From Escherichia coli (GTDB lineage: Bacteria; Pseudomonadota; Gammaproteobacteria; Enterobacterales; Enterobacteriaceae): a stretch of DNA of 64,000 bases. Below the pieces are notes generated by a model. That model worked only from the letters and a program-made list of their open reading frames with translations. It was not told the DNA's origin and made no database searches. The position numbers and the translations under genes are program-made. How positions within the stretch are numbered: position 1 is the first letter of the stretch; each line of letters begins with the position of its first letter. Location of the stretch: the NCBI RefSeq assembly GCF_024298765.1, contig NZ_CP101212.1. The stretch is one strand, 5' to 3'. Of the stretch, positions 1 to 64,000 are shown piece after piece.

Positions 1-978
1 GTGGATAAGTCCTCCGGTGAGCTGGTGACACTGACACCAAACAATAACAACACCGTACAACCTGTGGCGCTGATGCGTCTGGGCGTTTTTGTACCGACCC
101 TTAAATCACTGAAGAACAGTAAAAAAAATACACTGTCACGTACTGATGCCACGGAAGAGCTGACACGTCTTTCCCTGGCCCGTGCTGAGGGATTCGATAA
201 GGTTGAGATCACCGGCCCCCGCCTGGATATGGATAATGATTTCAAGACCTGGGTGGGGATCATTCATTCCTTTGCCCGCCATAACGTGATTGGTGACAAA
301 GTTGAACTGCCTTTTGTTGAGTTTGCAAAACTGTGTGGTATACCTTCAAGCCAGTCATCCCGCAGGCTGCGTGAGCGCATCAGCCCTTCCCTGAAGCGCA
401 TTGCCGGTACCGTGATTTCGTTTTCCCGTACCGATGAGAAGCACACCCGGGAATATATCACCCATCTGGTACAGTCAGCTTACTACGATACTGAGCGGGA
501 TATTGTGCAGTTACAGGCCGATCCCCGCCTGTTTGAACTGTACCAGTTTGACAGAAAAGTCCTTCTCCAGCTTAAGGCGATTAATGCCCTGAAGCGACGG
601 GAGTCCGCCCAGGCACTCTACACCTTTATAGAGAGCCTGCCCCGGGATCCGGCACCGATATCGCTGGCGCGGCTGCGTGCACGCCTCAATCTGAAGTCTC
701 CTGTATTTTCCCAGAACCAGACGGTCAGACGGGCAATGGAGCAGTTGCGCGAGATTGGATATCTTGATTACACGGAGATCCAGCGGGGGCGGACAAAATT
801 CTTCTGTATTCACTACCGGCGTCCCCGGTTAAAAGCGCCGAATGACGAGAGTAAGGAAAATCCGTTGCAACCTTCACCTGCGGAAAAAGTCAGTCCGGAG
901 ATGGCGGAGAAGCTTGCCCTGCTTGAGAAACTGGGCATCACGCTGGATGACCTGGAAAAACTCTTCAAATCCCGCTGA
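1..978 (+). CDS. repA: RepFIB replication initiator RepA (325 aa, GTG start at window edge)
   Basis: Full-length translation recognised as the RepFIB/P307-type RepA; iteron-like repeats immediately downstream. Confidence 0.85.
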
Positions 979-983
979 ACATA

Positions 984-1246
984 AACTGTAGTCAGTGAAG
1001 AGCGCTCCTTTACTGACTACAGCTTATATTAACCGGCGCAGTGAGTGGTCTGCTCACTGCAGTTTATATTCTGTTTCCTGCAGTGCTGTCTGTAGCTGAG
1101 CTGCCATCTGCCTGTCCCTTACGTAAGTGATCCCGTAACCTGATCCTGAGGCATTGCTCCCTTCATAAAACATGACTTACTCACTACAGCTTATATACAT
1201 GCTCCAGCTTATGTTATGTCTGTTCTGCTGACCACAGCTTATATAA
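984..1246. repeat. RepFIB downstream iteron region: palindrome (ctgtagtcagt...actgactacag) plus at least five cagcttatat-type direct repeats
   Basis: Repeats of acagcttatat / cagtttatat / cagcttatgtt read directly at about 1017, 1057, 1184, 1204, 1232. Confidence 0.55.
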
Positions 1247-1262
1247 GGAAGCGCGTATGCCG

Positions 1263-2003
1263 TCACCTCAGGGGAGGCAGTGTACGCAGGATCTCCGCAG
1301 CATCCCGCCCGTCACCTGTGAAAGGCACTGCCAGCGTGGCAGCCATATCCAGTGCAAACACTCTGGTATAAACCTCCATCGAACGTGGATCCCTGTGACC
1401 AACCAGTGCCTGGATGACTTTCCGGGGCTGGCGGTGATAGAGCATGTGCATGATATAGCTGTGCCGGAAGGTGTGTGGTGTGACCGGAATCGAAAAGTGT
1501 ACTCCGTCAGCTTCGGCCCGTCTGACAGCCTGCTTCAGCCAGTTGCGCATGGTTTCGTCGGTCACGGCCCATAATGGTTCACGACGACGGGGCCGGGTGG
1601 TGATCATCCAGCTTTCCATCTGCCTGACATAGCTTATATCTGTCAGCGGAACCAGGCGCACTTCATCTTTTGGCGGGCGTCCGCGTCGCGCACGCACTTT
1701 TTCGGACAGGATCCGCACAAACGGTCTTACTCCATTCAGGTCAAATGATTCCGGCGTCAGCATCCGGGCTTCGCCAATACGCATTCCGGTATTCCAGAGG
1801 GTGGCGAACAGCATATGGTGACGCTGATCCGGCATATAGAAGAGAAGGGCACTCACTTCCGGGGCCAGCAGGTAGGCCGGTGTGGCCCCCGTGGAAGTGG
1901 CCATTCTTCTCAGGGAGAGCGCTGTTGCAAAATCCACCCCCGGCGCAATGGGTAACAGGGAGACGCGTTCAGGTGAATTCTGCAGGGGAATGACATTGTT
2001 CAT
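1263..2003 (-). CDS. int: Tyrosine site-specific recombinase/integrase associated with RepFIB
   Basis: 246 aa; C-terminal HTFRHSY...LVGH motifs typical of tyrosine recombinases; position next to RepFIB repA. Confidence 0.8.
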
Positions 2004-2685
2004 GAGTTATTTTTCACGTAGCACACGCACTGTTTATGGATACAGGTATTCTGACCTGAACGCCCGGATCCTTCCACGACAATAAATCGCAGCGCGCGGA
2101 TCCTTTTGTTTGATTATCACGCATTATTGCGGGTAAAACCAAATACATAAAGGCGCATTTTGCCGCTGGGATCCCGTCTTAAGCCAGTCATGGTGCGGGC
2201 TGAGGGCTGGTTTACCGTTTTTGGGAGAATTGGGGTAATGCCAGGACAGGCAGAAACGGAAAAAAAATCCTGCAGACGCCCTTAAAAGACAACTGAAAAT
2301 TTCTGACTCCATATTCCTCTGGTTTCAGACTGCTTAATCACATCATCAACCTGATACATAATAAACAGATTCTGTTCACAGAATGAACAATTAAGTAAAT
2401 AGTTAGATTATGCGAAAAAGTACAGATATTTCTCACCATCGTTATTGAATAATATGTCTTCACACAAACAATATTAATATTTTGAGTGTAAGCCCTGACT
2501 CAAAGAAAGAAATGTCTGTTTTCGGAATCAAAAATATATAGTTATCAAAATACATTAATTTCAAATTTGAAATTAATGTAAAACGATTTAGTAAATGTTA
2601 TGACATTATAAATCTACTCCTCCATGTTTAGAGGAGTATTTGCAGACTGGACGCTCTTATATAGTTACTTACCTTTATACATATT

Positions 2686-3594
2686 CTAACATAAGCATTT
2701 ACCAACCTTACAGGGAACAGACCATAGTAGTTTATATTTCCATTCAGGTCTGAATGCACCGATAGAATATATCATCTTTTTATTATTATCCTGACAATAC
2801 CTTCGTGCTTTATCTATATTCAGCCACATAAGGACACTTCCCGGACTTAGTTTCATACAATTCTCATCATTCAGAACTGCACCATTTGGAACGTCATAAT
2901 AAACATTACATGAGCTTTCAGATTTCAGTACTATATCAATAGCACACGGTTTATTATCCCAGAATAGCACATGGCCAAACATAAGTTCTCGTAAGTGAGA
3001 AATAAACATTAACAGATTATCATATTCGTAGCAAGGTAGGGTACCTCCAAACCGGGAATGAAAAAGTGATATATAAGAGCTGGATATTTCTTTATCGGAT
3101 AACTGGCTTATACACTTAATCTCTCCGCCATTCCTGATAAATCTCTGGATTTCATTTCGGCGAGTTTTTTCAAATTTAGGTGAAAAAGATTCCTTTATAA
3201 TACAATTTTGTTTTTTTCTGGCTATTTTCCATGTTGCATTGATAATATTTTGTTTATTTATAATTGATAATTTATTAGTTTTATCCGGAAAAAAACATCT
3301 TGCATGTGGGGAAAAAGGAATTAATACCTCATCAGATGAAAGAGGATAAGACCTTCTTGCCATTATCCCAATTTGTTTTCCATTGCACAGAAAATATGAG
3401 CCTTTGATATCACCATCTTTTTCATAGTGAAAAAAATCAAACTTCCAGTCATGATGTATCATAAAGTATGAAACAACATCCGGATGCATGTTTACACTAC
3501 CACCGTATTTTTCAAAAGTTTTTTTGTACGTTTCGAATGTAGATGGTTTCCAGGCCGTAATAATGCGCTTTATATTTTTAATTGACAAAGTCAT
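2686..3594 (-). CDS. mig-14: Mig-14 family protein (antimicrobial peptide resistance-associated)
   Basis: 302 aa AT-rich ORF directly downstream of hlyF, the arrangement known from ColV-type plasmids. Confidence 0.55.
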   Translation of the reverse strand: MTLSIKNIKRIITAWKPSTFETYKKTFEKYGGSVNMHPDVVSYFMIHHDWKFDFFHYEKDGDIKGSYFLCNGKQIGIMARRSYPLSSDEVLIPFSPHARCFFPDKTNKLSIINKQNIINATWKIARKKQNCIIKESFSPKFEKTRRNEIQRFIRNGGEIKCISQLSDKEISSSYISLFHSRFGGTLPCYEYDNLLMFISHLRELMFGHVLFWDNKPCAIDIVLKSESSCNVYYDVPNGAVLNDENCMKLSPGSVLMWLNIDKARRYCQDNNKKMIYSIGAFRPEWKYKLLWSVPCKVGKCLC

Positions 3595-3656
3595 ATCCTC
3601 GGCGTTTTTATATGTTATGAGTGCAACACCAACAATAATTCTGATTATGATAAATA

Positions 3657-4766
3657 TTATTTAAAATCAACTTCCATTTGTTGTTGAATTGAAAGGTGTT
3701 TTGTCGTTTCTATACAGTATTTAATATAATCAGTAAACTTTGGCGGTTTAGGCATTCCGATACTCAGTAGCTTGTCGTTACTGAAACAAACATTGAGCAT
3801 ACTGAACGCTCCATATAAACGAATGGCTTTTAACATAAGGCGTTCGTTACAGGGACCAAAAATATTTTTAAAATCATGACGGCTCATTGCCAGTATGTCA
3901 TAACTGACTTTAGTATATCTGTCTCCAACAGGATCACAGTTCAAAGCACGGGCTACAGCTTCGTCAATAGCAGAGAACGTCACACTACTTTCTTTACCTG
4001 CTGATATATGAACAATCTCACCATTAATTAACGAACTTTCAAGCAACATTAGCAATGCATCAGCACAATAATCTACAGGGATAACATCTATTTTATCATC
4101 CAGAGAGCACATAAATTTTTGCAACATTAACCCCATTCTGAATACCCAGAAAATACTGGTTGAAGGTAAGCACCCTAAACGACTGTGGCCAACAATAATT
4201 GATGGTCGGGCAACCAACAAAGGTAAATCAGGACACTGCTTACGCATCAGATATTCTATTGTTGCTTTTGAATGCGTATACTCCACTAAATGTTCACCTG
4301 TTTCTGATGAAGCAGACTCTTCCTTAACTAGCGACCCCGTATGAGGTGTACAAGACATAGCAGTACCAACATGAAGGAAGCGTTTCAGTCCTGCCACTTT
4401 TGCCATTCTTCTTGCAAAAGCAAGTGTACCTGTAACATTCACATTCCATATAAAAGGATTATTACCAAAAGAAGCTATAGCCGCACAGTTTATAACATGA
4501 GTGACTTCATCAAGACGAGGATCCATGAGAAAGGCTTCCGGATTATTTAGATCCCCAGGCAAGATGTTATCATTAGTTAATGCATGCAACCTTTCCTCAC
4601 AAACATTAAATTTACGCATATTTTCTTTAATTCTTTCCAGTCCCGCTTGTGGAGTAGGTGCTCGTACTAAAAGTAGCAAATTTATATTATTACAGTTATC
4701 CAGCAGCTTATCCAGGACCGCGCCACCAAGAAATCCTGTTGCACCTGTAAGTAATAACAATTTCAT
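3657..4766 (-). CDS. hlyF: HlyF, NAD(P)-binding SDR/epimerase-family protein
   Basis: 369 aa; N-terminal TGATGFLG Rossmann motif; position between mig-14 and ompT. Confidence 0.7.
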   Translation of the reverse strand: MKLLLLTGATGFLGGAVLDKLLDNCNNINLLLLVRAPTPQAGLERIKENMRKFNVCEERLHALTNDNILPGDLNNPEAFLMDPRLDEVTHVINCAAIASFGNNPFIWNVNVTGTLAFARRMAKVAGLKRFLHVGTAMSCTPHTGSLVKEESASSETGEHLVEYTHSKATIEYLMRKQCPDLPLLVARPSIIVGHSRLGCLPSTSIFWVFRMGLMLQKFMCSLDDKIDVIPVDYCADALLMLLESSLINGEIVHISAGKESSVTFSAIDEAVARALNCDPVGDRYTKVSYDILAMSRHDFKNIFGPCNERLMLKAIRLYGAFSMLNVCFSNDKLLSIGMPKPPKFTDYIKYCIETTKHLSIQQQMEVDFK

Positions 4767-5198
4767 ATCTAACCTCTTTTGTTTTCATGTAATCATTATA
4801 AAAATAAATTATCTTACATAAACTATGATTAAACAAAATCAAGAGAGATTAAATGTAAAAACAATGTTTATTTTTATACGACAGGATCCTTCAGGTTATT
4901 GCGAGTGTTTTTATTGGATGGTCTTCTTATTATTGACGAGTAATAGAATTATAATAAAATTCATATTATTAACATCGCTTATCAATTATTTTTATGTCGA
5001 TAACACTGTGTCGTTATGCATGAAGAGTGGCAGAGCAGCATCTTTAAAAATACAAGAGTTAACAGAAACACTTTTATCGTTGAGCACATATACCCTCCAC
5101 ATATTATAAAAAATCAAAAGACCACCATCAGAAGTGCTGGCCTTTTGTTTATCATATTTAAAGTGTCATGAAAAAGTTAAAAACAGGCATGCTTCAGG

Positions 5199-6158
5199 TT
5201 AAAAATAATACTTCAGACCAGCTGTGGTCATAAAGTTATAGCTTTCAATGCCTGCACCATTTTTGGTGTGATCAGATATATTCAAATTTCTGGAGTACAG
5301 AGAAGTATCACCTTTCTTATTAGTAATACGGTTCCATGTTCCTTCGACATAAACTTTAGCTGCAGGTGTAATATAATAACCAGCATGTAGTGAGACAGAG
5401 TAATAGTTCTGATTATTTACATCGCTACGATAGGTGATCCTTTTCTCAGGGTTGTAATGCTCATCATTATCCGATGCCTTCACCCATCCGCTATATTTGA
5501 AACTCCCCCCGAACTCAAAGCTATCATACCGATAATTACCGGTTAACCCTATATAGGGCATTTTAAAGTGTTGTTTGTAGCCTATAGCTCTTTCACCATC
5601 TGGAAATGATCCCGTTTCATCCCGGAAGCCTCCCTCACTACTATAGATATAAGAGCCTCCTTTTGCTGTAAAGCTATAACGATTTTCCTGGTAACCAGCC
5701 ATAAGACCTAACTGATAGTCTGGTTGATTCAGGAGCCATCCCTTAATATTCAGGTCGAATTCATTAGCAAAATTTAGACGGGTATTCGGATGTTTACTCT
5801 CATCAGTCCAGGTTCCGGGATTGCTCGTATCCAGCCAGTCCCTGTCCACCATATTGCCTCCACGACCAGCTAATGTTGTCCACCCTGAGGCACCGACAGA
5901 TACTCTGGGTAACAGATCCCAGTTAAATGCCCCCTTGACAATTGGCGCATTACTGTATTTCCAGTCCAGCTGGCTGGCTTTGCGCCCTTTTTCTTCAGGC
6001 AGATAAACCCGTTCTTTGGCCTTGCCACTTAAAGTGCCAAAATCAATCTCCGTACTGATTTTCTCCGGTGTAAAAGAAAGCCCAGTATCAGAAGCCAGTG
6101 CAGCAAACGCTACAGGAGCTGAGAGTGCAGTAGCAAGAATCTTTAAGTACATAGACAA
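5199..6158 (-). CDS. ompT: Omptin-family outer-membrane protease (plasmid-borne OmpT)
   Basis: 319 aa with signal peptide and beta-barrel terminal F; omptin-like sequence throughout. Confidence 0.85.
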   Translation of the reverse strand: MSMYLKILATALSAPVAFAALASDTGLSFTPEKISTEIDFGTLSGKAKERVYLPEEKGRKASQLDWKYSNAPIVKGAFNWDLLPRVSVGASGWTTLAGRGGNMVDRDWLDTSNPGTWTDESKHPNTRLNFANEFDLNIKGWLLNQPDYQLGLMAGYQENRYSFTAKGGSYIYSSEGGFRDETGSFPDGERAIGYKQHFKMPYIGLTGNYRYDSFEFGGSFKYSGWVKASDNDEHYNPEKRITYRSDVNNQNYYSVSLHAGYYITPAAKVYVEGTWNRITNKKGDTSLYSRNLNISDHTKNGAGIESYNFMTTAGLKYYF

Positions 6159-7394
6159 GTTAACTCCATTCCACTCGTTTGTTTTTGATAAATATTTTTT
6201 TATTTACTCGTAGTAGTCAACTGAAAAATGCTGTTTTGTTTAACGTTTGTTTACAATGTGGCCGCATGTCGCTTTATTTATTCCCTTTTATGTCAGAATA
6301 TCAGGGGAGTCAGTCAAACCCGGTATGATTACTGCCCCGGTCATCCATGTTCCAGGAAATATCAGGGCATACAGGGTGCTGGTAACTGCGAATAAGGCCC
6401 TGGTCGGACACTTTATGCCGGGAACGTCTGTAACATGGAAACCGGTACCTTCTTCCTGGGTTTATTTTGTTAACTCTTATCTAAAGGGAGACAAAATGGC
6501 CAAATCCTGCGATTATGAAGCAATCAGGGTTTTTATTAGCGTTAATGTCGGCAAATATACCAATAACGCCATTACAGTTAATTATTCAGATAGCGTTTGT
6601 GCGACAAGGCATTACCATTCGACGAAAATAAACTCAGGTGGTTGATATCAGAAATCAACCGTGGCTCCACCTACAAAAAAAGTTGCTGGTTTATAAATCC
6701 CTCCTTTCTGATTAATAAGAAAACTAATAACATATGAGTATAATTACTTGTTCAGATAGGTTAATTATCTTCGTGATTGATATTTATTTGGTTTCAGTAA
6801 AAATGATGTTTTTATTATAAAGTTTATAAATACCAAGTCGGTGGTGTTTATTAGTGTAATGGAGGGGAGTGCGTAAATCGTTACATGTAACACTTCCTTC
6901 CAATAATACTTTATAAATCAATAAATGTATGATTACTTATTTCCTGAAATATCACATATATTGCTATATTTCTTAACGAGATATTCTTATTTTATTGATG
7001 ATTGCATCTCTTTTATTTAATGTAAAGCTTTCTTATTAATCTTCTAATGTATTGCAAAATGGTAGATGCTGAGTAATCAACAGACTTGTATGTAAAGTCA
7101 AGATTAACGTTGCTAAAGCACGCATCAATTTTCTGATAAAAGGATGTGGTTGTTTTTTTCGATAAAAAAAATTCTTGTCTAACCGCTGGTGAAATAAGAT
7201 TATTATTACCCCGGATTAATACTGAGCCTAACAATAGAATACAAAAAAAACAAAATGCTTTAAATAAGGGGAGCACTATAAGTTATCCTCTTTACTTTAT
7301 GCTTACCAACTCATTTTGTTACTTTATAACATAACTCATCTTGCGTTGTAAACAGACTCGTTTTAGTTCCATGCACCTTTTGAGATCGTGACCA

Positions 7395-7620
7395 AATAAT
7401 GGCGTTAGTGATGTTCTTCCAGTGTCATATGGTTAAGTGGTTGATATGGCGTTCACTGTTATATTCTGACAACCAGTTTGCCGCCAGTTCCCGCTTTTCA
7501 TCCAGCGTTCTGAACAGACAAAAACCGAGTATTTTTGTTCGGTATGTCCGGTTAAAACTCTCGATAAAAGCGTTCTGCGCCAACTTACCTGATTGGGTAA
7601 TCTCCAGTTTTACTACATGT
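7395..7620 (-). pseudogene. IS3-family transposase orfB 3' fragment
   Basis: Minus-strand translation gives ...GKLAQNAFIESFNRTYR...WLSEYNSERH..., the conserved IS3-family C-terminus; no N-terminal part present. Confidence 0.4.
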
Positions 7621-7766
7621 TTTTCTGCGCATTACGTCCGTGTTGGATAAAAAAAATCCTGGCCATAATCTATGCGAATCATAGCTGGATAGACATGGTT
7701 TTCCGCAATCCTTGAACCGCCCCGGGAATCCTGGAGACTAAACTCCCTGAGAAAGAGGTAAACAGG

Positions 7767-8093
7767 ATGACTAAAAATACTCGTTTTTCCCCCGAAGTCC
7801 GTCAGAGGGCGATTCGTATGGTTCTGGAAAGTCAGGGCGAATATGACTCACAGTGGGCGGCAATTTGTTCCATTGCCCCAAAGATTGGCTGTACACCGGA
7901 GACTCTGCGTGTCTGGGTACGCCAGCATGAGCGGGATACCGGAGGCGGTGATGGCGGGCTCACCACCGCTGAACGTCAGCGTCTGAAAGAGCTGGAACGT
8001 GAAAATCGTGAACTGCGCCGCAGTAACGATATCCTTCGCCAGGCTTCCGCTTATTTTGCGAAGGCGGAGTTCGACCGCCTCTGGAAAAAATGA
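7767..8093 (+). CDS. IS629-like transposase OrfA (HTH)
   Basis: 108 aa, recognised as IS629/IS1203-type OrfA. Confidence 0.8.
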
Positions 8094-8966
8094 TGCCACT
8101 GCTGGATAAGCTGCGTGAGCAGTACGGGGTCGGACCGCTATGCAGCGAACTGCATATTGCCCCGTCAACGTATTACCACTGTCAGCAACAGCGACATCAT
8201 CCGGATAAACGCAGTGCCCGTGCGCAGCGCGATGACTGGCTGAAGAGAGAGATACAGCGCGTATACGATGTACGGTGTGCGTAAAGTCTGGCGTCAGTTG
8301 TTACGGGAAGGAATCAGGGTGGCCAGATGTACAGTGGCGCGCCTCATGGCGGTTATGGGACTTTCCGGTGTTCTCCGGGGTAAAAAGGTCCGCACTACCG
8401 TCAGCCGGAAAGCCGTTGTCGCAGGCGACCGCGTAAACCGTCAGTTCGTGGCAGAACGTCCTGACCAGTTGTGGGTGGCTGATTCTACTTACGTCAGCAC
8501 ATGGCAGGGGGTCGTCTATGTGGCGTTCATCATTGATGTGTTTGCCGGATACATCGTGGGGTGGCGGGTCTCATCGTCTATGGAAACGACATTTGTGCTG
8601 GATGCTCTGGAGCAGGCGTTATGGGCCCGTCGACCGTCCGGCACAGTCCATCACAGTGATAAAGGTTCTCAGTATGTATCGCTGGCCTACACACAGCGGC
8701 TTAAGGAAGCCGGATTACTGGCATCAACAGGAAGTACAGGCGACTCGTATGACAACGCGATGGCGGAGAGCATCAATGGCCTTTACAAAGCGGAGGTAAT
8801 ACACCGTAAGAGCTGGAAAAACCGTGCAGAAGTGGAACTGGCCACACTCACGTGGGTGGACTGGTATAACAATCGACGATTGCTGGAAAGGCTGGGCCAT
8901 ACTCCTCCGGCAGAAGCAGAAAAAGCTTATTATGCTTCCATCGGAAACGATGATCTGGCAGCCTGA
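8090..8966 (+). pseudogene. IS629-like transposase OrfB, split between two frames near 8270
   Basis: ORFs 8090..8284 and 8268..8966 are in different frames; DDE core intact in second piece. Confidence 0.55.
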
Positions 8967-9105
8967 GTTCACAGATAAAACACTCTCCAGGAAACCCGGG
9001 GCGGTTCACCTACAGAGTACCGCTACCACTTGTGAAGCTGGCAGATTCAGATTGTTTTCAATCGACAACGCCTCATAGTTAAAGTCATCAACGACATTGA
9101 ACGTG

Positions 9106-11737
<2,632 letters not shown>

Positions 11738-11819
11738 CACACCTGTATAGCGGCGTAATCCCCAAAAACGATGCTGGTTGTCAGTAAACAAGCCATGAAT
11801 GACAGTCGTTCCTGAAATC

Positions 11820-12060
11820 ATAAGACCTGGAGGAGTGTATGCTCCGTCGCAGTAATTACCACGATACGCTTGCAGAATTTTTTCCAGTTACTGAAGCGTG
11901 AACGGATAAAGAAAAAGCTCTTCGGAACGCGGGAAGACGCCTCCAACGATATTTTTGAACATCGAAATGTTTTATAACAATAAGCGTCGGCATGGTTCCT
12001 GCGAACAGATGTCAACAATAGAATATAAAAACAATTATTATCAACAACTTGGAAGGAGTA
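11820..12060 (+). pseudogene. IS3-family orfB 3' fragment, frameshifted
   Basis: Plus-strand translation ...NFFQLLKRERIKKKLFGTREDASNDIFE / FYNNKRRHGSCEQMSTIEYKNNYY across two frames. Confidence 0.35.
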
Positions 12061-12668
12061 AGACTACTCGTGGCGATTCAATATTAGATCATTGATGGAG
12101 ATATAAATGGCTCACTTTTTATCGGTTGTTGACGATACGTTTATCAAGTATACATGAAAATTTCTTCATACCAGCTATATGAGACGTTAAGACTAATAAT
12201 CTTACTCCCAAAATGACTATGTTGTTGCAGTTTGGTTTATTGACTCTTGTCTATAGTTCACCGAATGCCAAGATGAGGGAGCGAGGAACTTTACTGTCTA
12301 CGCCTCTCTTCCTGGTTACAAAGACAAGCGTAAAACTCACCATCCATTAGAACTAAAGGCACTTTCCTGAGCAGAGTTTTCATCTGCAAGATAAAAGCTA
12401 TTTTACAGCCGTAAAGTCCAGTGAAACGAAAGAGAGGTTAGTGAATTAATTACTTGATGTATTAAAGTATAATGGGCGTAGATAACACCTTAATACGAAA
12501 TCTTGTCAGGCTTTCCCGGTAATTAGTAATACTGTTGAAACAAAGCGAGAGGGGGTTAGCCCAATTTACGCAAATAAATAATAATCTTGATTATGATTAA
12601 TTCCAAATAAGTATATTTTTCCAGTAGATGCTGGGCATTAACTAAGAAAACCCAGAATACCACTTTCA

Positions 12669-13877
12669 TTGTTATGGAAAACATGGACAATGTTAATGAA
12701 ATATATTTCTCACCGCGCCATCATTTGTACCTTGACACTGTTGATCATTATTATCACCGTTTTGTTCACCTTTCTGAGAAGCTCTGATGTGCCAGAATAT
12801 ATTACTGCCCCGGTGCGCAAAGGCGATATAGAAAATTCTGTTCTGGCGACAGGCCGTATTGATGCAATTGAACGGGTAAACGTAGGGGCACAGGTATCAG
12901 GGCAATTAAAATCACTGAAAGTGAAACAGGGCGACCATGTGACTAAAGGGCAGTTGATTGCCGAAATTGACGACCTACCTCAGTGTAACGATTTGCGTAA
13001 TGCCGAAGCTGCACTCAACGAAGTGAAAGCAGAACTTCAATCCAAGCAGGCGCTCCTGAAACAGGCTGAACTGCGTTTTAAACGCCAGCTCCGGATGCTA
13101 AGAGAAAATGCCAGCTCACACGAAGATTTTGAGTCTGCGGAGGCAATGCTTGCGACCACTCGCGCTGAATTACATTCTCTGAATGCCAAACTGGTCCAGG
13201 CACAGATAGAAGTAGATAAGAAAAAGCTTGCCCTTGAATATACGCGAGTCGTAGCGCCAATGGATGGAATTGTTATTGCCATTGTCACTCAGCAAGGGCA
13301 AACCGTTAACTCAAACCAGAGTGCCCCAACAATTATTAAACTCGCTCGTCTGGATGTCATGACCATTAAAGCACAGATCTCCGAGGCTGATATAACCCGT
13401 ATTTCTGTGGGGCAAAAAGCCCGCTTCTCTATCTTCTCCGAACCGGACAAGCACTACAGCGCAACACTGCGTGCCGTTGAACTGGCACCAGAATCGGTAA
13501 TGAAAGATGACTCTCTCGCCAGCAACACTTCAGCATCAGGCTCCGGAACTTCAAATGCGTCCGTTTATTACAATGCTCTATTCGATGTGCCTAACCCAGA
13601 AAATCGACTTCGTATTGCCATGACTGCTCAGGTTACCCTGATTACTGATGAAGCCCAAAATACACTGCTGGTACCCATTCAGGCAGTGCACAGAAATGAG
13701 GGGAAGAAGCAACAGGTCCTGGTGCTGGCAGCAGATGGCAGGCTGGAACCCCGGAATGTGAAAACTGGTATCACGAACAGCGTGGATATTCAGATCCTCG
13801 AAGGTTTAAATGTCGGAGAAAATGTCGTGCTGTCGCTGCCGGATAAGAAAGAGCCCGAAGAAAGGATTATGCTGTGA
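12669..13877 (+). CDS. etsA: Membrane fusion (HlyD/MacA-like) periplasmic adaptor of the Ets efflux/secretion system
   Basis: 402 aa with N-terminal TM, coiled coil; overlaps start of the next gene. Confidence 0.8.
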   Translation: MLWKTWTMLMKYISHRAIICTLTLLIIIITVLFTFLRSSDVPEYITAPVRKGDIENSVLATGRIDAIERVNVGAQVSGQLKSLKVKQGDHVTKGQLIAEIDDLPQCNDLRNAEAALNEVKAELQSKQALLKQAELRFKRQLRMLRENASSHEDFESAEAMLATTRAELHSLNAKLVQAQIEVDKKKLALEYTRVVAPMDGIVIAIVTQQGQTVNSNQSAPTIIKLARLDVMTIKAQISEADITRISVGQKARFSIFSEPDKHYSATLRAVELAPESVMKDDSLASNTSASGSGTSNASVYYNALFDVPNPENRLRIAMTAQVTLITDEAQNTLLVPIQAVHRNEGKKQQVLVLAADGRLEPRNVKTGITNSVDIQILEGLNVGENVVLSLPDKKEPEERIML

Positions 13878-15814
13878 AAAAACTTATTGAGTTAAAAGGG
13901 GTTAGCCGAACTTATGGCAACGGAGATCAAACGCGGACCGTCCTGAAAAATGTCGATTTGACAATCGTTGCTGGAGAAATGGTGGCAATCATTGGAGCCT
14001 CTGGCTCAGGCAAATCAACCTTAATGAACATAATGGGTTGCCTTGACGTACCCAATAGAGGTGATTACTACATCGACGGACAAAATGCCGCCTGTCTTTC
14101 ACCCGATGAGCTGGCTAGAGTGCGCCGGGAACACATTGGCTTTATATTCCAGCGCTACCATTTGATACCTGATCTTAGCGCACTTGGTAACGTGGAGATC
14201 CCGGCCATTTACGCCAACAGCGAACGCGACAGCCGTCGGCAACGTGCAACGGCGTTGCTGGGCAGACTGGGACTGGAAGGACGTGAGCATCATAAACCTT
14301 GCGAACTTTCAGGCGGTCAGCAGCAACGCGTCAGTATTGCCCGAGCACTGATCAACGGTGGAAAGATAATTTTGGCGGATGAGCCAACTGGTGCTCTGGA
14401 TTCGCAATCCGGGCAAGAAGTGTTAGCCATTCTGAATGAACTTAATCGACGTGGTCATACTGTAGTAATGGTGACCCACGATATGAAGGTCGCCCGGCAC
14501 GCAAAGCGAATCATTGAGCTGTGTGATGGCGAAATCATCGCTGATAGTGGAGGTTGCGTATCTGCGACGGAAACACTACCAAAAACCAACAGAATCCGGC
14601 AAAGCTATTGGAAAACACTGCTCGATCGAACGCGTGAATCGATGCAAATGGCGCTAAAAGCGATGAAGACGCATCGCTTACGCACCACGCTTACCATGAT
14701 CGGGATTGTTTTTGGTATCGCCTCCGTTGTCACTGTTGTGGCATTGGGTGAAGGAGCCAGGCAAGAAACACTGGAAGAGATTAAAAGTCTGGGGACAAAC
14801 GTGGTCAGCATTTATCCCGGGCAGGATTTGTTCGATGACAGCATTGAGAGTATTAGAACATTGGTACCTGCTGACGCAAATGCACTGGCGAAGCAAGGGT
14901 TTATCGATAGCGTCAGCCCGGAAGTTAGCGCTTCAGACAACATTCGTTTTCTGGGTAAATCTGCGATAGCGTCCATTAACGGCGTTGGGCGGGAACATTT
15001 CCGGGTAAAAGGTATTGAGTTGTTGCAAGGGACTACTTTTAGAGACGATCGCAACGCTCTACAGGAAGTTATTATCGATGAGAATACTCGTAAGGCCATT
15101 TTCGACAACACAGGGTTACAGGCTCTGGGGCAAATAGTCTTTCTTGGTTCTGTACCAGCACGAGTGGTTGGCATCGCTAAAAGTAACAACCGTAGTGATG
15201 CATCAAATCGCATTACTGTGTGGATGCCTTACAGCACGGTGATGTACCGTATTGTGGGTAAACCAGTTCTGACCGGTATTAGCGTCAGGCTAAAAGACAA
15301 TGTGGATAACGAGGCTGCAATCAGCGCTATCTCCCAACTATTAACCCGGCGTCACGGCATAAAAGACTTCCAGCTTTATAACTTTGAACAAATAAGAAAG
15401 TCTATCGAACACACCTCAATGACCTTCAGTATTTTAATTCTTATGGTCGCATGTATCTCACTAATGATCGGCAGTATCGGGGTGATGAACATCATGTTGA
15501 TTTCTGTAACGGAACGAACTCATGAAATTGGCGTACGAATGGCGGTTGGCGCGAGACGCAGCGACATTATGCAACAGTTTATTATTGAGGCCGTATTGGT
15601 TTGCCTGATTGGTGGCGCACTCGGTATTGCACTGTCGTATATCACAGGTGCGCTCTTTAACGCTCTGGCGGACGGGATATTCGCAGCTATATATTCGTGG
15701 CAGGCTGCTGTTGCTGCATTTTTTTGCTCAACCTTAATTGGCATAATCTTCGGGTATCTCCCAGCCCGCAAGGCAGCAAGGATGGACCCGGTTATTTCAC
15801 TGGCCAGCGAATAA
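13874..15814 (+). CDS. etsB: MacB-type ABC transporter, ATPase plus permease
   Basis: 646 aa; Walker A GASGSGKST, ABC signature LSGGQQQR, C-terminal FtsX-like permease. Confidence 0.8.
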   Translation: MKKLIELKGVSRTYGNGDQTRTVLKNVDLTIVAGEMVAIIGASGSGKSTLMNIMGCLDVPNRGDYYIDGQNAACLSPDELARVRREHIGFIFQRYHLIPDLSALGNVEIPAIYANSERDSRRQRATALLGRLGLEGREHHKPCELSGGQQQRVSIARALINGGKIILADEPTGALDSQSGQEVLAILNELNRRGHTVVMVTHDMKVARHAKRIIELCDGEIIADSGGCVSATETLPKTNRIRQSYWKTLLDRTRESMQMALKAMKTHRLRTTLTMIGIVFGIASVVTVVALGEGARQETLEEIKSLGTNVVSIYPGQDLFDDSIESIRTLVPADANALAKQGFIDSVSPEVSASDNIRFLGKSAIASINGVGREHFRVKGIELLQGTTFRDDRNALQEVIIDENTRKAIFDNTGLQALGQIVFLGSVPARVVGIAKSNNRSDASNRITVWMPYSTVMYRIVGKPVLTGISVRLKDNVDNEAAISAISQLLTRRHGIKDFQLYNFEQIRKSIEHTSMTFSILILMVACISLMIGSIGVMNIMLISVTERTHEIGVRMAVGARRSDIMQQFIIEAVLVCLIGGALGIALSYITGALFNALADGIFAAIYSWQAAVAAFFCSTLIGIIFGYLPARKAARMDPVISLASE

Positions 15815-15817
15815 TAT

Positions 15818-17188
15818 ATGAAAATTTTATCATCGTTGACTTTATGCCTTATCACCGCACTCTGTTCAGGTTGCACAAACGTGCTGAAAAGTGACTATCG
15901 CGCTCCCGAAGTGAACTATCCCATCAACTGGACCAAGGGCGATGTGGACGGAAATACATCCCCGTTTGACTGGGAAGAATTTAACGATCCTAATCTCGAT
16001 AACTGGCTTCACCTGGTGATGACAAGTAATAACGACATAGCTATAGCTGCACTGCGGATACATCGGGCGCAGCTGGATGCGGAAAGAACAGGTATCACCA
16101 ATACTCCTGCACTAAAGGCGGCACTGAGTATGGACGGAAAAAAACAGCTGAATAACTCGTCCGGCTGGGCAAAAAGCGGTTCTGCCAGCCTTGGCACCAG
16201 CTATGAGCTGGATCTCTGGGGAAAAATTGCCCGTCAGCGTGATGTTGCTGAGTGGGCAGTCCATGCCAGTGAAGAAGATTTTCGCTCCGCGCGCCTGATG
16301 CTGCTTTCAGAGGCCAGCAATAATTACTGGCGTATCGGTTTTGTAAATCAACAAATTACCACCCTCCAGCAGAGTATTGACTATGCAAAAGAGACGCTGC
16401 GTCTGGCCGAGGTTCGCTATCGTGCAGGAAATATCTCGTCGCTGGATGTGATTGACGCGCAGCAAAACCTGCTCACGCAAGAGAACCAGCTTACAGGGCT
16501 ACAACGAGAACATTCACAGCTACTCAATCAGCAGGCCGTTTTGCTCGGCACCGTGCCCGGTTGCCAGATAGTCGAGCCCACAACGCTGCCAAAAGGAAGC
16601 CTGCCTAAGGTCAATGCGAATATTCCTGCCAGCATACTGATGCGCCGGCCTGACATAAGTGCTAAAGAGTGGCAGTTGCGTGAGGCGCTAGCTACGGTTG
16701 ATATCAAGCGTAGCGAATATTACCCCACCTTCAACCTGACAGGCGCTTTGGGTACCAGCAGCGCTTCGCTACTGGCATTACTGCATAATCCGGTCGGTTC
16801 CGTAGGCGCTAACCTGACGCTACCGTTCCTGGAGTGGCGACAGCGGGACATAGAGGTAAAAATTGCCCGTAACGATTACGAACAGCGAGTGCTGGAGTTT
16901 AAACAGCTACTTTATAAGGCAATGAGCAGTATAGAGGACGCGCTTTCATTTCGTAACCAGTTGCTGCTTCAGGAGACAAGACTCAGGGAAGAACTGGAAC
17001 TTGCACGTAAGTCAGAGTGGTTAAACGAAGTTCGTTACCGGCATGGTGCAGTACGTATTTCATTCTGGCTTGATGCTCAGGAAAAACGTCGTCAGGCGGA
17101 GCTGCGACTGGATGAAAACCGCTTCAATCAGTTGCAGAATCTAGCAAAAATTTATCTTGAGTTTGGCGGGGCATCAACCTTTCCTTAA
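15818..17188 (+). CDS. etsC: TolC/NodT-family outer-membrane efflux lipoprotein
   Basis: 456 aa; lipobox LCSGC; third gene of the tripartite set. Confidence 0.8.
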   Translation: MKILSSLTLCLITALCSGCTNVLKSDYRAPEVNYPINWTKGDVDGNTSPFDWEEFNDPNLDNWLHLVMTSNNDIAIAALRIHRAQLDAERTGITNTPALKAALSMDGKKQLNNSSGWAKSGSASLGTSYELDLWGKIARQRDVAEWAVHASEEDFRSARLMLLSEASNNYWRIGFVNQQITTLQQSIDYAKETLRLAEVRYRAGNISSLDVIDAQQNLLTQENQLTGLQREHSQLLNQQAVLLGTVPGCQIVEPTTLPKGSLPKVNANIPASILMRRPDISAKEWQLREALATVDIKRSEYYPTFNLTGALGTSSASLLALLHNPVGSVGANLTLPFLEWRQRDIEVKIARNDYEQRVLEFKQLLYKAMSSIEDALSFRNQLLLQETRLREELELARKSEWLNEVRYRHGAVRISFWLDAQEKRRQAELRLDENRFNQLQNLAKIYLEFGGASTFP

Positions 17189-17499
17189 GTCTAATTGGGG
17201 ACAACCAGGAGCAATAAGGAGTGAAAAATAGCCACAGCTGAAAACACCATAGCCATTGACATTTGAGCTTTACCTGCTCTTGAAAACAAAAAATCACTGT
17301 TAAGCGCAATGCTATTCACTTCAGCAGAGCAGTATTGCGTGTCACGAGCATGTTTACCATTCTGTGTAAATATCTTTTCTTAAAAGTGATCATCAAAGCA
17401 GTCATCAAACTCGATAAATATCCACCGGCATAGCGTAATGCCGAGCAATTAAGGATCAATTGACCGCTCCTTAAACTGCGGCACTATAACGGCTTCTAC

Positions 17500-17880
17500 A
17501 ACAGGGAGCCGTTTTCTTGTGCATAGAAACCCCCCAGCTAGGCTGGGGGTTCCGGAAAGCTTTCAGCTTTGAGCCAGTTATTAAAACCCCTTTTGATTTA
17601 TTAAAACACCTTGCGGTCTGGCAACTGCAAGTGTCAAACAAGAAATCAAAAGGGGGTCCCAATGGGGAACGAAAAGAGCTTAGCGCACACCCGATGGAAC
17701 TGTAAATATCACATAGTATTTGCGCCAAAATACCGAAGACAGGTGTTCTACAGAGAGAAGCGTAGAGCAATAGGCTGTATTTTGAGAAAGCTGTGTGAGT
17801 GGAAAAGTGTACGGATTCTGGAAGCTGAATGCTGTGCAGATCATATCCATATGCTACAATGTTTGTCAAAGCTCAGTGAA
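17500..17880 (+). mobile_element. IS200 remnant: left-end hairpin and 3'-truncated tnpA (17662..about 17852)
   Basis: aaaccccccagctaggctgggggtt hairpin; translation MGNEKSLAHTRWNCKYHIVFAPKYRR...ECCADHIHML then divergence. Confidence 0.6.
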
Positions 17881-17920
17881 AATGTCTAATCACTGGCTCA
17901 TTATAAATGTCCATATATTG

Positions 17921-17956
17921 AAAAGGCCGCTGCGAAAATCCCTCCCGCAGCGGCCT
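17921..17956 (-). terminator. Rho-independent terminator-like hairpin downstream of the AbiJ-like gene
   Basis: ggccgctgcg...cgcagcggcc stem followed by a T-run on the minus strand. Confidence 0.5.
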
Positions 17957-17984
17957 CTTTAGCATAACGTCATTATGCGAACCA

Positions 17985-18926
17985 TCACTTAATGTTCTTC
18001 TCGCATTTTAAGAGAAATAGTAAATTTGTAGCAGTAAGATGAAGCATATAGCTTACCAATTCTTCCGGAACCTCTTTAATATCAGCTCCTTGCCCATGAC
18101 CTGCATTTTTGTTTCTGATGGTTGGAATTCCTGTTTCCAGCATTGTTTTCAGACTTGTGAACTGGCTTTGTAAATATGCCGGAATTAAATTTTGACTTAA
18201 ACAGCTATTTATTAGTTTTGATGCTGTATCATTAGGACTATATTTCCAGTTATTCTTATCATGTATTGCTTTCATTATACTTTCAAATGATTTCAGACAA
18301 TCATTTAGACATTCTTTATAACGCTTATGCCTGTAATGCTCATGCGCAGCAAGGAATTCATCATTGGCGCCTTCAAACAAGGGTTCTCCACTTAAAAGAA
18401 TCAGGGTTGGCTTTACGACATCAGCATGAATCAATTGAGAGTCTATCCTTATTATCTCTTCAGATTCAAACTGATAACCAACCCCATGTTCTCTAAACCT
18501 TTCATTTAGTTCAATAACTGCATCTCCAGGACTTTGACTTGTTATGTCTTTGAATTCATAATGGTTTTTCGCAACGTGGCTCACTAGTATCTGGAAGCAT
18601 ATTTCTATGAAATCTAGGCATTTCTCTGTATTTCTCTCTTTAAGGAAAAAGTCGACAAGAGCGTCAAAGTCATTCTTTGCAAATTCCTTCAAAGAAAAAA
18701 CACCATATTCCTTAGAAAGTATCTCATGGATATATGCATATACTTTGTCAGCTTCATTTCTATACGATGTGTAGCGTTCATTAGAAGAGGGGAAGCCGAT
18801 AGAATCAGTTATTATTTTAATAATTTGCACCCTGAGTGCATGTGGAATATTGTTATATTGATATACGTCATTTACTTCGCCACGAATTTTTCTTTGTCTC
18901 TTAGAATAAATATTAATAATTGCCAT
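17985..18926 (-). CDS. HEPN-domain protein, AbiJ-like (putative single-gene abortive-infection/defence protein)
   Basis: 313 aa, visibly AT-rich; C-terminal R-x5-H motif (RNKNAGH) of HEPN type; family assignment is from memory, not a search. Confidence 0.4.
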   Translation of the reverse strand: MAIINIYSKRQRKIRGEVNDVYQYNNIPHALRVQIIKIITDSIGFPSSNERYTSYRNEADKVYAYIHEILSKEYGVFSLKEFAKNDFDALVDFFLKERNTEKCLDFIEICFQILVSHVAKNHYEFKDITSQSPGDAVIELNERFREHGVGYQFESEEIIRIDSQLIHADVVKPTLILLSGEPLFEGANDEFLAAHEHYRHKRYKECLNDCLKSFESIMKAIHDKNNWKYSPNDTASKLINSCLSQNLIPAYLQSQFTSLKTMLETGIPTIRNKNAGHGQGADIKEVPEELVSYMLHLTATNLLFLLKCEKNIK

Positions 18927-19160
18927 GAAATAGCCTCAAGATTTTTTTACATGCTGTTCTGTGATACTTGCTGTTTGGCTCTTTGCACCGCGAAGCGGTT
19001 CGGGGTTCTGTGACACCCGAATTTTACCTCGGTTTCCTTTGTATATAATATCATTGAAGTTATTTGCATTTCTCAGAAATCTTCTCTGGCTTTGATTGCA
19101 ATAGCCGAAAGATAGCGCACACATCGCCGTTGGTCAGTTAGTACGAGGTTTCCGCCAAGT

Positions 19161-20550
19161 TCACCTTTTACCAAAGATGGCCTCAGAGCTTCCCTGAAGC
19201 TTTATCATGGCTTCAAGTAGGTCATCTTCGTTCAGTGAGCGCTGAGATTTGTTGATGCTAGGGGCGTGCCGTCTGCGGGAAGGCTCATCACCAGAACAAG
19301 GTAACGATTGTGAGCGATTATTGTCCCGTTTTCTCTGGACCTGACGGGCAACATCCAACACATGGCCAAGTCTCTTGTTATCTACAATGGCGACGGGATC
19401 AACCTCAGAAAGCCGGTCATAGGTGGAGTAGGGCAGCAGCACGCCATTTAGTCGCAGCTCCTTATGTCCGTCAGGATAATGCCAGACATCAATATACTTG
19501 CCGATGGCTCTTCGACTGTACTCGTTGTCCTCAATCAGATAGAGCATTTTATCGTATTGTACAGTCAGATTTTTTGATACCCGGCGAGGCTCTCGCTAGG
19601 TAAATTCTGCATCAAGGTCATCGTCTAATGCCAGCGGCCGGTGCGCGTTAAAATCATGCAAGGGTTCTTTGGCAAAGCGCCGGTTATAATCCTTCTGCAA
19701 ATGCATTGGCCGCTTCTATTGTACAGATCCCCTTAAGCCTGAGCTCCTTAACGAGTCGGTCCTGAAGTGTCAAATGAGCACGTTCAACGCGGCCTTTTGC
19801 CTGGCTGGTTTCAGCACACAAAGGAGTAATATTAAGGCAGCGCATGGCCCTGGCAAACTGGGTTTCGCCGGGGCCGGTGGTGGCGTGCTTATTATTGACT
19901 CTGAATACGCTGGCTTTATCGCTGTAGAGGATCATCGGTTTACCGTATTTCTCGATATAGCCACGTGTAGCTTCAAAATAGGTAAATGTGGACTCAGATT
20001 TCACAAACAGCAGGTGCATCAGGCGACTGGTGGCATCGTCAACATAGACCAGGGCAGAACAGGGTCGCCCCCGGTTTTCAAACCAGTGGTGGTCGCAGCC
20101 ATCAATTTGTATCAGCTCGCCAGTACAAGGACGCCGGTAACGAGGCTGATGAATTTTCGGTGCGCGTTGTCTGCGGGGAATCCAGAGTCCGGCCTTTATC
20201 ATGAGACGTCGGATGGTTTCCTTTCCAAGGACCAGACCGTGAACTTCCTCCAGCTTTTCCCGCGCTAGCGTGGGGCCAAAATCACGGTAGTGCTCCCGGA
20301 TTATACTGAGTGCCTGATCTGTCAGTGACGCTGGCAACAGACGGTTACCAGTGCGGCCACGACTCTGGTTGTTCATGCCAAGCGGCCCATACTGGCGATA
20401 ACGTTTGAGCAGACGGCTGCAATGACGTGGCGTGATGCCCAGCATTTCGGCAGCCTGTCCAGGACGGATATTGCGATCGATGACATCCTGAAGGATTTTG
20501 AGGCGATTGATTTCTTTCACGGTGAACATTCCGGCGTCATTTATAGCCAT
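19161..20550 (-). pseudogene. DDE (rve-core) transposase with N-terminal HTH, split into two ORFs
   Basis: ORFs 19684..20550 (HTH plus DGCDHHW...YSDKASVF...KGRVER core) and 19161..19547 (C-terminus) separated by a frame break. Confidence 0.5.
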
Positions 20551-20736
20551 AGAAAACTCCTCATCAGGAAAAAGTGAGTCGTTGTCTAGACATAGGGATC
20601 TGAGAAACTATAGCCTGGACATTCCTAATGAGCCACAAATAGACATTAGCATTGAGCCTCTACAATGTTTGTGCGCACAATCTATCTTATGTTAAATAAC
20701 ATTGAATATTAACTTACTTCATGAAGCTTACTGCTT

Positions 20737-21054
20737 CTATTTCCACTTCTTTTTCTTATTAATCGCTCCCCTAATCCACGCATTCATCTGCTCTACAGGC
20801 TCTAAAATATTTTTTCTGAGTACTGAGCACAAACTGCTCCATAAAAAACAGACCACAAGTTTGGGCATGATACTGATGTAGTCACGTTTTATTGTTTTCA
20901 TGAAGCTCTCTGCTATTCCATTACTCACCGGACTCCGCACCGCCGTGTTCTTCGATTTAAGTCCCAACATCCGAGCGAACTGGCGTGTTTCATTAACCCG
21001 GTAGTCAGAGTCAGCGGTCGAAAGACCTCCCAGGTAGCTACTCTGCATACCCAC
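20737..21054 (-). pseudogene. IS2-related orfB 3' fragment
   Basis: [43 protein letters not shown] matches the IS2 InsD region seen intact at 28684..29408. Confidence 0.5.
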
Positions 21055-21186
21055 TATAATGCAACTATTCTCGTGACGTGTGTTTCAGCTCTCCCCCGGC
21101 TATGATACGAGATGGTATGGAGAGCCCTTCTGGGGCCACTGCCTGCACCAGATGCAACAGGAAGCCTGATATGAATGCAATTTCTG

Positions 21187-22380
21187 TCAGGACAGGCGGG
21201 TAACTTTCTGTGGCCATGGATCAGGGAATACTCCACCCGACATCCACCACTGAATTTCTTCTTCAGTCAACAAGCAAAGGGATAAGGCATGTGTAAAATC
21301 ATTAACTTCAGTGGCATTGCCAATGATAGTCAACTGACAGCAGCGATCGCCAAATCGCCCAGAGGCTGTGTCGATGTGTCGCTGTAGCGCTGAACGTTCT
21401 TCACGAGTTAAATTATTGTCAGTATGTTCCAGTACTCCAGCTTTCCAGTAGCCAATGAGCGCCAGACTGATGCTTCCTGCTGACTGATTCCAGAGCAGGG
21501 CAAGATCATCTCTCCCGGGGAGCCAAAAAAAACCTTTACTGCGATAAACGCCCATGCCCATAAAGCGGTGACAGGTATCCCATAATCTTTGCGGATGGAA
21601 TGGCCTGTCGTCCCTGATGACGCGCCATATAAGTTCCTCATTGTTGCACGGAGTATCCATGTTTCCTACAAGTGCTTCCAGTTCACTGATGAGTAACTCA
21701 ACACGGTCAAAATTGTAGTCCGGGATCGCCAGTAATGTGCTCAGTTCAATATTTCCCCATGATACCGCGAGCACATCCACGGAGGGGTTAAGTGGGTGTA
21801 TGGCTTTTGCCACAGCGGAGATAATGTCAAAGGGCAGGCGGTCATTTCTGGTCAGCAGCAGCCTGTTGCAGAACATGATTTGCTCGGCCAGCAAATTCTC
21901 CAGGCCGCGTTTGTTATGCCGGAGATTTTCCTGAAGAGTGGGGATCAGTTTTTTCCCATCATTGTAATCTTCATGGAGCATGACAGTATCAACGAGTGTT
22001 AAAAACGCCTTCAGGCGTACACGTGAATGGCGACGCAGGTATTTGACCAGAGGAAGCGGATGACTGCTTCCGGAGGTTTCAATCAGCATCACATCCGGCT
22101 TGTTGTGATCAAGCAGGTGGTTAATTGCGAGATCCATCTTTTTGAGGCCTGCGGGGCTGCTGATGCTGTCTGCGGTGATACTTACGAAATTATTGTCTTT
22201 TGCATCTACAATATCTGTGTTGGCGATCAGCACGCCGTCCACATCCAGTTCGCTCATGTCATTGACTATGACAGAGACTGAAAGCTGTTTTTCGTGTGCC
22301 TGTATGAGCAGGTTTTTCAGCAGAGTGGTTTTCCCTGCGCCGAGGAAGCCATTGAGAATGATGACAGATGTTGTTTCCAT
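21187..22380 (-). CDS. CobW/COG0523 G3E-family P-loop GTPase (putative metallochaperone), divergent
   Basis: GFLGAGKTTLL Walker A, IETSG motif, CobW-like C-terminal domain; likely start at METTSV (22380) rather than 22494. Confidence 0.7.
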   Translation of the reverse strand: METTSVIILNGFLGAGKTTLLKNLLIQAHEKQLSVSVIVNDMSELDVDGVLIANTDIVDAKDNNFVSITADSISSPAGLKKMDLAINHLLDHNKPDVMLIETSGSSHPLPLVKYLRRHSRVRLKAFLTLVDTVMLHEDYNDGKKLIPTLQENLRHNKRGLENLLAEQIMFCNRLLLTRNDRLPFDIISAVAKAIHPLNPSVDVLAVSWGNIELSTLLAIPDYNFDRVELLISELEALVGNMDTPCNNEELIWRVIRDDRPFHPQRLWDTCHRFMGMGVYRSKGFFWLPGRDDLALLWNQSAGSISLALIGYWKAGVLEHTDNNLTREERSALQRHIDTASGRFGDRCCQLTIIGNATEVNDFTHALSLCLLTEEEIQWWMSGGVFPDPWPQKVTRLS

Positions 22381-23035
22381 ATCAGCAGTACACCAGTTAG
22401 TTAGCGAGGAAGGCGCTTGGTGGTACAAAGAGCATCCGGATTGAATCGCATAACGTCGACGGGAGTTGTTGTCGTTTTTCCTGTGAGGTCTCAACCTGCC
22501 ACAGAACGCACCGGATTTATTGGTATTTAGTCTCCATCAGCATAATTATCACCATTTTTATCTCCGGGGGAAGATTTGTTCTGAACAGGAGTGGGAGGTG
22601 TGACCTCCTGAAAGTAATTACAGATTGCTAGTTGTTGTATTTTTATTCGAATATGTCTCTTCGTATCAGTGATAGCACCTAGATAAAGTATATTCCGGGA
22701 GCGTTATCTGTTCTAGATATCAGAGAGTCAGTCATTTGTAAAAAAGAGAGCTGCATCATTCTATTTTTCCTGTCTATTCACCCTGTTGTCGTATCTAAAA
22801 GACATCCGTTCCGAGGATGTCGGGCACCCGTTCTGTACTAAGATACATAGCTTTTGGGTCTGCACTATTTGGAACCGACAGAAGTCTGTCTGTGATATCC
22901 GCATTTTTCTGTGTGCGATATATTCCGAAAAACTTCAAACCACTTAAAAGAGGTGTTTCCGGAGGATAAGTTCGACCAGGGAATAGTGTTTCCTGGTAAG
23001 TGTGGCGGAGCCAGTTCACCAGGAGTATCTTTCTT

Positions 23036-23072
23036 GGCACTGTTGCAAAGTTAGCGATGAGGCAGCCTTTTG
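23036..23072. mobile_element. 37-bp IS26 end fragment abutting the complete IS26
   Basis: ggcactgttgcaaagttagcgatgaggcagcctttt is the inverted IS26 end sequence. Confidence 0.55.
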
Positions 23073-23892
23073 GGCACTGTTGCAAATAGTCGGTGGTGAT
23101 AAACTTATCATCCCCTTTTGCTGATGGAGCTGCACATGAACCCATTCAAAGGCCGGCATTTTCAGCGTGACATCATTCTGTGGGCCGTACGCTGGTACTG
23201 CAAATACGGCATCAGTTACCGTGAGCTGCAGGAGATGCTGGCTGAACGCGGAGTGAATGTCGATCACTCCACGATTTACCGCTGGGTTCAGCGTTATGCG
23301 CCTGAAATGGAAAAACGGCTGCGCTGGTACTGGCGTAACCCTTCCGATCTTTGCCCGTGGCACATGGATGAAACCTACGTGAAGGTCAATGGCCGCTGGG
23401 CGTATCTGTACCGGGCCGTCGACAGCCGGGGCCGCACTGTCGATTTTTATCTCTCCTCCCGTCGTAACAGCAAAGCTGCATACCGGTTTCTGGGTAAAAT
23501 CCTCAACAACGTGAAGAAGTGGCAGATCCCGCGATTCATCAACACGGATAAAGCGCCCGCCTATGGTCGCGCGCTTGCTCTGCTCAAACGCGAAGGCCGG
23601 TGCCCGTCTGACGTTGAACACCGACAGATTAAGTACCGGAACAACGTGATTGAATGCGATCATGGCAAACTGAAACGGATAATCGGCGCCACGCTGGGAT
23701 TTAAATCCATGAAGACGGCTTACGCCACCATCAAAGGTATTGAGGTGATGCGTGCACTACGCAAAGGCCAGGCCTCAGCATTTTATTATGGTGATCCCCT
23801 GGGCGAAATGCGCCTGGTAAGCAGAGTTTTTGAAATGTAAGGCCTTTGAATAAGACAAAAGGCTGCCTCATCGCTAACTTTGCAACAGTGCC
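23073..23892 (+). mobile_element. IS26 (820 bp) with 14-bp terminal repeats GGCACTGTTGCAAA
   Basis: Both terminal repeats and full transposase read directly. Confidence 0.9.
23136..23840 (+). CDS. tnpA: IS26 transposase
   Basis: 234 aa from MNPFKGRHFQRDIILWAV...; identical protein encoded at 27322..28026. Confidence 0.9.
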   Translation: MNPFKGRHFQRDIILWAVRWYCKYGISYRELQEMLAERGVNVDHSTIYRWVQRYAPEMEKRLRWYWRNPSDLCPWHMDETYVKVNGRWAYLYRAVDSRGRTVDFYLSSRRNSKAAYRFLGKILNNVKKWQIPRFINTDKAPAYGRALALLKREGRCPSDVEHRQIKYRNNVIECDHGKLKRIIGATLGFKSMKTAYATIKGIEVMRALRKGQASAFYYGDPLGEMRLVSRVFEM

Positions 23893-23996
23893 CATCTAAC
23901 GCATAGTTGAGCGGCGGGCGCAGCCCGTCCGCTTGAACGCCGAGTTAGGCATCAGATGCCCTCGGCGCGGGTCGATGCACTTTTCGCACATGCCGC

Positions 23997-24785
23997 TCAA
24001 CGCAAGATTCTCTCAATCGTTGCTTTGGCATATCGAACGAACGCGGCCGTCTCTTCGACGCGCATTGCTAGGTCGTCGTCCTCGCTACCCAGGTACGCCG
24101 CGCGTGCCTTGCAGATGAGGGGCCGATGCTCGGCAGGCAAACGCTCCGATACCCATGCGGCAGCAACGTCCTTAGGAGCAATGAGACCAGTTGAAGCGCT
24201 GTACCAAATGCGAGCAAGAGCAAGAACGACGTTCCGCTCGTCACCCTTCCAATCCGACTCTGCATTCCACTGGGCAATAGTGTCGAAAAGCGCCTTGGAG
24301 AAATGCTCCTTCGGCACCGGCTCGAAAAACGTGGCTGCGGATGGGCCTAGAAGCGCAAGGCTGTGTTGCCTCGCCTTGGTCAGCAAAATCGCAAGATCGT
24401 GATCCAGAACGGCAGGCTCGAACGTTCCGGAAAGGATGTCGTGGCGGAGCCACTCACCGAACTGAAGCTCACGCCGCGCCGGATAGCGCCAAGGCACTAC
24501 TTCGCTTCGAGCGACAACAGTTAGCTCCAGCGGTCGCCATGTTCCGCCATCGCCTGGCGGTGATGAGACTTTCAGCAAATCGAGCATTAGCGCCTGCCGG
24601 AGCGAATCGTTAGGTGCGGCGCTGACGGTCACGAGCAAGTCTATGTCGCTGTCCGGCTTCAGCCCTCCATCGATCGCAGATCCGAACAGGTGGATTGTGT
24701 CCAGTGTCGCAGCCAGATGGCGCTCGATCACCGCGCGAGCGTGGGACAGCTGCTTGAAAACTTGTGCAGGGAAAAATTCACCCAT
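23997..24785 (-). CDS. aadA5: Aminoglycoside (3'') adenylyltransferase, AadA5-like cassette
   Basis: 262 aa nucleotidyltransferase with GS...DGGLKP..SDIDLL motif; second cassette after dfrA17. Confidence 0.8.
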   Translation of the reverse strand: MGEFFPAQVFKQLSHARAVIERHLAATLDTIHLFGSAIDGGLKPDSDIDLLVTVSAAPNDSLRQALMLDLLKVSSPPGDGGTWRPLELTVVARSEVVPWRYPARRELQFGEWLRHDILSGTFEPAVLDHDLAILLTKARQHSLALLGPSAATFFEPVPKEHFSKALFDTIAQWNAESDWKGDERNVVLALARIWYSASTGLIAPKDVAAAWVSERLPAEHRPLICKARAAYLGSEDDDLAMRVEETAAFVRYAKATIERILR

Positions 24786-24915
24786 GATGCCTAACGTTAA
24801 GTTCAGCGGCAGCTTTTAAGTTGCGGCTTTGTGGAATACTTTTGCGCAGCAAAACCACAAAGACGCGACTTAAAAGCTGTCCAAGGAGCGAAGCGACTGG
24901 TGCTGCAACGCATTG

Positions 24916-25389
24916 TTAGCCTTTTTTCCAAATCTGGTATGTATAATTTATATTAGACATAAAAAACTGTTCAAAAACCAAATTGAAATTCTCAGGCATT
25001 ATAGGGAATTTGATATCACCTTCGACTTCAACGTGAACAGTAGACAAATGAATTATATCTGCTTTTTCAATAAGGCTATTATAGATTTGACCCCCGCCAG
25101 AGACATATACATGATCTGTAACTTTTGATAGCTCTTTCAAAGCATTTTCTATTGAAGGAAAAACTAGGACGTTTTCATTTGAGCTTGAAATTCCGTTCTT
25201 TGACACTACTGCATATTTGCGATTTGGAAGAACACCCATAGAGTCAAATGTTTTTCTTCCGACAAGGAGCCATTGATTATATGTGAGCGCTTTAAAGAGT
25301 AGTTGCTCACCTTTTACTGACCACGGGATATCAGGACCACTACCGATTACGCCATTTTCTGACACTGCAGAAATCAATGATATTTTCAA
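24916..25389 (-). CDS. dfrA17: Trimethoprim-resistant dihydrofolate reductase, DfrA17-like cassette (TTG/GTG start)
   Basis: (M)[15 protein letters not shown]... about 157 aa DHFR; first cassette next to attI1. Confidence 0.75.
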
Positions 25390-25546
25390 TTTAACTCCCT
25401 TAATGGCTAACTTTGTTTTAGGGCGACTGCCCTGCTGCGTAACATCGTTGCTGCTCCATAACATCAAACATCGACCCACGGCGTAACGCGCTTGCTGCTT
25501 GGATGCCCGAGGCATAGACTGTACAAAAAAACAGTCATAACAAGCC
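25390..25546. promoter_or_regulatory. Class 1 integron attI1 and cassette promoter region
   Basis: Position between intI1 start and first cassette; not dissected base by base. Confidence 0.4.
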
Positions 25547-26560
25547 ATGAAAACCGCCACTGCGCCGTTACCACCGCTGCGTTCGGTCAAGGTTCTGGAC
25601 CAGTTGCGTGAGCGCATACGCTACTTGCATTACAGTTTACGAACCGAACAGGCTTATGTCCACTGGGTTCGTGCCTTCATCCGTTTCCACGGTGTGCGTC
25701 ACCCGGCAACCTTGGGCAGCAGCGAAGTCGAGGCATTTCTGTCCTGGCTGGCGAACGAGCGCAAGGTTTCGGTCTCCACGCATCGTCAGGCATTGGCGGC
25801 CTTGCTGTTCTTCTACGGCAAGGTGCTGTGCACGGATCTGCCCTGGCTTCAGGAGATCGGAAGACCTCGGCCGTCGCGGCGCTTGCCGGTGGTGCTGACC
25901 CCGGATGAAGTGGTTCGCATCCTCGGTTTTCTGGAAGGCGAGCATCGTTTGTTCGCCCAGCTTCTGTATGGAACGGGCATGCGGATCAGTGAGGGTTTGC
26001 AACTGCGGGTCAAGGATCTGGATTTCGATCACGGCACGATCATCGTGCGGGAGGGCAAGGGCTCCAAGGATCGGGCCTTGATGTTACCCGAGAGCTTGGC
26101 ACCCAGCCTGCGCGAGCAGCTGTCGCGTGCACGGGCATGGTGGCTGAAGGACCAGGCCGAGGGCCGCAGCGGCGTTGCGCTTCCCGACGCCCTTGAGCGG
26201 AAGTATCCGCGCGCCGGGCATTCCTGGCCGTGGTTCTGGGTTTTTGCGCAGCACACGCATTCGACCGATCCACGGAGCGGTGTCGTGCGTCGCCATCACA
26301 TGTATGACCAGACCTTTCAGCGCGCCTTCAAACGTGCCGTAGAACAAGCAGGCATCACGAAGCCCGCCACACCGCACACCCTCCGCCACTCGTTCGCGAC
26401 GGCCTTGCTCCGCAGCGGTTACGACATTCGAACCGTGCAGGATCTGCTCGGCCATTCCGACGTCTCTACGACGATGATTTACACGCATGTGCTGAAAGTT
26501 GGCGGTGCCGGAGTGCGCTCACCGCTTGATGCGCTGCCGCCCCTCACTAGTGAGAGGTAG
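25547..26560 (+). CDS. intI1: Class 1 integron integrase
   Basis: 337 aa, recognised as IntI1 ([44 protein letters not shown]...). Confidence 0.9.
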
Positions 26561-26737
26561 GGCAGCGCAAGTCAATCCTGGCGGATTCACTACCCCTGCG
26601 CGAAGGCCATCGGTGCCGCATCGAACGGCCGGTTGCGGAAAGTCCTCCCTGCGTCCGCTGATGGCCGGCAGCAGCCCGTCGTTGCCTGATGGATCCAACC
26701 CCTCCGCTGCTATAGTGCAGTCGGCTTCTGACGTTCA

Positions 26738-26762
26738 GTGCAGCCGTCTTCTGAAAACGACA
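26738..26762. repeat. Class 1 integron IRi (25-bp terminal inverted repeat)
   Basis: tgcagccgtcttctgaaaacgaca read directly. Confidence 0.5.
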
Positions 26763-27237
26763 ATGGAGGTGGTAGCCGAGGGTGTGGAAACACCCGACTG
26801 CCTTGCGTGGTTGCGGCAGGCGGGTTGCGGCACGGTGCAGGGTTTCCTGTTCGCCAGGCCGATGCCGGCGGCGGCCTTCGTCGGCTTCGTCAACCAATGG
26901 AGGAACACCACCATGAACGCCAATGAACCGAGCACCAGTTGCTGCGTGTGCTGCAAGGAAATCCCGCTCGATGCCGCCTTCACGCCGGAAGGGGCCGAGT
27001 ACGTGGAGCATTTCTGCGGGCTGGAGTGCTATCAGCGCTTCCAGGCGCGGGCCAGCACTGCGACCGAAACCAGCGTCAAACCGGACGCTTGTGATTCGCC
27101 GCCGTCAGGTTGAGGCATACCCTAACCTGATGTCAGATGCCATGTGTAAATTGCGTCAGGATAGGATTGAATTTTGAATTTATTGACATATCTCGTTGAA
27201 GGTCATAGAGTCTTCCCTGACATTTTGCAGGGAATTC
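26763..27237 (+). other. Tn21-type urf2/tnpM remnant and res site
   Basis: Sequence between IRi and the tnpR start includes AT-rich res-like region tgtaaattgcgtcaggataggattgaattttgaatttattgacatatctcg. Confidence 0.4.
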
Positions 27238-27269
27238 CATGACTGGACAGCGCATTGGGTATATCAGGG
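27238..27269 (+). pseudogene. tnpR: tnpR (Tn21-type resolvase) 5' stub cut by IS26
   Basis: atgactggacagcgcattgggtatatcagg encodes MTGQRIGYIR, then the IS26 end begins. Confidence 0.5.
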
Positions 27270-28089
27270 GGCACTGTTGCAAAGTTAGCGATGAGGCAGC
27301 CTTTTGTCTTATTCAAAGGCCTTACATTTCAAAAACTCTGCTTACCAGGCGCATTTCGCCCAGGGGATCACCATAATAAAATGCTGAGGCCTGGCCTTTG
27401 CGTAGTGCACGCATCACCTCAATACCTTTGATGGTGGCGTAAGCCGTCTTCATGGATTTAAATCCCAGCGTGGCGCCGATTATCCGTTTCAGTTTGCCAT
27501 GATCGCATTCAATCACGTTGTTCCGGTACTTAATCTGTCGGTGTTCAACGTCAGACGGGCACCGGCCTTCGCGTTTGAGCAGAGCAAGCGCGCGACCATA
27601 GGCGGGCGCTTTATCCGTGTTGATGAATCGCGGGATCTGCCACTTCTTCACGTTGTTGAGGATTTTACCCAGAAACCGGTATGCAGCTTTGCTGTTACGA
27701 CGGGAGGAGAGATAAAAATCGACAGTGCGGCCCCGGCTGTCGACGGCCCGGTACAGATACGCCCAGCGGCCATTGACCTTCACGTAGGTTTCATCCATGT
27801 GCCACGGGCAAAGATCGGAAGGGTTACGCCAGTACCAGCGCAGCCGTTTTTCCATTTCAGGCGCATAACGCTGAACCCAGCGGTAAATCGTGGAGTGATC
27901 GACATTCACTCCGCGTTCAGCCAGCATCTCCTGCAGCTCACGGTAACTGATGCCGTATTTGCAGTACCAGCGTACGGCCCACAGAATGATGTCACGCTGA
28001 AAATGCCGGCCTTTGAATGGGTTCATGTGCAGCTCCATCAGCAAAAGGGGATGATAAGTTTATCACCACCGACTATTTGCAACAGTGCC
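27270..28089 (-). mobile_element. IS26, inverted relative to the copy at 23073
   Basis: Terminal repeats at both ends; identical transposase. Confidence 0.9.
27322..28026 (-). CDS. tnpA: IS26 transposase
   Basis: Identical 234-aa product. Confidence 0.9.
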   Translation of the reverse strand: MNPFKGRHFQRDIILWAVRWYCKYGISYRELQEMLAERGVNVDHSTIYRWVQRYAPEMEKRLRWYWRNPSDLCPWHMDETYVKVNGRWAYLYRAVDSRGRTVDFYLSSRRNSKAAYRFLGKILNNVKKWQIPRFINTDKAPAYGRALALLKREGRCPSDVEHRQIKYRNNVIECDHGKLKRIIGATLGFKSMKTAYATIKGIEVMRALRKGQASAFYYGDPLGEMRLVSRVFEM

Positions 28090-28683
28090 TCTTTCTTATC
28101 CAGTTATACTGGATTTTATTAGATGATCACCCTACCCTGCAGCAGTACGCTGACGGTGTTTTTTTGGGAGAACCATTATGAATAACGTCATCTTTGATTG
28201 GTATTTATCTAGGCAAAAATTCATTCAACGTCCACTGCCAAGATGCAACAGGCAGAGTCCTTAACTGTCAGAATCCAAGTGCTCGAAATTATTCGAATTC
28301 CTTACTAATTCCTCCTACACAACTATTGTTATGGAAGCTTGCGAAGATGCTCACTATATGGCACGGAAATTTTCGGAAATGCGTCATAAAACAAAGCTAA
28401 TACCTCCTCATTTTGTCCAACCCTTCGTTAAAATTAATAAAAATGATTTCTTTGAGGCTGAAACCATATGTGAAGTTACATCAAGCCATCAATGAGATTT
28501 GTAGCATTAGGAGCTGAATCCCAGCAGAGGATTCCACTTTTCATCCGTCGTTGACAATGGCCTTGAAAAACGCCGTTACTCACCGTTCTCCTTCACGGTA
28601 ATACGCAGTTATAGTTGCAGAGCAATGTAATGGATCTTTTATATTAAGAAATTGTGTGAGTGGAGAGGTGCATAGATTTGCCC

Positions 28684-29408
28684 CTATATTTCCAGACACC
28701 TGTTATCACTTAACCCATTACAAGCCCGCTGCCGTAGATATTCCCGTGGCGAGCGATAACCCAGTGCACTATGCGGATGCCATTCGTTATAATGCTCGAA
28801 CGCCTCTGCAAGGTTCTTTGCTGCCGTTAACCCGTCTGGTTTGGGCATGACACTGATGTAGTCACGCTTTATCGTTTTCACGAAGCTCTCTGCTATGCCG
28901 TTACTCTCCGGACTCCGCACCGCCGTGCTCTTCGGTTCAAGCCCCAACATCCGGGCAAACTGCCGTGTTTCATTAGCCCGGTAGCATGAACCATTATCCG
29001 TCAGCCACTCCACTGGAGACGCCGGAAGCTCGTTGCCGAAGCGGCGTTCCACCGCTCCCAGCATGACGTCCTGTACTGTTTCACTGTTGAAGCCGCCGGT
29101 AGTGACCGCCCAGTGCAGTGCCTCACGATCACAGCAGTCCAGCGCGAACGTGACACGCAGTCTCTCTCCGTTATCACAGCAGAACTCGAACCCGTCAGAG
29201 CACCATCGCTGATTGCTTTCTTTCACGGCCACTCTGCCTGTATGTGCCCGTTTCGATGGCGGTACAGCAGGTTTTCGCTCAAGCAACAGCGCATTCTGGC
29301 GCATGATCCGGTAAACACGTTTGGCATTGATCGCAGGCATACCATCAAGTTTTGCCTGTCTGCGAAGCAGCGCCCATACCCGACGATAACCATACGTGGG
29401 CAGCTCTC
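28684..29408 (-). pseudogene. IS2 orfB (InsD) 3' part, separated from its 5' part (30667..30850) by IS3
   Basis: InsD sequence reads into the IS3 end at 29409. Confidence 0.75.
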
Positions 29409-29464
29409 TGAGCTTACCCAGCAATAGTGGACACGCGGCTAAGTGAGTAAACTCTCAGTCAGAG

Positions 29465-29773
29465 GTGACTCACATGACAAAAACAGTATCAACCAGTAAA
29501 AAACCCCGTAAACAGCATTCGCCTGAATTTCGCAGTGAAGCCCTGAAGCTTGCTGAACGCATCGGTGTTACTGCCGCAGCCCGTGAACTCAGCCTGTATG
29601 AATCACAGCTCTACAACTGGCGCAGTAAACAGCAAAATCAGCAGACGTCTTCTGAACGTGAACTGGAGATGTCTACCGAGATTGCACGTCTCAAACGCCA
29701 GCTGGCAGAACGGGATGAAGAGCTGGCTATCCTCCAAAAGGCCGCGACATACTTCGCGAAGCGCCTGAAATGA
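29465..29773 (+). CDS. IS3 OrfA
   Basis: 102 aa [31 protein letters not shown]... Confidence 0.85.
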
Positions 29774-30636
29774 AGTATGTCTTTATTGAAAAACATCAGG
29801 CTGAGTTCAGCATCAAAGCAATGTGCCGCGTGCTCCGGGTGGCCCGCAGCGGCTGGTATACGTGGTGTCAGCGGCGGACAAGGATAAGCACGCGTCAGCA
29901 GTTCCGCCAACACTGCGACAGCGTTGTCCTCGCGGCTTTTACCCGGTCAAAACAGCGTTACGGTGCCCCACGCCTGACGGATGAACTGCGTGCTCAGGGT
30001 TACCCCTTTAACGTAAAAACCGTGGCGGCAAGCCTGCGCCGTCAGGGACTGAGGGCAAAGGCCTCCCGGAAGTTCAGCCCGGTCAGCTACCGCGCACACG
30101 GCCTGCCTGTGTCAGAAAATCTGTTGGAGCAGGATTTTTACGCCAGTGGCCCGAACCAGAAGTGGGCAGGAGACATCACGTACTTACGTACAGATGAAGG
30201 CTGGCTGTATCTGGCAGTGGTCATTGACCTGTGGTCACGTGCCGTTATTGGCTGGTCAATGTCGCCACGCATGACGGCGCAACTGGCCTGCGATGCCCTG
30301 CAGATGGCGCTGTGGCGGCGTAAGAGGCCCCGGAACGTTATCGTTCACACGGACCGTGGAGGCCAGTACTGTTCAGCAGATTATCAGGCGCAACTGAAGC
30401 GGCATAATCTGCGTGGAAGTATGAGCGCAAAAGGTTGCTGCTACGATAATGCCTGCGTGGAAAGCTTCTTTCATTCGCTGAAAGTGGAATGTATCCATGG
30501 AGAACACTTTATCAGCCGGGAAATAATGCGGGCAACGGTGTTTAATTATATCGAATGTGATTACAATCGGTGGCGGCGGCACAGTTGGTGTGGCGGCCTC
30601 AGTCCGGAACAATTTGAAAACCAGAACCTCGCTTAG
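29770..30636 (+). CDS. IS3 OrfB (DDE transposase domain)
   Basis: 288 aa with DDE core; overlaps orfA in -1 frame. Confidence 0.85.
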
Positions 30637-30807
30637 GCCTGTGTCCATATTACGTGGGTAGGATCACTCCGATAACATGGTGTATACGGAGAAGCACATC
30701 CGTATCATCAGTGTGACGACTGCGGCGGCCATCCATCCAGTCATCGGTTCGTCTGAGAATGACGTGCAACTGCGCACGCGACACCCGGAGACAACGGCTG
30801 ACTAAGC

Positions 30808-31173
30808 TTACTCCCCATCCCCGGGCAATAAGGGCGCGTGCGCTATCCACTTTTTTGCCCGTCCATATTCAACGGCTTCTTTGAGGAGTTCATTTTCCAT
30901 CGTTTTCTTGCCGAGCAGGCGCTGGAGTTCTTTAATCTGCTTCATGGCGGCAGCAAGTTCAGAGGCAGGAACAACCTGTTCTCCGGCGGCGACAGCAGTA
31001 AGACTTCCTTCCTGGTATTGCTTACGCCAGAGAAATAACTGGCTGGCTGCTACACCATGTTGCCGGGCAACGAGGGAGACCGTCATCCCCGGTTCAAAGC
31101 TCTGCTGAACAATTGCGATCTTTTCCTGTGTGGTACGCCGTCTGCGTTTCTCCGGCCCTAAGACATCAATCAT
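30808..31173 (-). CDS. IS2 OrfA (InsC)
   Basis: [41 protein letters not shown]... Confidence 0.8.
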
Positions 31174-31782
31174 CTGTTCTCCAATGACTAGTCTAAAAAC
31201 TAGTATTAAGACTATCACTTATTTAAGTGATACTGGTTGTCTGGAGATTCAGGGGGCCAGTCTAGTGCACGAATCCTAGAGGCAGAATGTTTCTCCACAT
31301 GCTTGTGGAGAAACCGCCGCATTTTGCCCGTTCTGTACGATACTCCGTAGCCAGAGATAAGATATTCTGTTGCTGTATGCTACATACATTACACTATACG
31401 AAATCAGGTCTGTTCAATCAGTAAGGAAATAAACGGACAAACGTTATGTAACCCAGACAGAGATATATTGTCTGGGAAAATAGTGGCTTTTGTGGCGAAA
31501 ACTAGTAAAACAGCAACCCGAACCACTTGATGTGCATCGTTTTTGATTATTCCCGTATACTCTTGCAGAAGGAGTTCTCCGTCGGGCTACTGTCATGGTT
31601 AATGCGGGGAATATGGCGACAATACAACACACCTAAAAGAGTAATGGACAGATGAAGCGGTTTATTCATTTCCCATGATTCTGAGTACCTACCAAGTCTG
31701 AGTAACCACTTTTATACTTTTAATTTTCGTTCATTTAGCTATCGTTTAATTATTATCACATAGGATTCTGCCGTTTTTAACA

Positions 31783-32091
31783 ATGCAGGATAATAAGATG
31801 AAAAAAATGTTATTTTCTGCCGCTCTGGCAATGCTTATTACAGGATGTGCTCAACAAACGTTTACTGTTGGAAACAAACCGACAGCAGTAACACCAAAGG
31901 AAACCATCACTCATCATTTCTTCGTTTCGGGAATTGGACAAGAGAAAACTGTTGATGCAGCCAAAATTTGTGGCGGTGCAGAAAATGTTGTTAAAACAGA
32001 AACTCAGCAAACATTCGTAAATGGATTGCTCGGTTTTATCACTTTTGGCATCTATACTCCGCTGGAAGCCCGGGTATATTGCTCACAATAG
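31783..32091 (+). CDS. iss: Iss/Bor-family serum-survival lipoprotein
   Basis: 102 aa with lipobox LITGC; recognised as Iss. Confidence 0.85.
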   Translation: MQDNKMKKMLFSAALAMLITGCAQQTFTVGNKPTAVTPKETITHHFFVSGIGQEKTVDAAKICGGAENVVKTETQQTFVNGLLGFITFGIYTPLEARVYCSQ

Positions 32092-32950
32092 TTGCCCATC
32101 GATATGGGGAGCTCATCTGCACTGTTCATTAATATACTTCTGGGCTCCCTACAGTTGTTTTTGCATAGTGATAAGCCTCTCTCTGAGGGAGGAAATAATC
32201 CTGTTCAGCGATGTCTGCCAGTCGGGGGGGCTGCATTATCCACGCCCGAGGCGGTGGTGGCTTCACGCGGGGATGGGCAGATTGATCTGATATGCAACCG
32301 ACGACGACCAGCGGCAACATCATCACGCAGAGCTTCATTTTCAGATTTGGGCCACCTTTTGATTTCTCGTTTAACTTTTGCAGTCACCAGACTGTGATTT
32401 ATTTTAACAAATCAATAGCTTTCATAAAATTCTCGAAGCTGAAAGCTTAACTGAACCAACCAGCCTGGCTGGTGTTTTCTAAAGACAAAAAGGCCATCAG
32501 CAAAACACTGATAGTCTGAATCACCTTTATCAATCATGTATGAAGAAAATATGCGCAATTAGTTGACAGTGATTATCATTTTCATTAAAAAGAGCGCGTA
32601 GCATTCTTATTTCATGAGGAAATTTACCCGCCAACAACCTGAGTAGCGAAAGCTGTTCATCCCCAATATTTTTGCTGGCGGGTTCTTTTTTCTACTGTCC
32701 TCCTCCCCAGAGGAAGCATTCCCATTAATCATTACTGGCGAGGAGGCAAGAGAAAAAGTCGGTTCTTTGTCCCTAAATAACAGCATCATTTCAGTCCATG
32801 CAAAATCTGATTTACCAGCTCACATAATAACCTGATGATACACAGTGTAAGTTCACAGAGATATTGCAATTGCCTCCGGATAAGTAAGGGGAGATTGCAC
32901 TATGCAAATGCAGCACCTGAGGTTGGCTATCCTAAGCAGCCGATTATGCG

Positions 32951-34001
32951 TTGAGGCTTTCAGTGATGGCTGATATAGCAACAATGAGAATGAAGGCTCT
33001 GCACTTCTGGGATAAACACGGTATTTCTGCAGCTTCTGAAGCCTTTGGCGTATCCTGCCGCACGCTTTACTGGTGGCGTCAGTTACTGAACAAGGGAGGA
33101 CCTGAGGGGCTAATCCCGCACAGTAAGGCACCTCTGGTGCGACGAAAAAAGCACTGGCATCCCGATGTGCTGAAAGAGATTCGACGCCTCAGGACAGAGC
33201 TGCCGAACCTCGGTAAAGAGCAGATTTTTGTTCGCCTGAAGCCCTGGTGCGCATAACGCCATCAGACCTGCCCGAGTGTTTCCACCATCGGCAGAATGAT
33301 CGCCACCGCACACGATAAAATGCGGATGATACCAGTACGTCTGAGCTCGCGGGGTAAGGCTCTGCTTGTCAAAAAGCGAACCACCAAACCCCCGCAGGCC
33401 AAAGCACTACCGTCCGGTAAAGACAGGAGAGCTCATTGGGATGGACGCCATTGAGCTCAGAATGGGTGAAATGCGTCGCTATATCATTACCATGATCGAC
33501 GAACACAGCGATTACGTACTGGCGCTGGCTGTGCCGTCGCTCAACAGTGATATCGTCAATCACTTTTTCAGCCGTGCAGCCCGGCTGTTCCCTGTCGGTA
33601 TCAGCCAGATCATCACAGATAACGGGAAAGAGTTCCTGGGAAGCTTTGACAAAACGCTGCAGGAAGCCGCCATCAAACACCTCTGGACCTATCCCTACAC
33701 GCCAAAAATGAACGCTATCTGTGAACGTTTTAACCGGGCATTAAGAGAGCAATTCATTGAATTTAATGAAATTTTACTCTTTGAGGATCTGGCGTTGTTT
33801 AACCTGAAACTGGCGGAATATCTGGCGCTGTATAACAGCAAAAGACTCCACAAGGCGCTCGCACTAACGACGCCCGTGGAATATATTTTAAAAGAGAACA
33901 AAAATTGCAATATGTGGTGGACCCATACACAGCAAACGCACAGGCCGCCCCGGTTGGGTAGATATGTGGGATGGCTGGTTCAGACTTCAGGATATGGTTG
34001 A
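32951..34001 (+). pseudogene. DDE transposase (HTH + rve core) split into two ORFs
   Basis: 32951..33256 HTH part and 33366..34001 core (ITDNGKEF...ERFNR) in different frames. Confidence 0.45.
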
Positions 34002-34770
34002 GGCTGGTGATGAAGTCTCTTTATCAGGAGATCTGATCAAGAGACAGCCGCGCAGGGGGATTCACTATGCTGGATTCTTTTAACAAATTCTCCGCTAACC
34101 AAAAAATAGACTTTTTGCATTCGTAAATGCGTTAAGAGATAATTTTTAAAGTTCCATCAATCTCCCGGCCAGTTCGTCTCGCGGCATTACTCACTATCCG
34201 CACAACTTCAGTAAGATCATGACTTTTTCAATCGTTATCTGTTGACCAAGCTTTGAAACCACTAGCGTCCCGTCAACCTGACCTGGAATCGTCGAGAACC
34301 GCCCATAGTTGTGAATTGGCTAGAGTGTGATGGAAAGCAACGCTAAACGACCTAGTCACACATTCTCTTTTCCCTAACAATGACCATTTAGTGAAATAAC
34401 GTATCCAAAATGATGACGTGAAAGCCTGACACTGGCAGCGAAAAGCCGAAAAAACTCACCTGGTCAGGAGCAAAAATCGGATTATTCGCCAACAGCGTAA
34501 TATCAGCAGTAGTTCTCGACACGCTTGCGCTATAGACAGAGGATGAAACGCTGCTGGTCGGAGTTCTCTATACATTTTTGGCGACGGCAGAACCGCTCAC
34601 CAATGCCTTAACGTCTATCAGCCTTCCGGTGAGTTGGAACAGCATGCTCAGCGTTTGCAAGATATTCTCCACGGTCTGTAGCAGCGTAGGTTTCAATTTA
34701 AATATCCCCAGATAGCCCTCTGGGAGCTTCCCTTTTTATTAAGTTTTAATTACCGTTGCAATAGTTAAAT

Positions 34771-34795
34771 GATATTGGTAATTATTATCATTAGC
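34771..34795. promoter_or_regulatory. Fur-box-like sequence upstream of iroB
   Basis: gatattggtaattattatcattagc; rather far (about 440 bp) from the iroB ATG. Confidence 0.3.
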
Positions 34796-35236
34796 ATTTG
34801 TGTCTGTGTTGTTTCTGGTAAGGCTGAAAGGGAACAAACATCGCCTGTACAACGGCGTTTTTACTTACAGACCAGCGAAGGCGAGACTATCAGGATGATG
34901 CATCGTGTGTCTAAGAAATCACGGTTCTTTCCAGATTCGTTGTTCGGTCTAACACTGCACAAATGCGTCAGAACATCCCGGCGTAGCTGTCCGACGCCAT
35001 TTGGGCTGTTCAACAGGACAATGGCGCGTAAGCGTTAATGGAAGTGGGGATACGGAGTTCCCTGTTCACCTGTGTATGTCACGGAAAAGTCTCTGACTGA
35101 GCTGTCCATAACGCTGGTGAAGCACAAATGGCGCAGCATCTGGTAAAGCAGGTTTAACGAAAAGTCGTGTCCTGCTGCTGGCATATGAGTGCGTCGACTG
35201 CCTGATTTAGATCGTCAAGCGGAGAGGGATTTTCTC

Positions 35237-36352
35237 ATGCGTATTTTGTTTGTAGGCCCGCCTCTCTATGGGCTGTTGTATCCTGTGCTGTCTCTGGCGC
35301 AGGCATTTCGCGTTAACGGTCATGAAGTGCTGATCGCCAGTGGAGGACAATTCGCACAAAAAGCGGCAGAGGCCGGGTTGGTGGTGTTTGACGCCGCACC
35401 CGGTCTGGATTCCGAAGCTGGTTACCGCCACCATGAGGCACAGCGGAAAAAAAGTAATATCGGAACCCAAATGGGCAACTTCTCATTCTTCAGCGAAGAA
35501 ATGGCCGACCATCTGGTGGAGTTTGCCGGACACTGGCGGCCTGACCTCATCATCTACCCTCCGCTCGGAGTCATCGGGCCGCTGATTGCCGCCAAATATG
35601 ATATACCGGTCGTGATGCAAACCGTAGGCTTCGGCCATACCCCCTGGCATATCAAGGGTGTAACGCGTTCGCTCACGGACGCCTATCGTCGCCACAATGT
35701 GGGGGCCACACCACGTGATATGGCCTGGATCGACGTAACACCGCCGAGTATGAGCATTCTGGAAAACGACGGTGAACCCATTATTCCGATGCAGTACGTC
35801 CCGTATAACGGTGGCGCGGTGTGGGAACCATGGTGGGAGAGAAGGCCCGAGCGTAAACGTCTGCTGGTGAGTCTCGGCACTGTCAAACCGATGGTTGACG
35901 GCCTTGATCTAATCGCCTGGGTTATGGATTCTGCCAGTGAGGTCGATGCCGAGATCATCCTGCATATTTCAGCCAATGCGCGGTCCGATTTGCGCTCGCT
36001 GCCGTCAAATGTTCGCCTGGTTGACTGGATACCCATGGGTGTCTTCCTCAACGGCGCAGATGGTTTCATTCATCATGGCGGAGCAGGCAATACCCTGACA
36101 GCGCTACACGCTGGTATTCCACAAATCGTCTTCGGCCAGGGAGCCGATCGCCCGGTAAATGCCCGCGTTGTTGCCGAACGCGGCTGCGGGATTATCCCTG
36201 GCGACGTCGGCCTGTCGAGTAACATGATCAATGCTTTCCTCAACAATCGCTCACTTCGCAAAGCCTCTGAAGAGGTAGCAGCGGAAATGGCGGCGCAACC
36301 CTGCCCAGGTGAAGTGGCGAAAAGCCTGATCACAATGGTACAGAAAGGGTAA
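35237..36352 (+). CDS. iroB: Enterobactin C-glucosyltransferase
   Basis: 371 aa from MRILFVGPPLYG...; GT1-family glycosyltransferase; first gene of iro cluster. Confidence 0.85.
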   Translation: MRILFVGPPLYGLLYPVLSLAQAFRVNGHEVLIASGGQFAQKAAEAGLVVFDAAPGLDSEAGYRHHEAQRKKSNIGTQMGNFSFFSEEMADHLVEFAGHWRPDLIIYPPLGVIGPLIAAKYDIPVVMQTVGFGHTPWHIKGVTRSLTDAYRRHNVGATPRDMAWIDVTPPSMSILENDGEPIIPMQYVPYNGGAVWEPWWERRPERKRLLVSLGTVKPMVDGLDLIAWVMDSASEVDAEIILHISANARSDLRSLPSNVRLVDWIPMGVFLNGADGFIHHGGAGNTLTALHAGIPQIVFGQGADRPVNARVVAERGCGIIPGDVGLSSNMINAFLNNRSLRKASEEVAAEMAAQPCPGEVAKSLITMVQKG

Positions 36353-36365
36353 CCACTACACCTTC

Positions 36366-39300
36366 ATGATAATCATATGCCAGCACCCATCCAGGAGTCA
36401 TGCATCCATAACAATGCGGGACCGGAGCGTGCTGGCTTTTTTGCGGAACGATCCGGCCAGTGGATCGTATTTTACAGACGGAGGAGGCTTAATGCCTGCG
36501 AATCACACTCCCACACCGGCTCAGTCATGGATAGTTCGCCTAGCGCGCGTGTGCTGGGAACGTAAGAAACTTAGTGTCATCGTGGTGGTAGCGTCAGTAT
36601 CGACTATTTTGCTGGCTGCGCTGACGCCACTGCTGACAAGACAGGCTGTGAATGACGCACTGGCGGGCAATCCGGCCCGCCTGCCGTGGCTGGCCTGCGG
36701 GTTACTGTTGATCGCTTTTTTTGATTTCATCGGTAACTATGTGCGCCGTGGTTATGCCGGGATGCTCTCACTCTGGGTGCAGCATACCCTCAGAGGACGG
36801 GTATTCGACAGTATTCAGAAACTTGACGGCGCAGGCCAGGATGCGCTGCGCACCGGGCAGGTGATTTCACGGACCAACAGCGATCTGCAGCAGGTGCATA
36901 CCCTGCTGCAGATGTGCCCGGTGCCGCTGGCAGTGTTCACTTATTACATTGCCGGCATTGCCGTGATGCTGTGGATGTCCCCTGCCATGACGCTTATCGT
37001 CGTGTGCGTACTGGTATGCCTGGCGATCACCGCGCTTCGTGCGCGTCGTAGGGTCTTCGCGCAAACCGGGCTGGCCTCGGACCAACTGGCGAATCTCACC
37101 GAACATATACGCGAGGTGCTGGCACAGATCTCAGTGGTAAAATCCTGTGTGGCAGAGATGCGTGAAACGCACTGGCTCGATAGGCAGTCGCGGCAGATTG
37201 TGCGTGTACGCATCGGTGCGGTTATCTCGCAGGCGATGCCTGGGGCCACCATGCTGGCGCTACCGGTGCTCGGGCAAATCGTCCTGCTGTGCTACGGCGG
37301 GTGGTCGGTCATGCACGGGCGGATCGATCTCGGTACCTTCGTTGCATTCGCCAGCTTCCTCGCGATGCTGACCGGGCCAACCCGCGTACTGGCATCGTTT
37401 CTGGTTATCGCACAGCGCACTCAGGCGTCCGTGGAGCGGGTGTTTGCACTGATCGACACCCGTTCACAGATGGAGGACGGGACGGAGTCGATTAACAGTC
37501 AGGTTGTCGGACTGGAACTGGAGAATATGAGCTTTGACTACCACCATGGCGACAGACATATCCTCAGCGATATCTCCTTTTCCCTGCGCGCCGGTGAAAC
37601 CGTGGCGGTGGTGGGCGCATCGGGTTCAGGAAAATCGACCCTGTTGATGCTGCTGGCGCGTTTTTATGATCCCTGCTCCGGAAAGATATGGCTCAACACC
37701 AGCGAAGGCCGACAAAATCTTCGCGATATCAGACTGGAGGCGCTTCGTCGCCGGGTAGGCATCGTATTTGAAGATGCTTTTCTGTTTGCCGGTACGGTGG
37801 CGGAAAATATCGCCTATGGCCACCCTCAGGCAACGGCGGACGACATTCGCCGTGCGGCAGCTGCTGCAGGAGCCAGCGATTTTATCAACGCCCTGCCGAA
37901 AGGCTTCGATAGCCTGTTAACCGAACGGGGTACGAATCTTTCCGGCGGGCAGAGGCAGCGAATAGCGCTGGCGCGGGCGCTCATTACTGCACCGGACGTG
38001 TTAATCCTGGATGATACCACCTCAGCGGTTGATGCTGTTACGGAAGCGGAGATTAATACCGCGCTGGGTCGCTATGCTGACGAAGGGCATATGCTGCTGG
38101 TGATTGCCCGACGGCGTTCAACACTTCAGCTAGCCAGCCGGGTTGTGGTGCTGGATAAGGGCCGTATGGTGGATACCGGAACCCCGGCAGAACTTGAAGC
38201 GCGCTGTCCGGCGTTCCGCGCACTGATGACCGGCGACAGCGATTTTCTGGCCACGTCCCACAATAGCCACAACGAATTGTGGCCGGCTGAACCAGCGACA
38301 CAAGACGATGTAACGGATACGGGGGATAAAGGTTTTGTCGCCCGTATGACCCGCGTACCGGAAAATGCAGTACAGCAGGCGCTGGCCGGTAAAGGCCGCA
38401 AAGTCACGTCACTACTGAAGCCTGTGGCGTGGATGTTCGTCATCGCCGCTCTGCTGATCGCACTCGATTCTGCGGCAGGCGTAGGGGTGCTGATACTGTT
38501 GCAGCACGGCATTGACTCCGGTGTCGCCGCAGGCGATATGTCGACCATCGGCCTCTGTGCCCTGCTCGCCCTGAGCCTGGTCATTGTGGGCTGGTGCAGT
38601 TATTCTCTGCAGACGGTCTTCGCCGCCAGAGCGGCGGAATCAGTTCAGCATTCGGTGCGCTTGCGCAGCTTCGGCCATATGCTGCGTCTTGGACTCCCCT
38701 GGCATGAAAAGCATGCCGATTCGCGTCTTACCCGCATGACCGTTGATGTGGACTCTCTCGCCCGCTTTCTGCAAAACGGCCTTGCCGGTGCGGCCACCAG
38801 TCTGGTGACGATGTTCGCAATCGCCGCCACCATGTTCTGGCTCGACCCGTTCCTGGCGCTGACGGCATTAAGCGCAGTGCCAGTGGCCGCACTGGCAACC
38901 ATGATTTATCGCCGCCTCAGTACCCCTGCTTATGCACAGGCACGGCTGGAAATAGGCAAAGTCAACAGCACCCTGCAGGAAAAAGTCTCTGGCATGCGTG
39001 TCGTGCAATCGCATGGTCAGCAGGAACTGGAGGGCGCCCGGCTGCGCGCGTTATCGGAGCGTTTCCGCGCAACCCGTGTGCGAGCACAAAAATACCTTGC
39101 AGTCTATTTTCCGTTCCTGACATTCTGCACCGAGGCCTCCTATGCCGCTGTTCTGTTAGTGGGAGCTTCGCAGGTCGCCGCTGGAGAAATGACTGCCGGG
39201 GTACTGGCGGCTTTCTTCCTGTTGCTGGGGCAATTCTATGGGCCAGTGCAGCAGTTATCAGGGATTGTCGACGCCTGGCAGCAGGCGACAGCCAGCGGCA

Positions 39301-40151
39301 AACATATTGATGAACTACTGGCGACAGAAGGCACTGAGAACCTCGGCTCCTCTTCGGTCCTCCCTGTCACCGGTGCACTGCATCTTGATGAGGTCACGTT
39401 CAGTTATCCCGACAGTCACGAGCCAGCTCTGAACAAACTTACCCTGACGATCCCAGAGGGAATGGTTGTTGCGGTCGTCGGTCGCAGCGGTGCGGGTAAG
39501 TCGACGCTGATTAAGCTGATTGCCGGGTTGTATTTCCCCACGCACGGCAACATCAGAATCGGTGTGCAAATGCTCGATGATGCCTCGCTCGCTGAGTATC
39601 GTCGCCAGATTGGGCTTGTCGATCAGGATGTAGCACTGTTTAGTAGTGATATTGCAGAAAACATTCGTTATTCACGGCCATCCGCCACCAATGAAGACGT
39701 TGAAATTGCCTCACAGCGGGCAGGGCTGTATGAGATGGTGTGCAATCTGCCGCAGGGATTCCGGACACCAGTGAATAACGGCGGAGCCGATCTGTCCGCA
39801 GGTCAGCGCCAGTTGATTGCGCTGTCCCGCGCGCAACTGGCTAATGCTCACATCCTGCTGCTCGACGAAGCCACGTCATGTCTGGATCGCACATCCGAAG
39901 AACGACTGATGTCATCGTTAACAGATGTCGTGCATGCCGGGAAGCACTCGGCGCTGATTGTTGCACATCGTCTGACCACCGCGCAACGCTGCGATCTGAT
40001 TGCCGTTATTGATAAGGGGTTACTTGCGGAATACGGAACCCACGAACAGCTGTTATCTGCGGGCGGCCTCTATACCCGCTTATGGCATGACAGCGTCAGC
40101 AGTACTGCGCTCCATCGCCAGCACAACATGAAGGAGGAAACCCCGGGATAG
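36366..40151 (+). CDS. iroC: Salmochelin ABC exporter (fused permease-ATPase, two halves)
   Basis: Two Walker A (GASGSGKST, GRSGAGKST) and two ABC signature motifs; true start may lie downstream of 36366. Confidence 0.85.
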   Translation: MIIICQHPSRSHASITMRDRSVLAFLRNDPASGSYFTDGGGLMPANHTPTPAQSWIVRLARVCWERKKLSVIVVVASVSTILLAALTPLLTRQAVNDALAGNPARLPWLACGLLLIAFFDFIGNYVRRGYAGMLSLWVQHTLRGRVFDSIQKLDGAGQDALRTGQVISRTNSDLQQVHTLLQMCPVPLAVFTYYIAGIAVMLWMSPAMTLIVVCVLVCLAITALRARRRVFAQTGLASDQLANLTEHIREVLAQISVVKSCVAEMRETHWLDRQSRQIVRVRIGAVISQAMPGATMLALPVLGQIVLLCYGGWSVMHGRIDLGTFVAFASFLAMLTGPTRVLASFLVIAQRTQASVERVFALIDTRSQMEDGTESINSQVVGLELENMSFDYHHGDRHILSDISFSLRAGETVAVVGASGSGKSTLLMLLARFYDPCSGKIWLNTSEGRQNLRDIRLEALRRRVGIVFEDAFLFAGTVAENIAYGHPQATADDIRRAAAAAGASDFINALPKGFDSLLTERGTNLSGGQRQRIALARALITAPDVLILDDTTSAVDAVTEAEINTALGRYADEGHMLLVIARRRSTLQLASRVVVLDKGRMVDTGTPAELEARCPAFRALMTGDSDFLATSHNSHNELWPAEPATQDDVTDTGDKGFVARMTRVPENAVQQALAGKGRKVTSLLKPVAWMFVIAALLIALDSAAGVGVLILLQHGIDSGVAAGDMSTIGLCALLALSLVIVGWCSYSLQTVFAARAAESVQHSVRLRSFGHMLRLGLPWHEKHADSRLTRMTVDVDSLARFLQNGLAGAATSLVTMFAIAATMFWLDPFLALTALSAVPVAALATMIYRRLSTPAYAQARLEIGKVNSTLQEKVSGMRVVQSHGQQELEGARLRALSERFRATRVRAQKYLAVYFPFLTFCTEASYAAVLLVGASQVAAGEMTAGVLAAFFLLLGQFYGPVQQLSGIVDAWQQATASGKHIDELLATEGTENLGSSSVLPVTGALHLDEVTFSYPDSHEPALNKLTLTIPEGMVVAVVGRSGAGKSTLIKLIAGLYFPTHGNIRIGVQMLDDASLAEYRRQIGLVDQDVALFSSDIAENIRYSRPSATNEDVEIASQRAGLYEMVCNLPQGFRTPVNNGGADLSAGQRQLIALSRAQLANAHILLLDEATSCLDRTSEERLMSSLTDVVHAGKHSALIVAHRLTTAQRCDLIAVIDKGLLAEYGTHEQLLSAGGLYTRLWHDSVSSTALHRQHNMKEETPG

Positions 40152-40254
40152 TTACTGGACACGTAATGTATTAAAAACACAGTCAGAAGCGGCGGTACCG
40201 TGAATAGCCGCTTTAATTATTTATACTGACATCCTTAATTTTTAAAGAGTATGA

Positions 40255-41484
40255 ATGCTGAACATGCAACAACATCCCTCTGCTATCGCCAGCCTGCGCA
40301 ACCAACTGGCAGCGGGCCACATTGCTAACCTTACTGACTTCTGGCGCGAAGCTGAGTCGCTGAATGTTCCTCTTGTGACGCCAGTCGAAGGAGCGGAAGA
40401 TGAGCGAGAAGTTACCTTTCTGTGGCGCGCCCGACATCCTCTGCAGGGCGTTTATCTGCGTCTGAACCGGGTGACGGATAAAGAGCACGTAGAAAAAGGA
40501 ATGATGAGCGCCCTTCCCGAAACGGATATCTGGACACTGACACTGCGTTTACCCGCAAGTTACTGCGGCTCCTATTCGCTGCTGGAAATCCCCCCCGGCA
40601 CTACGGCTGAGACGATTGCACTGTCCGGAGGCCGTTTTTCCACCCTCGCCGGAAAAGCCGATCCGCTAAACAAAATGCCGGAGATCAACGTTCGGGGGAA
40701 CGCAAAGGAATCAGTGCTGACACTTGATAAAGCTCCCGCCCTGTCGGAATGGAACGGCGGCTTCCACACCGGACAACTGCTTACCTCCATGCGCATTATC
40801 GCCGGGAAATCTCGCCAGATTCGGCTCTATATTCCGGATGTTGATATTTCTCAGCCCCTCGGGCTGGTCGTGCTGCCCGATGGTGAAACCTGGTTTGATC
40901 ACCTTGGCGTATGCGCGGCAATTGACGCCGCCATAAATAACGGGCGCATCGTGCCCGTGGCTGTACTGGGCATTGACAACATTAATGAACATGAACGCAC
41001 TGAGATACTCGGCGGGCGCAGCAAACTGATAAAGGATATCGCCGGACATCTGCTGCCGATGATTCGCGCTGAACAACCGCAGCGTCAGTGGGCAGACCGT
41101 TCGCGCACAGTGCTGGCCGGGCAGAGCCTCGGCGGGATCAGTGCGCTAATGGGGGCTCGTTACGCACCGGAAACGTTCGGTCTGGTGCTCAGCCACTCTC
41201 CTTCAATGTGGTGGACGCCAGAAAGAACCAGTCGACCAGGCTTGTTCAGCGAAACCGATACCTCATGGGTGAGTGAGCATCTGCTTTCTGCCCCACCGCA
41301 GGGCGTACGTATCAGCCTGTGCGTGGGATCGCTGGAAGGTTCGACAGTGCCTCACGTTCAGCAGCTTCACCAGCGGCTGATTACCGCTGGCGTCGAAAGC
41401 CATTGCGCAATTTACACCGGTGGTCACGATTACGCATGGTGGCGCGGTGCACTGATTGACGGGATTGGTTTACTACAGGGTTGA
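40255..41484 (+). CDS. iroD: Salmochelin/enterobactin esterase
   Basis: 409 aa Fes-like esterase with GQSLGG serine motif. Confidence 0.85.
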   Translation: MLNMQQHPSAIASLRNQLAAGHIANLTDFWREAESLNVPLVTPVEGAEDEREVTFLWRARHPLQGVYLRLNRVTDKEHVEKGMMSALPETDIWTLTLRLPASYCGSYSLLEIPPGTTAETIALSGGRFSTLAGKADPLNKMPEINVRGNAKESVLTLDKAPALSEWNGGFHTGQLLTSMRIIAGKSRQIRLYIPDVDISQPLGLVVLPDGETWFDHLGVCAAIDAAINNGRIVPVAVLGIDNINEHERTEILGGRSKLIKDIAGHLLPMIRAEQPQRQWADRSRTVLAGQSLGGISALMGARYAPETFGLVLSHSPSMWWTPERTSRPGLFSETDTSWVSEHLLSAPPQGVRISLCVGSLEGSTVPHVQQLHQRLITAGVESHCAIYTGGHDYAWWRGALIDGIGLLQG

Positions 41485-41568
41485 GTTGACCCACAAACAC
41501 TTTCAGGAAACGGTACAGACTTCCCGAATAAATCAAATTGTCACCTGCGGAAAAGGAATAATCATCAG

Positions 41569-42525
41569 ATGTATGCCCGCGAGTATCGCTCAACACGCCC
41601 GCATAAAGCGATTTTCTTTCATCTTTCTTGCCTCACCCTTATCTGTAGTGCGCAAGTTTATGCGAAGCCGGATATGCGGCCACTGGGGCCGAATATAGCC
41701 GATAAAGGCTCCGTGTTTTACCATTTCAGCACCACCTCTTTCGACTCTGTCGATGGCACACGCCATTATCGGGTATGGACGGCCGTGCCGAATACAACCG
41801 CACCGGCATCGGGTTACCCGATTTTATATATGCTTGACGGTAACGCAGTTATGGACCGCCTGGATGACGAACTGCTCAAACAATTGTCAGAAAAAACACC
41901 GCCAGTGATCGTGGCTGTCGGGTATCAGACCAACCTCCCTTTCGATCTCAACAGCAGGGCTTACGACTATACGCCAGCAGCAGAAAGCAGAAAAACAGAT
42001 CTCCACTCAGGGCGTTTTAGCCGTAAGAGTGGTGGCAGCAACAACTTCCGCCAGTTACTGGAAACGCGTATTGCCCCAAAAGTGGAACAGGGACTGAATA
42101 TCGATCGGCAACGCCGCGGCTTATGGGGGCACTCCTACGGCGGCCTCTTCGTGCTGGATTCCTGGCTGTCCTCCTCTTACTTCCGGTCGTACTACAGTGC
42201 CAGCCCGTCGTTGGGCAGAGGTTATGATGCTTTGCTAAGCCGCGTTACGGCGGTTGAGCCTCTGCAATTCTGCGCCAAACACCTGGCGATAATGGAAGGC
42301 TCGGCGACACAGGGTGATAACCGGGAAACGCATGCTGTCGGGGTGCTGTCGAAAATTCATACCACCCTCACTATACTGAAAGATAAAGGCGTCAATGTCG
42401 TATTTTGGGATTTCCCCAACTTGGGACACGGGCCGATGTTCAATGCCTCCTTTCGCCAGGCACTGTTAGATATCAGTGGTGAAAACGCAAATTACACAGC
42501 AGGTTGTCATGAGTTAAGCCACTAA
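41569..42525 (+). CDS. iroE: Periplasmic salmochelin esterase
   Basis: 318 aa alpha/beta hydrolase with GHSYGG motif. Confidence 0.8.
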   Translation: MYAREYRSTRPHKAIFFHLSCLTLICSAQVYAKPDMRPLGPNIADKGSVFYHFSTTSFDSVDGTRHYRVWTAVPNTTAPASGYPILYMLDGNAVMDRLDDELLKQLSEKTPPVIVAVGYQTNLPFDLNSRAYDYTPAAESRKTDLHSGRFSRKSGGSNNFRQLLETRIAPKVEQGLNIDRQRRGLWGHSYGGLFVLDSWLSSSYFRSYYSASPSLGRGYDALLSRVTAVEPLQFCAKHLAIMEGSATQGDNRETHAVGVLSKIHTTLTILKDKGVNVVFWDFPNLGHGPMFNASFRQALLDISGENANYTAGCHELSH

Positions 42526-42528
42526 ACA

Positions 42529-42550
42529 CTGCCCGCTTTTACGCGGGCAG
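42529..42550. terminator. Bidirectional hairpin terminator between convergent iroE and iroN
   Basis: ctgcccgc-tttta-gcgggcag hairpin. Confidence 0.5.
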
Positions 42551-42569
42551 TACGCCTGAAACACTACGA

Positions 42570-44747
42570 TCAGAATGATGCGGTAACTCCGGCATAGTAA
42601 GCCCGGCCTGGCTCGTTATAGGTATTCGCCCCTTCAGAAGATCGGAAGATCTGTTTATTGAGGATATTACTGACGCCGACATTAAGACGCAGATTTTTAT
42701 TAATATCGTAATTGAAGTTCGTCCCCACCAGTGAATAAGCGCCCAGCTCTTTACCTGACAGACCGCCAGTATCTTCACTGCGGGTTTCCGCATGAGTACG
42801 CGGTTTTTGTCTGCCATATAACGTCCAGTTGACGCTGGCAGAAAACGCCTGGGTGATGGTCCAGTTAAGCGAGTTATTGATAGTATATTTCGGGATGACC
42901 GACAGAGGATTACCGGTGTCTTTTTGCTCCGAAGTGATCATCCATGTGGCATTGGTATTCCAGTTCAGACGATCTTTCACCAGTGGGAAAGACATACTGG
43001 CTTCGATACCGTCCACCAGAGCTTTCCCGCCATTCTGCCACTTGAGGATATATGCGCCTGAAGCGGTTTGCCCGATAACGTTATCCCCGGCCACGATCTT
43101 ATTCTGGTAATCATTGCGGAAGTAGGTCACACTTGCGTGGTAATCTTCCCAGGTGAACTCCAGCCCAATTTCTTTATTGACGCTGATTTCCGGATCGAGA
43201 TCTTTATTACCGATCAGGTAGCACCCGCCTGATGTAATATCTTTTGGACAGCCATTGCCTTTCGAGTAGAGCAGATAGCCTTCACTGGATTGATACAGGT
43301 TTGGGGCTTTAAAGGTTCGGGCAACCCCTGCTTTGACTTTGAAATAATCGCCCAATTCCTGCGAAAGATTCAGACTGGGGCTGAAGTTCCCGCCGGAGTC
43401 GCTGAGATAATCAAAGCGCAGGCCGGGAATGATATTCGTGCCAGGAACCGGCTCAATGTTATCTTCAATATACAGCGCACTGATTTGAGAATGATTTTTA
43501 CTGCTGCGATCCGCAGCAGAGCCAGAAATACCGCTGATATCACTGTCATTCACCGTCAGGCTGGTAGAGGAAGGATCATCGAGCTTATCGCGGTTCCACT
43601 CTGCACCAACGGTCAGCGTTTGATCAACCATCACATTCAAAGGAATATTAAGCTCGCCGCTGGTTCGCCAGGAACTCAGGCGATTGGTCGTAAACTTTTC
43701 ACCCGCTAAAATACGCCCTTCACCACCGCCGGATAATCCTTCATTCATGCGGGTATTATTGGTTTTCTCGTAATAAACACCAAAGCGACTTTGTCCCCAG
43801 TCCCAGATACCATTATGCGTAATGCCATAATTCTGTCGGTACAGGCGGTTCGTCTCTTTGCCGGATTTTGCCAGGCTTTCGGTAACTGCACTGGAAGAAC
43901 TGTTTTGCGTATCGCCCGCATAGATATTCCCCTGGCGGCTATATCCGGCTTCGAAATCGAGAATCTGCTGCGGATTTAATTTCCACGAGACAACGCCGTT
44001 AATATCTTTGTTACGTACCCCTTCATGCCCGGCTGCGTTTTTCGTACCGACCGGAGAATTAATATCCCAACTGTCAGCATCCGTTTTATTCAGGTTACCA
44101 TACAAACGCGTGGTAAGAGCATTACCAGCCAGAGGCCCACTAAGGCTGAAATTGGCGCGACGCGTAGCGCCCTCATCGCTACTTTCCGGCTGATTGGTGT
44201 ATAACGACAGCGAACCGTGCCAGTCGTTGGTGGGACGTTTGGTAATGATGTTCACCACCCCCCCGGCTGCCCCCGAACCGTAGCGCGCCGCCGCAGGGCC
44301 GCGGATCACTTCAATACGCTCAACCTGTTCCGGTGGCACCCAGTTGGTGTCACCGCGGGTATCACGCTCTCCACGCCAGCTATAACGCACGGAGTTACGT
44401 GACGTCACCGGTACACCATCAATTAAAATTAAGGTGTTTTCCGGCCCCATACCACGAATATCGATCTGGCGGTTGTTACCGCGTGTGCCCGAGGCGCTAT
44501 TGCCGGTAAGATTGACGCCAGGCATTTTACGAATAATATCTGAAAGGTCGTTTACCGGAGGGGTCTTTTTAATATCCTCGCTGGTAATAACCGACACGCC
44601 CGGCTGCTGTTTTAATACCTGCTCAGCGGTGGCTTCCACCACCAGAGTCTCGTCATTATCATCGTCGGAGGATTTGGCTACTGATACCTGGCTATTCAAC
44701 CCAACCAGGAGCACAGTTAGCGACCAGAGGATTTTGTTAATTCTCAT
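42570..44747 (-). CDS. iroN: TonB-dependent salmochelin outer-membrane receptor
   Basis: 725 aa with TonB box region and terminal F; recognised as IroN. Confidence 0.9.
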   Translation of the reverse strand: MRINKILWSLTVLLVGLNSQVSVAKSSDDDNDETLVVEATAEQVLKQQPGVSVITSEDIKKTPPVNDLSDIIRKMPGVNLTGNSASGTRGNNRQIDIRGMGPENTLILIDGVPVTSRNSVRYSWRGERDTRGDTNWVPPEQVERIEVIRGPAAARYGSGAAGGVVNIITKRPTNDWHGSLSLYTNQPESSDEGATRRANFSLSGPLAGNALTTRLYGNLNKTDADSWDINSPVGTKNAAGHEGVRNKDINGVVSWKLNPQQILDFEAGYSRQGNIYAGDTQNSSSSAVTESLAKSGKETNRLYRQNYGITHNGIWDWGQSRFGVYYEKTNNTRMNEGLSGGGEGRILAGEKFTTNRLSSWRTSGELNIPLNVMVDQTLTVGAEWNRDKLDDPSSTSLTVNDSDISGISGSAADRSSKNHSQISALYIEDNIEPVPGTNIIPGLRFDYLSDSGGNFSPSLNLSQELGDYFKVKAGVARTFKAPNLYQSSEGYLLYSKGNGCPKDITSGGCYLIGNKDLDPEISVNKEIGLEFTWEDYHASVTYFRNDYQNKIVAGDNVIGQTASGAYILKWQNGGKALVDGIEASMSFPLVKDRLNWNTNATWMITSEQKDTGNPLSVIPKYTINNSLNWTITQAFSASVNWTLYGRQKPRTHAETRSEDTGGLSGKELGAYSLVGTNFNYDINKNLRLNVGVSNILNKQIFRSSEGANTYNEPGRAYYAGVTASF

Positions 44748-44843
44748 ACCTATTCCCTAATAAATGCCTAACTTAAAATGTTTGATCGTTAAGCTCACAT
44801 CCTTGCCAGATATTTCTTACTGCCATTATTGTTTTTATATAAG

Positions 44844-44864
44844 AATGATAATTAATATCATTTA
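44844..44864. promoter_or_regulatory. Fur-box-like sequence in the iroN promoter
   Basis: gaatgataattaatatcattt about 100 bp upstream of the iroN start. Confidence 0.45.
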
Positions 44865-45612
44865 GTAAAAGAAAAAGCAATCCCTCACAAGATACATATA
44901 TTGATTTTTCATAAATATCAAATTGATATATAACATATGTTTTTTATTTCATTGCACTTGTCGATCATCGGGAATTTTGTCACAATTTCTCACGGATAGT
45001 GTTCACATTGTTTCTGACCTGCATTTCAGGCGCGGGCGCTGCTTATGTATATAAGGGCCTGTGGTCGACGAATCAGCATAATCAGATCTTCCTGCGAACA
45101 ATTTCTTTCAGCGTATCAGGCAGCACTATCGGATTATCTACGAGCGTTTTTGATTCACATTGTGTGTGAAACTTCATACATCATGATTCGCTTTCCCTAC
45201 TCAGTTCTGATGATTGTTTTTTATTCTATTAACACGGAGTTAAGATTCTACCCTCGGTGTCCTCATTATTAATGAGGAATGCTACCTATCTAAAAACTGA
45301 CCGAAACTTTGGGGCATCCCTGGAGGTTTCCAAGGAGAAAAAGGTGACAGTGATAGTGCCACATTGTGAGGAAATTCCTGAGAAACTCCTGAGAAACTCC
45401 TGGTTCACACACATAATTCAGGAGCTTGCCATAGATAGTAACCAATTGTTTTATATTTTAAGACCATTAAATACGCGGCTACGATAGCGCTTTATATAAT
45501 CATAAACTGTAGAGATAAAATATCTGCTTCTCTGATAACACTAATTGAGTGTCTTAAACTAAGTAATTTCATTTTTCCCCCTTTAAAAGCAATATATGTG
45601 CAATAGTTGAAG

Positions 45613-46647
45613 TTAAAGCTGTGCTGCCAGAGTTGATAATAATTGTTCTGTCTGTTGCCATGATATGCATTCATCAGTAACAGACTGACCATACTCTAGC
45701 GGAAAACTATCGGATTGTTTTCCATCTTGTAAAAAGCTTTCCACCATAATGCCAGCTACATATCCTGGTATTTTTTTCCGATTATCTATAACTTGACGTG
45801 CAACGGAAATTTGCCGTTTAGCCACTTTACCGCTATTACCATGGCTACAATCAATTATCAGACGATGGTTAATGCCCTCATCATGCATTAATTTCACTGC
45901 CTTAGTTATATCAGACAAACCATAGTTAGGTTCTCTACCTCCACGTAATATTAGATGTCCATGTGGATTGCCATCGGTTAATAGTGTAGATATACTATTT
46001 GTTAAAGATGTCATATATACAATATGTTGTTCACGGGCTGCAATAATAGCGTCAATAGCTAAGTTAATATTTCCATCAGTACTGTTTTTAAATCCAACTG
46101 GACAATGTAAACCAGACGCAAGTTGACGATGCGTTTGTGATTCAGTGGTTCTGGCACCAATAGCACCCCAACATATTAAATCAGCAATATAGGGAGTAAG
46201 AAAAGGATCGAGGAATTCTGTAGCGGTTGCGACACGCATCGTTGTGATTGAAGACAAACACTGGCGAGCATATCGTATCCCTTTCTCAACATCATAACTT
46301 CCATTTAGATCAGGATCGTGCATTATTCCCTTCCAGCCTTTACGGGTTCGAGGTTTCTCAAAATAAGTGCGCATTACAATGTACATTTTCGATAAGTACT
46401 TATTCTGTAATACGAACAATCGCTTCGCATAATCAACTGCGGCCTGAACGTCATGGATTGAGCATGGACCAACAATCACAAGTAAGCGAGGATCTTTTCC
46501 CAGCAAAATATTCGCTATAATATCTCGTTGCAGAGAGATCCATGTTACGGTTTCTTCCGATACTGCGATTTCTTTATGAATCTCGCCCACAGTGGGTAAA
46601 CTGCCAAGCAACTTCCCGCGGTAGATTAATTTACTAGCTGACTGCAT
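45613..46647 (-). CDS. 3-deoxy-7-phosphoheptulonate (DAHP) synthase, class I AroF/G/H-like, divergent
   Basis: 344 aa with conserved GPCSIHD, KPRT, GARTTESQTHR, DCSHGNS motifs; visibly AT-rich codon usage. Confidence 0.85.
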   Translation of the reverse strand: MQSASKLIYRGKLLGSLPTVGEIHKEIAVSEETVTWISLQRDIIANILLGKDPRLLVIVGPCSIHDVQAAVDYAKRLFVLQNKYLSKMYIVMRTYFEKPRTRKGWKGIMHDPDLNGSYDVEKGIRYARQCLSSITTMRVATATEFLDPFLTPYIADLICWGAIGARTTESQTHRQLASGLHCPVGFKNSTDGNINLAIDAIIAAREQHIVYMTSLTNSISTLLTDGNPHGHLILRGGREPNYGLSDITKAVKLMHDEGINHRLIIDCSHGNSGKVAKRQISVARQVIDNRKKIPGYVAGIMVESFLQDGKQSDSFPLEYGQSVTDECISWQQTEQLLSTLAAQL

Positions 46648-46696
46648 CTTGTCTCCTAAAAGCGCTATTTCAGACCATCAGTTGCACACAGTAGAT

Positions 46697-46715
46697 GATA
46701 ATGATAATCATTTAC
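46697..46715. promoter_or_regulatory. Near-consensus Fur box upstream of the DAHP synthase gene
   Basis: gataatgataatcatttac against consensus GATAATGATAATCATTATC; about 50 bp upstream of the start. Confidence 0.5.
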
Positions 46716-46855
46716 TGTATAATTGGCAATATATGGGGATTCATAGTCATTTCTGAGATAATATACGTTAGGCCTTCTCTCCCGTACGGAAATCACTTGT
46801 TTTCCGTAAATTACCTGAATCTTAATCCCTGAGCTGCGGCGGTAATGACTCCAAC

Positions 46856-47359
46856 TTATTGATAGTGTTTTATGTTCAGATAATGCCCGATGACTTTGTC
46901 ATGCAGCTCCACCGATTTTGAGAACGACAGCGACTTCCGTCCCAGCCGTGCCAGGTGCTGCCTCAGATTCAGGTTATGCCGCTCAATTCGCTGCGTATAT
47001 CGCTTGCTGATTACGTGCAGCTTTCCCTTCAGGCGGGATTCATACAGCGGCCAGCCATCCGTCATCCATATCACCACGTCAAAGGGTGACAGCAGGCTCA
47101 TAAGACGCCCCAGCGTCGCCATAGTGCGTTCACCGAATACGTGCGCAACAACCGTCTTCCGGAGCCTGTCATACGCGTAAAACAGCCAGCGCTGGCGCGA
47201 TTTAGCCCCGACGTATCCCCACTGTTCGTCCATTTCCGCGCAGACGATGACGTCACTGCCCGGCTGTATGCGCGAGGTTACCGACTGCGGCCTGAGTTTT
47301 TTAAATGGCGGAAAATCGTGTTGAGGCCAACGCCCATAATGCGGGCGGTTGCCCGGCAT
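46856..47359 (-). CDS. insB: IS1 InsB
   Basis: 167 aa. Confidence 0.85.
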
Positions 47360-47553
47360 CCAACGCCATTCATGGCCATATCAATGATTTTCTGGTGCGT
47401 ACCGGGTTGAGAAGCGGTGTAAGTGAACTGCAGTTGCCATGTTTTACGGCAGTGAGAGCAGAGATAGCGCTGATGTCCGGCGGTGCTTTTGCCGTTACGC
47501 ACCACCCCGTCAGTAGCTGAACAGGAGGGACAGCTGATAGAAACAGAAGCCAC
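47278..47553 (-). CDS. insA: IS1 InsA
   Basis: 91 aa. Confidence 0.85.
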
Positions 47554-47801
47554 TGGAGCACCTCAAAAACACCATCATACACTAAATCAGTAAGTTGGCA
47601 GCATCACCGGAACTTCAAAACTGCGCAAAACACGCAAATACGCACAAGAAAGTAGGGCTGCGCTTGGAATTCGGAAAATAAACCACATCAAAACTACTTT
47701 TTAGCCAAATAACGTTTGGGAATCACCAGAATGGTGGGACAACAGCGGTTTTAGTGCCCTAAATCGTACGTTTTCATCCAGTTGCCCCTCAAACCCCATG
47801 T

Positions 47802-48134
47802 TCAAGTCAGAATAGTGGACAGGCGGCCAAGAACTTCGTTCATGATAGTCTCCGGAACCCGTTCGAGTCGTTTTCCGCCCCGTGCTTTCATATCAATTGT
47901 CCGGGGTTGATCGCAACGTACAACACCTGTGGTACGTATGCCAACACCATCCAACGACACCGCAAAGCCGGCAGTGCGGGCAAAATTGCCTCCGCTGGTT
48001 ACGGGCACAACAACAGGCAGGCGGGTCACGCGATTAAAGGCCGCCGGTGTGACAATCAGCACCGGCCGCGTTCCCTGCTGCTCATGACCTGCGGTAGGAT
48101 CAAGCGAGACAAGCCAGATTTCCCCTCTTTCCAT
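47802..48134 (-). CDS. pemK: PemK/Kid (MazF-family) toxin
   Basis: 110 aa from MERGEIWLVSLDPTAGHEQQGTRPVLIV...; track ORF is extended upstream. Confidence 0.85.
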   Translation of the reverse strand: MERGEIWLVSLDPTAGHEQQGTRPVLIVTPAAFNRVTRLPVVVPVTSGGNFARTAGFAVSLDGVGIRTTGVVRCDQPRTIDMKARGGKRLERVPETIMNEVLGRLSTILT

Positions 48135-48135
48135 G

Positions 48136-48393
48136 TCAGATTTCCTCCTGACCAGTCGCCGGTGCATCCAGCCATTCTCGTTCTTCAGCTGATATTTCAG
48201 CATTCGGATCACACTGTGCCAGTAGCTCAGCCAGTGAATATTGCGGGCGTCTGTACGGCTCAACAATCAGCCGGCCATTATCAATGACCATGCCAACTTC
48301 ATTATCTGTGCCCAGAGACAGCGCATTCAGCAGTGCCGGTGGGACGGTCAGCATAACTGAGCCGCCAACCCTCTTCAGTCGGGTGGTATGCAT
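48136..48393 (-). CDS. pemI: PemI/Kis antitoxin
   Basis: 85 aa MHTTRLKRVGGSVMLTVPPALLNALSLG...; adjacent to pemK. Confidence 0.85.
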   Translation of the reverse strand: MHTTRLKRVGGSVMLTVPPALLNALSLGTDNEVGMVIDNGRLIVEPYRRPQYSLAELLAQCDPNAEISAEEREWLDAPATGQEEI

Positions 48394-48485
48394 TCTTCAC
48401 CTCCATAAAAGTTATATTTAAATATAACATCCACTAAAAAAACACACCAGGCTTTAACGCACAATGTTTAATAAAAATATAACTT

Positions 48486-49139
48486 TCAACCAAACAGTAA
48501 ACCCAGCGTGGTTGCTTCCATATGCAGCAATACCGGCAGCAGCAGGCCACCACTTCTGATCCTGGCCACTGATGTAATCAACCCCACCAGGAACAGTTCT
48601 GCCAGTGTCAGCAGGTTCTGATACTGGCTGTGCGCGGCGACGAACAACAACGACGTTATCAGCGCCCCCAGCCACATCGTCCAGCAGTACCGTGAACGGA
48701 AGACGTTCAGCATAATCCCCCGGAACAGCGTTTCCTCATTCAACGGGGCAAGGATAAAGATGGTCAGCAACGTCAGGATCACGTCAGGTATGGACTTATC
48801 GGCAAAAAGTTTCGTCATAAATGGCTCAGCAGGCAGAGCCAGCGCCTTACCGAGCAGAAATACACCGACATACACCACGGCCATCGCACCGACCAGCCAC
48901 GGTACGCCAACGTTGCGCAGCTGACCAACGACCGGTAGCGGAGCTATCCAACGGCGGTATACCAGGAAAACACACAGCAGGTACATCAGAACAGTACCAT
49001 GACTGAAGAACAAATAGTTTTTTCCTGATCCATAAAGCAGAACGGCCTGCTCCATGACAAATCTGGCTCCCCAACTAATGCCCCATGCAGCCAGCATAAC
49101 CAGCATAAACTGCAGATATTGATTACGTGTTTGAATCAT
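48486..49139 (-). CDS. CPBP-family (Abi/CAAX-protease-like) membrane protein at the position of R100 tir
   Basis: 217 aa multi-TM protein with EETLFRG and HSQYQ motifs; lies between ori/repA4 region and pemI as tir does in R100. Confidence 0.55.
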   Translation of the reverse strand: MIQTRNQYLQFMLVMLAAWGISWGARFVMEQAVLLYGSGKNYLFFSHGTVLMYLLCVFLVYRRWIAPLPVVGQLRNVGVPWLVGAMAVVYVGVFLLGKALALPAEPFMTKLFADKSIPDVILTLLTIFILAPLNEETLFRGIMLNVFRSRYCWTMWLGALITSLLFVAAHSQYQNLLTLAELFLVGLITSVARIRSGGLLLPVLLHMEATTLGLLFG

Positions 49140-49850
49140 TGCATCGCCTGTAAATTTTTAACTTGTCCTATTTTTGTCATTACCACGTATATACACATGT
49201 ATAACAATTCAGATATCGTTACCAGGATATGCCGCATCAGCGGCATGGAAGGCGGCACTCTGTTGTTTCATATGATACAGGAGTAAAACCGCCGAAGCCC
49301 GGCGTAAGCCGGTACTGATTGATAGATTTCACCTTACCCATCCCCAGCCCTGCCAGACCATACCCGCTTTCAGCCATGAGAGAGCTTCTGTGCGCGGTCG
49401 GAGTGGTCCCGACGAGGGTTTACCCGAAGTCGGGGCGTATCTCCGCGTTAGCGGGCCGTGAGGGCCGCTTACGAGCGTGTACTGAGAACTTCCAGCGAGA
49501 AGACTGACAGCGATGAAGATGTAGTTACAACATTCATAATTAAAAGCGACTCTGTTCCGGCCCGAAGGGCCGGGGCGGGGCCGCTTTTCAGTTATGAGGG
49601 AGGGGCTTTGTGGTTTCAGTTCTGCGCTGGTTCGGGGTTTTTCTGGAGGTTGGTTTTGTGTGTTGTAACTAAAGTGGCTCCGGTTGGGGCCCGCCGTTTA
49701 CGGTGGGAGGTGCATATCTGTCTGTCCACAGGACAGGCAGTGAATAGGTTTTCTTTTTAAATGAATGTAATTAAGTAGTTTAAAGGAGATATAAACAGGT
49801 GTTTAAAAGATACATTGCACCCTGTAAGGGGTCAGTTTGGATATCGAAAA

Positions 49851-52800
49851 TTATTGTACGTTAAGGCTGTTTTTTGACCTTTCGACTTTAGCTGGTCTTA
49901 GCCGACGAAACTTACCAGAAGCCGGTATCCGGTTGCTTTTCCAGATATAATCACCTGTCAGATTGATGTGTTCCCAGCCCAACGGCGACAAATGCGACAG
50001 CAGTTGCTCGTTGATCTTCACCCCTTTACGCTTCAGGGCATCGACCGCTCTTTCCATATAGACGGTATTCCACAGGGATATGGCAGCCGTCAGCAGCGTC
50101 AGTCCACTGGCGCGATAGCTCTGATTTTCCGGTTTTCTGTCCCTGATTTCTCCCAGTCGGTGCATAAATACCGCACGCGCCAGCGCGTTACGGGCTTCGC
50201 CTTTATTCAGCCCCGCCTGTACCCGCCGACGCAGAGCCGGGTCGCGGAACCAGTCGAGCATAAACAGGGTTCGCTCAATGCGGCCAATTTCTCTCAGTGC
50301 TTTGGCAAGTCCGTTTTGCTTGGGATAGCTGGCAAGCTTTTTCAGCATCAGGGATGCCGTCACGGTTCCCTGCTTTATCGAGGTTGCCAGACGCAGCACT
50401 TCACGCCAGTGGATTTCGATCTCTTTCAGATTCAGGCTGGTCGTTGATATCAGTGACTGAAGCGCCGGGTATTTCTCTGCTTTCCCTTTGATAAACAGTT
50501 TTTTGTCGTGGAGATCCCTGATTCGCGGACAGAACGCAAATCCCAACAGATGCATCAGGGCAAAGACATGATCGGTGAAACCAGCGGTATCGGTGTAATG
50601 TTCCCTGATTTCCAGGTCGCTTTCGTGGTACAGCAAGCCATCGAGAACATGGGTTGAATCCCTGACCCGACTGATTATGCAGGTGTAAAACGGGCTGTAT
50701 TGATCCGAAATATGGGTATAAAACTGACGTCCAGGCTCTTGCCCATATTTCGGGTTAACCTGCCCTGCGTAGCGGCCTGAGCTGCCGGTTCTGAAATTTT
50801 GTCCATCTGATGATGACGTTGTTCCGTCTCCCCAAAATGCCGCCAACGGTCTTTTCCCCTGCGCATTTACCAGCTCTGCAAGAGCGGCTGAATAGGTTTC
50901 GTCACGGATGTACCATGCCTGAATATCTTCGAGTGATGATTTGGTGCTCCCGGGGCAGGCTTCTGCCATTTTGGTCAGGCCAAGATTGATGCCATCCGCA
51001 AGAATGGTGGTGAGGAGCAAGCGGGTATCGGGACGGGTAATGTCATTTTTTATATGCGAAAAATGTCGGGTAAACGTCGTCCAGCTGTTTACCTCATCGA
51101 GAATTTCCGTGATTTTAGGTCGCGGTAGCATGCTGTAAACCAGCTCTGCCAGCGGTGAAACCTGCGCCGGAACGCAGTTATCCAGCGGAGAGACTTTTAC
51201 GCCCCTGTCGGATATTTCCACATCGGGCAGTTCACCAAGGGCAGCCATGGCATTGACCTCTTCAAGTCTGGACTGAAGCAGGGTCATACGGCTGGTAATG
51301 TACTCATGATAATCAGCAGATACGGGCAGTGGCAGTGCCGGTGTGAGTTTGTCAAAGTCCTTCTCGGGTATGAGGTAATCATCAAAATTTTTGTAGCGGC
51401 GCGAGCCTTTAACCCAGATATCCCCGGAGCGCAACGCCCCCTTAAGCTCGCTGAGTGCACAAAACTCATAGTACTGCCGGTCAATACCCACAGGTGTAAT
51501 CACCACCTTGCGCCAGCTTTCAGGGACAAACTCAAGCGGCGCTGCCGCCGGAACTTTACGTGACTGCTTCCGGTACATATCCTTGATCACAACCAGTGCA
51601 TCAGCCAGAGGTTGCGCTGCCGGGGTTGCGACTAACTGTAAAGCGGACAACATGCGTGGGGCATATTTCCGTAATGTGCTGTATTTCTCGGTAATAATAT
51701 GCAGCGGGTCAAAATTATTTTTTCTGGCGAGATGGCGTGTTTCATCCAGACTGGCGACAAATTCAGCCCATGGGAGTATGTTTTCTATTGCGAGCCAGGG
51801 ATCGCCACCGGAATCACGGGCATCAGACAGCGCCTGACCGACATCGATGTACTGCCTCAGTTTTGACTGGATCAGCTTTCCGGTCTGCTGAAGGCGCTCA
51901 GCCTGTGTTCGTTTGGCTTTGCTGAAAAGACTATTCAGCATTCGCTCATGCAGCTCAATCACTTCGTCTGTCAGTGTGGCTCTGGCTTCTTCCAGCACGC
52001 ACACCAGGATCGCATGACGCCGGGCAGCTGAAAATCGGGTCAAATCCCGGCTACTCATCTTTCGGCCTTCCCGCGCCAGTTTCAGCAACCGGTTCTGGTG
52101 AATGGTACGATCTATACCTTCAGGTAATGCCAGCGATTCAATGCTGCTGAGCCGATCAAGATGTTGCAGCACGTTCTTACCATTGATTTTACCCGGCGGT
52201 TGCAGAAGCCATGTCAGCCTGGAAGGCTGATTATCTGATGACTCAAGTAAATGATCCAGGGCATCCCTGTGAGCCGGAGTTAACGGGGCATTCAGGGTCT
52301 GAAATACGATTTTATCGCCGCCTGCCATGACTTCAGCACAGGTACGCTCCACGACATCAATCGCGGGGATTATCACGTTGTTCTGCCGGAGATAGACAAG
52401 TAACTCTTCGGCTAGGAGAATGCCTTTATCGGTGCGCGTCGCCATCGATAACAGGTGCGTAATACAGTCCTGCTGTATTTTGCCGGTGAACGCCTTTACG
52501 CCAAGATAGCGGTACAGTTCGGTTAAATGCTCACGCCGGGTCGTATCCCGGCCGGAAAGGTAAGCAGGCCAGAGATCCCCGGTAAGCTTTAGCCTGCTGG
52601 CGATATGCTTCAGCAGCGCATCAGAGGGAGAGATTTTTTTATCCGGGGCAAAGCCGACATTTTTCAGATAGCAAAGAAGGACGGCAAAACCAAAACGGCT
52701 GGCGGGTTTACGGTGAGCACTGATAAGCGCCAGATCATGCTCACTGAAATAGGCCATTCGGGTCAGCGTTAACTCATCGTCCGGTAATGCCAGTAATGAT

Positions 52801-52880
52801 TCTCTTTCCGACAGAGAAAGAATCTGCCTCCTTGCCATATAGTTTTCCTCATAAATTATTCGATGCGTTATTTTTAACAA
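49851..52880 (-). CDS. tnpA: Tn3-family transposase TnpA
   Basis: 1009 aa; C-terminal region with GDGTTSSSDGQ...HYTDTAGFTDHVFAL motifs; 3' end runs into the IR. Confidence 0.85.
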   Translation of the reverse strand: MLKITHRIIYEENYMARRQILSLSERESLLALPDDELTLTRMAYFSEHDLALISAHRKPASRFGFAVLLCYLKNVGFAPDKKISPSDALLKHIASRLKLTGDLWPAYLSGRDTTRREHLTELYRYLGVKAFTGKIQQDCITHLLSMATRTDKGILLAEELLVYLRQNNVIIPAIDVVERTCAEVMAGGDKIVFQTLNAPLTPAHRDALDHLLESSDNQPSRLTWLLQPPGKINGKNVLQHLDRLSSIESLALPEGIDRTIHQNRLLKLAREGRKMSSRDLTRFSAARRHAILVCVLEEARATLTDEVIELHERMLNSLFSKAKRTQAERLQQTGKLIQSKLRQYIDVGQALSDARDSGGDPWLAIENILPWAEFVASLDETRHLARKNNFDPLHIITEKYSTLRKYAPRMLSALQLVATPAAQPLADALVVIKDMYRKQSRKVPAAAPLEFVPESWRKVVITPVGIDRQYYEFCALSELKGALRSGDIWVKGSRRYKNFDDYLIPEKDFDKLTPALPLPVSADYHEYITSRMTLLQSRLEEVNAMAALGELPDVEISDRGVKVSPLDNCVPAQVSPLAELVYSMLPRPKITEILDEVNSWTTFTRHFSHIKNDITRPDTRLLLTTILADGINLGLTKMAEACPGSTKSSLEDIQAWYIRDETYSAALAELVNAQGKRPLAAFWGDGTTSSSDGQNFRTGSSGRYAGQVNPKYGQEPGRQFYTHISDQYSPFYTCIISRVRDSTHVLDGLLYHESDLEIREHYTDTAGFTDHVFALMHLLGFAFCPRIRDLHDKKLFIKGKAEKYPALQSLISTTSLNLKEIEIHWREVLRLATSIKQGTVTASLMLKKLASYPKQNGLAKALREIGRIERTLFMLDWFRDPALRRRVQAGLNKGEARNALARAVFMHRLGEIRDRKPENQSYRASGLTLLTAAISLWNTVYMERAVDALKRKGVKINEQLLSHLSPLGWEHINLTGDYIWKSNRIPASGKFRRLRPAKVERSKNSLNVQ

Positions 52881-53099
52881 AAATGGTTATCGCATAAGGG
52901 TATACCCTGACACCATAATCTAAACGTGACGGCACACAATGAACGACATAGCCTATATGCGATAGATTAAATGCAATAACCTAAATGCGGTAATGCGGTG
53001 AAAAAATGTTCATCAGCACTTATTTAAGGGCATAGACGGAAGATCAGTTCACCGATCGGGCAAAAGAGATGCTGGAGCAGTTTGTTTAGGAGCGGGGGC

Positions 53100-53410
53100 A
53101 TAAAATAGCCAGTTACTACCGGGAGAATATCAGCGGTACAAAACTTGACCGACCGGAACTGGGTCGCTTACTGATGGACAGTCACCGCAATGATATTTTG
53201 CTGGTCGAGCAAATTGACCGCCAGCGCCAAAAGCAGGGAGTTGAACTCGCACATACGCTGGGTAAATATCAGGGAAAACAGGTCGCTCAGGAACGGCATC
53301 AAAAGGTACTTTACTACCGGCAGGTCAAGAAAGAAACGGCAGATGCAACAGGGTACAGCACCTCCCAGATATGCCACATTCAGGCACTGTACCGACAATC
53401 AGAATCATGA
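53100..53410 (+). pseudogene. Serine resolvase (tnpR) remnant
   Basis: Fragmentary translation ...DSHRNDILLVEQIDRQRQ... resembles resolvase core but no intact ORF. Confidence 0.35.
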
Positions 53411-53537
53411 GACTTTGGTTAAGCAGGTATGCAGAGCAGAATTTATAATCTATTTCATTCAGACTGATTAAATGGATTACAGAAGCTAAAGGGTCTTCTT
53501 TGTTCAACATGAAACCAGAAGACCCTTACTATTATTA

Positions 53538-54373
53538 TTAAAAAAGCAATTGGGTCAGATACCCCATAAGTATGGCCATACCCAGGATTACTGTCAGAAA
53601 AGCGACTATCATAGGCATTCTGAACATTGATTTAAGCAGTATTACTTCTGTCAAACTCGCTCCAGCACTACCGATTATCAAGGCCATTAATGCCCCCAGG
53701 CCCATTCCTTTAGTCATCAGCACTGATGCAAGTGGTATCACTGCCTCTGCGCGGATATACAACGGAATACCAACAACTGCACTCAGCGGTATGGCTAAGG
53801 GATTATCTGCTCCGGCATGAGCTGCAATCCACTCTGAAGGGATAAAGCCATAAATAAATGAACCTATTAATACACTTAACAAAAGATAAGGCAGAACATC
53901 CTTAAACTGCTGTAAGGCATCTTTCATAGCTAACTTTATTGGGCCAGAGGTGGTATTCGTTGTGAGATTCACATTGCCCAGATTCTCGCTGCTGCAACAG
54001 CTAACAGCTGGTTGTTCAGATGATATTGATGAACAACACGCTGATACGTTCTGCTCGTTCTTTACCGTCCTTAAGTTAATTATGGGGTTCGCTGATGAAG
54101 TACAGCAACTCGTTTTTAAAGGCAATTGAGTCGAGCTAGTGCTGCAACAACTGGAACCCGCCGACGTTTTTACCGAAGCTTCGGAATCATCGCATTTCGT
54201 GGTGCAACCACTTGATGCTGAGTTTTTGTGATCAACAATATGACGTTCAAATCCTAGTAAATCCAATACGATACTGGCAAGGACTGAGACACCGGCAGCG
54301 ATGATCGCGTACAACAAAGTTACTTTCCAGCCAAAGGTAACCCACATTAACCCCACGATAATGGGATTAAGCG
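53538..54373 (-). pseudogene. ArsP-like permease, C-terminal part (downstream of IS66 insertion)
   Basis: Continues in frame from the N-terminal part across the 8-bp duplication (…SPLLN|PIIVGLMWVTFG…); contains a Cys/Ser-rich loop with repeated vicinal CC. Confidence 0.55.
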
Positions 54374-54402
54374 TAAGCGGCTCGTCAGAACCGTATTGAT
54401 AT

Positions 54403-55974
54403 TTACTGAGAGCTCAGATCAACTTTCCAGGGCAACAGATCGCGTACCCGGTTTGCCGGCCAGTCCTGGATATGTTCAATGACGTAACGCAGCCACTTTT
54501 CTGGCTCCACATTGTTCAGACGGCATGTGCCGATCAGCGAGTACAACACCGCCGCATGTTCACCACCGCTGTCGGAACCCGCGAACATCCAGTTTTTCCG
54601 GCCTACGGCCACTCCCCGTAAGGCGTTCTCTGCGATGTTGTTGTCGATTTCCACCCAGCCATTACTGCAGTACACGTTCAGTGCATCCCACTGTTTCAGC
54701 AGGTATGCGAACGCTTTTGCCGTATCTGAGTGACGCGACAGTGTTTTCATCTGTTGCTGTATCCAGTCATACAGTGACTGCATCAGTGGCGCGGCTCTGG
54801 CTTTTCTTGCCGCCAGACGCTGTTCTGCTGAACAGCCCCGGACCTCTGCCTCGATGGCATACAGTTCACCGATACGCTGCAGGGCTTCCGTGGTGATGTC
54901 GGTGGGCGCTCTTGCATGCACATCGTGGATTTTTCTCCGGGCATGAGCCATACACGCGGCTTCCGTTATTCTGCCGGATTCGTATAACACCCGGTAACCA
55001 CCGTAAGCATCGGCCTGAAGCACACCGCTGTAACCGGCCAGGTGATTTTGTGGATGGATACCTTTCCGGTCCGGACTGTACGCGAACCAGACCGCCGGGG
55101 GCATCTGTGAACCGGCGTTGCGATCATCACGGACGTAGACCCACAGCCGGGCTGTCCGGGTTTTACCGCTGCCCGGCTCCTGGACCGGGACGGGGATATC
55201 ATCGGCATGGACTTTACCGGGCATCAGCACATACTGGCGCAGGACGTCATACAGCGGCTCCAGCAGTTCAGCAACAGCACCTGTCCAGCGCCCCAGTGTG
55301 GCACGGCTCAGCTCCACGCCCTGGCGACGGTATATTTCTGACTGGCGGTATAACGGCAGATGGTCTGCATATTTCCCGGTGACAACATGGGCCAGAAGCC
55401 CCGCTCCGGCATAACTGCGTGCAATGGGTTTTGAAGGCACCGGTGCCTGCACGATATGGTCGCACCGGCAACAGGCCTGTTTCGGACGTTGTGTTTCGAT
55501 AACCTTAAAGGCACTGCTGATAAGCTCCAGTTGCTCTGACACATCACATCCCAGTGGACTGAGTTCACCACCACAGGCCGGACAGCATTCCTCTTCCGGC
55601 CGGATGACCCGGGGTTCACGGGGAAGTGAAGCCGGTAACGGTTTACGGGCTGAAGACTGGCGCAGGGGGGATGGCAGTACCGGGTCATATTGCTCACCCA
55701 GCGTTTCTGCCATTTCTTCCTGAAGTGCGCTGATTCGCTCCTGTGCTTCCTGTATCTGCCGTTCGGTTTTTGCGCGAAGTTTTTCTGAGCTTTTACCGAA
55801 CTGCATACGCTGCAGTTTCGCAACCAGCGCCTTCAGCCGGTTGATTTCGGAAGCATAAGCCGCCACCCGCTGTGAGAGCAGGCGGTTGTATTCGGCCATC
55901 TGGCGGATGGTGTCCTGTTGCGTCTGCAACAGTGCCTGCAGGCGGGCATTCTCATGAGCAAGTGAGGTGTCCAT
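54403..55974 (-). CDS. IS66-family transposase TnpC
   Basis: 523 aa with zinc-finger-like CPACGG...CRCDH and DDE domain. Confidence 0.85.
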
Positions 55975-55993
55975 ATCCTCACTTTACAACGGG

Positions 55994-56341
55994 TTATATA
56001 CGGATTCCAGCGCGTTCCGTTCGTTTCGGGTGCTTCCAGTCGATGCCCTCGAGAAGCATGGATAACTGAGCCGGAGTAAGGTGCACCTTGCCGTCACGGG
56101 TGACTGGCCAGACGAAGCGGCCCCGCTCCAGGCGTTTGGTGAAGAGGCACAGTCCGTCACTGTCAGCCCACAACACTTTTATCTGGTCACCCCGGCGTCC
56201 GCGGAAGATGAACAGGTGTCCGGAGAACGGGTCATCCTTCAGGACGTTCTGAACTTTTGAGGCCAGGCCGTTAAAGCCATTTCGCATATCGGTGATACCT
56301 GCAACCAGCCAGATACGCGAACCTGCAGGGAGAGATATCAT
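55994..56341 (-). CDS. IS66-family TnpB
   Basis: 115 aa. Confidence 0.8.
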   Translation of the reverse strand: MISLPAGSRIWLVAGITDMRNGFNGLASKVQNVLKDDPFSGHLFIFRGRRGDQIKVLWADSDGLCLFTKRLERGRFVWPVTRDGKVHLTPAQLSMLLEGIDWKHPKRTERAGIRI

Positions 56342-57018
56342 CAGTGGCTGCTCCCTTTTATTTCGCGGATAAGTGTCTGTAATAACGCCGGCGTCAGTTT
56401 ACCTTTAAGCCTGAGAGTTCCGGCCGGCAGAACCAGCTCACAACACAGACTGTCGGACGGTGTATTTATCTGCTCTGGTTCCTGTGCGGGGGCCGGGATT
56501 TTATTATCCGGCTCCGGCGTTAACGTCACGGGAAGCAGTGCCGGCATATTTTTTCCGGAAGGCAGCAGGCCACCTTTCCGGTATTGATGGCGCCAGTTGA
56601 AGAGCAGGTTATCGTTGATTCCGTTTTCCCGGGCGATCTGCGCCACACAGGCTCCGGGCTGCAGTGACTGCTCCACTAAGGCGATTTTAAACTCATAAGG
56701 GAAGTTGGGCCGCCGGGGACGTTTTTTTACCACGGGGGCTTCGGATATAACGGTGCTTTCAGGACGTACGACTGGTACCGTGGAAAATTGTCCGTAAAGG
56801 CAGGCATCAAGTTCCTGCTCCGACATGCCTGCGGGCAAAGGCCACGAAAGGCCAGCTCTCCGAAAGCGCACGAACATACTACAAACTGTTGATTTTGATA
56901 CACCCAGGCGACGCCCGGCCACAACCCGGGGTAAATGTTCTTCAAAGTGAAGACGTAAAGCTTCAGTGATCCAGGTCCGGTGTTTCATACGATAGTGTCC
57001 ATTAAAAATGATGGACAT
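56341..57018 (-). CDS. IS66-family accessory protein TnpA (orf1)
   Basis: 225 aa, HTH-containing. Confidence 0.7.
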   Translation of the reverse strand: MSIIFNGHYRMKHRTWITEALRLHFEEHLPRVVAGRRLGVSKSTVCSMFVRFRRAGLSWPLPAGMSEQELDACLYGQFSTVPVVRPESTVISEAPVVKKRPRRPNFPYEFKIALVEQSLQPGACVAQIARENGINDNLLFNWRHQYRKGGLLPSGKNMPALLPVTLTPEPDNKIPAPAQEPEQINTPSDSLCCELVLPAGTLRLKGKLTPALLQTLIREIKGSSH

Positions 57019-57071
57019 TATTTTTGTAGAGCCGGAGGAAACAGACCAGACGGTTTAAATGAGCCGGTTAC

Positions 57072-57396
57072 GATTAAGCAACGGTGAAACAAACAAAAAA
57101 GTGAGTGTCGGACCAAACCCTGCTTTCGCCGACAACAACCCTCGTAGCATTGGAATTGTTGAGCAACTACAGAAAGGGGTAACGGCTCCCAACAACGAGG
57201 CCAGCAGGTAGCCTTTTCCTTTTTTCGCCCCTATCAATTGCTGGATTTTATGGTCCGGGACCTTTTGCCTTATCAGGCTCACACCGGCACTGATGACAAT
57301 AAACAGCAAAGATAGCTCGACGGCCAAAAACAAAAACATCTCTGCGGCATCTTGCAGCATAGAAATCCAACTATTCATACTAAACCCTCTTGACAA
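57072..57396 (-). pseudogene. ArsP-like permease, N-terminal part with TPFCSCSTIP motif
   Basis: 108 codons ending at the IS66 junction. Confidence 0.55.
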
Positions 57397-57483
57397 AATC
57401 TACGTTTCTAGAATAATCGAAATATAATTCTGGTCAAGATATTTCTGGTATTATCGAAATATCATTAGACAGAGGGTTGTCAC

Positions 57484-57807
57484 ATGCAACTGGAAGAAGT
57501 AGCTAAAGCACTAAAAGAGCTGGGTCACCCGACCCGTTTGTTCATATTCAAACATCTTGTAAAAGCTGGAGAACAAGGTTTGCCTGTAGGTGAATTGCAA
57601 AAGCAGCTTGGCATTCCCTCATCAACGTTAAGTCATCATATTTCAGCCCTGGTATCAGTAGGGCTCGTCACACAAAACCGGGAGAGTCGAACGCTCATGT
57701 GTGTCTCTCAATACGAAATACTGGAAGCTATCATCGAATTCTTACGTGAAGAGTGCTGTGTAAACAGTAAAACAGATGTTGCGGAACACGCTGGCAAAAA
57801 TGGATAA
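57484..57807 (+). CDS. ArsR/SmtB-family metalloregulatory repressor
   Basis: 107 aa winged-HTH protein divergent from the permease gene; dyad tcgaaatat...atatttc in the shared intergenic region. Confidence 0.7.
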   Translation: MQLEEVAKALKELGHPTRLFIFKHLVKAGEQGLPVGELQKQLGIPSSTLSHHISALVSVGLVTQNRESRTLMCVSQYEILEAIIEFLREECCVNSKTDVAEHAGKNG

Positions 57808-57908
57808 GTAACCGGAAAACTCATAACTGTCATGATTGACGAAAGCTGCATCGGGTGATGCTGCCAACTTACTGATTTAGTGTATGATGGTGTTTTTGAG
57901 GTGCTCCA

Positions 57909-58184
57909 GTGGCTTCTGTTTCTATCAGCTGTCCCTCCTGTTCAGCTACTGACGGGGTGGTGCGTAACGGCAAAAGCACTGCCGGACACCAGCGCTATCT
58001 CTGCTCTCACTGCCGTAAAACATGGCAACTGCAGTTCACTTACACCGCTTCTCAACCCGGTACGCACCAGAAAATCATTGATATGGCCATGAATGGCGTT
58101 GGATGCCGGGCAACTGCCCGCATTATGGGCGTTGGCCTCAACACGGTTTTACGTCACTTAAAAAACTCAGGCCGCAGTCGGTAA
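57909..58184 (+). CDS. insA: IS1 InsA
   Basis: 91 aa. Confidence 0.85.
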
Positions 58185-58606
58185 CCTCGCGCATACAACC
58201 GGGCAGTGATGTGATTGTCTGCGCTGAAATGGACGAACAGTGGGGCTACGTCGGTGCTAAATCACGTCAGCGCTGGCTGTTTTACGCGTATGACAGGATA
58301 CGGAGGACAGTTGTGGCGCACGTTTTCGGTGAACGCACTCTGGCCACACTGGAGCGTCTTCTGAGCCTGCTGTCACCCTTTGACGTGGTGATATGGATGA
58401 CGGATGGCTGGCCGCTGTATGAATCCCGCCTGAAGGGAAAGCTGCACGTAATCAGCAAGCGATATACGCAGCGAATTGAGCGGCATAACCTGAATCTGAG
58501 GCAGCACCTGGCACGGCTGGGACGGAAGTCGCTGTCGTTCTCAAAATCGGTGGAGCTGCATGACAAAGTCATCGGGCATTATCTGAACATAAAACACTAT
58601 CAATAA
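58103..58606 (+). CDS. insB: IS1 InsB
   Basis: 167 aa. Confidence 0.85.
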
Positions 58607-58999
58607 GTTGGAGTCATTACCCGCATGATTCAGCAGATAAATCCTTGAAAGCAGGTACTCAGCCCTCAGTGAACAGAATAAGTCAGCGTAATGTACTTTA
58701 GTGCTGACCACGTGCTCTGTATGATACAGAATCTATCTACTATAAACGAAAATACAGCACGATCAATGCTCACACTCTATATGGGACGTTCGTACCTGGA
58801 CATGATTATCTGTGTTCAATGTCCCCGCATGACCGTCTTAACATCCAGAATATTACGTTTCCAAAAAAACCAGAAATGATAAAAAATGAGCTTAACGTAC
58901 AATAATTTTCGATATCCAAACTGACCCCTGTAAGGCTGGCGCCTGGCGCTTTATGACATGAACGGTTGTAACCTTATGGGGAAGTCCATTGCAGTTAAA

Positions 59000-59008
59000 T
59001 GTGGATAA
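59000..59008 (-). promoter_or_regulatory. DnaA box (TTATCCACA on minus strand), probable RepFIIA oriR
   Basis: tgtggataa on plus strand, downstream of repA1 in the position expected for oriR. Confidence 0.4.
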
Positions 59009-59111
59009 GCAAAATTCCCCGTCTGTGAGGCGTGTTTTGTATCAAAAACAGGGGGGGCCAGATGCACCAGAAGGGTAAGCGTGCAGCAAGAACCGTATTG
59101 ACGGGGATGTG

Positions 59112-60650
59112 TTATTCAGTCGGCAGTGCTACGCGCCAGGGGAGCAGTTCGCCGACCCGGTTTATCGGCCAGTCGGCTATGACGTCAAGGACATAGCGGA
59201 GGTAGCTTTCTGGCTCCACTCCGTTCAGTTTGCACGTCCCGATCAGGCTGTACAGCAGCGCTCCCCGCTCTCCTCCATGATCCGAACCGAAGAACAGGTA
59301 GTTTTTGCGGCCCAGACTGACCATCCGCAACGCATTTTCAGCGATGTTATTGTCCGCCTCAGCCCAGCCATCATCTGCATAGTACGTCAGCGCCGGCCAC
59401 TGGTTCAGGGCGTATGCGAACGCTTTCGCCAGTTCTGAGTGTCGCGACAGGGTTTTCATCTTTTCACGCAGCCAGCTTTCCAGGGATTTCAGCAGCGGTT
59501 TCGTTTTCAACTGACGTTCGGCAAGGCGCTGCTCCGCCGTCATTCCCCTTATCTCTGCCTCGATGGCGTACAGTTCGCCGATCCGTTTCAGCGCTTCCTC
59601 CGTCAGGGCTGACGGGGTGCGAACGTGCACATCGTGGATTTTACGGCGGGCGTGAGCCCAACAGGCGGCTTCCGTTATCCGGCCATCCCGGTACAGCTCG
59701 TTGAACCCGGCGTATGCATCCGCCTGCAGTACACCACTGAACCCCGCAAGATGGGTCTGCGGATGGATGCCTTTTCTGTCCGGGCTGTAAGCGAACCACA
59801 CCGCCGGCGCCAGCGTTGACCCGGCGTTACGGTCGTCACGAACGTAGGTCCATAACCGCCCGGTCTTCGTTTTCTTATTGCCTGGCAACAGCACCGGGAC
59901 AGGCGTGTCATCAGCATGGAGCTTACCGTCAGTCAGCACATAGTCCTGAAGCGCTTCTTCCAGCGGTGACAGTAGCCGGCAGCATGCATCCACCCAGCCC
60001 GACAGCAGTGAACGACTCAGCTCCACGCCCTGGCGGCCGTACATTTCAGACTGGCGGTACAGCGGGGTGTGCTCTGCATACTTTGAGATCAGCACGCGGG
60101 CCAGCAGCCCCGGTCCTGCGATACCCCGCTCGATGGGCCGTGAAGGCGCGGGGGCCTGCACGATGGCATCGCACTGAGTACAGGCATGCTTTTCACGTAC
60201 AGTCCGGATAACCCGGAAGGCGCTGCGCATCAGCTCCAGCTGTTCGGCGGCATCCTCACCCAGATAGCTCAGCGAGCCTCCACATTCCGGGCAGCATGAC
60301 GCTGCCGGCAGCAGCCGTTTTTCATCGCGGGGGAGTGATTCGGGGAACGGTTTGCGGGTGCGGGTTTGACGCAGCGGGCGCTGCACGGCCGGGTCGTCAA
60401 CCCGACCGGTAAGGGTATCACTTTCTTTCTGAAGTGCCTTCAGGTCAGCTTCCATCTGTGCGATACGACGGGAGACTTTTTCCGAGCGGCTGCCGAAGTT
60501 CATCCGGCGCAGCTTATCCAGCTGTGCCTGCAGATGGTCTATTTCGCGTTCACGCTCGTTCAGCTTTTCCTGCAGGGCACGGTTCAGCGCCTCCTGTTCG
60601 GCAAGGAGACGTTTCAGTGCATTGATATCGTCAGGAAGTGAGCTGCTCAT
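59112..60650 (-). CDS. IS66-family transposase TnpC
   Basis: 512 aa, paralogous to 54403..55974. Confidence 0.85.
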
Positions 60651-60698
60651 ACCGGGTATATTACCAGGCTCATTCAGCGTCGACCAGGATAAAGAGGC

Positions 60699-61046
60699 TT
60701 ACAACATAGTCAGGGACGTAAGCAGTCTTTTAGGCTGCCGCCAGTCGATACCTTCCAGCAGCATCGCCAGCTGTGCCGGTGTGAGGAACACTTTGCCATC
60801 CCGGGCTGACGGCCAGGCGAAGCGGCCGCGCTCCAGCCGTTTGGTCAGCAGACACAGTCCATCGCCGGTAGACCAGAGGAGCTTTACCTGACTGCCATTA
60901 CGCCCACGGAAGATAAAAACGTGACCTGACATCGGATCGTCTTTCAGCGTCGTCTGCACCTTTGCCGCCAGGCCGTTGAAGCCGTTTCTCATATCGGTGA
61001 TGCCAGCGACCAGCCAGATCTTTGTCCCTGATGGTAATGGGATCAA
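60699..61046 (-). CDS. IS66-family TnpB
   Basis: 115 aa. Confidence 0.8.
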   Translation of the reverse strand: MIPLPSGTKIWLVAGITDMRNGFNGLAAKVQTTLKDDPMSGHVFIFRGRNGSQVKLLWSTGDGLCLLTKRLERGRFAWPSARDGKVFLTPAQLAMLLEGIDWRQPKRLLTSLTML

Positions 61047-61447
61047 CGTTTGAGCTCCCGTATCAGCAGGTTCAGGATATTTTCACTGATGGCACCATTC
61101 AGACGGAGTGATCCGTGCCGGAACGTCACTTCACAGCTGATATTGAGTGATTCAGGTGTCGCAGTAGCTACAGGTTGTGACCGGGGGGAGGTTGTAGGGA
61201 CAACATCTTCGGCATCAAGTGTTATCGGGAGCAGCTCAGGCACGTTGTTTTCTGTTGTTGAAGGAGGACGTAGTTTTCCTTCGCGCCAGTACTGGCGCCA
61301 CTTGAACAGCAAATTATCGTTGATCCCATGCTCACGAGCGAGTTGCGCTACGGAGATCTCTGGTCGATGCGAGAGTTCAACCATTTTGATTTTGAACTCA
61401 ACGGGATAATTAGGGCTTTTTTTACGCACTGCGGTTAATGATTTCAT
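61043..61447 (-). CDS. IS66-family accessory protein TnpA (orf1)
   Basis: 134 aa. Confidence 0.7.
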   Translation of the reverse strand: MKSLTAVRKKSPNYPVEFKIKMVELSHRPEISVAQLAREHGINDNLLFKWRQYWREGKLRPPSTTENNVPELLPITLDAEDVVPTTSPRSQPVATATPESLNISCEVTFRHGSLRLNGAISENILNLLIRELKR

Positions 61448-61645
61448 GGATAGCGTCCACCATATTTGGTGTCCACTATTCTCTCAGGAATTTCAGGATC
61501 TGCCAGACGGTGCTGAGACGACGCTTACCCAGAAGGTGGATGATGAGGTTGTTTTTTGTATGAGGTGCTGCTTTTTTGTTCGCTGGCAGGCTTCAGGCGT
61601 GCGAATGCCTCCGGTGCGGGCCGGATTATTCAGAAGAGGTCACTT

Positions 61646-62503
61646 TCAGGGGGAAGCTGTGGCCAGCCGGCTGTAATTACGGTTACGTGACAGAATCATG
61701 CGCTCTTTCACACGACGCTCCACTTCGCGTTTTACCGCCTCACGATTGGCAGTGAAGCGCCCTTCCGAGATTTCACGCGTCAGCTGCCGTTTCACCAGGG
61801 TGACGATATCCTGACGTTCCCTGTTCGCATCACGACGCGCACGGGCACGCTTTATTCCACGGGACTTAAGCTCTGTCTGGTAACTGCGGAAACGCTCACG
61901 CACAAAACGCCAGGCTTTCGCTATCAGTTCATCCATACCCAGGGTATCCAGCCCCTGCTTTTTGCGCTGTCTGTTTTCCCATTCAACACGACTGCGGCGC
62001 GCAGCAACCACTGCATCCTCAGACACATCAAGGGCGGCAAATAACGCCGGTGTGAACGTGATATCGGTCGGAATGTAGCACCCGATAAGCGGATCATATT
62101 CCGTCTGGTAGGTAATCAGTCCCAGCTCTGCAAGGAACGTCAAGGCTCGGGAGGCCCGGGTGATGGAGAGTTTTCCGGCAGCAGACTCCGTCGCCAGTCC
62201 GCACTCAATGGCCAGCGTAGTGATGGAGCACTGGACGCGGTTGGCCAGCGGGTCATAGTGAAAACACAGCCCCTGCAGCAGCGCATCAATAGCCCGGCGA
62301 CGCAGTACCGGTGGCATGCGCCGACGCAGTCCCTTCGAACGGGCATGTGCCACATGAATGGCGAAATCAAAACGGGAGGTGAAGCCCACCGCCTTTTCCA
62401 TCAGTTTTTCGCAGAACTTCAGCGTTCCGGCACCTTCACGGGGTGTGAACACCGGATTCGGATTTTTAACCTGTGAATAGTATTTTTGAAGGAGATCAGC
62501 CAT
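61646..62503 (-). CDS. repA1: RepFIIA replication initiator RepA1
   Basis: 285 aa from [24 protein letters not shown]...; recognised as IncFII RepA1. Confidence 0.85.
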
Positions 62504-62990
62504 GTCCCCCTCCAACACTATTCCCCCTCCTACGGGCGGTAACTAGCTCGTCTGGGCCGACACGTAAAGTTTCGAACATATCTGGTCTGAACCAGATGGT
62601 TCCTCCATCAAAAGCGATGAGATGAAGATCATTATCAAGAGTTTTGAGGGCTCTCCAAACACGAGTGTATGAACCTCCACTACAAACTGAAAGCTCTTTA
62701 ACAGATAAGTTAACTTTGTTCGTATCAGGGATGTAGTGTGCGCACATTACTTGTACGAGGGAAACATAAAAACTAACCATCGACGCGCTGATTTTATTTT
62801 TACGTTTGCCATGCGCTATTGCAAGCAAACCTCTGATGAAGATCAGATGCTTGAAGGAGTCAAAATGAGCCCTTTTCTGGAGAAGGCTGCAAAACGGGTG
62901 AGGATACTTGCTGGAATCAATGTGAAGATCTGATTCAATCCCACCCGCTATTACTGAATGTGTTTCATGATTAGCCACACCATCCTGCAC
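62496..62990 (-). CDS. Leader-position ORF homologous to the N-terminal half of RepA1; stop overlaps repA1 ATG (ATGGCTGA)
   Basis: Hand alignment: FCSLLQKRA vs FCEKLMEKA; [29 protein letters not shown] vs [29 protein letters not shown]; [11 protein letters not shown] vs [11 protein letters not shown]. Confidence 0.4.
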
Positions 62991-63109
62991 TTACAATGCA
63001 CAGAAGGAGTGAGCACAGAAAGAAGTCTTGAACTTTTCCGGGCATATAACTATACTCCCCGCATAGCTGAATTGTTGGCTATGCGGTTTTATGGGGCCCC
63101 GGTAATCTT

Positions 63110-63210
63110 TCTAGTCGCCAAACTTGAAGAAGATTATCGGGGTTTTCGCTTTTCTGGCTCCTGTAAATCCACATCAGAACCAGTTCCCTGCCACCTTACG
63201 GCGTGGCCAG
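63110..63210 (+). ncRNA. copA: CopA-like antisense RNA region of the IncFII copy-control system (approximate)
   Basis: Stem-loop ctgccac-cttacggc-gtggcag between repA2 and the repA1 leader; boundaries not determined. Confidence 0.35.
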
Positions 63211-63276
63211 CCACAAAATTCCTTAAACGATCAGCAATCTACCACTCACTCCTGAGATAAGCAAGAATGTGAATAT

Positions 63277-63534
63277 TTACGAAGTCGCTCTGCGTTTCAG
63301 CTCTGATTCAATCAGTTTTTCAAGCATCTGCGCCTGAGTAATACCTTCCTCATCCGCCAGTTCACTCAGCCTGTCTTTTAACCGGGCCTGAATAACCGCA
63401 TGAAAAGCCTTATGAGTGTTGCTTCTGCGAGCCAGAGAAGCTCTTTGCCTCTCTCTGGCCGGAACAGGGTTACCTTTCCGGTATGTACGCTTGGTGCCTG
63501 ATGAGGAAGTCACTGCATTTTCTGTCTGCGACAT
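63277..63534 (-). CDS. repA2: RepA2/CopB copy-number repressor
   Basis: 85 aa [31 protein letters not shown]... Confidence 0.8.
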
Positions 63535-63817
63535 CTCGCCTCCTCAATTCTCAAACAGGGATCGTTTCGCAGAGAATACTACAGTTTTTTGAAATCAGCG
63601 ACTTGAAAGTTGTGACGATGATCTGTGTTGGCGCACAAATCATGTCTGATTACGACCGTTTAATGTGATTTTGATAATGAAATGACTGAAAAGCTGGAAA
63701 TGCCTTAGCCAGGGTGCCGGCCCCGGGCGGGACCGGCTGTTTCTGGTATATAGGGTGTCTGCCCCTGAAATACCTCACACTTCCGGAAAGCGGGGACTTC
63801 CGTCCCCGCCCGGCAGC

Positions 63818-63967
63818 TTACTTCCGTGCTTCGTAGGCCAGAGTTACCTGCACCACTGTATTTCCTCTGTGAATATTCAGCTCACATAACCGTTCCCTGA
63901 ATATCAGTGAAAAACACAACACCGTGGCGCACACGGCGAGCAACCCGATAAGGGCATATTTCGTCAT
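63818..63967 (-). CDS. srnB: Hok/Gef-family toxin (SrnB-like), 49 aa; below the ORF-track size cut-off
   Basis: Minus-strand translation MTKYALIGLLAVCATVLCFSLIFRERLCELNIHRGNTVVQVTLAYEARK; hairpin cggggacttccgtccccg just downstream. Confidence 0.7.
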   Translation of the reverse strand: MTKYALIGLLAVCATVLCFSLIFRERLCELNIHRGNTVVQVTLAYEARK

Positions 63968-64000
63968 AAACTTTGACCTCTCAGCAAAGAAGAGGCTACA

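What the first reader, a model, noticed from the sequence alone, without database searches (positions are those of the whole stretch)
46841..58621. Inverted IS1 pair without target duplications spanning the pemIK to arsR segment
The two IS1 copies are in opposite orientation about 10 kb apart. The 9 bp flanking each copy do not match (agctgcggc / ggaacttca for the first; gctgcatcg / cgcatgatt for the second). This suggests one or both arrived by recombination, or that the intervening segment has been inverted, and it may still invert.
Basis: seen in the sequence. Interest (0 to 1): 0.3.

Follow-up and report, generated by a model that had tools for sequence, protein, structure and literature searches.

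The report
Two unrelated IS1 copies, no inversion
The two oppositely oriented IS1 elements are real and lack target duplications, but they have separate histories: one is the old R100 plasmid IS1 trimmed by deletions on both sides, the other rides inside a widespread Tn3-family transposon, and the DNA between them has not been inverted, so this is ordinary plasmid mosaicism.

Summary
IS1-L (46841-47608, minus) and IS1-R (57854-58621, plus) are complete 768-bp elements with 27 mismatches. Neither has a 9-bp target duplication, and the flanks do not match as reverse complements across copies.

The inversion reading is not supported.
- IS1-L is 768/768 identical to IS1a and IS1b of R100.
- Its inner junction beside pemK is shared by at least 1,603 IncFII plasmids. 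It sits in a nested deletion series: R100 keeps 1,375 bp, pO83_CORR 116 bp, and this window 0.
- Its outer junction is unique. ColV plasmids run straight through that point. A ColV/FII relative (NZ_CP020934.1) is collinear with the window apart from 40,774 bp that end exactly at the IS1 tip. That is the pattern of an IS1 adjacent deletion.
- IS1-R lies inside a Tn3-family transposon (49828-58928) with 38-bp inverted repeats and a 5-bp duplication, TGTAA. The same transposon with identical IS1 junctions sits in other replicons, each with its own 5-bp duplication. IS1-R therefore arrived as a passenger, already without a duplication.

The segment between the copies is collinear with reference backbones. 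Future inversion through the 260-bp and 126-bp identical tracts is possible but untested. This is ordinary and low interest.

The parts
45613..46647 (-). 3-deoxy-7-phosphoheptulonate (DAHP) synthase gene, the last gene of the ColV-type iro module before the IS1-L junction
   Evidence: NCBIfam aroFGH/AroH hits. Window 39890-46840 is 99.5-99.96% identical to pAPEC-O1-ColBM and pAPEC-1.
46832..46840 (.). Left flank of IS1-L (AGCTGCGGC), the novel deletion junction. ColV plasmids continue here with TAGCTGTGGAACTC...
   Evidence: No record in PLSDB or in 5,426 complete E. coli genomes has this DAHP|IS1 junction.
46841..47608 (-). IS1-L, 768 bp, IRR at 46841-46863 and IRL at 47586-47608. insA is 47278-47553 and insB 46856-47359, both on the minus strand.
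   Evidence: It is 768/768 identical to R100 IS1a and IS1b and to the IS1 of NZ_CP020934.1.
47609..49827 (-). IncFII (R100-type) backbone: pemK 47802-48134, pemI 48136-48393, CPBP protease gene 48486-49139. The first 9 bp, GGAACTTCA, are the inner flank of IS1-L.
   Evidence: The region is 99.2-99.6% identical and collinear with R100, L004 and L008. The IS1|flank junction is in at least 1,603 PLSDB records.
49828..58928 (.). Tn3-family transposon (9,101 bp, made of the 6,394-bp unit plus ISCro1). It has 38-bp terminal inverted repeats at 49828-49865 and 58891-58928 and a 5-bp duplication TGTAA at 49823-49827 and 58929-58933.
   Evidence: The empty site is seen in L004 and L008. The same unit has its own 5-bp duplications in L001 (TAGAA), L003 (GATTA) and L007 (TTGTA).
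49851..52880 (-). Tn3-family transposase gene tnpA
   Evidence: NF033527, 1129 bits
54373..57071 (-). ISCro1 (IS66 family, 2,699 bp) inserted in the transposon's permease gene, with an 8-bp duplication GATTAAGC
   Evidence: Absent from the other copies of the transposon.
57484..57807 (+). arsR/SmtB-family regulator gene, the last intact passenger gene before IS1-R
   Evidence: In L003 and L010 it is followed by arsH, a sigma-70 gene, arsD and arsA instead of IS1.
57854..58621 (+). IS1-R, 768 bp, IRL at 57854-57876 and IRR at 58599-58621. insA is 57909-58184 and insB 58103-58606. It is a variant isoform.
   Evidence: It is identical, junctions included, in L001, L002 and L007. The arsR|IS1 junction is in 219 PLSDB records.
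58622..58928 (.). 307-bp right-end remnant of the Tn3-family transposon, including its 38-bp inverted repeat. It begins with the outer flank of IS1-R, CGCATGATT.
   Evidence: The same IS1|CGCATGATT junction is in L003, although the other side of that IS1 differs.
59075..61528 (-). Second IS66-family element (2,454 bp) with an 8-bp duplication CCAGAAGG, lying between the transposon and the IncFII repA gene

Best explanation
The two IS1 copies are unrelated elements that ended up 10 kb apart in opposite orientation. Each lost or never had a matching duplication because of events at its own ends, not because of an exchange between them. IS1-L descends from the IS1 that bounds the Tn2670 resistance determinant of R100/NR1. 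In R100 the 9-bp duplication (AAACAGGGA) flanks the whole composite transposon, so a single arm never had matching flanks. On its inner (IRL) side, 1,375 bp of backbone were later removed, starting exactly at the IS1 tip. That junction is now inherited by well over a thousand IncFII plasmids. On its outer (IRR) side, in this plasmid lineage only, about 41 kb were removed, again ending exactly at the IS1 tip. By comparison with a relative, the lost DNA held the colicin V genes and the resistance region. This fused IS1 to a point 193 bp beyond the DAHP synthase gene of the ColV iro module. The most likely mechanism is IS1 transposase-mediated intramolecular transposition with the deletion outcome, that is an 'adjacent deletion' (inferred). 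IS1-R is cargo. It sits inside a 6.4-kb Tn3-family transposon between a truncated ars cluster and the transposon's right end. It already lacked a duplication before that transposon inserted here and made its own 5-bp duplication (shown). The DNA between the two IS1 copies is in the ancestral order and orientation (shown). Homologous recombination between the copies could invert it in future (inferred, untested).
For: - **IS1-L identity and R100 context:** IS1-L is 768/768 identical to R100 IS1a and IS1b, and R100's Tn2670 is flanked by AAACAGGGA.
- **Inner junction:** the same IRL|GGAACTTCA junction is in L004 and L008 and in at least 1,603 PLSDB records.
- **Nested series on the IRL side:** R100 keeps 1,375 bp, pO83_CORR keeps exactly the last 116 bp of those, and the window keeps 0.
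- **Outer junction:** 355 ColV-type plasmid records match up to window 46840. The three checked continue uninterrupted beyond it. No record has DAHP|IS1.
- **Size of the deletion:** NZ_CP020934.1 is collinear and in the same orientation on both sides. The window lacks its positions 4805-45578 (locus coordinates), which end at the first base of IS1.
- **Deletion rather than inversion:** the ColV flank abuts IRR while IRL keeps its old junction. That is the deletion product of intramolecular transposition, not the inversion product (my reasoning from the standard replicative-transposition model).
- **IS1-R as passenger:** the transposon has 38-bp inverted repeats and a TGTAA duplication, with the empty site seen in L004 and L008. 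Identical 6,394-bp units with identical IS1 junctions carry different 5-bp duplications in L001 and L007. A longer form in L003 shares the IRR junction but joins IRL to a truncated arsA.
- **Natural continuation after arsR:** it is arsH, in both L003 and L010.
- **Literature:** Tn2670-derived regions with IS1/backbone signature junctions, and their acquisition by a ColV virulence plasmid, are described in PMC8765060. PMC11708052 names IS-IS recombination and adjacent deletion as the usual causes of missing duplications.
Against: - No precursor of this exact plasmid is available. The 41-kb figure comes from a relative, not the true ancestor.
- An adjacent deletion cannot be told apart by sequence from recombination with a second IS1 that was once inserted at the DAHP site.
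- For IS1-R no IS1-free ancestor of the transposon was found.
- The IS1 in the longer L003 form differs from IS1-R at 25 positions. A simple nested deletion therefore also needs a conversion event, or the junction arose by recombination between two IS1 copies.
- The window is only part of the plasmid. A further IS1 and the 'missing' DNA could lie outside it.
Confidence: 0.7

Rival explanations
1. Same history, but the duplication-less junctions were made by RecA-dependent recombination between two IS1 copies in direct orientation, not by transposase-mediated adjacent deletion. One such copy would have been inserted at the DAHP site and one just after arsR.
For: The final structure is identical under both mechanisms. 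IS1-R is a patchwork relative to the IS1B-type copy at the same right junction in L003, with 25 differences confined to positions 127-508 and an identical last 260 bp. That fits a crossover in the shared 3' part. PMC11708052 lists IS-IS recombination as a frequent cause of missing duplications.
Against: No record among 72,556 plasmids and 5,426 E. coli genomes has an IS1 at the DAHP site. The three nested endpoints on the IRL side of the R100-type IS1 would each need a separate, never-observed IS1 insertion.
Confidence: 0.2
2. One reading: the 10-kb segment between the copies was inverted by recombination between them, which exchanged the flanks and so hid the original duplications.
For: The copies are inverted and share 260-bp and 126-bp identical tracts. 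The left flank of IS1-L matches the reverse complement of the left flank of IS1-R at 6 of 9 positions.
Against: The other predicted flank match is 2/9. The IS1-L|pemK junction and both IS1-R junctions exist unchanged in hundreds to thousands of other plasmids that lack the partner copy. The backbone and transposon orders are ancestral.
Confidence: 0.02
3. The pair is an IS1 composite transposon with inverted arms (46841-58621) that inserted here as one unit.
For: Both outer ends are intact IRR termini and both transposase frames are intact.
Against: The outer flanks AGCTGCGGC and CGCATGATT do not match. The right outer flank is internal to a Tn3-family transposon, and the inner DNA is resident IncFII backbone continuous with repA. 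No other record contains the unit.
Confidence: 0.01
4. The DAHP|IS1-L|pemK arrangement is an assembly collapse. The real plasmid would have two IS1 copies with about 40 kb between them that the assembler merged.
For: The left junction is unique in the public collections. IS1 is a classic assembly-breaking repeat.
Against: This would still need a real IS1 at the DAHP site, which is never seen elsewhere. All other mobile-element junctions in the region are clean. No cva sequence and no resistance-region sequence apart from the IS26/integron block at 23-28 kb appears anywhere in the 64-kb window.
Confidence: 0.06

Closest known systems
IS1b of Tn2670 (the r-determinant) in plasmid R100/NR1, and the Tn2670-derived resistance regions of IncFII and ColV plasmids
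   Same: IS1-L is 768/768 identical and has the same orientation relative to pemK, pemI and repA. The literature uses the IS1/backbone junctions as lineage signatures and records acquisition of this region by a ColV plasmid (PMC8765060).
   Different: Both neighbours of the IS1 have gone. The 1,375-bp DUF262 segment on the backbone side is missing. So is the whole resistance determinant on the other side, replaced by the ColV iro/DAHP-synthase module.
IS-mediated adjacent deletion, first described for IS1 in the gal region of E. coli by Reif and Saedler in 1975 (cited from my own knowledge)
   Same: The IS is retained. The deletion begins exactly at an IS terminus, the other junction is untouched, there is no duplication, and nested endpoints occur in relatives.
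   Different: Inferred here from comparison only. Transposase dependence is not shown.
The 6.4-kb Tn3-family transposon (tnpA, disrupted resolvase gene, permease gene, arsR, IS1) found in pVM01 and many E. coli and Salmonella plasmids
   Same: Identical ends, gene order and IS1 junctions, and movement with 5-bp duplications.
   Different: The window copy has ISCro1 in the permease gene and sits at a site not seen in PLSDB. I could not find a published name for this transposon.
Tn1681-type composite transposons with inverted IS1 arms (cited from my own knowledge)
   Same: Two complete IS1 copies in inverted orientation around a segment.
   Different: There is no duplication around the unit, and the unit is not found elsewhere. 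The arms have separate origins and differ by 3.5%.

Membership tests
IS1 insertion sequence | 768-bp element with about 23-bp imperfect terminal inverted repeats (IRL GGTGATGCTGCCAACTTACTGAT, IRR GGTAATGACTCCAACTTATTGAT) | tested here: met
   Both copies are exactly 768 bp and both ends are exact
IS1 insertion sequence | insA and insB' frames with the A6C -1 frameshift motif | tested here: met
   Intact 91-aa and 167-aa frames and TTAAAAAAC in both copies
IS1 insertion sequence | 9-bp (8-11 bp) target duplication at a primary insertion | tested here: not met
   No direct match at either copy. This is explained by secondary events and does not affect identification as IS1.
Inversion between inverted IS copies | Reciprocal flank exchange: the left flank of copy 1 equals the reverse complement of the left flank of copy 2, and likewise for the right flanks | tested here: not met
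   6/9 and 2/9 matches
Inversion between inverted IS copies | The interior segment is reversed relative to related replicons | tested here: not met
   Collinear with R100, L004 and L008, and with other copies of the transposon
IS1 composite transposon | A 9-bp duplication flanking the whole unit, and the same unit present in other contexts | tested here: not met
   The outer flanks differ. No record covers at least 80% of the region.
IS adjacent deletion | The deletion endpoint coincides with an IS terminus, the opposite junction is unchanged, and a relative retains the intervening DNA in the same orientation | tested here: met
   On the IS1-L IRR side, 40,774 bp relative to NZ_CP020934.1. On the IRL side, the 1,375 / 116 / 0 bp series.
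IS adjacent deletion | Dependence on the IS transposase rather than on homologous recombination | not testable with these tools
   Needs genetics (recA and insAB' mutants)
IS adjacent deletion (IS1-R left junction) | Same IS and same fixed junction, with variable endpoints on the other side | tested here: inconclusive
   L003 shares the IRR junction and has a different IRL junction in arsA, but its IS1 differs at 25 positions
Tn3-family transposon | 38-bp terminal inverted repeats, a 5-bp target duplication and a Tn3-type transposase | tested here: met
Tn3-family transposon | Functional resolvase and res site | not tested
   PGAP marks the recombinase gene in other copies as a pseudogene with an internal stop. 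I did not examine it further.

The most novel reading that the evidence does not exclude
Both IS1 copies have intact ends and transposase frames and share identical tracts of 260 and 126 bp. The plasmid population may therefore contain a minority isomer with the pemIK-to-arsR segment inverted, or the pair may occasionally move as an inverted-arm composite transposon. That unit would carry a toxin-antitoxin module and most of a Tn3-family transposon.
Probability: 0.1. Interest if true: 0.2.

Novelty: already known. Interest (0 to 1): 0.08.

Why it matters
It matters little beyond annotation. It is a worked example of why an IS without a target duplication should first be compared with relatives before an inversion is invoked. 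It shows that this ColV-type virulence plasmid appears to have lost the colicin V region, and the resistance region that neighbours IS1 in relatives, through a deletion ending at IS1. It also documents a recurrent nested deletion series beside the R100-type IS1, which can serve as a lineage marker for IncFII plasmids.

Tried and rejected
- **IS1-free ancestor, exact flank scan:** I scanned one genome per species for the 32 bp next to IS1-R. There were 0 hits.
- **IS1-free ancestor, inverted-repeat scan:** a scan for the transposon's inverted repeat gave 76 loci across Enterobacterales and other groups, but only the terminal ~48 bp are shared. The original IS1-R target therefore could not be reconstructed.
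- **Citrobacter plasmid L010:** it carries the ars cluster intact but lacks the transposon's tnpA and right end. It shows what naturally follows arsR but is not an ancestor.
- **Closer relatives of the window:** no record has the whole region, the DAHP|IS1|pemK arrangement or the transposon at this site.
- **Plasmids FCI54 and pCRST009:** both have different arrangements. They only helped to name ISCro1.
- **The 6/9 reverse-complement match between the two left flanks:** rejected as chance, because both contain AGCTGC and the reciprocal pair is 2/9.
- **Replicative inversion by IS1 itself:** rejected, because the copies differ at 27 positions and the ColV flank abuts IRR, not IRL.
Full report
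**Observation**

The window holds exactly two IS1 sequences.
- IS1-L occupies 46841-47608, with IRR at the left and IRL at the right, so it lies on the minus strand.
- IS1-R occupies 57854-58621 on the plus strand.
- Each is 768 bp with exact terminal repeats, intact insA and insB frames and the A6C frameshift motif.
- 10,245 bp lie between them, and the two IRL ends face inward.
No direct match exists at either copy.
- The cross comparisons an inversion would predict give 6/9 (left against the reverse complement of left) and 2/9 (right against the reverse complement of right).
- The copies differ at 27 positions, all between IS1 positions 127 and 508. The longest identical tracts are 260 bp (509-768), 126 bp (1-126) and 125 bp (137-261).
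- Three other mobile elements in the same 15 kb have perfect duplications (TGTAA, GATTAAGC, CCAGAAGG). The missing IS1 duplications are therefore real features, not sequence errors.

**What surrounds the copies**

Left of IS1-L is a ColV-type virulence module: iroN at 42570-44747 and a DAHP synthase gene at 45613-46647. It is 99.5-99.96% identical to pAPEC-O1-ColBM and pAPEC-1 up to base 46840.

Right of IS1-L is IncFII backbone: pemK, pemI and a CPBP protease gene. It is collinear with R100 and many other plasmids up to 49827.

At 49828-58928 sits a Tn3-family transposon. It has perfect 38-bp inverted repeats (GGGGTCAGTTTGGATATCGAAAATTATTGTACGTTAAG) and a 5-bp duplication, TGTAA. It contains:
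- tnpA;
- a recombinase gene that PGAP marks as a pseudogene with an internal stop in other copies;
- a permease gene, here split by ISCro1;
- arsR;
- IS1-R;
- a 307-bp right end.

The backbone then resumes (58929-59074). It is interrupted by a second IS66-family element (59075-61528) and continues into IncFII repA.

**IS1-L**

IS1-L is 768/768 identical to both IS1 copies of R100. In R100 these bound the composite transposon Tn2670, and the 9-bp duplication AAACAGGGA flanks the whole unit. A single arm therefore never had matching flanks.

The inner junction (IRL|GGAACTTCAAAACTGCG, about 190 bp from pemK) is found unchanged in L004 and L008 and in at least 1,603 PLSDB records. In R100 itself the IS1 lies 1,375 bp further out, with a DUF262 gene between. 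In pO83_CORR exactly the last 116 bp of those 1,375 remain. This gives three nested endpoints that all start at the IS1 tip.

The outer junction (…GAGCTGCGGC|IRR) is unique.
- 355 ColV-type records match up to that base.
- The three I read continue with TAGCTGTGGAACTC…, followed by the DUF6404 gene and, further on, cvaA, cvaB, cvaC and cvi (L005 and L008 also carry yacAB, truncated in L008).
- No record in PLSDB or in 5,426 complete E. coli genomes has DAHP|IS1.

Plasmid NZ_CP020934.1 (strain HB-Coli0) carries both modules in the same relative orientation. The cva genes, an IS26-rich resistance region and the Tn21 mer operon lie between them, and its IS1 still has the R100-type IRR junction. 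Aligned to the window, it matches up to locus position 4804 and resumes at 45576-45579, the first base of IS1. The window therefore equals that type of plasmid minus 40,774 bp that end exactly at IRR.

In the standard model of intramolecular replicative transposition, the deletion product joins the distant target to the attacking end and leaves the other end's junction intact. The inversion product would instead put a second, inverted IS1 with its IRL against the ColV flank. The window shows the deletion pattern (my inference).

**IS1-R**

The 6,394-bp form of the transposon, with IS1-R and both its junctions identical base for base, occurs in three other places:
- a P1-like plasmid, inside a creatininase gene, with duplication TAGAA;
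- pVM01, with duplication TTGTA;
- pCP53-38k, with no duplication there.

The arsR|IS1 junction is present in 219 PLSDB records. The insertion at TGTAA in this backbone is in none. IS1-R therefore entered this plasmid as cargo, and its lack of a duplication predates its arrival.

A 9,032-bp form sits in the chromosome of E. coli PC6 (duplication GATTA). It reads arsR, arsH, a sigma-70 gene, arsD and a truncated arsA, then IS1, then the identical IRR junction |CGCATGATT…. In a Citrobacter plasmid the same arsR is likewise followed by arsH and a complete arsA. The left junction of IS1-R therefore truncates an ars cluster.

Whether this happened by adjacent deletion or by recombination between two IS1 copies is open. 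The IS1 in the long form is IS1B-type and differs from IS1-R at 25 central positions. No IS1-free ancestor was found.

**Verdict on the interpretation**

The inference that secondary events made the junctions also stands. The specific idea of an inversion of the pemIK-to-arsR segment is contradicted by collinearity on every side.

The pair is not a composite transposon either: the outer flanks differ and the unit occurs nowhere else.

Future inversion by homologous recombination is possible. It would break no gene, since the crossover falls within IS1. It would separate the Tn3-family transposon's right end from the rest of the element. Nothing in a single assembled sequence speaks to whether this occurs.

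**Comparison with the known**

Everything here belongs to described categories:
- Tn2670-derived IS1/backbone junctions in IncFII plasmids, and acquisition of that region by a ColV virulence plasmid (PMC8765060);
- missing duplications caused by IS-IS recombination or adjacent deletion (PMC11708052);
- passenger insertion sequences inside Tn3-family transposons.

Only the exact DAHP|IS1 junction and the exact transposon insertion site are new, and these are of lineage-marker value only.

Scores: interest 0.08; novelty: already known.

Noticed in passing
window 54373-57071: ISCro1 (IS66 family, 2,699 bp) is inserted in the permease gene of the Tn3-family transposon with an 8-bp duplication GATTAAGC. 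The other copies of the transposon examined lack it.
   Followed up: partly
window 59075-61528: A second IS66-family element (2,454 bp, duplication CCAGAAGG) is about 84% identical to an ISEc8-family copy. It sits between the transposon and IncFII repA, near where the replication origin should lie. It and ISCro1 account for the 71% direct repeat 54812-55111 / 59521-59820.
   Followed up: partly
window 57854-58621 (IS1-R): IS1-R is a patchwork. 25 of its 27 differences from the R100-type IS1 lie in positions 262-508 (about 10% divergence), and the last 260 bp are identical. This central variant at 99% identity or more is in only 187 PLSDB records, close to the 219 that carry the arsR|IS1 junction. 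The isoform therefore seems largely confined to this transposon.
   Followed up: partly
L011 (R100), L089 (pO83_CORR), window 47609: There is a nested deletion series beside the R100-type IS1 on the pemK side. R100 keeps 1,375 bp (a DUF262 gene), pO83_CORR keeps the last 116 bp, and the window and most IncFII plasmids keep none. This could serve as a lineage marker.
   Followed up: yes
window 23073-23893 and 27269-28089: Two IS26 copies (820 bp each; reported arms 821 nt) in inverted orientation, 100% identical, flank a class 1 integron fragment (intI1, dfrA17). That fragment is reversed in orientation relative to its copy in NZ_CP020934.1.
   Followed up: no
window 1-64000 versus L008 4805-45578: The colicin V genes (cvaA, cvaB, cvaC, cvi) that follow the DAHP synthase gene in ColV plasmids are absent from the whole window. 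This looks like a ColV-type virulence plasmid that has lost colicin V, unless the genes lie outside the window.
   Followed up: partly
L013-L088: The transposon's 38-bp inverted repeat occurs exactly in 76 loci from many Enterobacterales and also Vibrio, Aliivibrio, Aeromonas, Photobacterium and a Solidesulfovibrio. Only about 48 terminal bp are shared, which points to a large, little-named Tn3 subfamily with varied cargo.
   Followed up: no
L002 (pCP53-38k) 11995-18388: This copy of the 6,394-bp transposon has no 5-bp duplication (TATAA versus TTACT), which suggests a rearrangement at one end in that plasmid.
   Followed up: no

Follow-up and report, generated by a model that had tools for sequence, protein, structure and literature searches.

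Two addiction modules, pemIK and srnB/srnC, flank an IncFIC-type replicon interrupted by two transpositions in an Escherichia coli plasmid

In the 64-kb stretch of E. coli plasmid DNA analyzed here (the window; Table 1), pemIK and srnB/srnC are, very probably, two known addiction modules on an inherited IncF backbone that flank a replicon broken by two transpositions and that are still working. The backbone would have been inherited in the order srnB/srnC–copB–CopA–tap–ORF160–repA–oriR–repA4–tir–pemI–pemK, and the flanking layout would then reflect descent, i.e., IncF synteny (srnB–copB as in F and oriR–tir–pemIK as in R100), with no functional design behind it. The first-pass annotation of this DNA had placed pemIK on one side and a Hok/SrnB-type toxin gene on the other side of a disrupted RepFIIA replicon. 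Both positions are borne out by Pfam matches and by identities to R100 and F, and the disruption proved to be the work of two genuine transposition events, each marked by a duplicated target site. The RepFIIA label held only in part: the replicon is indeed antisense-controlled, but it is not a classical RepFIIA, since MOB-suite assigns its counterpart in identical plasmids to IncFIC, a hybrid of RepFIIA and RepFIC.

Both modules would plausibly still enforce maintenance of the plasmid, an activity that we predict because post-segregational killing is independent of the replicon used and because a RepFIB repA is present. The finding is real but ordinary and carries little weight as a discovery: pemIK, srnB and their flanking positions have already been described, and R100, F, pEC958 and pAPEC-1 offer documented cases of such positions beside IncFII/FIC replicons. 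Its value lies in annotation: two killer modules, in all likelihood intact, remain on a ColV-type virulence/resistance plasmid beside a replicon that is probably unable to fire. Replicon typing would still say “IncFIC” though RepFIB probably does the replicating, and plasmid-curing strategies must neutralize both toxins.

Table 1. Coordinates of the features discussed, in window numbering
Feature	Position	Strand	Remarks
RepFIB repA, Rep_3-type initiator, 325 aa, intact	1..978	+	open frame
pemK (= kid), MazF-fold endoribonuclease toxin, 110 aa, intact	47802..48134	-	Pfam PF02452 PemK_toxin, 102.6 bits
pemI (= kis), MazE/AbrB-type antitoxin, 85 aa, intact	48136..48393	-	Pfam PF04014 MazE_antitoxin, 30.2 bits
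tir, CPBP (Rce1-like) membrane protease gene	48486..49139	-	Pfam PF02517, 63 bits
Distal origin half	49229..49827	-	AT-rich oriR part at ~49731..49827 (69% A+T), then repA4 region
Tn3-family transposon, 9.1 kb, in oriR	49828..58928		44/48-bp terminal inverted repeats starting GGGGTC
Transposon cargo: tnpA	49851..52880
Transposon cargo: IS66-family element splitting a permease gene	54373..57071		target-site duplication GATTAAGC
Transposon cargo: arsR-like gene	57484..57807
Transposon cargo: IS1	57854..58621
Proximal oriR fragment	58929..59074	-	95% identical to R100; DnaA box TTATCCACA at 59000..59008
ISEc22 (IS66 family), in repA-oriR spacer	59075..61528	-	ends GTAAGCG...CGCTTAC
repA, RepA1-type initiator, 285 aa, intact	61646..62503	-	Pfam PF02387, 94.3 bits
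ORF160/164, RepA-like ORF	62496..62990	-	likely start GTG at 62978
tap, RepA leader peptide, 24 aa	62971..63045	-	annotated tap in pAPEC-1; aligned to R100 tap
CopA antisense RNA gene	63063..63151	+	Rfam RF00042, 93.6 bits (gathering score 60)
copB / repA2 transcriptional repressor	63277..63534	-	Pfam PF10723, 107.6 bits
fbi-like 3′ element of srnB mRNA	63753..63761	-	CAGACACCC; partner is the mRNA 5′ end GGGUGUUUG, beyond the window
srnB toxin ORF, Hok/Gef family, 49 aa	63818..63967	-	Pfam PF01848, 37.3 bits (cut-off 22)
Last 33 nt of srnB leader	63968..64000	-	11 open in-frame codons of the srnB′ (mok-like) frame
srnC promoter, window portion	63973..63978	+	-35 box TTGACC (position given), plus first 4 nt of the -10 box

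The pemIK Module

PemI, PemK and Tir are each 100% identical to the corresponding R100 protein, and PemK is also identical at 110 of 110 residues to the Kid toxin (PDB 1M1F). The two genes form one operon with pemI upstream, only 1 nt separating the pemI stop from the pemK start, and the order oriR-repA4-tir-pemI-pemK is that of R100 pem and R1 parD, tir being the native neighbor of pemIK in R100. Not one nucleotide differs from R100 in 47609..49459, a stretch that begins 193 bp past the end of pemK, extends past tir and includes the pem promoter region. A sigma-70 consensus promoter scan upstream of pemI gave no match, and the pem promoter was therefore taken from the R100 identity: judged by its bases, the promoter/operator is presumably unchanged, so that the characterized R100 promoter would be present here. 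Outside this identical stretch the two plasmids differ. A DUF262 gene follows pemK in R100, whereas IS1 stands there in our sequence, and the distance from pemIK to repA is 13.2 kb as compared with 1.7 kb in R100, because 11.6 kb of mobile DNA has been inserted.

As a type II toxin-antitoxin pair, PemK would act as a stable, sequence-specific endoribonuclease and PemI as its protease-labile antitoxin; upon plasmid loss PemI would be gone first, and plasmid-free cells would be inhibited. In R1, kis-kid is an auxiliary, weak stabilizer coupled to replication (PMC4344636) and, given this, the contribution of pemIK beside a dead replicon may be small.

One could also suppose that the modules are kept mainly for roles other than killing, such as copy-number rescue and cell-division coupling by Kid, exclusion of competing IncF plasmids or phage defense. 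Kid of R1 does cleave the copB-repA mRNA, which leads to more RepA and rescues copy number (PMC4344636), and type I and type II toxin-antitoxin systems are often discussed in defense contexts (bioRxiv 10.1101/2025.08.07.668861). With oriR split, however, replication rescue has no target in this plasmid; moreover, the Kid site UUACU that R100 has between copB and repA reads UUGCU in the FIC-type control region found here, and the single UUACU left is inside copB. Stabilization phenotypes, on the other hand, are known for both R100 pem and F srnB (PMC4147584; references in PMC4398462), and we consider it unlikely that non-killing roles are the main reason for retention.

The srnB/srnC Module

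The second of the two addiction modules is represented in the window by its toxin ORF, its 3′ UTR and 33 nt of leader only. The product of the 49-aa ORF is identical at 49 of 49 residues to SrnB of the F plasmid (WP_001312851.1), which, together with the Pfam match, rules out a chance ORF; no second Hok-like gene was found in the 64-kb window by tblastn. F srnB is known to kill plasmid-free segregants (PMC4147584; PMC2626276), and in experiments SrnB was toxic and SrnC protective (PMC12390103). The first-pass annotation had stated that so short a gene would be missed, which is true of a length-filtered ORF track but not of RefSeq, where the gene is called in every related record. No frameshift, which it had raised as a concern, was detected in pemI, pemK or srnB, and the Sok-like antisense and mok-like frame that it proposed to look for occur in the related plasmid pG12a, together with a hok-type leader and an antisense promoter, the RNA itself being predicted; in the present DNA their place is mostly beyond the window.

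As a type I locus of the hok/sok family, srnB/srnC would produce a stable srnB mRNA that is held inert by pairing of its 5′ and 3′ ends. Processing at the 3′ end would make this mRNA translatable through the upstream srnB′ frame, and the short-lived antisense SrnC RNA would keep that frame blocked until the plasmid is lost.

The srnB promoter, most of the leader, the srnB′ start and srnC fall beyond the window, in the equivalent of 64001..64147. An Rfam search of 63400..64000 at a permissive threshold returned no sok/hok-leader match, because the window end cuts the element, leaving only 46 of its 159 nt there. The control elements were read from pG12a, since it and the window are 100% identical over 5,075 bp (58926..64000), to the last base (window coordinate = L001 coordinate + 47419, L001 being the pG12a sequence). 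In pG12a, the Rfam sok/hok-leader model (RF01794) matches at L001 16536..16694 with 90.2 bits (gathering score 59), and an srnB promoter (TAGTCA-16-TATTAT) was found as well as the antisense (srnC) promoter (TTGACC-18-TACAAT, 10/12). The srnB′ ATG, at the equivalent of window position 64024, has a GAGG Shine-Dalgarno sequence ahead of it and is in frame with srnB. The predicted SrnC-like RNA consists of a 5′ tail and a hairpin (-30.7 kcal/mol, z -6.0). Folding of the full 370-nt srnB mRNA gave an MFE of -153.4 kcal/mol (z = -6.6), with nt 1-9 paired to nt 353-361 in both the MFE and the centroid folds; the 3′ partner of this fold-back (fbi/tac) pairing is in the window, and the 5′ partner was taken from pG12a.

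Taken from promoter to fbi, the locus is 98% identical to srnB/srnC of F (395/404 nt) and, as in F, stands 283 bp upstream of the copB of a FIC-type control region. Nine substitutions separate the present locus (via pG12a) from that of F: one replaces Leu by Phe in the extension encoded by srnB′, and another puts one G-U wobble into the 5′-3′ pairing, which is perfect in F (GGGUGUCUG/CAGACACCC).

An srnB module that is incomplete or deregulated beyond the window end in this particular plasmid, with srnB reduced to a silent remnant, would agree with the short piece of leader and the missing sok/hok-leader match in the window. It would also agree with the ~9% of locus-matching plasmid records that are without a contiguous locus, and with pVM01, where a 100% identical copy of the Tn3-family transposon is found at a different site, ~325 bp upstream of srnB, so that the srnB neighborhood is a known insertion target. 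Against this, pG12a continues from the window end into a complete locus, the whole 406-bp locus is in one piece in 2,649 of the 2,909 plasmid records carrying it, and a promoter kept without srnC should be lethal, which makes persistence with an intact toxin ORF unlikely. A broken srnB module thus appears highly improbable; extrapolating from the relatives, we infer instead that the control region continues past base 64000 in this plasmid.

A Replicon Broken in Cis

All coding and RNA parts of IncFII-type control are present, in the order copB, CopA, tap, ORF160 and repA. The repA product is WP_000774297.1 in identical plasmids, and the gene shares 92% nucleotide identity with R100 repA. In the published layout, ori sits between repA1 and repA4, and tir and pemIK follow it (PMC4398462). 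What has not been kept here is the contiguous cis arrangement of repA, spacer and oriR, which is interrupted by two insertions, both with target duplications. ISEc22 begins 109 bp after the repA stop and is bordered by an 8-bp duplication, CCAGAAGG, at 59067..59074 and 61529..61536; it is also annotated in pG12a and is absent from pAPEC-1, pVM01 and R100. The Tn3-family transposon is bordered by the 5-bp duplication TGTAA (49823..49827 and 58929..58933); the BLAST alignments overlapped by 8-10 bp at the junctions, and these overlaps were resolved by eye into the 5-bp and 8-bp duplications.

The DnaA box stands in a context, GGGGAATTTTGCTTATCCACATTTAAC, that is DnaA-box1 of R1 oriR (PMC5883639). 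The transposon is located 67-71 bp past this box and thus splits oriR between the DnaA box and the AT-rich part. Downstream of the DnaA box, the distal half is collinear with both R100 (99.2%) and pAPEC-1 (96%).

It might be argued that the FII/FIC replicon still functions, with RepA acting on a reconstituted or alternative origin, since repA, tap, CopA and copB are all intact and pG12a, with the ISEc22 insertion alone, is still typed IncFIC; yet the side with the DnaA box and the neighboring RepA-binding region (58929..59074) is now 2.45 kb from repA and 9.1 kb away from the AT-rich side (49731..49827), and according to Masai and Arai, R1 RepA reportedly acts preferentially in cis and oriR is a contiguous unit of ~190 bp. 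RepA binding has, furthermore, been placed directly beside the DnaA box (PMC5883639), and a working FII/FIC replicon is in our estimation a very slim prospect.

Broken in cis by the two transpositions, the FII/FIC replicon would thus have lost its function. Since ISEc22 parts repA from oriR and the transposon splits oriR itself, the plasmid most likely replicates from RepFIB. The RepFIB repA matches a “RepB family plasmid replication initiator” at 1..978 of related plasmids; the origin iterons upstream of it are outside the window.

ORF160

Between tap and repA lies ORF160 (62496..62978, ~160 codons), which has no counterpart in R100. It is conserved and has the same 8-nt start/stop overlap at both ends. 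ORF160 matches RepA by hhalign, a result to which a Foldseek comparison of the ORF160 model with the PDB adds little (weak, generic winged-helix matches only, with E values of at least 8e-3). We would suggest, tentatively and with some doubt, that ORF160 is a functional part of FIC-type replication control rather than a defunct scar of recombination. On one reading, it would be a required link in a three-step translational coupling: CopA blocks tap, translation of tap opens ORF160 and termination of ORF160 gives access to repA. On the other, it would be a shortened RepA paralogue with a winged-helix fold that adjusts initiation or incompatibility.

Relation to Known Plasmids

The hybrid repFIIA-repFIC replicon is that of the ColV-type plasmids pAPEC-1, pVM01 and pAPEC-O1-ColBM. 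pAPEC-1 matches window positions 61529..64000 at 100% identity, a stretch that takes in srnB, copB, CopA, tap, the extra RepFIC-type “repA” ORF and repA; the pAPEC-1 paper (2009) had already described srnB as a post-segregational system and noted the extra RepFIC repA component (PMC2626276). While pAPEC-1 has an uninterrupted repA-oriR and is without pemIK, the present plasmid has two interruptions of oriR, followed by the R100-like tir-pemIK segment. No record in PLSDB or among the complete E. coli genomes contained the exact 17-kb arrangement at ≥80% coverage; the present mosaic is absent from these collections, though every piece of it is present there.

A parallel in layout and fate is the RepFIC remnant of F, in which srnB likewise stands upstream of a FIC-type control region, a Tn3-family element caused the inactivation, and other replicons replicate the plasmid. 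The point of attack differs. In F, Tn1000 lies inside ORF160, where homology stops at window position 62705, and the 12 kb of F that we inspected contained no repA and no oriR. In the present plasmid, the coding genes have survived intact, and it is the cis-acting origin that has been struck.

Post-segregational killing modules flanking the RepFIIA region

The first-pass annotation had placed pemIK at one side of the RepFIIA region and a 49-aa Hok/SrnB-type gene at the other, and both positions are borne out, with matching Pfam families and both pem genes intact (see the table). Between them lie copB/repA2, CopA, tap and repA, all parts of an IncFII-type replicon. Since neither killing mechanism is tied to the replicon in use, it is reasonable to expect that both modules still act next to the disrupted replicon.

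PemI, PemK and the adjoining CPBP/Tir protein all show 100% identity to their R100 counterparts, and PemK shares 110 of 110 residues with the Kid toxin of R1 (PDB 1M1F). The DNA from 47609 to 49459, which spans pemK, pemI, the pem promoter region and tir, has no differences from R100; all 17 differences in the compared stretch fall within 49460..49700. The endoribonuclease PemK/Kid is stable and its antitoxin PemI/Kis labile (PMC4398462). An IS1 copy (46838..47608) adjoins sequence 193 bp downstream of pemK, and the window lacks the DUF262 gene found in R100 (7139..8515) between pemK and IS1, an arrangement consistent with an IS1-mediated adjacent deletion.

On the model of hok/sok, of which srnB is a homologue (PMC4147584), the stable srnB mRNA would become active by 3' processing and be translated via srnB', the mok-like upstream frame, unless blocked by the unstable Sok-like antisense RNA SrnC; the resulting duplex would then be cut by RNase III. 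In experiments, SrnB was toxic and SrnC protective (PMC12390103). The modules might serve mainly roles other than post-segregational killing, a view that is compatible with killing as well.

Features of the 64-kb window
Feature	Position	Strand	Remarks
RepFIB initiator gene	1..978		intact
ALIL pseudoknot	8048..8164	+	Rfam; IS3-type frameshift element
Group II intron catalytic domain	9448..9534	-	Rfam; beside ltrA-type gene
Class 1 integron attI/aminoglycoside leader	25376..25457	-	Rfam
pemK	47802..48134	-	intact; Pfam PemK_toxin, 102.6 bits
pemI	48136..48393	-	intact; Pfam MazE_antitoxin, 30.2 bits
Tn3-family transposon	49828..58928		9,101 bp; 5-bp duplication TGTAA
Second IS66-family element	54373..57071		duplication GATTAAGC; inside the transposon's permease gene
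ISEc22	59075..61528		flanking 8-bp duplication CCAGAAGG
repA	61646..62503		PF02387
ORF160/164	62496..62990	-	RepA-like ORF inserted between tap and repA
tap	62971..63045		
CopA antisense RNA	63063..63151		Rfam, 93.6 bits
copB/repA2	63277..63534		
srnB (Hok-like 49-aa ORF)	63818..63967	-	Pfam HOK_GEF, 37.3 bits (cut-off 22)

The srnB/srnC control region

The srnB product is identical to WP_001312851.1, the protein annotated beside the RepFIC remnant of F, and from promoter to 3' end the F locus matches this one at 395 of 404 positions (98%). No second Hok gene turned up in the 64-kb window when SrnB and R1 Hok were used as tblastn queries.

Of this locus the window takes in no more than the toxin ORF, the 3' UTR and 33 nt of the leader, and Rfam gave no match on the window tail alone. 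The Sok-like RNA and mok-like frame that the first-pass annotation proposed to look for are predicted in plasmid pG12a (NZ_CP129273.1), which is 100% identical over 58926..64000 (window coordinate = pG12a coordinate + 47419) and in which the srnB/srnC locus is complete. The Rfam sok model, which in fact describes the hok-mRNA leader, scores 90.2 bits (gathering score 59) at pG12a 16536..16694, on the same strand as srnB. A promoter-like TAGTCA-16-TATTAT lies upstream of the predicted mRNA start, and a predicted antisense promoter, TTGACC-18-TACAAT (10/12), occupies window-equivalent 63973..64002 on the opposite strand, so that the window end cuts its -10 box. In pG12a srnB', the mok analogue, begins with an ATG behind GAGG at window-equivalent 64024 and extends srnB in frame by 19 codons. 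The fold computed for the predicted 370-nt mRNA (-153.4 kcal/mol, z = -6.6) pairs bases 1-9 with CAGACACCC at window 63753..63761, which is the fold-back (fbi/tac) pairing characteristic of hok mRNAs. For the antisense RNA, a strong hairpin (-30.7 kcal/mol, z = -6.0) is predicted together with an unpaired 5' tail that complements the start of srnB'.

Among PLSDB plasmids, 2,909 carry the 406-bp srnB locus, 2,649 of these as one contiguous stretch. This, with the pG12a identity, makes it very probable, by extrapolation from sequence, that the control half is present in the source plasmid; that it is damaged past the window end is unlikely given the same identity and the 91% contiguity. A further Rfam match past the window end, to AS-pc02 ("antisense to pHK01_099", 176 bits), is at 17147..17332 (+) of pG12a, about 450 bp upstream of the srnB promoter, and overlaps a small ANR-family gene adjoining finO.

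Disruption of the replicon

Comparison of the window with pAPEC-1, pVM01, R100 and pG12a, together with a reading of the junctions, upholds the annotated disruption of the replicon, which is in cis and results from two clean transposition events. ISEc22 begins 109 bp past the repA stop codon, in the repA-oriR spacer. The Tn3-family transposon, with 44/48-bp inverted repeats starting GGGGTC and an IS1 of its own, inserted 67-71 bp past the DnaA box TTATCCACA (59000..59008), whose context matches that of DnaA-box1 in R1 oriR; RepA is reported to bind directly downstream of that box (PMC5883639). With both insertions in place, 2.45 kb separate repA from the DnaA box, and a further 9.1 kb lie between the box and the AT-rich side of the origin (49731..49827, 69% A+T). 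R1 RepA reportedly shows cis-preference (Masai and Arai), from which, and from the need for an uninterrupted oriR, we infer that the FII-type replicon is non-functional. A contiguous oriR between repA1 and repA4 is a requirement (PMC4398462), and with oriR split it is unlikely that the replicon between the modules still functions. RepFIB, with its initiator gene intact and related plasmids typed IncFIB+IncFIC, is likely the working replicon, its upstream iterons falling outside the window.

A 100% identical copy of the transposon (tnpA, permease, arsR-like gene, IS1) lies in pVM01 (13855..20250), about 325 bp upstream of srnB rather than in oriR and with no IS66-family insertion in its permease gene. 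This indicates an active or recently active element moving within ColV-type plasmids.

In R1, Kid also cuts the copB-repA mRNA at intergenic UUACU sites, which rescues copy number (PMC4344636); in this plasmid there is nothing left for that circuit to rescue. The R100 intergenic site GAUUACUGAUCG (3552) corresponds to GAUUGCUGAUCG in the window's FIC-type control region (63230..63250, minus strand), with UUGCU in place of the UUACU motif, and the single UUACU on the repA-sense strand of 61600..63700 lies inside copB (63337..63341). R1-type rescue may be wired differently here.

Origin of the arrangement

That both modules flank the replicon is a matter of inherited backbone synteny. F and the window share exactly the same spacing, with srnB 283 bp upstream of copB, and in R100 the order is repA - oriR - repA4 - tir - pemI - pemK, with pemI and repA 1.7 kb apart; the present 13.2 kb is due to the two insertions only. 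According to the pEC958 paper, pemIK is encoded inside RepFII (PMC4398462), while that on pAPEC-1, which is 100% identical to window 61529..64000, reports the same srnB and "repFIIA-repFIC" replicon and lists srnB as a post-segregational system (PMC2626276). Nothing in the finding is new, since identical sequences had been described by 2009. As an exact mosaic, the 17-kb arrangement is absent from PLSDB and from complete E. coli genomes (best single-place coverage 60% and 51%, respectively) and reflects ordinary IS-driven reshuffling.

A RepA-like reading frame between tap and repA

Window 62503..62968, which encodes ORF160/164, has no counterpart in R100. ORF160 probably starts at a GTG (62978) 5 nt ahead of the tap stop (GTGGCTAA), and its TGA stop comes 5 nt past the repA ATG (ATGGCTGA); the R100 tap/repA junction (GTGACTGA) has the same 8-nt start/stop geometry as both ends. 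By sequence profile ORF160 is clearly related to RepA, residues 26-153 aligning with RepA 27-172 (34% identity, hhalign probability 95.8%). The AlphaFold model (pLDDT 75-90 over residues 41-130) has a winged helix-turn-helix, with weak matches only to PDB folds. In PLSDB, 516 plasmids carry ORF160; most of its homologues, at 65-99% identity, are about 159 aa long, and the order copB - (tap) - ORF159 - repA285 with the same overlaps recurs in all three diverged contigs examined. This conservation suggests that ORF160 is maintained, with dN/dS of 0.25-0.42 against 0.10-0.23 for repA; in F it is interrupted by Tn1000. It could act as a relay in translational coupling or as a regulator derived from a truncated RepA, and we found no discussion of its conservation and coupling geometry in the literature.

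Other RNA features

In the virulence region, Rfam places two oppositely oriented copies of the STnc490 Hfq-binding sRNA family (17529..17652, +, 135 bits; 32356..32477, -, 90.8 bits), about 15 kb from each other. The ALIL pseudoknot, group II intron and attI leader are ordinary mobile-element RNA features of a ColV-type plasmid.

What the first reader, a model, noticed from the sequence alone, without database searches (positions are those of the whole stretch)
49828..58928. Tn3-family transposon carrying an arsR/permease module with a vicinal-cysteine-rich loop, freshly split by IS66
The transposon has intact 38-bp inverted repeats and a TGTAA duplication, a full tnpA, a decayed resolvase, and as cargo a divergent ArsR-family regulator plus a permease with a TPFCSCSTIP motif. 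The permease reading frame continues exactly across the 8-bp IS66 target duplication, indicating a recent in-frame disruption. Its central loop has repeated vicinal cysteine pairs (SCCS, SCCT, ACCS, SCCS), which suggests soft-metal or metalloid binding.
Basis: partly seen in the sequence, partly recalled or inferred. Interest (0 to 1): 0.45.

Follow-up and report, generated by a model that had tools for sequence, protein, structure and literature searches.

The report
Plasmid transposon with broken arsenic-type pump
A common 6.4-kb jumping gene of E. coli virulence plasmids carries a sensor and an export pump that most likely deal with arsenic compounds, and in this copy an insertion sequence has recently split the pump gene; the element is real but ordinary, and what the pump does has never been tested.

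Summary
Every structural claim holds. Window 49828-58928 is a Tn3-family transposon with perfect 38-bp inverted repeats and a TGTAA duplication. Another IncF plasmid shows the empty target site. tnpA is intact and tnpR is a pseudogene. The cargo is a divergent ArsR/permease pair. A 2699-bp ISCro1-like IS66-family element with an 8-bp duplication (GATTAAGC) splits the permease; removing it restores a 377-aa ORF.

Without the IS66 element, the transposon is 6394/6394 identical to the pVM01 copy, which sits at a different site.

The element is widespread. The cargo module is in 647 PLSDB plasmids, and about 40% of complete E. coli chromosomes carry an ortholog immediately after arsRBC. No searched record has the IS66 insertion.

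The permease is in Pfam ArsP_1 and has the TPFCSC motif. Its 111-residue loop holds ten cysteines. The CC-rich loop recurs in orthologs and is predicted disordered. The regulator's Cys91-Cys92 align with the As-binding Cys95-Cys96 of AfArsR, and the third ligand is absent, as in MAs(III)-selective SpArsR.

Best reading: an inducible trivalent (organo)arsenical efflux module, inactivated here. Function is untested. Interest is low to moderate.

The parts
49823..49827 (.). Left copy of the 5-bp target duplication TGTAA
   Evidence: The empty site with a single TGTAA is seen in pCREC-544_1.
49828..49865 (+). Left 38-bp terminal inverted repeat (GGGGTCAGTTTGGATATCGAAAATTATTGTACGTTAAG)
   Evidence: Matches the right repeat 38/38.
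49851..52838 (-). tnpA, Tn3-family DDE transposase, 995 aa from ATG (the ORF extends to 52880 from a TTG)
   Evidence: Pfam DDE_Tnp_Tn3 E=5e-148 plus DUF4158. NCBIfam transpos_Tn3 1129 bits. Annotated as WP_000124023.1 in pVM01.
52839..53005 (.). tnpA-tnpR intergenic region, the presumed res site
   Evidence: Position between the divergent tnpA and tnpR, about 94% identical to the sibling transposon. res function is inferred, not tested.
53006..53410 (+). tnpR pseudogene (serine resolvase remnant)
   Evidence: Conceptual translation hits Pfam Resolvase at E=5.4e-12. Against the intact sibling resolvase: residues 1-72 are 93% identical with stops at Ser10 and Q28, residues 73-145 are deleted, and residues 146-208 are 76% identical.
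53538..54372 (-). 3' part of the permease gene (from about residue 100 to 377 plus stop, including one TSD copy). Encodes the Cys-rich loop and the second half of the membrane domain.
   Evidence: 100% identical to pVM01.
54365..54372 (.). 8-bp target duplication GATTAAGC (left copy)
54373..57071 (-). IS66-family insertion sequence (ISCro1-like), 2699 bp. ORFs: tnpC 54403-55974, tnpB 55994-56341, tnpA 56341-57018.
   Evidence: Pfam DDE_Tnp_IS66, TnpB_IS66 and HTH_Tnp_1. Terminal repeats GTAAGCGGCTC / GTAACCGGCTC. In E. coli genomes the IS-end portion of the junction query matches elements annotated as ISCro1 family at about 97-98%.
57072..57079 (.). 8-bp target duplication GATTAAGC (right copy)
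57072..57378 (-). 5' part of the permease gene (residues 1-102, includes the TPFCSCSTIP motif)
57379..57483 (.). Divergent promoter/operator region. It holds two palindromes of the form ATTTC-N10-GAAAT: 57401-57426 (arms 6/8) and 57438-57463 (perfect GATATTTC-N10-GAAATATC).
   Evidence: The repeats appear (D18). Sigma-70-like promoters on both strands overlap them. The blocks are invariant from Aeromonas to Escherichia while the flanking bases vary. Operator function is inferred.
57484..57807 (+). arsR-family regulator, 107 aa, with invariant Cys73 and vicinal Cys91-Cys92
   Evidence: NCBIfam HTH_metalloreg 63 bits, cutoff 55. Best solved relative is AfArsR 6J05, with the CC pair aligned on Cys95-Cys96. 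Ortholog alignment.
57854..58621 (+). IS1 (768 bp) inside the transposon, with no target duplication (flanks GCTGCATCG / CGCATGATT)
   Evidence: It is also present, with an identical sequence, in the pVM01 copy.
58622..58890 (.). Non-coding remnant between IS1 and the right repeat
   Evidence: No ORF and no protein similarity.
58891..58928 (-). Right 38-bp terminal inverted repeat
58929..58933 (.). Right copy of the 5-bp target duplication TGTAA

Best explanation
Shown:
- The region is a 6.4-kb Tn3-family transposon of an unnamed lineage. It inserted next to the IncFII replication region of a ColV-type E. coli virulence plasmid and made a 5-bp TGTAA duplication.
- Its resolvase is dead and it carries an old IS1. 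It has nevertheless moved as a unit, because an identical copy sits at another site in pVM01.
- Its cargo is a self-contained pair: an ArsR-family regulator and, transcribed divergently, an ArsP-family (Pfam PF03773) permease. Two conserved palindromes lie in the shared promoter region.
- An ISCro1-like IS66-family element has recently inserted after codon 102 of the permease, so this copy makes no functional permease.

Inferred:
- The regulator sits on the palindromes and represses both genes. It releases the DNA when a trivalent arsenical binds its vicinal Cys91-Cys92, which match the As-binding pair of AfArsR. Methylarsenite or reduced aromatic arsenicals such as roxarsone(III) are the most likely inducers, and arsenite is possible.
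- The permease then exports the compound, driven by the membrane potential. The CSC motif would be the membrane-embedded thiol binding site.
- The disordered, probably cytoplasmic poly-cysteine loop would capture substrate or hand it over.
- The module is an accessory organoarsenical or arsenite exporter of the kind found beside arsRBC in Escherichia. Here it has been mobilised onto plasmids that are common in poultry and livestock.
For: Structure:
- IRs, TSDs and the empty target site.
- tnpA family assignment.
- tnpR pseudogene.
- 6394/6394 identity to the pVM01 copy, which is flanked by TTGTA at a different site.
- Window context is a ColV plasmid.

Permease:
- Pfam ArsP_1, E=5.7e-53.
- TPFCSC is the C(S/T)C motif, preceded by tPF, reported for 'cluster 2' ArsP homologs encoded in ars operons (PMC4435449).
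- F69 and C70 are invariant, and T67, P68, S71, C72, S73 and P76 are kept in at least 90% of 85 diverse homologs.
- The AF2 core is confident (pLDDT above 89) and the loop is disordered.

Regulator:
- The best PDB relative is AfArsR (6J05, E=1.8e-11). EECCVNS aligns on ENCCHGT, which holds Cys95 and Cys96.
- None of six orthologs has a cysteine downstream of the pair, where AfArsR has Cys102.
- AfArsR uses Cys95/96/102 for As(III). SpArsR lacks Cys102 and responds to MAs(III) only (PMC11868830).
- The palindromes are conserved in the promoter region.

Context:
- The orthologous pair lies directly after arsR-arsB-arsC in E. fergusonii.
- The same arrangement is seen in both E. coli chromosomes examined, and about 2,250 chromosomal places match the module at about 84%.
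- It lies after arsRDABC in Citrobacter and inside an ars island on a Proteus plasmid.
- C. jejuni ArsP exports MAs(III) and roxarsone(III) but not As(III) (PMC6205960).
- Many carrier plasmids come from chicken, turkey, duck or swine.
Against: - No transport or induction experiment exists for this clade in the literature I could search.
- The only NCBIfam models hit are SO_0444 Cu/Zn efflux (116 bits) and SaoE (88 bits). Both are well below their cutoffs (300 and 325), but they show that the wider family includes metal exporters.
- I could not obtain the C. jejuni ArsP sequence, so the distance to the characterised ArsP is unmeasured. Only 'permease' is listed under any plasmid match, with no resistance-gene prediction for it.
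- The Aeromonas ortholog is not next to ars genes.
- Invariant Cys73 could be a third ligand, so selectivity for MAs(III) over As(III) is uncertain.
Confidence: 0.58

Rival explanations
1. The module is a soft-metal efflux system (Cu, Zn, Cd or Hg), like the SO_0444 family. The cysteine loop binds metal cations, and the ArsR/SmtB regulator senses a metal ion through Cys73/Cys91/Cys92.
For: The best NCBIfam hit is the SO_0444 Cu/Zn efflux family (E=1.9e-33) and the next is SaoE. CSC is the signature shared by those families, and some members carry selenocysteine in its place. Among 95 full-length representatives the central loop is Cys-rich in 18 and His-rich in others, with up to 32 His, as in metal transporters. 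A sibling lineage of the transposon sits among metal-resistance genes.
Against: The scores are far below the family cutoffs (116 vs 300, 88 vs 325). The regulator's closest solved relative is an arsenic sensor, with the cysteine pair in register. It has no cysteine in the DNA-binding region, where R773 ArsR has its As(III) site. By my reading of the sequence it also has no His/Asp-rich alpha5 metal site. Four independent genomic contexts place the pair beside ars genes and none places it beside cop, czc, znt or mer genes.
Confidence: 0.2
2. The pair handles a thiol-reactive compound unrelated to arsenic. Candidates are persulfide or sulfite, organotin, or another electrophile, as for the BigR/YgaV-type ArsR regulators and their membrane partners.
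For: The second and third solved relatives of the regulator are YgaV (E=3.7e-8) and BigR (E=4e-7). The C-terminal Cys of YgaV aligns with Cys92. The NCBIfam BigR model is hit weakly at 38 bits. The Aeromonas copy stands alone, away from ars genes.
Against: BigR-type sensors use one Cys in an N-terminal helix and one in the C-terminal helix (from my own knowledge). This regulator has no N-terminal Cys. The BigR score is far below its cutoff of 155. Synteny with ars genes is repeated across contexts.
Confidence: 0.1
3. The cargo is functionally irrelevant baggage. It is a decaying hitch-hiker with no selected function on plasmids, and the IS66 hit is simply one step in its erosion.
For: The transposon already has a dead resolvase and an IS1 without a duplication. 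The permease is disrupted here. E. coli hosts often already carry a chromosomal ortholog.
Against: 616 of 647 plasmid copies are uninterrupted. The membrane core is near-invariant, and the promoter palindromes are conserved across genera. Among all records searched, the disruption is seen only in this window.
Confidence: 0.07

Closest known systems
ArsP of Campylobacter jejuni (TC 2.A.119, methylarsenite / roxarsone(III) efflux permease)
   Same: Same Pfam family (PF03773). Same membrane-embedded C(S/T)C motif. Orthologs are encoded beside ars operons. A poultry-associated host background is also shared.
   Different: Sequence distance to CjArsP was not measured. The 111-residue loop with four CC pairs is a clade feature and is absent from many family members. 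The gene is controlled by its own divergent ArsR rather than sitting inside an ars operon. No transport data exist.
AfArsR (type 2 As(III) site: Cys95, Cys96, Cys102) and SpArsR (two-Cys, MAs(III)-selective)
   Same: AfArsR is the best solved relative. The vicinal pair Cys91-Cys92 aligns exactly with Cys95-Cys96 at the end of the C-terminal helix. As in SpArsR, there is no cysteine downstream at the Cys102 position.
   Different: There is an extra invariant Cys73 in the wing region whose role is unknown. Identity to AfArsR is only moderate. Ligand specificity is untested.
SO_0444 family Cu/Zn efflux transporters and SaoE (NCBIfam NF033936, NF040736)
   Same: Same superfamily and the same conserved CSC motif. 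Full-length alignment to the SO_0444 model (residues 16-376).
   Different: Scores of 116 and 88 bits against cutoffs of 300 and 325, so it is not a member of either equivalog. The genomic neighbours are ars genes, not metal genes.
Sibling Tn3-family transposon in Enterobacter hormaechei pFJMB80169_1 (NZ_AP025831.1, about 6.9 kb)
   Same: Same terminal repeats (46-47 of 48 bases). tnpA, res and the 5' end of tnpR are 94.5% identical in nucleotides. Same layout: IR, cargo, tnpR, then tnpA divergent, IR.
   Different: The sibling has an intact 211-aa resolvase and carries frmR-frmA-VOC-fghA (formaldehyde detoxification) in place of arsR/permease/IS1.
Named Tn3-family transposases TnAs3 and ISPa38
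   Same: Full-length Tn3-family DDE transposases, 38-bp repeats beginning GGGG, 5-bp duplications.
   Different: Only about 55-56% amino-acid identity, so this is a separate lineage. No specific name for it appears in the annotations.
ArsB / DASS (INDY) hairpin transporters, by predicted fold
   Different: No detectable sequence similarity. The protein is much smaller (about 300 structured residues against 430-540). The comparison rests on a predicted model.

Membership tests
Tn3-family transposon | Large (about 1000 aa) DDE transposase of the Tn3 type | tested here: met
   NF033527 1129 bits (cutoff 500). Pfam DDE_Tnp_Tn3 E=5e-148.
Tn3-family transposon | About 38-bp terminal inverted repeats | tested here: met
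   38/38 identical, beginning GGGG.
Tn3-family transposon | 5-bp target-site duplication | tested here: met
   TGTAA on both sides and a single copy in the empty site of pCREC-544_1. A second copy of the transposon in pVM01 is flanked by TTGTA.
Tn3-family transposon | Functional cointegrate-resolution module (resolvase plus res) | tested here: not met
   tnpR has stops at Ser10 and Q28 and a 73-codon internal deletion. This is a decayed derivative. The sibling element has the intact gene.
ArsP family (Pfam PF03773, TC 2.A.119) | Full-length match to the family model above the gathering score | tested here: met
   180.4 bits against 32.3, residues 10-374.
ArsP family (Pfam PF03773, TC 2.A.119) | Conserved C(S/T)C motif in the membrane domain (tPF-CSC in cluster 2) | tested here: met
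   TPFCSCSTIP at residues 67-76. Invariant in 14 orthologs and present in 73 of 95 diverse representatives. The motif definition comes from PMC4435449.
ArsP family (Pfam PF03773, TC 2.A.119) | Encoded in or beside an ars operon | tested here: met
   Met for orthologs in E. coli, E. fergusonii, Citrobacter and a Proteus plasmid. The transposon copy itself has only its own ArsR.
ArsP family (Pfam PF03773, TC 2.A.119) | Efflux of MAs(III) / roxarsone(III) and resistance to them | not testable with these tools
   Needs MIC and vesicle transport assays.
ArsP family (Pfam PF03773, TC 2.A.119) | Close sequence relationship to the characterised C. jejuni ArsP | not tested
No plasmid homolog was annotated as arsP.
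SO_0444 family Cu/Zn efflux transporter (NF033936) | Score at or above the curated equivalog cutoff | tested here: not met
   116.1 bits against a cutoff of 300.
SaoE efflux transporter (NF040736) | Score at or above the curated equivalog cutoff | tested here: not met
   87.8 bits against a cutoff of 325.
ArsR/SmtB metalloregulators, AfArsR-type (type 2) arsenic site | Winged-helix ArsR/SmtB fold | tested here: met
   NF033788 63.2 bits (cutoff 55). Pfam HTH_20 and HTH_5.
ArsR/SmtB metalloregulators, AfArsR-type (type 2) arsenic site | Vicinal cysteine pair at the end of the C-terminal helix (AfArsR Cys95-Cys96) | tested here: met
   Cys91-Cys92 align on Cys95-Cys96 of 6J05. Invariant in 6 orthologs.
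ArsR/SmtB metalloregulators, AfArsR-type (type 2) arsenic site | Third cysteine (AfArsR Cys102) that completes the three-coordinate As(III) site | tested here: not met
   No cysteine downstream of the pair in any ortholog. This is the SpArsR-like two-Cys state (PMC11868830). Cys73 might substitute; this was not tested.
IS66 family insertion sequence | tnpA/tnpB/tnpC ORFs, terminal repeats starting GTAA, 8-bp duplication | tested here: met
   Pfam HTH_Tnp_1, TnpB_IS66, DDE_Tnp_IS66 plus zf-IS66 and LZ. Repeats and the GATTAAGC duplication.

The most novel reading that the evidence does not exclude
The ArsR2/permease pair defines an uncharacterised branch of the ArsP family. In this branch a cytoplasmic, disordered poly-(Cys-Cys) loop acts as a thiol 'antenna' that collects trivalent organoarsenicals for a CSC site at a re-entrant hairpin. 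A two-cysteine, methylarsenite-selective ArsR switches the gene on. The pair would be a standard but overlooked fourth and fifth gene of the Escherichia ars locus. A resolvase-less Tn3-family transposon then spread it onto ColV and other IncF plasmids of poultry and livestock E. coli and Salmonella, under selection by arsenical feed additives.
Probability: 0.3. Interest if true: 0.5.

Novelty: new member of a known kind. Interest (0 to 1): 0.3.

Why it matters
If the module exports organoarsenicals, it would give a function to a gene pair that about 40% of complete E. coli genomes carry beside arsRBC and that more than 600 sequenced plasmids carry on a transposon. It would also link ColV/IncF virulence plasmids of farm-animal bacteria to past use of roxarsone-type feed additives, as a possible co-selection route. 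The cysteine-pair loop and the ArsB/DASS-like predicted fold would give the unsolved ArsP family a testable mechanism. The IS66 insertion itself matters only as a marker of a recent event in this one plasmid.

Tried and rejected
- Literature: searches for the protein accessions, for ColV + Tn3 + arsR + IS1, for roxarsone + arsP + E. coli plasmids, and for arsP + arsRBC + yhiS found no description or name for this transposon or gene pair.
- ArsP paper: the original paper (PMC4681449 / PMID 26234817) is not held. I therefore did not use the cysteine numbering of CjArsP that I recalled from memory.
- Loop origin: Tandem Repeats Finder found no DNA repeat under the Cys loop, so recent repeat expansion does not explain it.
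- IS1 inversion: I checked whether the two inverted IS1 copies had exchanged flanks. The flanks of the four IS1 ends show no direct or swapped repeats.
- Small downstream gene: I looked for a small thioredoxin-like gene downstream of the permease in the 52880-53538 gap. That gap holds the resolvase pseudogene instead.
Only positive-inside counts were possible.

Full report

Yes, at exactly the stated coordinates.

- Transposon ends. The two ends of 49828-58928 are perfect 38-bp inverted repeats (GGGGTCAGTTTGGATATCGAAAATTATTGTACGTTAAG; 38/38). TGTAA lies directly outside each end.
- Empty site. The left flank matches thousands of IncF plasmids. In one of them, pCREC-544_1, the sequence runs straight through as ...CACCCTGTAAGGCTGGCGCC... 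with one TGTAA. The insertion and its 5-bp duplication are therefore demonstrated against an empty site.
- tnpA. The gene at 49851-52838, minus strand, is a full-length Tn3-family transposase. It scores 1129 bits against NF033527 (cutoff 500) and E=5e-148 against Pfam DDE_Tnp_Tn3.

**2. The resolvase**

The 660-bp gap between tnpA and the permease holds a resolvase pseudogene on the plus strand, 53006-53410.

- Its conceptual translation hits Pfam Resolvase at E=5.4e-12.
- A sibling transposon in Enterobacter hormaechei pFJMB80169_1 has the same terminal repeats, 94.5% nucleotide identity across tnpA, res and the 5' end of tnpR, an intact 211-aa resolvase, and a formaldehyde-detoxification cargo.
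- Against that resolvase, the window copy keeps residues 1-72 at 93% identity, but with stop codons at the catalytic serine (YLRA*TEDQ) and at Q28. It lacks residues 73-145. It keeps residues 146-208 at 76%.

'Decayed resolvase' is correct.

**3. The IS66 insertion**

- The element spans 54373-57071 (2699 bp). Its ends are GTAAGCGGCTC / GTAACCGGCTC. It has intact tnpA, tnpB and tnpC ORFs and is flanked by GATTAAGC at 54365-54372 and 57072-57079.
- Removing the element and one duplicate copy joins the two permease fragments into one 377-aa ORF (...FVSPLLNPIIVGLMW...).
- The rest of the transposon, 6394 bp, has zero differences from the copy in plasmid pVM01.
- The junction is absent from 5,426 complete E. 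coli genomes, and no PLSDB record covers it.
- In E. coli genomes, the IS-end part of the junction query matches elements annotated as the ISCro1 family at about 97-98%.

A recent, so far unique insertion is well supported. As it stands, the gene is truncated after residue 102.

**4.

- A 768-bp IS1 lies inside the transposon at 57854-58621. It has no target duplication (flanks GCTGCATCG / CGCATGATT).
- That IS1 is also in the identical pVM01 copy, which sits at a different site flanked by TTGTA. The IS1-bearing, resolvase-dead element has therefore transposed as a unit at least twice.
- The TnpA lineage occurs at 95% identity or more in about 600 of the 5,000 best PLSDB records. Its nearest named relatives, TnAs3 and ISPa38, are only about 55-56% identical.
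- I found no name or description for the element in the searchable literature.

**5. The cargo: permease**

- Family. The restored protein is a full-length member of Pfam ArsP_1 (PF03773; 180 bits against a cutoff of 32). The only NCBIfam hits are the SO_0444 Cu/Zn efflux family (116 bits, cutoff 300) and SaoE (88 bits, cutoff 325), so it belongs to neither equivalog.
- Motif. A published survey found that TPFCSC is the C(S/T)C motif common to all ArsP homologs encoded in ars operons, with 'tPF' upstream in its cluster 2 (PMC4435449). [quoted passage not shown]
- Conservation of the core. In 14 orthologs from Salmonella, Proteus, Enterobacter, Escherichia, Citrobacter and Aeromonas, the membrane core is nearly invariant.
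- The central loop. It spans residues 140-250 and varies in length and sequence among those orthologs, but it keeps CC pairs. Two pair positions are kept in at least 90% of sequences. In this protein the loop holds 10 of the 12 cysteines (four CC pairs plus CxxxC), 23 Ser and 12 Thr. No DNA tandem repeat underlies it.
- Wider family. Among 95 full-length representatives of the wider family, 73 keep the C[ST]C motif. Eighteen have two or more CC pairs. Others have His-rich or short loops.

**6. Predicted structure**

- An AlphaFold2 model from an 85-sequence alignment has mean pLDDT 81.5 and pTM 0.77. The membrane core scores above 89 and the loop about 40, so the loop is predicted disordered.
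- Each half of the model has a long helix, a short helix, two broken helices and a final helix. The CSC motif sits at the first break.
- No solved structure is related by sequence or by Foldseek.
- Charge counts over the 85 sequences fit such an inverted topology with a cytoplasmic central loop. Loop 38-56 averages 4.3 K+R. Loop 346-353 averages 2.6. Loop 276-293 is acidic. A plain 4+4-helix topology would instead put the loop in the periplasm.

**7. The cargo: regulator and operators**

- The 107-aa protein passes the ArsR/SmtB metalloregulator model (63 bits, cutoff 55).
- Its best solved relative is the Acidithiobacillus ferrooxidans ArsR (6J05, E=1.8e-11). The alignment places EECCVNS on ENCCHGT, so Cys91-Cys92 fall on Cys95-Cys96.
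- According to PMC11868830, AfArsR binds As(III) through Cys95, Cys96 and Cys102. Shewanella SpArsR lacks Cys102 and responds to methylarsenite but not to arsenite.
- None of six orthologs of the regulator has a cysteine downstream of the pair. Cys73 and the pair are invariant.
- The 105-bp divergent promoter region holds two palindromes of the form ATTTC-N10-GAAAT. One is a perfect GATATTTC-N10-GAAATATC at 57438-57463. They overlap sigma-70-like promoters on both strands. They are invariant from Aeromonas to Escherichia while the surrounding bases vary. These are very probably the operators. That is an inference.

**8. Genomic context of orthologs**

The divergent regulator/permease pair is always kept together.

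| Host | Context |
|---|---|
| E. fergusonii chromosome | Directly follows arsR-arsB-arsC |
| E. coli chromosomes | About 2,250 chromosomal places match the module at about 84% nucleotide identity; in the two examined the order is gor-dinQ-arsR-arsB-arsC-[pair]-hypothetical gene-slp |
| Citrobacter (prophage-like context) | Follows arsRDABC |
| Proteus plasmid | Lies among a second ArsR, a TehA/SLAC1-like protein, a molybdopterin oxidoreductase, and arsC, arsB and arsA |
| Aeromonas chromosome | Stands alone |
| Metagenomic contig, 56%-identical relative with 16 Cys | Also has a divergent ArsR |

- This repeated adjacency is the strongest functional clue, and it points to arsenic.
- The plasmid-type module is in 647 of 72,556 PLSDB plasmids, 616 of them uninterrupted. 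Hosts are E. coli 400, Salmonella 185 and Klebsiella 33, with many poultry and swine sources.
- It is also in 337 of 5,426 complete E. coli genomes.
- The window itself is a ColV-type virulence plasmid carrying iro and cvaAB.

**9. Most likely mechanism**

Shown:
- A mobile, self-contained regulator/permease unit.
- In this copy it is inactivated by an IS.

Inferred:
- The regulator represses both promoters from the two palindromes. It is released when a trivalent arsenical bridges Cys91-Cys92. An organoarsenical that needs only two thiol ligands is the most likely inducer.
- The permease exports the compound, using the CSC site in the membrane.
- The flexible cysteine loop captures or delivers substrate on the cytoplasmic side.

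C. jejuni ArsP, the characterised family member, exports MAs(III) and roxarsone(III) but not As(III) (PMC6205960).

I put this reading at about 0.58. The rivals are a soft-metal exporter like SO_0444 (0.2), a thiol-reactive substrate unrelated to arsenic, as for BigR/YgaV-type regulators (0.1), and non-selected baggage (0.07).

**10. Novelty and verdict**

- The transposon and its genes are already in hundreds of database records, annotated generically. Nothing about the architecture is unusual for the Tn3, IS66 or IS1 families.
- What is open is the function of a conserved ArsP-family branch with a poly-cysteine loop and a two-cysteine ArsR.
- I rate it a new member of a known kind, with interest 0.3.
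- The most novel reading that the evidence does not exclude is an overlooked organoarsenical arm of the Escherichia ars locus, spread on farm-animal plasmids. I give it a probability of about 0.3, and it would merit an interest of about 0.5 if true.

Noticed in passing
window 59067-61535: A second, different IS66-family element lies only 141 bp to the right of the transposon. It spans 59075-61527 (2453 bp) and is about 71-74% identical to the first over the aligned repeat blocks. It has its own 8-bp duplication CCAGAAGG. The empty site is visible in pCREC-544_1.
   Followed up: partly
window 58929-62518: The transposon and the second IS66 element both sit in the short stretch downstream of the IncFII repA gene (61646-62518, minus strand). 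A DnaA-box-like TGTGGATAA lies at 59000-59008, 72 bp from the transposon end. The second IS separates that box from repA by 2.45 kb. If this stretch is the IncFII origin / cis-acting region (from memory of R1/R100; not tested), the FII replicon may be disabled and the plasmid may depend on another replicon.
   Followed up: no
window 46841-47608 and 57854-58621: Two IS1 copies in inverted orientation, 741/768 identical. Neither has a target duplication, and their flanks are not swapped. They bracket pemIK, a CPBP protease gene and most of the transposon, so inversion or deletion between them is possible.
   Followed up: partly
[not shown]
   Followed up: partly
L017 and L018 (E. coli chromosomes NZ_CP031922.1, NZ_CP070157.1): About 40% of complete E. 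coli genomes carry an arsR-like/permease pair (333-aa permease, about 84% nucleotide identity to the plasmid copy). In the two chromosomes examined it lies between arsC and a hypothetical gene next to slp. It is annotated only as 'permease' and 'ArsR/SmtB family transcription factor'.
   Followed up: partly
L014 5111-12011 (E. hormaechei pFJMB80169_1): A sibling Tn3-family transposon with the same ends and an intact resolvase carries frmR-frmA-VOC-fghA (formaldehyde detoxification). This lineage therefore swaps small regulator-plus-detoxification cassettes.
   Followed up: partly
L002 5516-14232 (Proteus mirabilis plasmid CP118636.1): The orthologous pair sits beside a second ArsR, a TehA/SLAC1-like channel and a three-subunit molybdopterin oxidoreductase (850-aa catalytic subunit, Fe-S subunit, NrfD-like subunit), followed by arsC, arsB and arsA. 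This may be an arsenate-respiration or related island on a plasmid.
   Followed up: no
plasmid hits H180-H184 and H188-H190: Two further plasmid-borne clades of PF03773 permeases are present in Enterobacteriaceae. One is about 44% identical to this permease and the other about 34%. Both are annotated only as 'permease'.
   Followed up: no

What the first reader, a model, noticed from the sequence alone, without database searches (positions are those of the whole stretch)
58929..61645. RepFIIA origin region bracketed by two transposon insertions
A DnaA box (TTATCCACA, minus strand, about 59000) marks the probable oriR downstream of repA1. An IS66-family element (59075..61528, TSD CCAGAAGG) sits between the repA1 stop and this box, about 110 bp past the stop. 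A 9.1-kb Tn3-family transposon (TSD TGTAA) begins about 70 bp on the other side of the box. Because RepA1 acts in cis on a nearby origin, separating repA1 from ori by 2.45 kb may disable this replicon and leave RepFIB as the working one.
Basis: partly seen in the sequence, partly recalled or inferred. Interest (0 to 1): 0.5.

Follow-up and report, generated by a model that had tools for sequence, protein, structure and literature searches.

The report
Transposon-split origin of a spare plasmid replicon
One of this virulence plasmid's two replication systems has an insertion sequence between its initiator gene and its origin and a 9.1-kb transposon inside the origin, so it is almost certainly dead and the plasmid relies on its RepFIB replicon, which is an ordinary fate for a redundant replicon.

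Summary
These are the DnaA box (59000-59008, minus strand), the ISEc22 IS66-family element (59075-61528, 8-bp duplication CCAGAAGG) and the 9,101-bp Tn3-family transposon (49828-58928, 5-bp duplication TGTAA).

Removing both elements in silico restores a sequence colinear with R100 repA-CIS-oriR. The IS lies 110-117 nt past the repA1 stop, inside the 175-nt CIS spacer.

The transposon does not merely flank the origin. It sits 66 nt past the DnaA box. The box and the proximal RepA-binding DNA stay next to repA1, while all three A+T-rich TTTAAA 9-mers are 9.1 kb away. The origin is split, and this is a more decisive lesion than the IS.

Plasmid pG12a is 100% identical on both sides, carries the IS and lacks the transposon, so the IS came first. 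The transposon/origin junction occurs in none of 72,556 plasmids or 5,426 E. coli genomes.

repA1, tap, copA and copB are intact. An intact RepFIB initiator gene lies at 1-975.

This parallels the F plasmid, whose FII/FIC replicon is also inactivated by an inserted mobile element. A by-product is that the CIS-oriR interval is repeatedly hit by IS66-family elements, several times at the same 8 bp.

The parts
63277..63534 (-). copB/repA2, the transcriptional repressor of repA1; intact
   Evidence: 85-aa ORF. NF010256 'replication regulatory protein RepA' scores 132.9 bits against a cut-off of 87. It is colinear with R100.
62971..63270 (-). copA/CopT control region and the tap leader-peptide gene (tap is 62971-63045); intact
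   Evidence: Window 62969-63270 aligns with R100 at 92%. The tap coordinates were transferred from the pVM01 annotation, which is 99.8% identical here.
62496..62978 (-). 160-aa ORF between tap and repA1, absent from R100. It is a diverged N-terminal RepA paralogue.
   Evidence: The R100 alignment shows a 483-bp insert at this point. BLASTP against RepA1 gives 33% identity, E 1e-8, with residues 73-150 matching 74-170. There is no Pfam or NCBIfam hit. It is annotated as a hypothetical protein, WP_001273588.1, in pG12a and pVM01.
61646..62503 (-). repA1, the IncFII-family initiator; full length (285 aa)
   Evidence: TIGR03474 incFII_RepA scores 580 bits against a cut-off of 446.9. It is 100% identical to the pG12a repA (WP_000774297.1), the same protein as in pVM01, whose CIS and ori are uninterrupted.
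61529..61645 (-). repA1-proximal part of CIS (117 nt, including one copy of the 8-bp duplication)
   Evidence: Alignment with R100 L003 44671-44787. In the reconstructed sequence, 175 nt separate the repA1 stop from the DnaA box.
59075..61528 (-). ISEc22 (IS66 family), with its genes co-directional with repA1. The 8-bp duplication CCAGAAGG lies at 59067-74 and 61529-36.
   Evidence: The identical element sits at the identical site in pG12a.
59009..59074 (-). ori-proximal part of CIS (66 nt, including the other copy of the duplication)
   Evidence: Alignment with R100 L003 44781-44845.
59000..59008 (-). DnaA box TTATCCACA of oriR
   Evidence: It aligns with the R100 box at L003 44846-54.
58929..58999 (-). 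repA-proximal portion of oriR, still attached to the DnaA box. It contains the first TGCAATG heptamer (58987-58993) and ends in the TGTAA duplication (58929-33).
   Evidence: [quoted passage not shown]
49828..58928 (-). Tn3-family transposon (9,101 bp).
- tnpA: 49851-52880.
- Permease gene: split into 53538-54356 and 57055-57396.
- ArsR-like gene: 57484-57807.
- IS1: 57854-58621.
- Ends: perfect 38-bp inverted repeats.
- Flanking 5-bp duplication: TGTAA.
   Evidence: The same element without the nested IS (6,402 bp by subtraction here) sits at another site in pVM01 with its own duplication TTGTA.
54373..57071 (-). Nested ISCro1-like IS66-family element (2,699 bp) inside the transposon's permease gene, with 8-bp duplication GATTAAGC
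   Evidence: junctions; absent from the pVM01 copy; IS66 TnpA, TnpB and transposase; 98.8% identical to ISCro1 in pSTEC719_4.
49715..49827 (-). Distal portion of oriR, now 9.1 kb from the DnaA box. It holds the second TGCAATG (49813-49819) and three TTTAAANNN 9-mers starting at 49807, 49784 and 49761, in a stretch of 65-85% A+T.
   Evidence: The 1,428-bp segment that contains it (window 48400-49827) is 98.8% identical to R100. The lower bound assumes the 188-bp minimal oriR starts at the DnaA box; that is my own knowledge of the R1 literature and is not verifiable here.
1..978 (+). RepFIB initiator gene (325 aa), the probable working replicon. Iteron-like repeats follow at 1004-1246.
   Evidence: tblastn gives 99.4% identity over all 325 residues to my recalled RepFIB RepA sequence. 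Pfam Rep3_N scores E 1.2e-10. Five repeats share the core CAGCTTATAT. The same gene at the same coordinates in pT28R-2 is annotated as a RepB-family initiator.

Best explanation
This is the IncFIC(FII)-type second replicon of a ColV-like, multi-replicon IncF virulence plasmid, inactivated by two successive transposition events.

1. ISEc22 inserted into the CIS spacer 110-117 nt after the repA1 stop. This moved the origin about 2.5 kb away from the cis-acting initiator gene.
2. A Tn3-family transposon, itself carrying IS1 and a nested ISCro1-like element, then inserted into the minimal origin 66 nt after the DnaA box.

As a result, the DnaA box and the adjoining RepA-binding DNA remain near repA1. 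The second half of the RepA-binding region, the three A+T-rich 9-mers where strands should open, and everything downstream are 9.1 kb away. RepA1 can no longer assemble an open complex on a contiguous origin, so this replicon should not fire. The plasmid is then maintained by RepFIB.

Shown here: the positions, duplications, order of events and intactness of the genes. Inferred: loss of origin function and dependence on RepFIB.

The control genes copB, copA and tap, and repA1 itself, are still intact. The dead replicon will therefore still be scored by replicon typing and may still exert incompatibility.
For: - Deleting both elements in silico, with one copy of each duplication, gives a sequence colinear with R100 repA-CIS-oriR-CPBP gene at 93-99% identity.
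- In that sequence the IS duplication starts 110 nt after the stop, the DnaA box starts after 175 nt, and the transposon duplication TTACA occupies +75 to +79 from the first base of the box. The three TTTAAANNN 9-mers (+95, +118, +141) and the 65-85% A+T stretch all lie beyond it.
- The literature held here says oriR of R1 is 188 bp, contains the DnaA box, and that RepA binds immediately downstream of the box (PMC5883639).
- In pEC958, where RepFII is the working replicon, the oriV region, repA1, repA4, copA and repA6 are protected from transposon insertion (PMC4398462).
- pG12a equals the window minus the transposon at 100% identity over 1,430 + 5,075 bp. This gives the exact empty site and the order of events.
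- The same transposon sits elsewhere in pVM01 with a different 5-bp duplication, so it is a genuinely mobile unit.
- The RepFIB initiator is intact and followed by iteron-like repeats.
- No other replication initiator was found among the window ORFs of at least 150 aa that were scanned against NCBIfam.
- Precedent: the FII/FIC replicon of F itself is inactive because of an inserted mobile element (PMC11983097).
Against: - No functional test was possible.
- The exact limits of the 188-bp oriR, the roughly 100-bp RepA footprint and the CIS experiments come from primary papers (Masai et al. 1983; Masai & Arai 1987 and 1988; Giraldo & Diaz 1992) that the library does not hold. Placing the transposon inside the minimal oriR therefore rests partly on my own knowledge.
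- repA1 and its control elements show no decay, so continued use of the replicon cannot be excluded from sequence alone.
- The RepFIB upstream iterons and ribosome-binding site lie outside the window. PMC11983097 shows that a FIB replicon can be defective through its ribosome-binding site.
Confidence: 0.85

Rival explanations
1. The replicon still works. RepA1 reaches the DnaA-box half of the origin across the IS, and the A+T-rich terminal part of the transposon now abutting that half acts as a substitute unwinding element.
For: - repA1, tap, copA and copB are fully intact.
- The transposon end next to the origin half (about 58860-58928) is visibly A+T-rich.
- RepA of R1 is described as primarily, not absolutely, cis-acting (PMC3495755).
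- Plasmids with only an IS in CIS are not rare: 31 + 9 PLSDB records.
Against: - The second TGCAATG repeat and all three conserved 9-mers are removed to 9.1 kb away.
- This part of the origin is 97-99% conserved between R100 and this replicon, although CIS itself is only about 93-95% conserved. That argues the sequence is required.
- The transposon/ori junction occurs in no other plasmid or E. coli genome searched.
- An intact RepFIB initiator gene is present, so nothing requires this origin to fire.
Confidence: 0.07
2. The IS66-family insertion in CIS alone had already silenced the replicon. The later transposon hit then landed in DNA that was already non-functional.
For: - The IS insertion came first (pG12a).
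- RepA is primarily cis-acting, and a rho-dependent terminator in CIS is reported to be needed for cis action (title of Masai & Arai 1988, cited in PMC3495755).
- Every typed plasmid I examined with an IS66-family element between repA and ori also carries IncFIB.
Against: - IncFIC(FII) replicons seemingly nearly always co-occur with IncFIB (my impression, not measured here), so the co-occurrence discriminates poorly.
- No experimental data on the tolerated repA-ori distance could be retrieved here.
- The oriR distal to the IS is perfectly conserved in pG12a.
Confidence: 0.45
3. The arrangement is an assembly artefact, with repeat-rich mobile elements misplaced by the assembler.
For: The region contains IS1, two IS66-family elements and a transposon that all occur elsewhere in many plasmids.
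Against: - Both insertions have exact target duplications of the length expected for their family, and perfect terminal repeats.
- Removing them restores a known sequence to the base.
- The nested IS has its own 8-bp duplication.
Confidence: 0.02

Closest known systems
RepFIC (FII-type) replicon of the F plasmid, inactivated by a transposon
   Same: A redundant FII/FIC-family replicon in a multi-replicon IncF plasmid, disabled by an inserted mobile element while another replicon maintains the plasmid (PMC11983097). From my own knowledge, the element in F is Tn1000, which is also a Tn3-family transposon.
   Different: In F the insertion truncates repA1 (my own knowledge). Here repA1 and all its control elements are intact, and the lesions are in the non-coding CIS spacer and inside oriR. 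There are also two successive hits rather than one.
R100/NR1 and R1 basic replicon (copB-copA-tap-repA1-CIS-oriR)
   Same: Same gene order and the same DnaA box, A+T-rich 9-mers and downstream CPBP/pemIK genes. Identity is 93-99% once the insertions are removed.
   Different: - An extra 160-aa ORF lies between tap and repA1.
- CIS is interrupted by ISEc22.
- oriR is split by a 9.1-kb transposon.
pG12a (NZ_CP129273.1, E. coli from chicken liver)
   Same: 100% identical across 48400-49829 and 58926-64000, including ISEc22 at the same site with the same duplication. It is typed IncFIB + IncFIC.
   Different: It lacks the Tn3-family element, so its oriR is contiguous. It is the exact pre-insertion state.
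pVM01 (NC_010409.1) and other ColV-like IncFIB/FIC plasmids
   Same: Same replicon type, including the 160-aa ORF and the identical RepA1 protein. It carries the same Tn3-family transposon (tnpA, permease, ArsR-like gene, IS1).
   Different: CIS and oriR are uninterrupted. The transposon sits upstream of copB near hok, with duplication TTGTA and no nested ISCro1.

Membership tests
IncFII-family basic replicon (RepFIIA/RepFIC) | Full-length RepA1 initiator of the IncFII family | tested here: met
   TIGR03474 scores 580 bits against a cut-off of 446.9; 285 aa.
IncFII-family basic replicon (RepFIIA/RepFIC) | Upstream control module: copB, the copA antisense region and the tap leader peptide | tested here: met
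   copB matches NF010256. The copA/tap region aligns with R100 at 92%. tap is annotated in the near-identical pVM01.
IncFII-family basic replicon (RepFIIA/RepFIC) | repA1 start codon overlapping the end of tap (direct translational coupling) | tested here: not met
   A 160-aa ORF occupies the position of the R100 repA start. repA1 begins 475 nt later, overlapping that ORF's stop (ATGGCTGA). This is the normal state of the FIC(FII)-type replicon.
IncFII-family basic replicon (RepFIIA/RepFIC) | Uninterrupted CIS spacer of about 170 bp between repA1 and oriR | tested here: not met
   The reconstructed spacer is 175 nt. It is interrupted after nt 117 by the 2,454-bp ISEc22.
IncFII-family basic replicon (RepFIIA/RepFIC) | Contiguous oriR: DnaA box, RepA-binding DNA and A+T-rich 9-mers within about 188 bp | tested here: not met
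   All the elements are present and conserved, but they are separated by the 9,101-bp transposon 66 nt after the DnaA box.
IncFII-family basic replicon (RepFIIA/RepFIC) | Autonomous, polA-independent replication | not testable with these tools
   This needs a mini-replicon experiment.
IS66 family insertion sequence (ISEc22) | Three ORFs (tnpA, tnpB and a DDE transposase), terminal repeats starting GTAAGCG, and an 8-bp target duplication | tested here: met
   NF038385/NF047595, NF033819 and NF033517 hits. Termini and the CCAGAAGG duplication were read directly. The identical copy is annotated ISEc22.
Tn3-family transposon | Large Tn3-type transposase, roughly 38-bp terminal inverted repeats starting GGGG, and a 5-bp target duplication | tested here: met
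   NF033527 scores 1129 bits against a cut-off of 500. The 38/38 inverted repeats and the TGTAA duplication were read directly. An independent copy has duplication TTGTA.
Tn3-family transposon | Resolvase gene and res site for cointegrate resolution | tested here: inconclusive
   No resolvase-like ORF was seen between tnpA and the permease gene. The one small ORF there that was scanned (53168-53398) had no NCBIfam hit. The pVM01 annotation lists no gene there. No res-site search was done.
RepFIB replicon | Rep_3-family initiator flanked by iterons on both sides | tested here: inconclusive
   The initiator is intact and downstream iteron-like repeats are present. The upstream iterons, promoter and ribosome-binding site lie before window position 1.

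The most novel reading that the evidence does not exclude
The roughly 250-bp CIS-oriR interval of FII/FIC replicons may be a preferred landing zone for IS66-family elements.

- The 8 bp hit here, CCWGAAGG, is the centre of the palindrome CACCWGAAGGTG. It has been used independently by ISEc22 in two diverged backbone alleles, and by ISCro1 in both orientations.
- A second 8-bp site, GTCTGTGA, 13-20 bp before the DnaA box, was hit by ISCro1 in both an R100-type and a FIC-type backbone.
- Further ISCro1 insertions lie in the A+T-rich 9-mers.

This would mean either that IS66-family transposases choose their targets through a structure or protein complex at the terminator or origin, or that silencing the second replicon is positively selected in multi-replicon plasmids.
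Probability: 0.4. Interest if true: 0.5.

Novelty: new member of a known kind. Interest (0 to 1): 0.3.

Why it matters
**Typing and curing.** Replicon typing would still score this plasmid as IncFIC(FII) plus IncFIB, because the typed genes are intact. Probably only RepFIB can fire. Curing or incompatibility strategies aimed at the FII/FIC replicon would then miss the working replicon, and predictions of host range or copy number from replicon content would be wrong.

**Evolution.** It is a clean, datable example of a redundant replicon decaying through non-coding lesions while its genes remain perfect. The three states are an intact relative, an IS-only relative, and this plasmid with both the IS and the transposon.

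**A natural test.** The IS-only relatives offer a natural test of how much distance the cis-acting RepA1 tolerates.

**The hot spot.** The recurrent IS66-family hits at identical base pairs give a tractable handle on target choice for a poorly understood IS family.

Tried and rejected
1. **Primary papers.** I tried to read the papers that define oriR and CIS (PMC390076, PMC338310, PMC98921, PubMed 3041379). None is held, so the oriR limits rest on secondary statements and my own knowledge.
2. **ETEC plasmids.** Hits H2-H9 looked like more examples of ISEc22 next to repA. In p503829_77 the IS lies upstream of copB, not in CIS, so I rejected them.
3. **Single-replicon counter-example.** I looked for a plasmid with an IS in CIS and no second replicon, as a natural test of the cis-distance idea. 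All typed examples carry IncFIB. pT28R-2 is described in PMC12115866 as F18:A-:B-, yet it has a RepB-family (FIB-type) initiator gene at 1-978.
4. **Orientation bias.** I suspected an orientation bias for IS66-family insertions. My first junction query could only find one orientation. An inverted chimeric query found 9 more records, so no bias can be claimed.
5. **Shared ancestry of the IS.** I considered that ISEc22 in the window and in the FCI1 plasmid descend from one event. The IS copies are 100% identical while both immediate flanks differ by 6-8% and both copies of the duplication carry the same A/T difference. Independent insertion is more likely.
6. **DnaA box statistics.** The box is not significant by count alone.
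7. **The 160-aa ORF.** NCBIfam and Pfam gave nothing. Only pairwise BLASTP against RepA1 was informative.
Full report
**Observation.**
- repA1 occupies 61646-62503 on the minus strand. It scores 580 bits on the IncFII RepA model TIGR03474 against a cut-off of 446.9.
- Downstream of it in the direction of transcription lie 117 nt of spacer. Next comes an IS66-family element at 59075-61528, flanked by the 8-bp duplication CCAGAAGG (59067-74 and 61529-36) and ending in GTAAGCG...CGCTTAC.
- The IS's three ORFs match IS66 TnpA, TnpB and transposase models. The 100% identical copy in pG12a is annotated ISEc22.
- A further 58 nt beyond that duplication (66 nt from the IS end) is TTATCCACA at 59000-59008.
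- Seventy-one bp beyond the box is the end of a Tn3-family element at 49828-58928. It has perfect 38-bp inverted repeats and the 5-bp duplication TGTAA at 49823-27 and 58929-33. Its transposase scores 1129 bits on NF033527.
- The 9-mer alone is not statistically meaningful: 2 matches against 0.51 expected. Its significance is positional, as shown next.

**Placement against R100.** I removed both elements in silico, keeping one copy of each duplication, and aligned the result with R100 (NC_002134, locus L003).
- The alignment is colinear from copB through repA, the spacer, the origin and the CPBP/pemIK genes. The only large gap is a 483-bp insert between tap and repA1.
- Piecewise identities are 93.0% for repA1, 95.3% for the 148 bp around the DnaA box, and 98.8% for the 1.4 kb containing the distal origin.
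- In the reconstructed sequence, 175 nt separate the repA1 stop from the DnaA box. This matches the CIS spacer of roughly 170 bp known for R1 (my own knowledge).
- The IS duplication starts at nt 110 of that spacer, so ISEc22 lies inside CIS.
- The transposon duplication (TTACA on the repA strand) occupies +75 to +79 from the first base of the DnaA box.
- Everything that makes the A+T-rich half of the origin lies on the far side. This includes a second copy of the heptamer TGCAATG (+83; the first is at +15). It also includes three TTTAAANNN 9-mers at +95, +118 and +141, within a stretch of 65-85% A+T.
- These now sit at window 49761-49822, 9.1 kb from the box.

**Why this matters for function.**
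- PMC5883639 states that oriR of R1 is 188 bp and contains the DnaA box. [quoted passage not shown]
- From my own knowledge of Masai et al. 1983, Masai & Arai 1987 and Giraldo & Diaz 1992, the order in oriR is DnaA box, then about 100 bp of RepA-binding DNA, then A+T-rich 9-mers. The library does not hold these papers.
- On either basis the transposon is inside the origin, not beside it. It separates initiator binding from the unwinding region.
- In pEC958, where RepFII is the working replicon, saturating transposon mutagenesis recovered significantly fewer insertions than expected in the oriV region, repA1, repA4, copA or repA6 (PMC4398462). That is direct evidence that such insertions are not tolerated when the replicon is needed.
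- I therefore judge the origin non-functional, with confidence about 0.85. This step is inference, not demonstration.

**Order and rarity of the events.**
- pG12a (NZ_CP129273.1, E. coli from chicken liver) matches window 48400-49829 and 58926-64000 at 100%. The two blocks abut in pG12a. It has ISEc22 at the same site with the same duplication but no transposon.
- So ISEc22 came first, and pG12a is the exact empty site for the transposon.
- The transposon/origin junction (58729-59128) is found in none of 72,556 PLSDB plasmids and none of 5,426 complete E. coli genomes.
- The ISEc22/CIS junction occurs in pG12a and in one other plasmid, from strain FCI1.
- The transposon is a real mobile unit. 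The same element (tnpA, permease, ArsR-like gene, IS1) sits upstream of copB in pVM01 with its own duplication TTGTA.
- In the window it has additionally acquired a 2,699-bp ISCro1-like element (54373-57071, duplication GATTAAGC) that splits the permease gene.

**What remains intact, and what replicates the plasmid.**
- copB, the copA/tap region and repA1 are undamaged. RepA1 is the same protein (WP_000774297.1) as in pVM01, whose CIS and origin are uninterrupted.
- The window starts exactly at the start codon of a RepFIB initiator gene (1-975). It is 99.4% identical to my recalled RepFIB RepA, has the Pfam Rep3 WH1 domain, and is followed by five iteron-like repeats.
- The related pT28R-2 record starts at the same gene, annotated as a RepB-family initiator.
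- No other initiator appeared among the window ORFs of at least 150 aa that I scanned. Those ORFs otherwise encode typical ColV-type cargo (mig-14, hlyF-like, ompT, ets, iro), a class 1 integron and many IS elements.
- RepFIB is thus the likely working replicon, but its upstream iterons and ribosome-binding site are outside the window. PMC11983097 shows that a FIB replicon can be crippled at its ribosome-binding site.

The idea that 2.45 kb between the cis-acting repA1 and ori may disable the replicon remains open.
- RepA is described as primarily cis-acting, and CIS is reported to contain a rho-dependent terminator needed for cis action (PMC3495755 citing Masai & Arai 1988).
- I looked for a natural test, namely a plasmid whose only replicon has an IS in CIS, and found none.
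- Every typed plasmid with an IS66-family element in this interval also carries IncFIB. These are pG12a, pSTEC719_4, pTS14, pHSKP1-2, pT28R-2, the MS 85-1 plasmid, pA68_p1, pAPEC2908 and pESBL3284-IncF.
- pT28R-2 is called F18:A-:B- in PMC12115866, yet it has the FIB initiator gene.
- FIC(FII) replicons seemingly nearly always travel with FIB (my impression, not measured here), so this co-occurrence is weak evidence.

**Comparison with what is known.** Decay of a redundant replicon in multi-replicon IncF plasmids is established. PMC11983097 states that the FII replicon of F is inactive because of an inserted mobile element (it says 'IS insertion' in one passage and 'transposon insertion' in another). 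This case is a new member of that kind. Its particulars are that the lesions are purely non-coding (CIS and oriR), that there are two, and that close relatives preserve the intact and intermediate states.

**By-product: recurrent IS66-family insertions.** While looking for relatives I found that this interval is hit repeatedly by IS66-family elements.
- At the very 8 bp used here:
  - ISEc22 in the FCI1 plasmid has duplication CCTGAAGG. The IS copies are 100% identical to each other, but both flanks are 6-8% diverged from the window.
  - ISCro1 sits there in the same orientation in pSTEC719_4.
  - ISCro1 sits there inverted in pAPEC2908, where the distal origin has been lost.
  - The 8 bp are the centre of the short palindrome CACCWGAAGGTG.
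- A second site, GTCTGTGA (window 59022-29, 13-20 bp before the DnaA box), carries ISCro1 in both a FIC-type backbone (pT28R-2) and R100-type backbones (pTS14, pHSKP1-2).
- Further ISCro1 ends lie at about 59056-63 (pA68_p1). Others lie inside the A+T-rich 9-mers at 49778-86 (MS 85-1 plasmid) and about 49789 (pESBL3284-IncF).
- PLSDB holds 31 records with ISCro1 co-directional with repA and 9 with it inverted within reach of the repA 3' end.
- Other TSDs of these elements (GATTAAGC, TAACCTTT in PMC12115866) share no consensus. This looks like a regional or structural preference, or selection, rather than sequence specificity. I could not test it against a proper null.

**Verdict.** The feature is an ordinary though unusually clean example of replicon decay. 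Interest is 0.3, and the IS66 hot spot is the most novel reading still open.

Noticed in passing
window 62496-62978 (minus strand): A 160-aa ORF lies between tap and repA1 and is absent from R100. It starts at the GTG homologous to the R100 repA start, and its stop overlaps the repA1 ATG (ATGGCTGA). It is therefore probably translated in a tap -> ORF -> repA1 coupling chain. BLASTP shows it is a diverged paralogue of RepA residues 74-170 (33% identity, E 1e-8). It has no Pfam or NCBIfam hit. It looks like the 5' remnant of a FIC-type repA retained in a FIC/FII hybrid replicon. PMC5883639 reports an ORF1 between tap and repA in a replicating mini-plasmid.
   Followed up: partly
window 59022-59074 and 49778-49790; loci L005, L007, L009-L015: The CIS-oriR interval is hit recurrently and independently by IS66-family elements (ISEc22, ISCro1). 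The identical 8 bp CCWGAAGG was used at least four times, including both orientations. The identical 8 bp GTCTGTGA was used in two different backbones. PLSDB holds 31 + 9 such records.
   Followed up: partly
window 54373-57071: An ISCro1-like IS66-family element (2,699 bp, duplication GATTAAGC) is nested in the permease gene of the Tn3-family transposon. The pVM01 copy of the transposon lacks it. The window therefore holds two different IS66-family elements within 5 kb.
   Followed up: yes
window 49828-58928; L006 8021-14414; L002 5257-6329: The Tn3-family transposon (tnpA, a Cu/Zn-efflux-like permease, an ArsR-like regulator and an internal IS1) has no recognisable resolvase gene, yet it has moved to at least two sites (duplications TGTAA and TTGTA). 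Sequence 97.5% identical to its IS1 plus adjoining right end also lies next to iutA in Salmonella ColV-type plasmids.
   Followed up: partly
window 1-3: The window begins exactly at the start codon (GTG) of the RepFIB initiator gene, as does the pT28R-2 record. The source record was therefore probably rotated to this gene. The RepFIB promoter, ribosome-binding site and upstream iterons cannot be inspected.
   Followed up: partly
pT28R-2 (NZ_CP049355.1), L016 1-978: PMC12115866 describes pT28R-2 as IncF18:A-:B-, but the record carries a RepB-family (FIB-type) initiator gene at 1-978, and MOB-suite types it IncFIB + IncFIC. MOB-suite also labels R100 as 'IncFIA', so these replicon labels need care.
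   Followed up: partly
window 9538-11061 and 23997-26560: A group II intron reverse transcriptase/maturase gene lies near ompT/hlyF. A class 1 integron (intI1 with dfrA1-like and aadA cassettes) lies next to IS26 within the ColV-type virulence region (mig-14, hlyF-like, ompT, etsABC, iroBCDEN).
   Followed up: no
window 15301-15309: The only other perfect DnaA-box 9-mer in the window lies inside the macB-like ets transporter gene. It is probably a chance match.
   Followed up: no
L012 (NZ_CP146652.1) and L013 (CP142530.1): In two relatives whose CIS or oriR is disrupted by ISCro1, repA1 also carries an internal deletion (about window 62168-62220; 265-aa product). This suggests coding decay follows once the origin is lost.
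   Followed up: no

Follow-up and report, generated by a model that had tools for sequence, protein, structure and literature searches.

The window analysed here, a stretch of 64,000 nucleotides from Escherichia coli (contig NZ_CP101212.1), carries an IncFII-family replicon in which a short open reading frame (ORF), distantly related to the N-terminal half of the replication initiator RepA, lies between the leader cistron tap and the complete initiator gene repA1. We regard it as likely, if by no means certain, that the replicon is an ordinary RepFIC variant of the IncFII type and that the 160-amino-acid (aa) ORF represents the relic 5' half of an older repA, kept as a translated bridge cistron. 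The reading draws on the geometry of the locus, in which the ORF overlaps both of its neighbours, and on the conservation of this geometry in diverged relatives.

Organization of the replicon

Read 5' to 3' on the minus strand, the genes are ordered copB, tap, short RepA-like ORF and repA1, with CopA encoded opposite to them on the plus strand. copB (repA2; 63277..63534, minus strand) codes for the 85-aa transcriptional repressor of the repA promoter and matches NCBIfam PRK13702 with E=3e-39. Compared with R100, its N-terminal part is 83% identical and its C-terminal part is non-homologous; its identity to the counterpart in F RepFIC is 96%. The CopA antisense RNA (63063..63151, plus strand), complementary to the leader of rep mRNA, scores 93.6 bits with Rfam RF00042 (gathering score 60), and a promoter-like site (63028-63056, plus strand) and a terminator-like hairpin (63059-63086) are present near it. 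The leader peptide gene tap (62971..63045, minus strand; 24 aa) matches NCBIfam TIGR03475 with E=3e-16. The last gene, repA1 (61646..62503, minus strand), encodes a complete IncFII initiator of 285 aa, which scores 580 bits with NCBIfam TIGR03474 against a cut-off of 446.9. With CopB/RepA2, a CopA-type RNA, Tap with an overlapping stop codon and full-length RepA all present, the locus belongs to the antisense-controlled replicons of the IncFII family.

The short RepA-like ORF, supported by BLASTP, alignment and its conserved frame, lies on the minus strand and comprises 164 codons when counted from the first GTG (62496..62990). Translation probably starts at the GTG at 62978, giving a product of 160 aa (62496..62978), because here the overlap with the tap stop is exactly that of R100 repA; this is also the start used in RefSeq, where the gene (WP_001273588.1; 483 nt, 160 aa) is a "hypothetical protein" in identical plasmids. 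The stop codon TAA of tap is situated within GTGGCTAA and the same letters contain the start of the short ORF, while the stop codon of the ORF (TGA) and the start of repA1 share ATGGCTGA. Between the stop codon of copB (63277) and the ATG of repA1 (62503) lie 774 nt, compared with about 305 nt for the matching interval in R100 (locus L010; copB end 38508, repA start 38813).

The initial annotation had correctly pointed out the unusually long interval between copA and repA1, the 164-codon ORF within it and the coupling geometry of the ORF stop and the repA1 start. It had also assigned the ORF to the position of the leader peptide, and this proved to be mistaken: tap is intact upstream and the ORF stands in the position of repA, between tap and repA1. 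The cistron that overlaps the tap stop is consequently the short ORF and not repA1. Leader cistrons are short peptides of about 24-30 codons without a folded domain, and the ORF, with 160 codons and a confidently predicted winged helix-turn-helix (wHTH), departs from them in this respect; in the overlap of its stop codon with the initiator start it agrees with them.

Homology and predicted fold of the short ORF

Residues 77-154 of the ORF product align with residues 74-170 of RepA1 from the window with 33% identity over 98 columns (BLASTP, E=1e-8), so that the similarity to the N-terminal half of RepA1 proposed in the initial annotation is upheld by formal pairwise alignment. The family model incFII_RepA (NCBIfam TIGR03474) gives a weak match, E=0.002 and 17 bits against the cut-off of 446.9, between ORF residues 32-127 and positions 21-124 of the 275 in the model; a Pfam scan of the ORF returned zero matches even at E<=10. 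Multiple alignment with several RepA proteins showed that the ORF is collinear with RepA from about residue 25 to an "AARR" motif, carries two 13-residue deletions relative to R100-type RepA and lacks the C-terminal ~115 residues. Judged by these alignments, the short ORF and the N-terminal half of IncFII RepA are distant homologues; as the ORF has no full-length family match, it is not to be named an initiator.

The two genes differ in composition as well, with GC3 of 0.40 in the AT-rich ORF vs 0.59 in repA1. Tandem duplication of the resident repA1 was considered as a source of the ORF and rejected, since the ORF is 28-33% identical to its own RepA, no closer than to other R100-type RepA proteins, and differs from it in composition.

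An AlphaFold model built from an alignment of 26 sequences has pLDDT of 85-93 over residues 25-154 and predicts a helical bundle followed by a wHTH domain. Foldseek comparison with PDB yielded only generic DNA-binding domains of MarR/IclR/CRP type, none of them significant (best E=0.04), and a sequence search of PDB with the family profile found zero solved relatives.

Mosaic structure and RepFIC identity

The relation to R100 was followed by global alignment of the window to the R100 locus. Identity is 94-95% from 63248 to 62973, a segment comprising CopA and tap. It is interrupted by a 499-bp module without R100 homology (62474..62972, minus strand), which replaces 24 bp of R100 and spans the ORF from codon 3 plus the first 10 codons of repA1. 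From 62473 to 61529 identity is again 93%, repA1 being homologous from codon 11 on. Saadi et al. reportedly described in 1987 just such alternating homologous and non-homologous blocks between RepFIC and RepFIIA, and the pattern in the window agrees with them.

The F' plasmid F128 (IncFIA/FIB/FIC) is 96-98% identical to the window over 996 nt, from upstream of copB to 62705. The match covers copB, CopA, tap and the initial ~270 nt of the ORF and ends at the end of Tn1000 inside the ORF; the control region and the ORF of the window are therefore classical RepFIC sequence. MOB-suite assigns IncFIC to plasmids that carry the identical segment, and both the identity to F128 and this typing place the replicon in the RepFIC, or IncFIC(FII), subtype. 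The arrangement is thus a standard, long-sequenced RepFIC/IncFIC type and already known; published sequence of it goes back to the RepFIC studies of the 1980s. In pAPEC-1 the segment was remarked on by Mellata et al. 2009 (PMC2626276), who named the region "repFIIA-repFIC".

Prevalence

The 456-bp core of the module was used as the query for estimates of prevalence. It is present in 517 plasmids of PLSDB, in 498 of them at >=99% identity, and in 525 of the 5,426 complete E. coli genomes (~10%), almost always on a plasmid. A unique recombinant is rejected by these counts. The initial annotation had interpreted the locus as a recombinant replicon in which the 5' part of a divergent repA1 was fused upstream of a complete one. 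The recombinant nature is borne out by the mosaic structure against R100, by the diverged N-terminal half and by the GC3 difference; a one-off event it is not, this being the common RepFIC layout. The finding named there as a refutation also holds, since the spacing and the ORF are standard in a common subgroup, RepFIC/IncFIC(FII).

Among the PLSDB matches that were sampled, the gene downstream of the ORF was always an IncFII-type RepA, and none had the window-type ORF followed by a RepZ-type initiator, a combination sought as a possible P307-like prototype; the oddly named repA of CP142574 encodes this RepA1 with 20 aa deleted. At least one conjugative plasmid, of 85 kb, is typed IncFIC without IncFIB, which suggests that the RepFIC arrangement can sustain replication.

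Diverged relatives and selection on the ORF

Protein searches revealed relatives of the ORF product with 65-84% identity, nearly all of 157-163 aa and all with the C-terminus "...NSVGGGH(D/G)". The order copB, tap, short ORF and 285-aa RepA is kept in 8 diverged loci, from Salmonella salamae, Citrobacter, Lelliottia, Klebsiella and metagenomes; a scan of genome contigs gave only one locus, from Lelliottia. All 8 diverged loci have a tap/ORF overlap of the form [GT]TGGCT[AG]A. The ORF/repA overlap is ATGACTGA except in L003, where the usual TGA is lost and a one-base frame change gives an ATGA overlap; one or the other form is present in 7 relatives of the window. A chance ORF is rejected because the open frame is conserved in relatives down to 65% amino-acid identity.

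The RepA proteins downstream of these relatives fall into at least 3 clades (R100-like, FIIK-like and a third one) and the ORFs group in a single one. The trees of the two genes are incongruent, and the single ORF clade set against several RepA clades indicates that the modules have been reshuffled.

All 28 pairwise comparisons of the ORF give dN/dS of 0.19-0.48; of the variable sites, 55 fall on first, 43 on second and 90 on third codon positions, and every indel is in frame. The 54 invariant residues cluster in what is predicted to be the helix-turn-helix and the wing. Among the segments of the replicon the ORF unexpectedly ranks first in conservation, with nucleotide identity of 78-93%, compared with 73-82% for the leader and 65-94% for repA. 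Its dS (0.16-0.65) is 2-5 times lower than that of the adjacent repA (0.6-2.2); this may be due either to constraint at the nucleotide level or to a recent spread of the module, through recombination between its conserved flanks in tap and the 5' part of repA.

Half-RepA ORFs in the wider IncFII family

A profile search of 1.8 billion representative proteins found no full-length protein with the N-terminus of this ORF. The same search returned other short proteins, of 176-241 aa, which are homologues of the RepA N-terminal half with the same end point; all the independent families are truncated just after the "AARR" motif, approximately at the domain boundary. Loci L011-L019 combine IncFII-type copB/tap control with an initiator of RepZ/I-complex type and carry a half-RepA ORF at the seam. 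In these loci tap is followed by an ORF of 183-192 aa, 40-50% identical to the N-terminal half of R100-type RepA, and then by a RepZ-type initiator of 337-339 aa, with stop/start overlaps of ATGGCTAA, ATGAGTAA, TAATG or 14 nt. By sequence they are chimeric, IncFII control being joined to an initiator of I-complex type, and the exchange is of the kind attributed to Kato & Mizobuchi 1994 in the citing passage of PMC5304414, namely that of control and initiator modules in IncFII and I-complex replicons.

In a common IncFII replicon of Klebsiella, the intervening ORF has just 57 aa and corresponds to the 183-aa form after in-frame loss of 126 codons. The folded domain is gone and both 8-nt overlaps are kept. 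This form occurs in at least 674 plasmids, mostly of Klebsiella (>=80% of the query covered). Loss of the domain with preservation of the frame argues that translation through the interval is selected.

The repA1 start and a predicted junction hairpin

repA1 has a strong Shine-Dalgarno sequence, GGAGG, 6-7 nt upstream of its start. Folding predicts an RNA hairpin (62476..62523, minus strand) in which this Shine-Dalgarno region (GGAGGGGGA) is paired with codons 4-6 of repA1, and the repA1 ATG and the UGA of the ORF are both located in the apical part. The predicted stability is -21.3 kcal/mol (z=-3.8), with 0 of 200 shuffled sequences equally stable. Its pairs are retained in 8 of 8 family members, and analogous hairpins are predicted in relatives, including those with RepZ-type initiators. 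No compensatory changes were found among the 8 family members, and for this reason the junction hairpin stays a prediction; its conservation may be a mere by-product of coding constraint. Scanning the minus strand of the ORF for consensus promoters gave no match, and no Rfam family matched the ORF region.

The origin in this copy

In this copy all sequence parts of oriR are present, but they do not form a contiguous origin ~170 nt downstream of repA. An IS66-family element (59074..61528, minus strand; 8-bp duplication CCTTCTGG), inserted 110-117 nt 3' of the repA1 stop, separates repA1 from oriR. It is followed by the left part of oriR, 148 nt on the DnaA-box side (58926..59073, minus strand; 95% identity to R100), and by a Tn3-family transposon of ~9.1 kb inside oriR (49828..58925; terminal repeats GGGGTCAGTTTGG..., 5-bp duplication TTACA), which splits the DnaA box from the AT-rich region. 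The AT-rich rest of oriR and the downstream repA4-type region (48448..49827, minus strand) are 98.8% identical to R100. Because the origin is split by insertion, this copy has probably lost the ability to initiate replication; it would still express CopA and CopB.

Discussion

The gene order, the overlaps, the homology, the mosaic structure, the prevalence and the conservation of frame and overlaps in relatives are read directly from the compared sequences. From the geometry and its conservation we infer that the ORF is translated and that repA1 depends on this translation; the direction and history of the module recombination are likewise inferred. As described in the passage of PMC4398462 citing Wu et al. 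1992, translation of repA in R1, R100 and NR1 needs translation of tap, which is blocked by CopA. In the history proposed for the window, the initiator module 3' of the control region would have been swapped by recombination, and the 5' half of an older IncFII-type repA would have been left behind. CopA bound to the leader would block translation of tap. Ribosomes ending tap would begin again at the GTG with which the ORF overlaps it; those ending the ORF at the UGA in ATGGCTGA would open the hairpin masking the ribosome-binding site of repA1 and start anew at its ATG. By means of these two restarts, antisense control exerted at tap would be relayed over 480 nt to repA1. The ORF would be kept open because controlled replication is possible only for recombinants that still bring ribosomes to the start of the initiator gene. 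Three observations fit the relay: both overlaps are conserved, L003 has changed frame to give ATGA, and the Klebsiella form has lost the domain without losing the frame. Partial independent initiation at repA1 is possible, given the strong Shine-Dalgarno sequence of repA1 itself. Moreover, a role consisting purely in keeping the frame open leaves the dN/dS of 0.19-0.48, the top rank of the ORF in conservation and its low dS unexplained.

Purifying selection, a confident wHTH fold and a common truncation point keep a role for the protein itself a real possibility: the ORF product might be a trans-acting, stand-alone winged-helix domain modulating replication through repression of the rep promoter, through competition for the origin or handcuffing, or through interference with related competitor plasmids. 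Such a function, which we hold to be possible but rather doubtful, would be compatible with the relay and would add to it. It would make sense of dN/dS of 0.19-0.48 in 28 of 28 pairs with coding periodicity 55/43/90, of the 54 invariant residues centred on the predicted helix-turn-helix and wing, of the confident model (pLDDT 85-93) with MarR/IclR/CRP-type domains as nearest folds, and of an ORF which is the most conserved replicon segment and whose independent families share their end after "AARR"; yet the abundant Klebsiella form has kept the frame without the whole folded domain, the fold matches are insignificant (best E=0.04), and identity of only 33% to the N-terminal half of the resident RepA1 makes a shared DNA site or shared partners doubtful. 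The gene is, besides, always annotated as hypothetical, and reports of its function were not found in the searchable literature. More tentative again is the wider proposal that the ORF encodes a conserved trans-acting wHTH factor of IncFIC-type replicons, for example a modulator of copy number or incompatibility or an inhibitor of IncFII competitors, and that half-initiator genes at the seams between exchanged modules constitute a recurrent functional class in IncFII-family plasmids.

We give very little credence to the opposite extreme, an inert pseudogene fragment left as a recent recombination scar, with frame and overlaps kept through near-clonality. Within E. coli, decay has had little time to act, given >=99% identity in 498 of the 517 plasmid copies, and AT-rich drift and two 13-aa deletions against R100-type RepA would suit such a fragment, but the ORFs of other genera, down to 65% amino-acid identity, have a same-length frame, both overlaps, in-frame indels and dN/dS <0.5, and the loss of TGA in L003 is paired with the frame change giving the ATGA overlap. 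A dead pseudogene is rejected on this conservation of frame and overlaps in diverged relatives. It is also unlikely, though less so, that the segment is conserved mainly for a role of the nucleic acid, be it RNA structure, protein-binding DNA or an internal repA1 promoter. Third codon positions vary more than the first and second ones, dN/dS is <1, and the promoter scan and Rfam search were negative for the minus strand of the ORF and for the ORF region, respectively; the observations that would favour such a role, an ORF dS of 0.16-0.65 far below the 0.6-2.2 of repA and a distinct composition (GC3 0.40), meet the objection that low dS can equally come from recent recombinational spread, with ORF and repA trees being incongruent.

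The bridge cistron would matter beyond this locus. A large share of the virulence and resistance burden of E. coli and Klebsiella resides on IncF plasmids, whose copy number is set by the CopA/tap/RepA circuit. If the relay is true, control passes through an extra translated cistron in ~10% of complete E. coli genomes, and through a shortened version of it in at least 674 plasmids, mostly of Klebsiella; models of copy number, designs for anti-plasmid curing and annotation would then need to include this cistron, now annotated as "hypothetical protein" or left uncalled. For replicon typing, the FII/FIC allele is uninformative as to which initiator follows. The relay-cistron reading, the purifying selection and the recurrent half-initiator ORFs at seams across the IncFII family are possibly new; the discovery is modest, as the sequence is long published and was remarked on in 2009.

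Comparison with known systems

The closest known system is the RepFIC replicon of F and P307; its remnant in F128 shares with the window 96-98% identity across copB, CopA, tap and the 5' part of the ORF. In F the ORF is cut by Tn1000, whereas in the window it is complete and followed by R100-like repA1. The "repFIIA-repFIC" regions in pAPEC-1 and in pAPEC-O1-ColBM have a sequence 100% identical to the window. In the pAPEC-1 paper (PMC2626276) the overlaps, conservation and function were not analysed. Disruption of the origin was not reported for these two plasmids, while the origin in the window is split by two insertions.

With R1 and R100 (RepFIIA) the window shares copB, CopA, tap, a stop/start overlap at the same position at the end of tap and an initiator ribosome-binding site in a hairpin; its overlap at the repA1 start has the same form (NTG-NC-TRA) as well. 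R1 and R100 have one coupling step, whereas the window would have two, with a 160-codon cistron interposed and repA1 lying ~470 nt farther from the CopA target. The chimeric IncFII/I-complex replicons (Kato & Mizobuchi 1994, as far as it is cited in PMC5304414; Bardaji et al. 2017) follow the same logic of module exchange, with the difference that in the window the relic and the active initiator are both of IncFII RepA type. That the relic ORF would serve as a coupling bridge is our own suggestion and does not come from the papers on chimeric replicons.

Finally, shortened isoforms of initiators are known to modulate replication, such as short pi of R6K and TrfA-33 of RK2. The ORF product would resemble them in being a second, shorter initiator-related polypeptide from the same operon. 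Short pi and TrfA-33 arise from internal starts within the same gene sequence, whereas the ORF of the window is a separate, highly diverged paralogue without the C-terminal 115 residues.

Conservation of the short ORF

Comparison of the window with its diverged relatives of the same copB-tap-short ORF-repA layout (L001-L008) places the highest nucleotide-level conservation of the replicon in the short ORF, the half-RepA cistron at window 62496-62978. Synonymous divergence of the adjacent repA is 2-5 times higher than that of the short ORF in this comparison, and the short ORF is AT-rich (GC3 0.40 vs 0.6). Its high conservation and low synonymous divergence could stem either from recent spread of the module or from constraint acting at the nucleotide level.

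Insertions and variation around repA1

The spacer between repA1 and the replication origin, oriR, is the insertion site of an IS66-family element (window 59074-61528), flanked by an 8-bp target duplication CCTTCTGG. Its genes tnpA (61043-61447), tnpB (60699-61046) and tnpC (59112-60650) all lie on the minus strand. OriR itself is interrupted by a Tn3-family transposon of about 9.1 kb (window 49828-58925; terminal repeats GGGGTCAGTTTGG, 5-bp duplication TTACA), coding for a transposase of 1009 aa (49851-52880), with the DnaA box left on one side and the AT-rich region on the other. This copy of the replicon, with such an insertion in its oriR, is probably unable to fire. A second IS66-like ORF set (54403-57018) appears to reside inside the Tn3-family transposon.

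RepA1 also varies: in plasmid CP142574 (L027 2358-3155) it has lost 20 aa in frame from between two "SIT" repeats, within the predicted DNA-binding region. The plasmid carries IncFIB as well.

Other elements of the window

Directly upstream of copB, a minus-strand ORF (63818-63967) encodes a Hok/Gef-type toxin of 49 aa; in homologous plasmids the corresponding position is annotated as encoding a member of the Hok/Gef family. In other parts of the window, Rfam matches, all at gathering level, are located at 8048-8164, 9448-9534, 17529-17652, 25376-25457 and 32356-32477. They comprise an ALIL pseudoknot, which is a frameshift signal of the IS3 type, a group II intron domain, STnc490 in two copies, one on each strand, and an attI/AAC_AAD_leader element, the last of which indicates a class 1 integron.

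Relation to RepZ-type replicons

Two relatives possess N-terminally longer versions of the short ORF, 199 aa (L003 4001-4600) and 175 aa (L006 2950-3462). The added stretch is similar to how RepZ-type initiators begin at their N-terminus (KWDGVPSDEQIRL vs HWSQLDTEEQLRF), and this sequence similarity suggests another round of recombination at the tap/rep junction.

Klebsiella IncFII replicons contain, between tap and RepZ-type RepA, either a 183-aa half-RepA ORF (LR890699, L019 1257-1808) or a 57-aa version (NZ_CP050337, L018 1635-1808), which is its in-frame deletion derivative. At least 674 plasmids carry the 57-aa ORF, which lacks annotation; both versions alike retain 8-nt overlaps at both ends.
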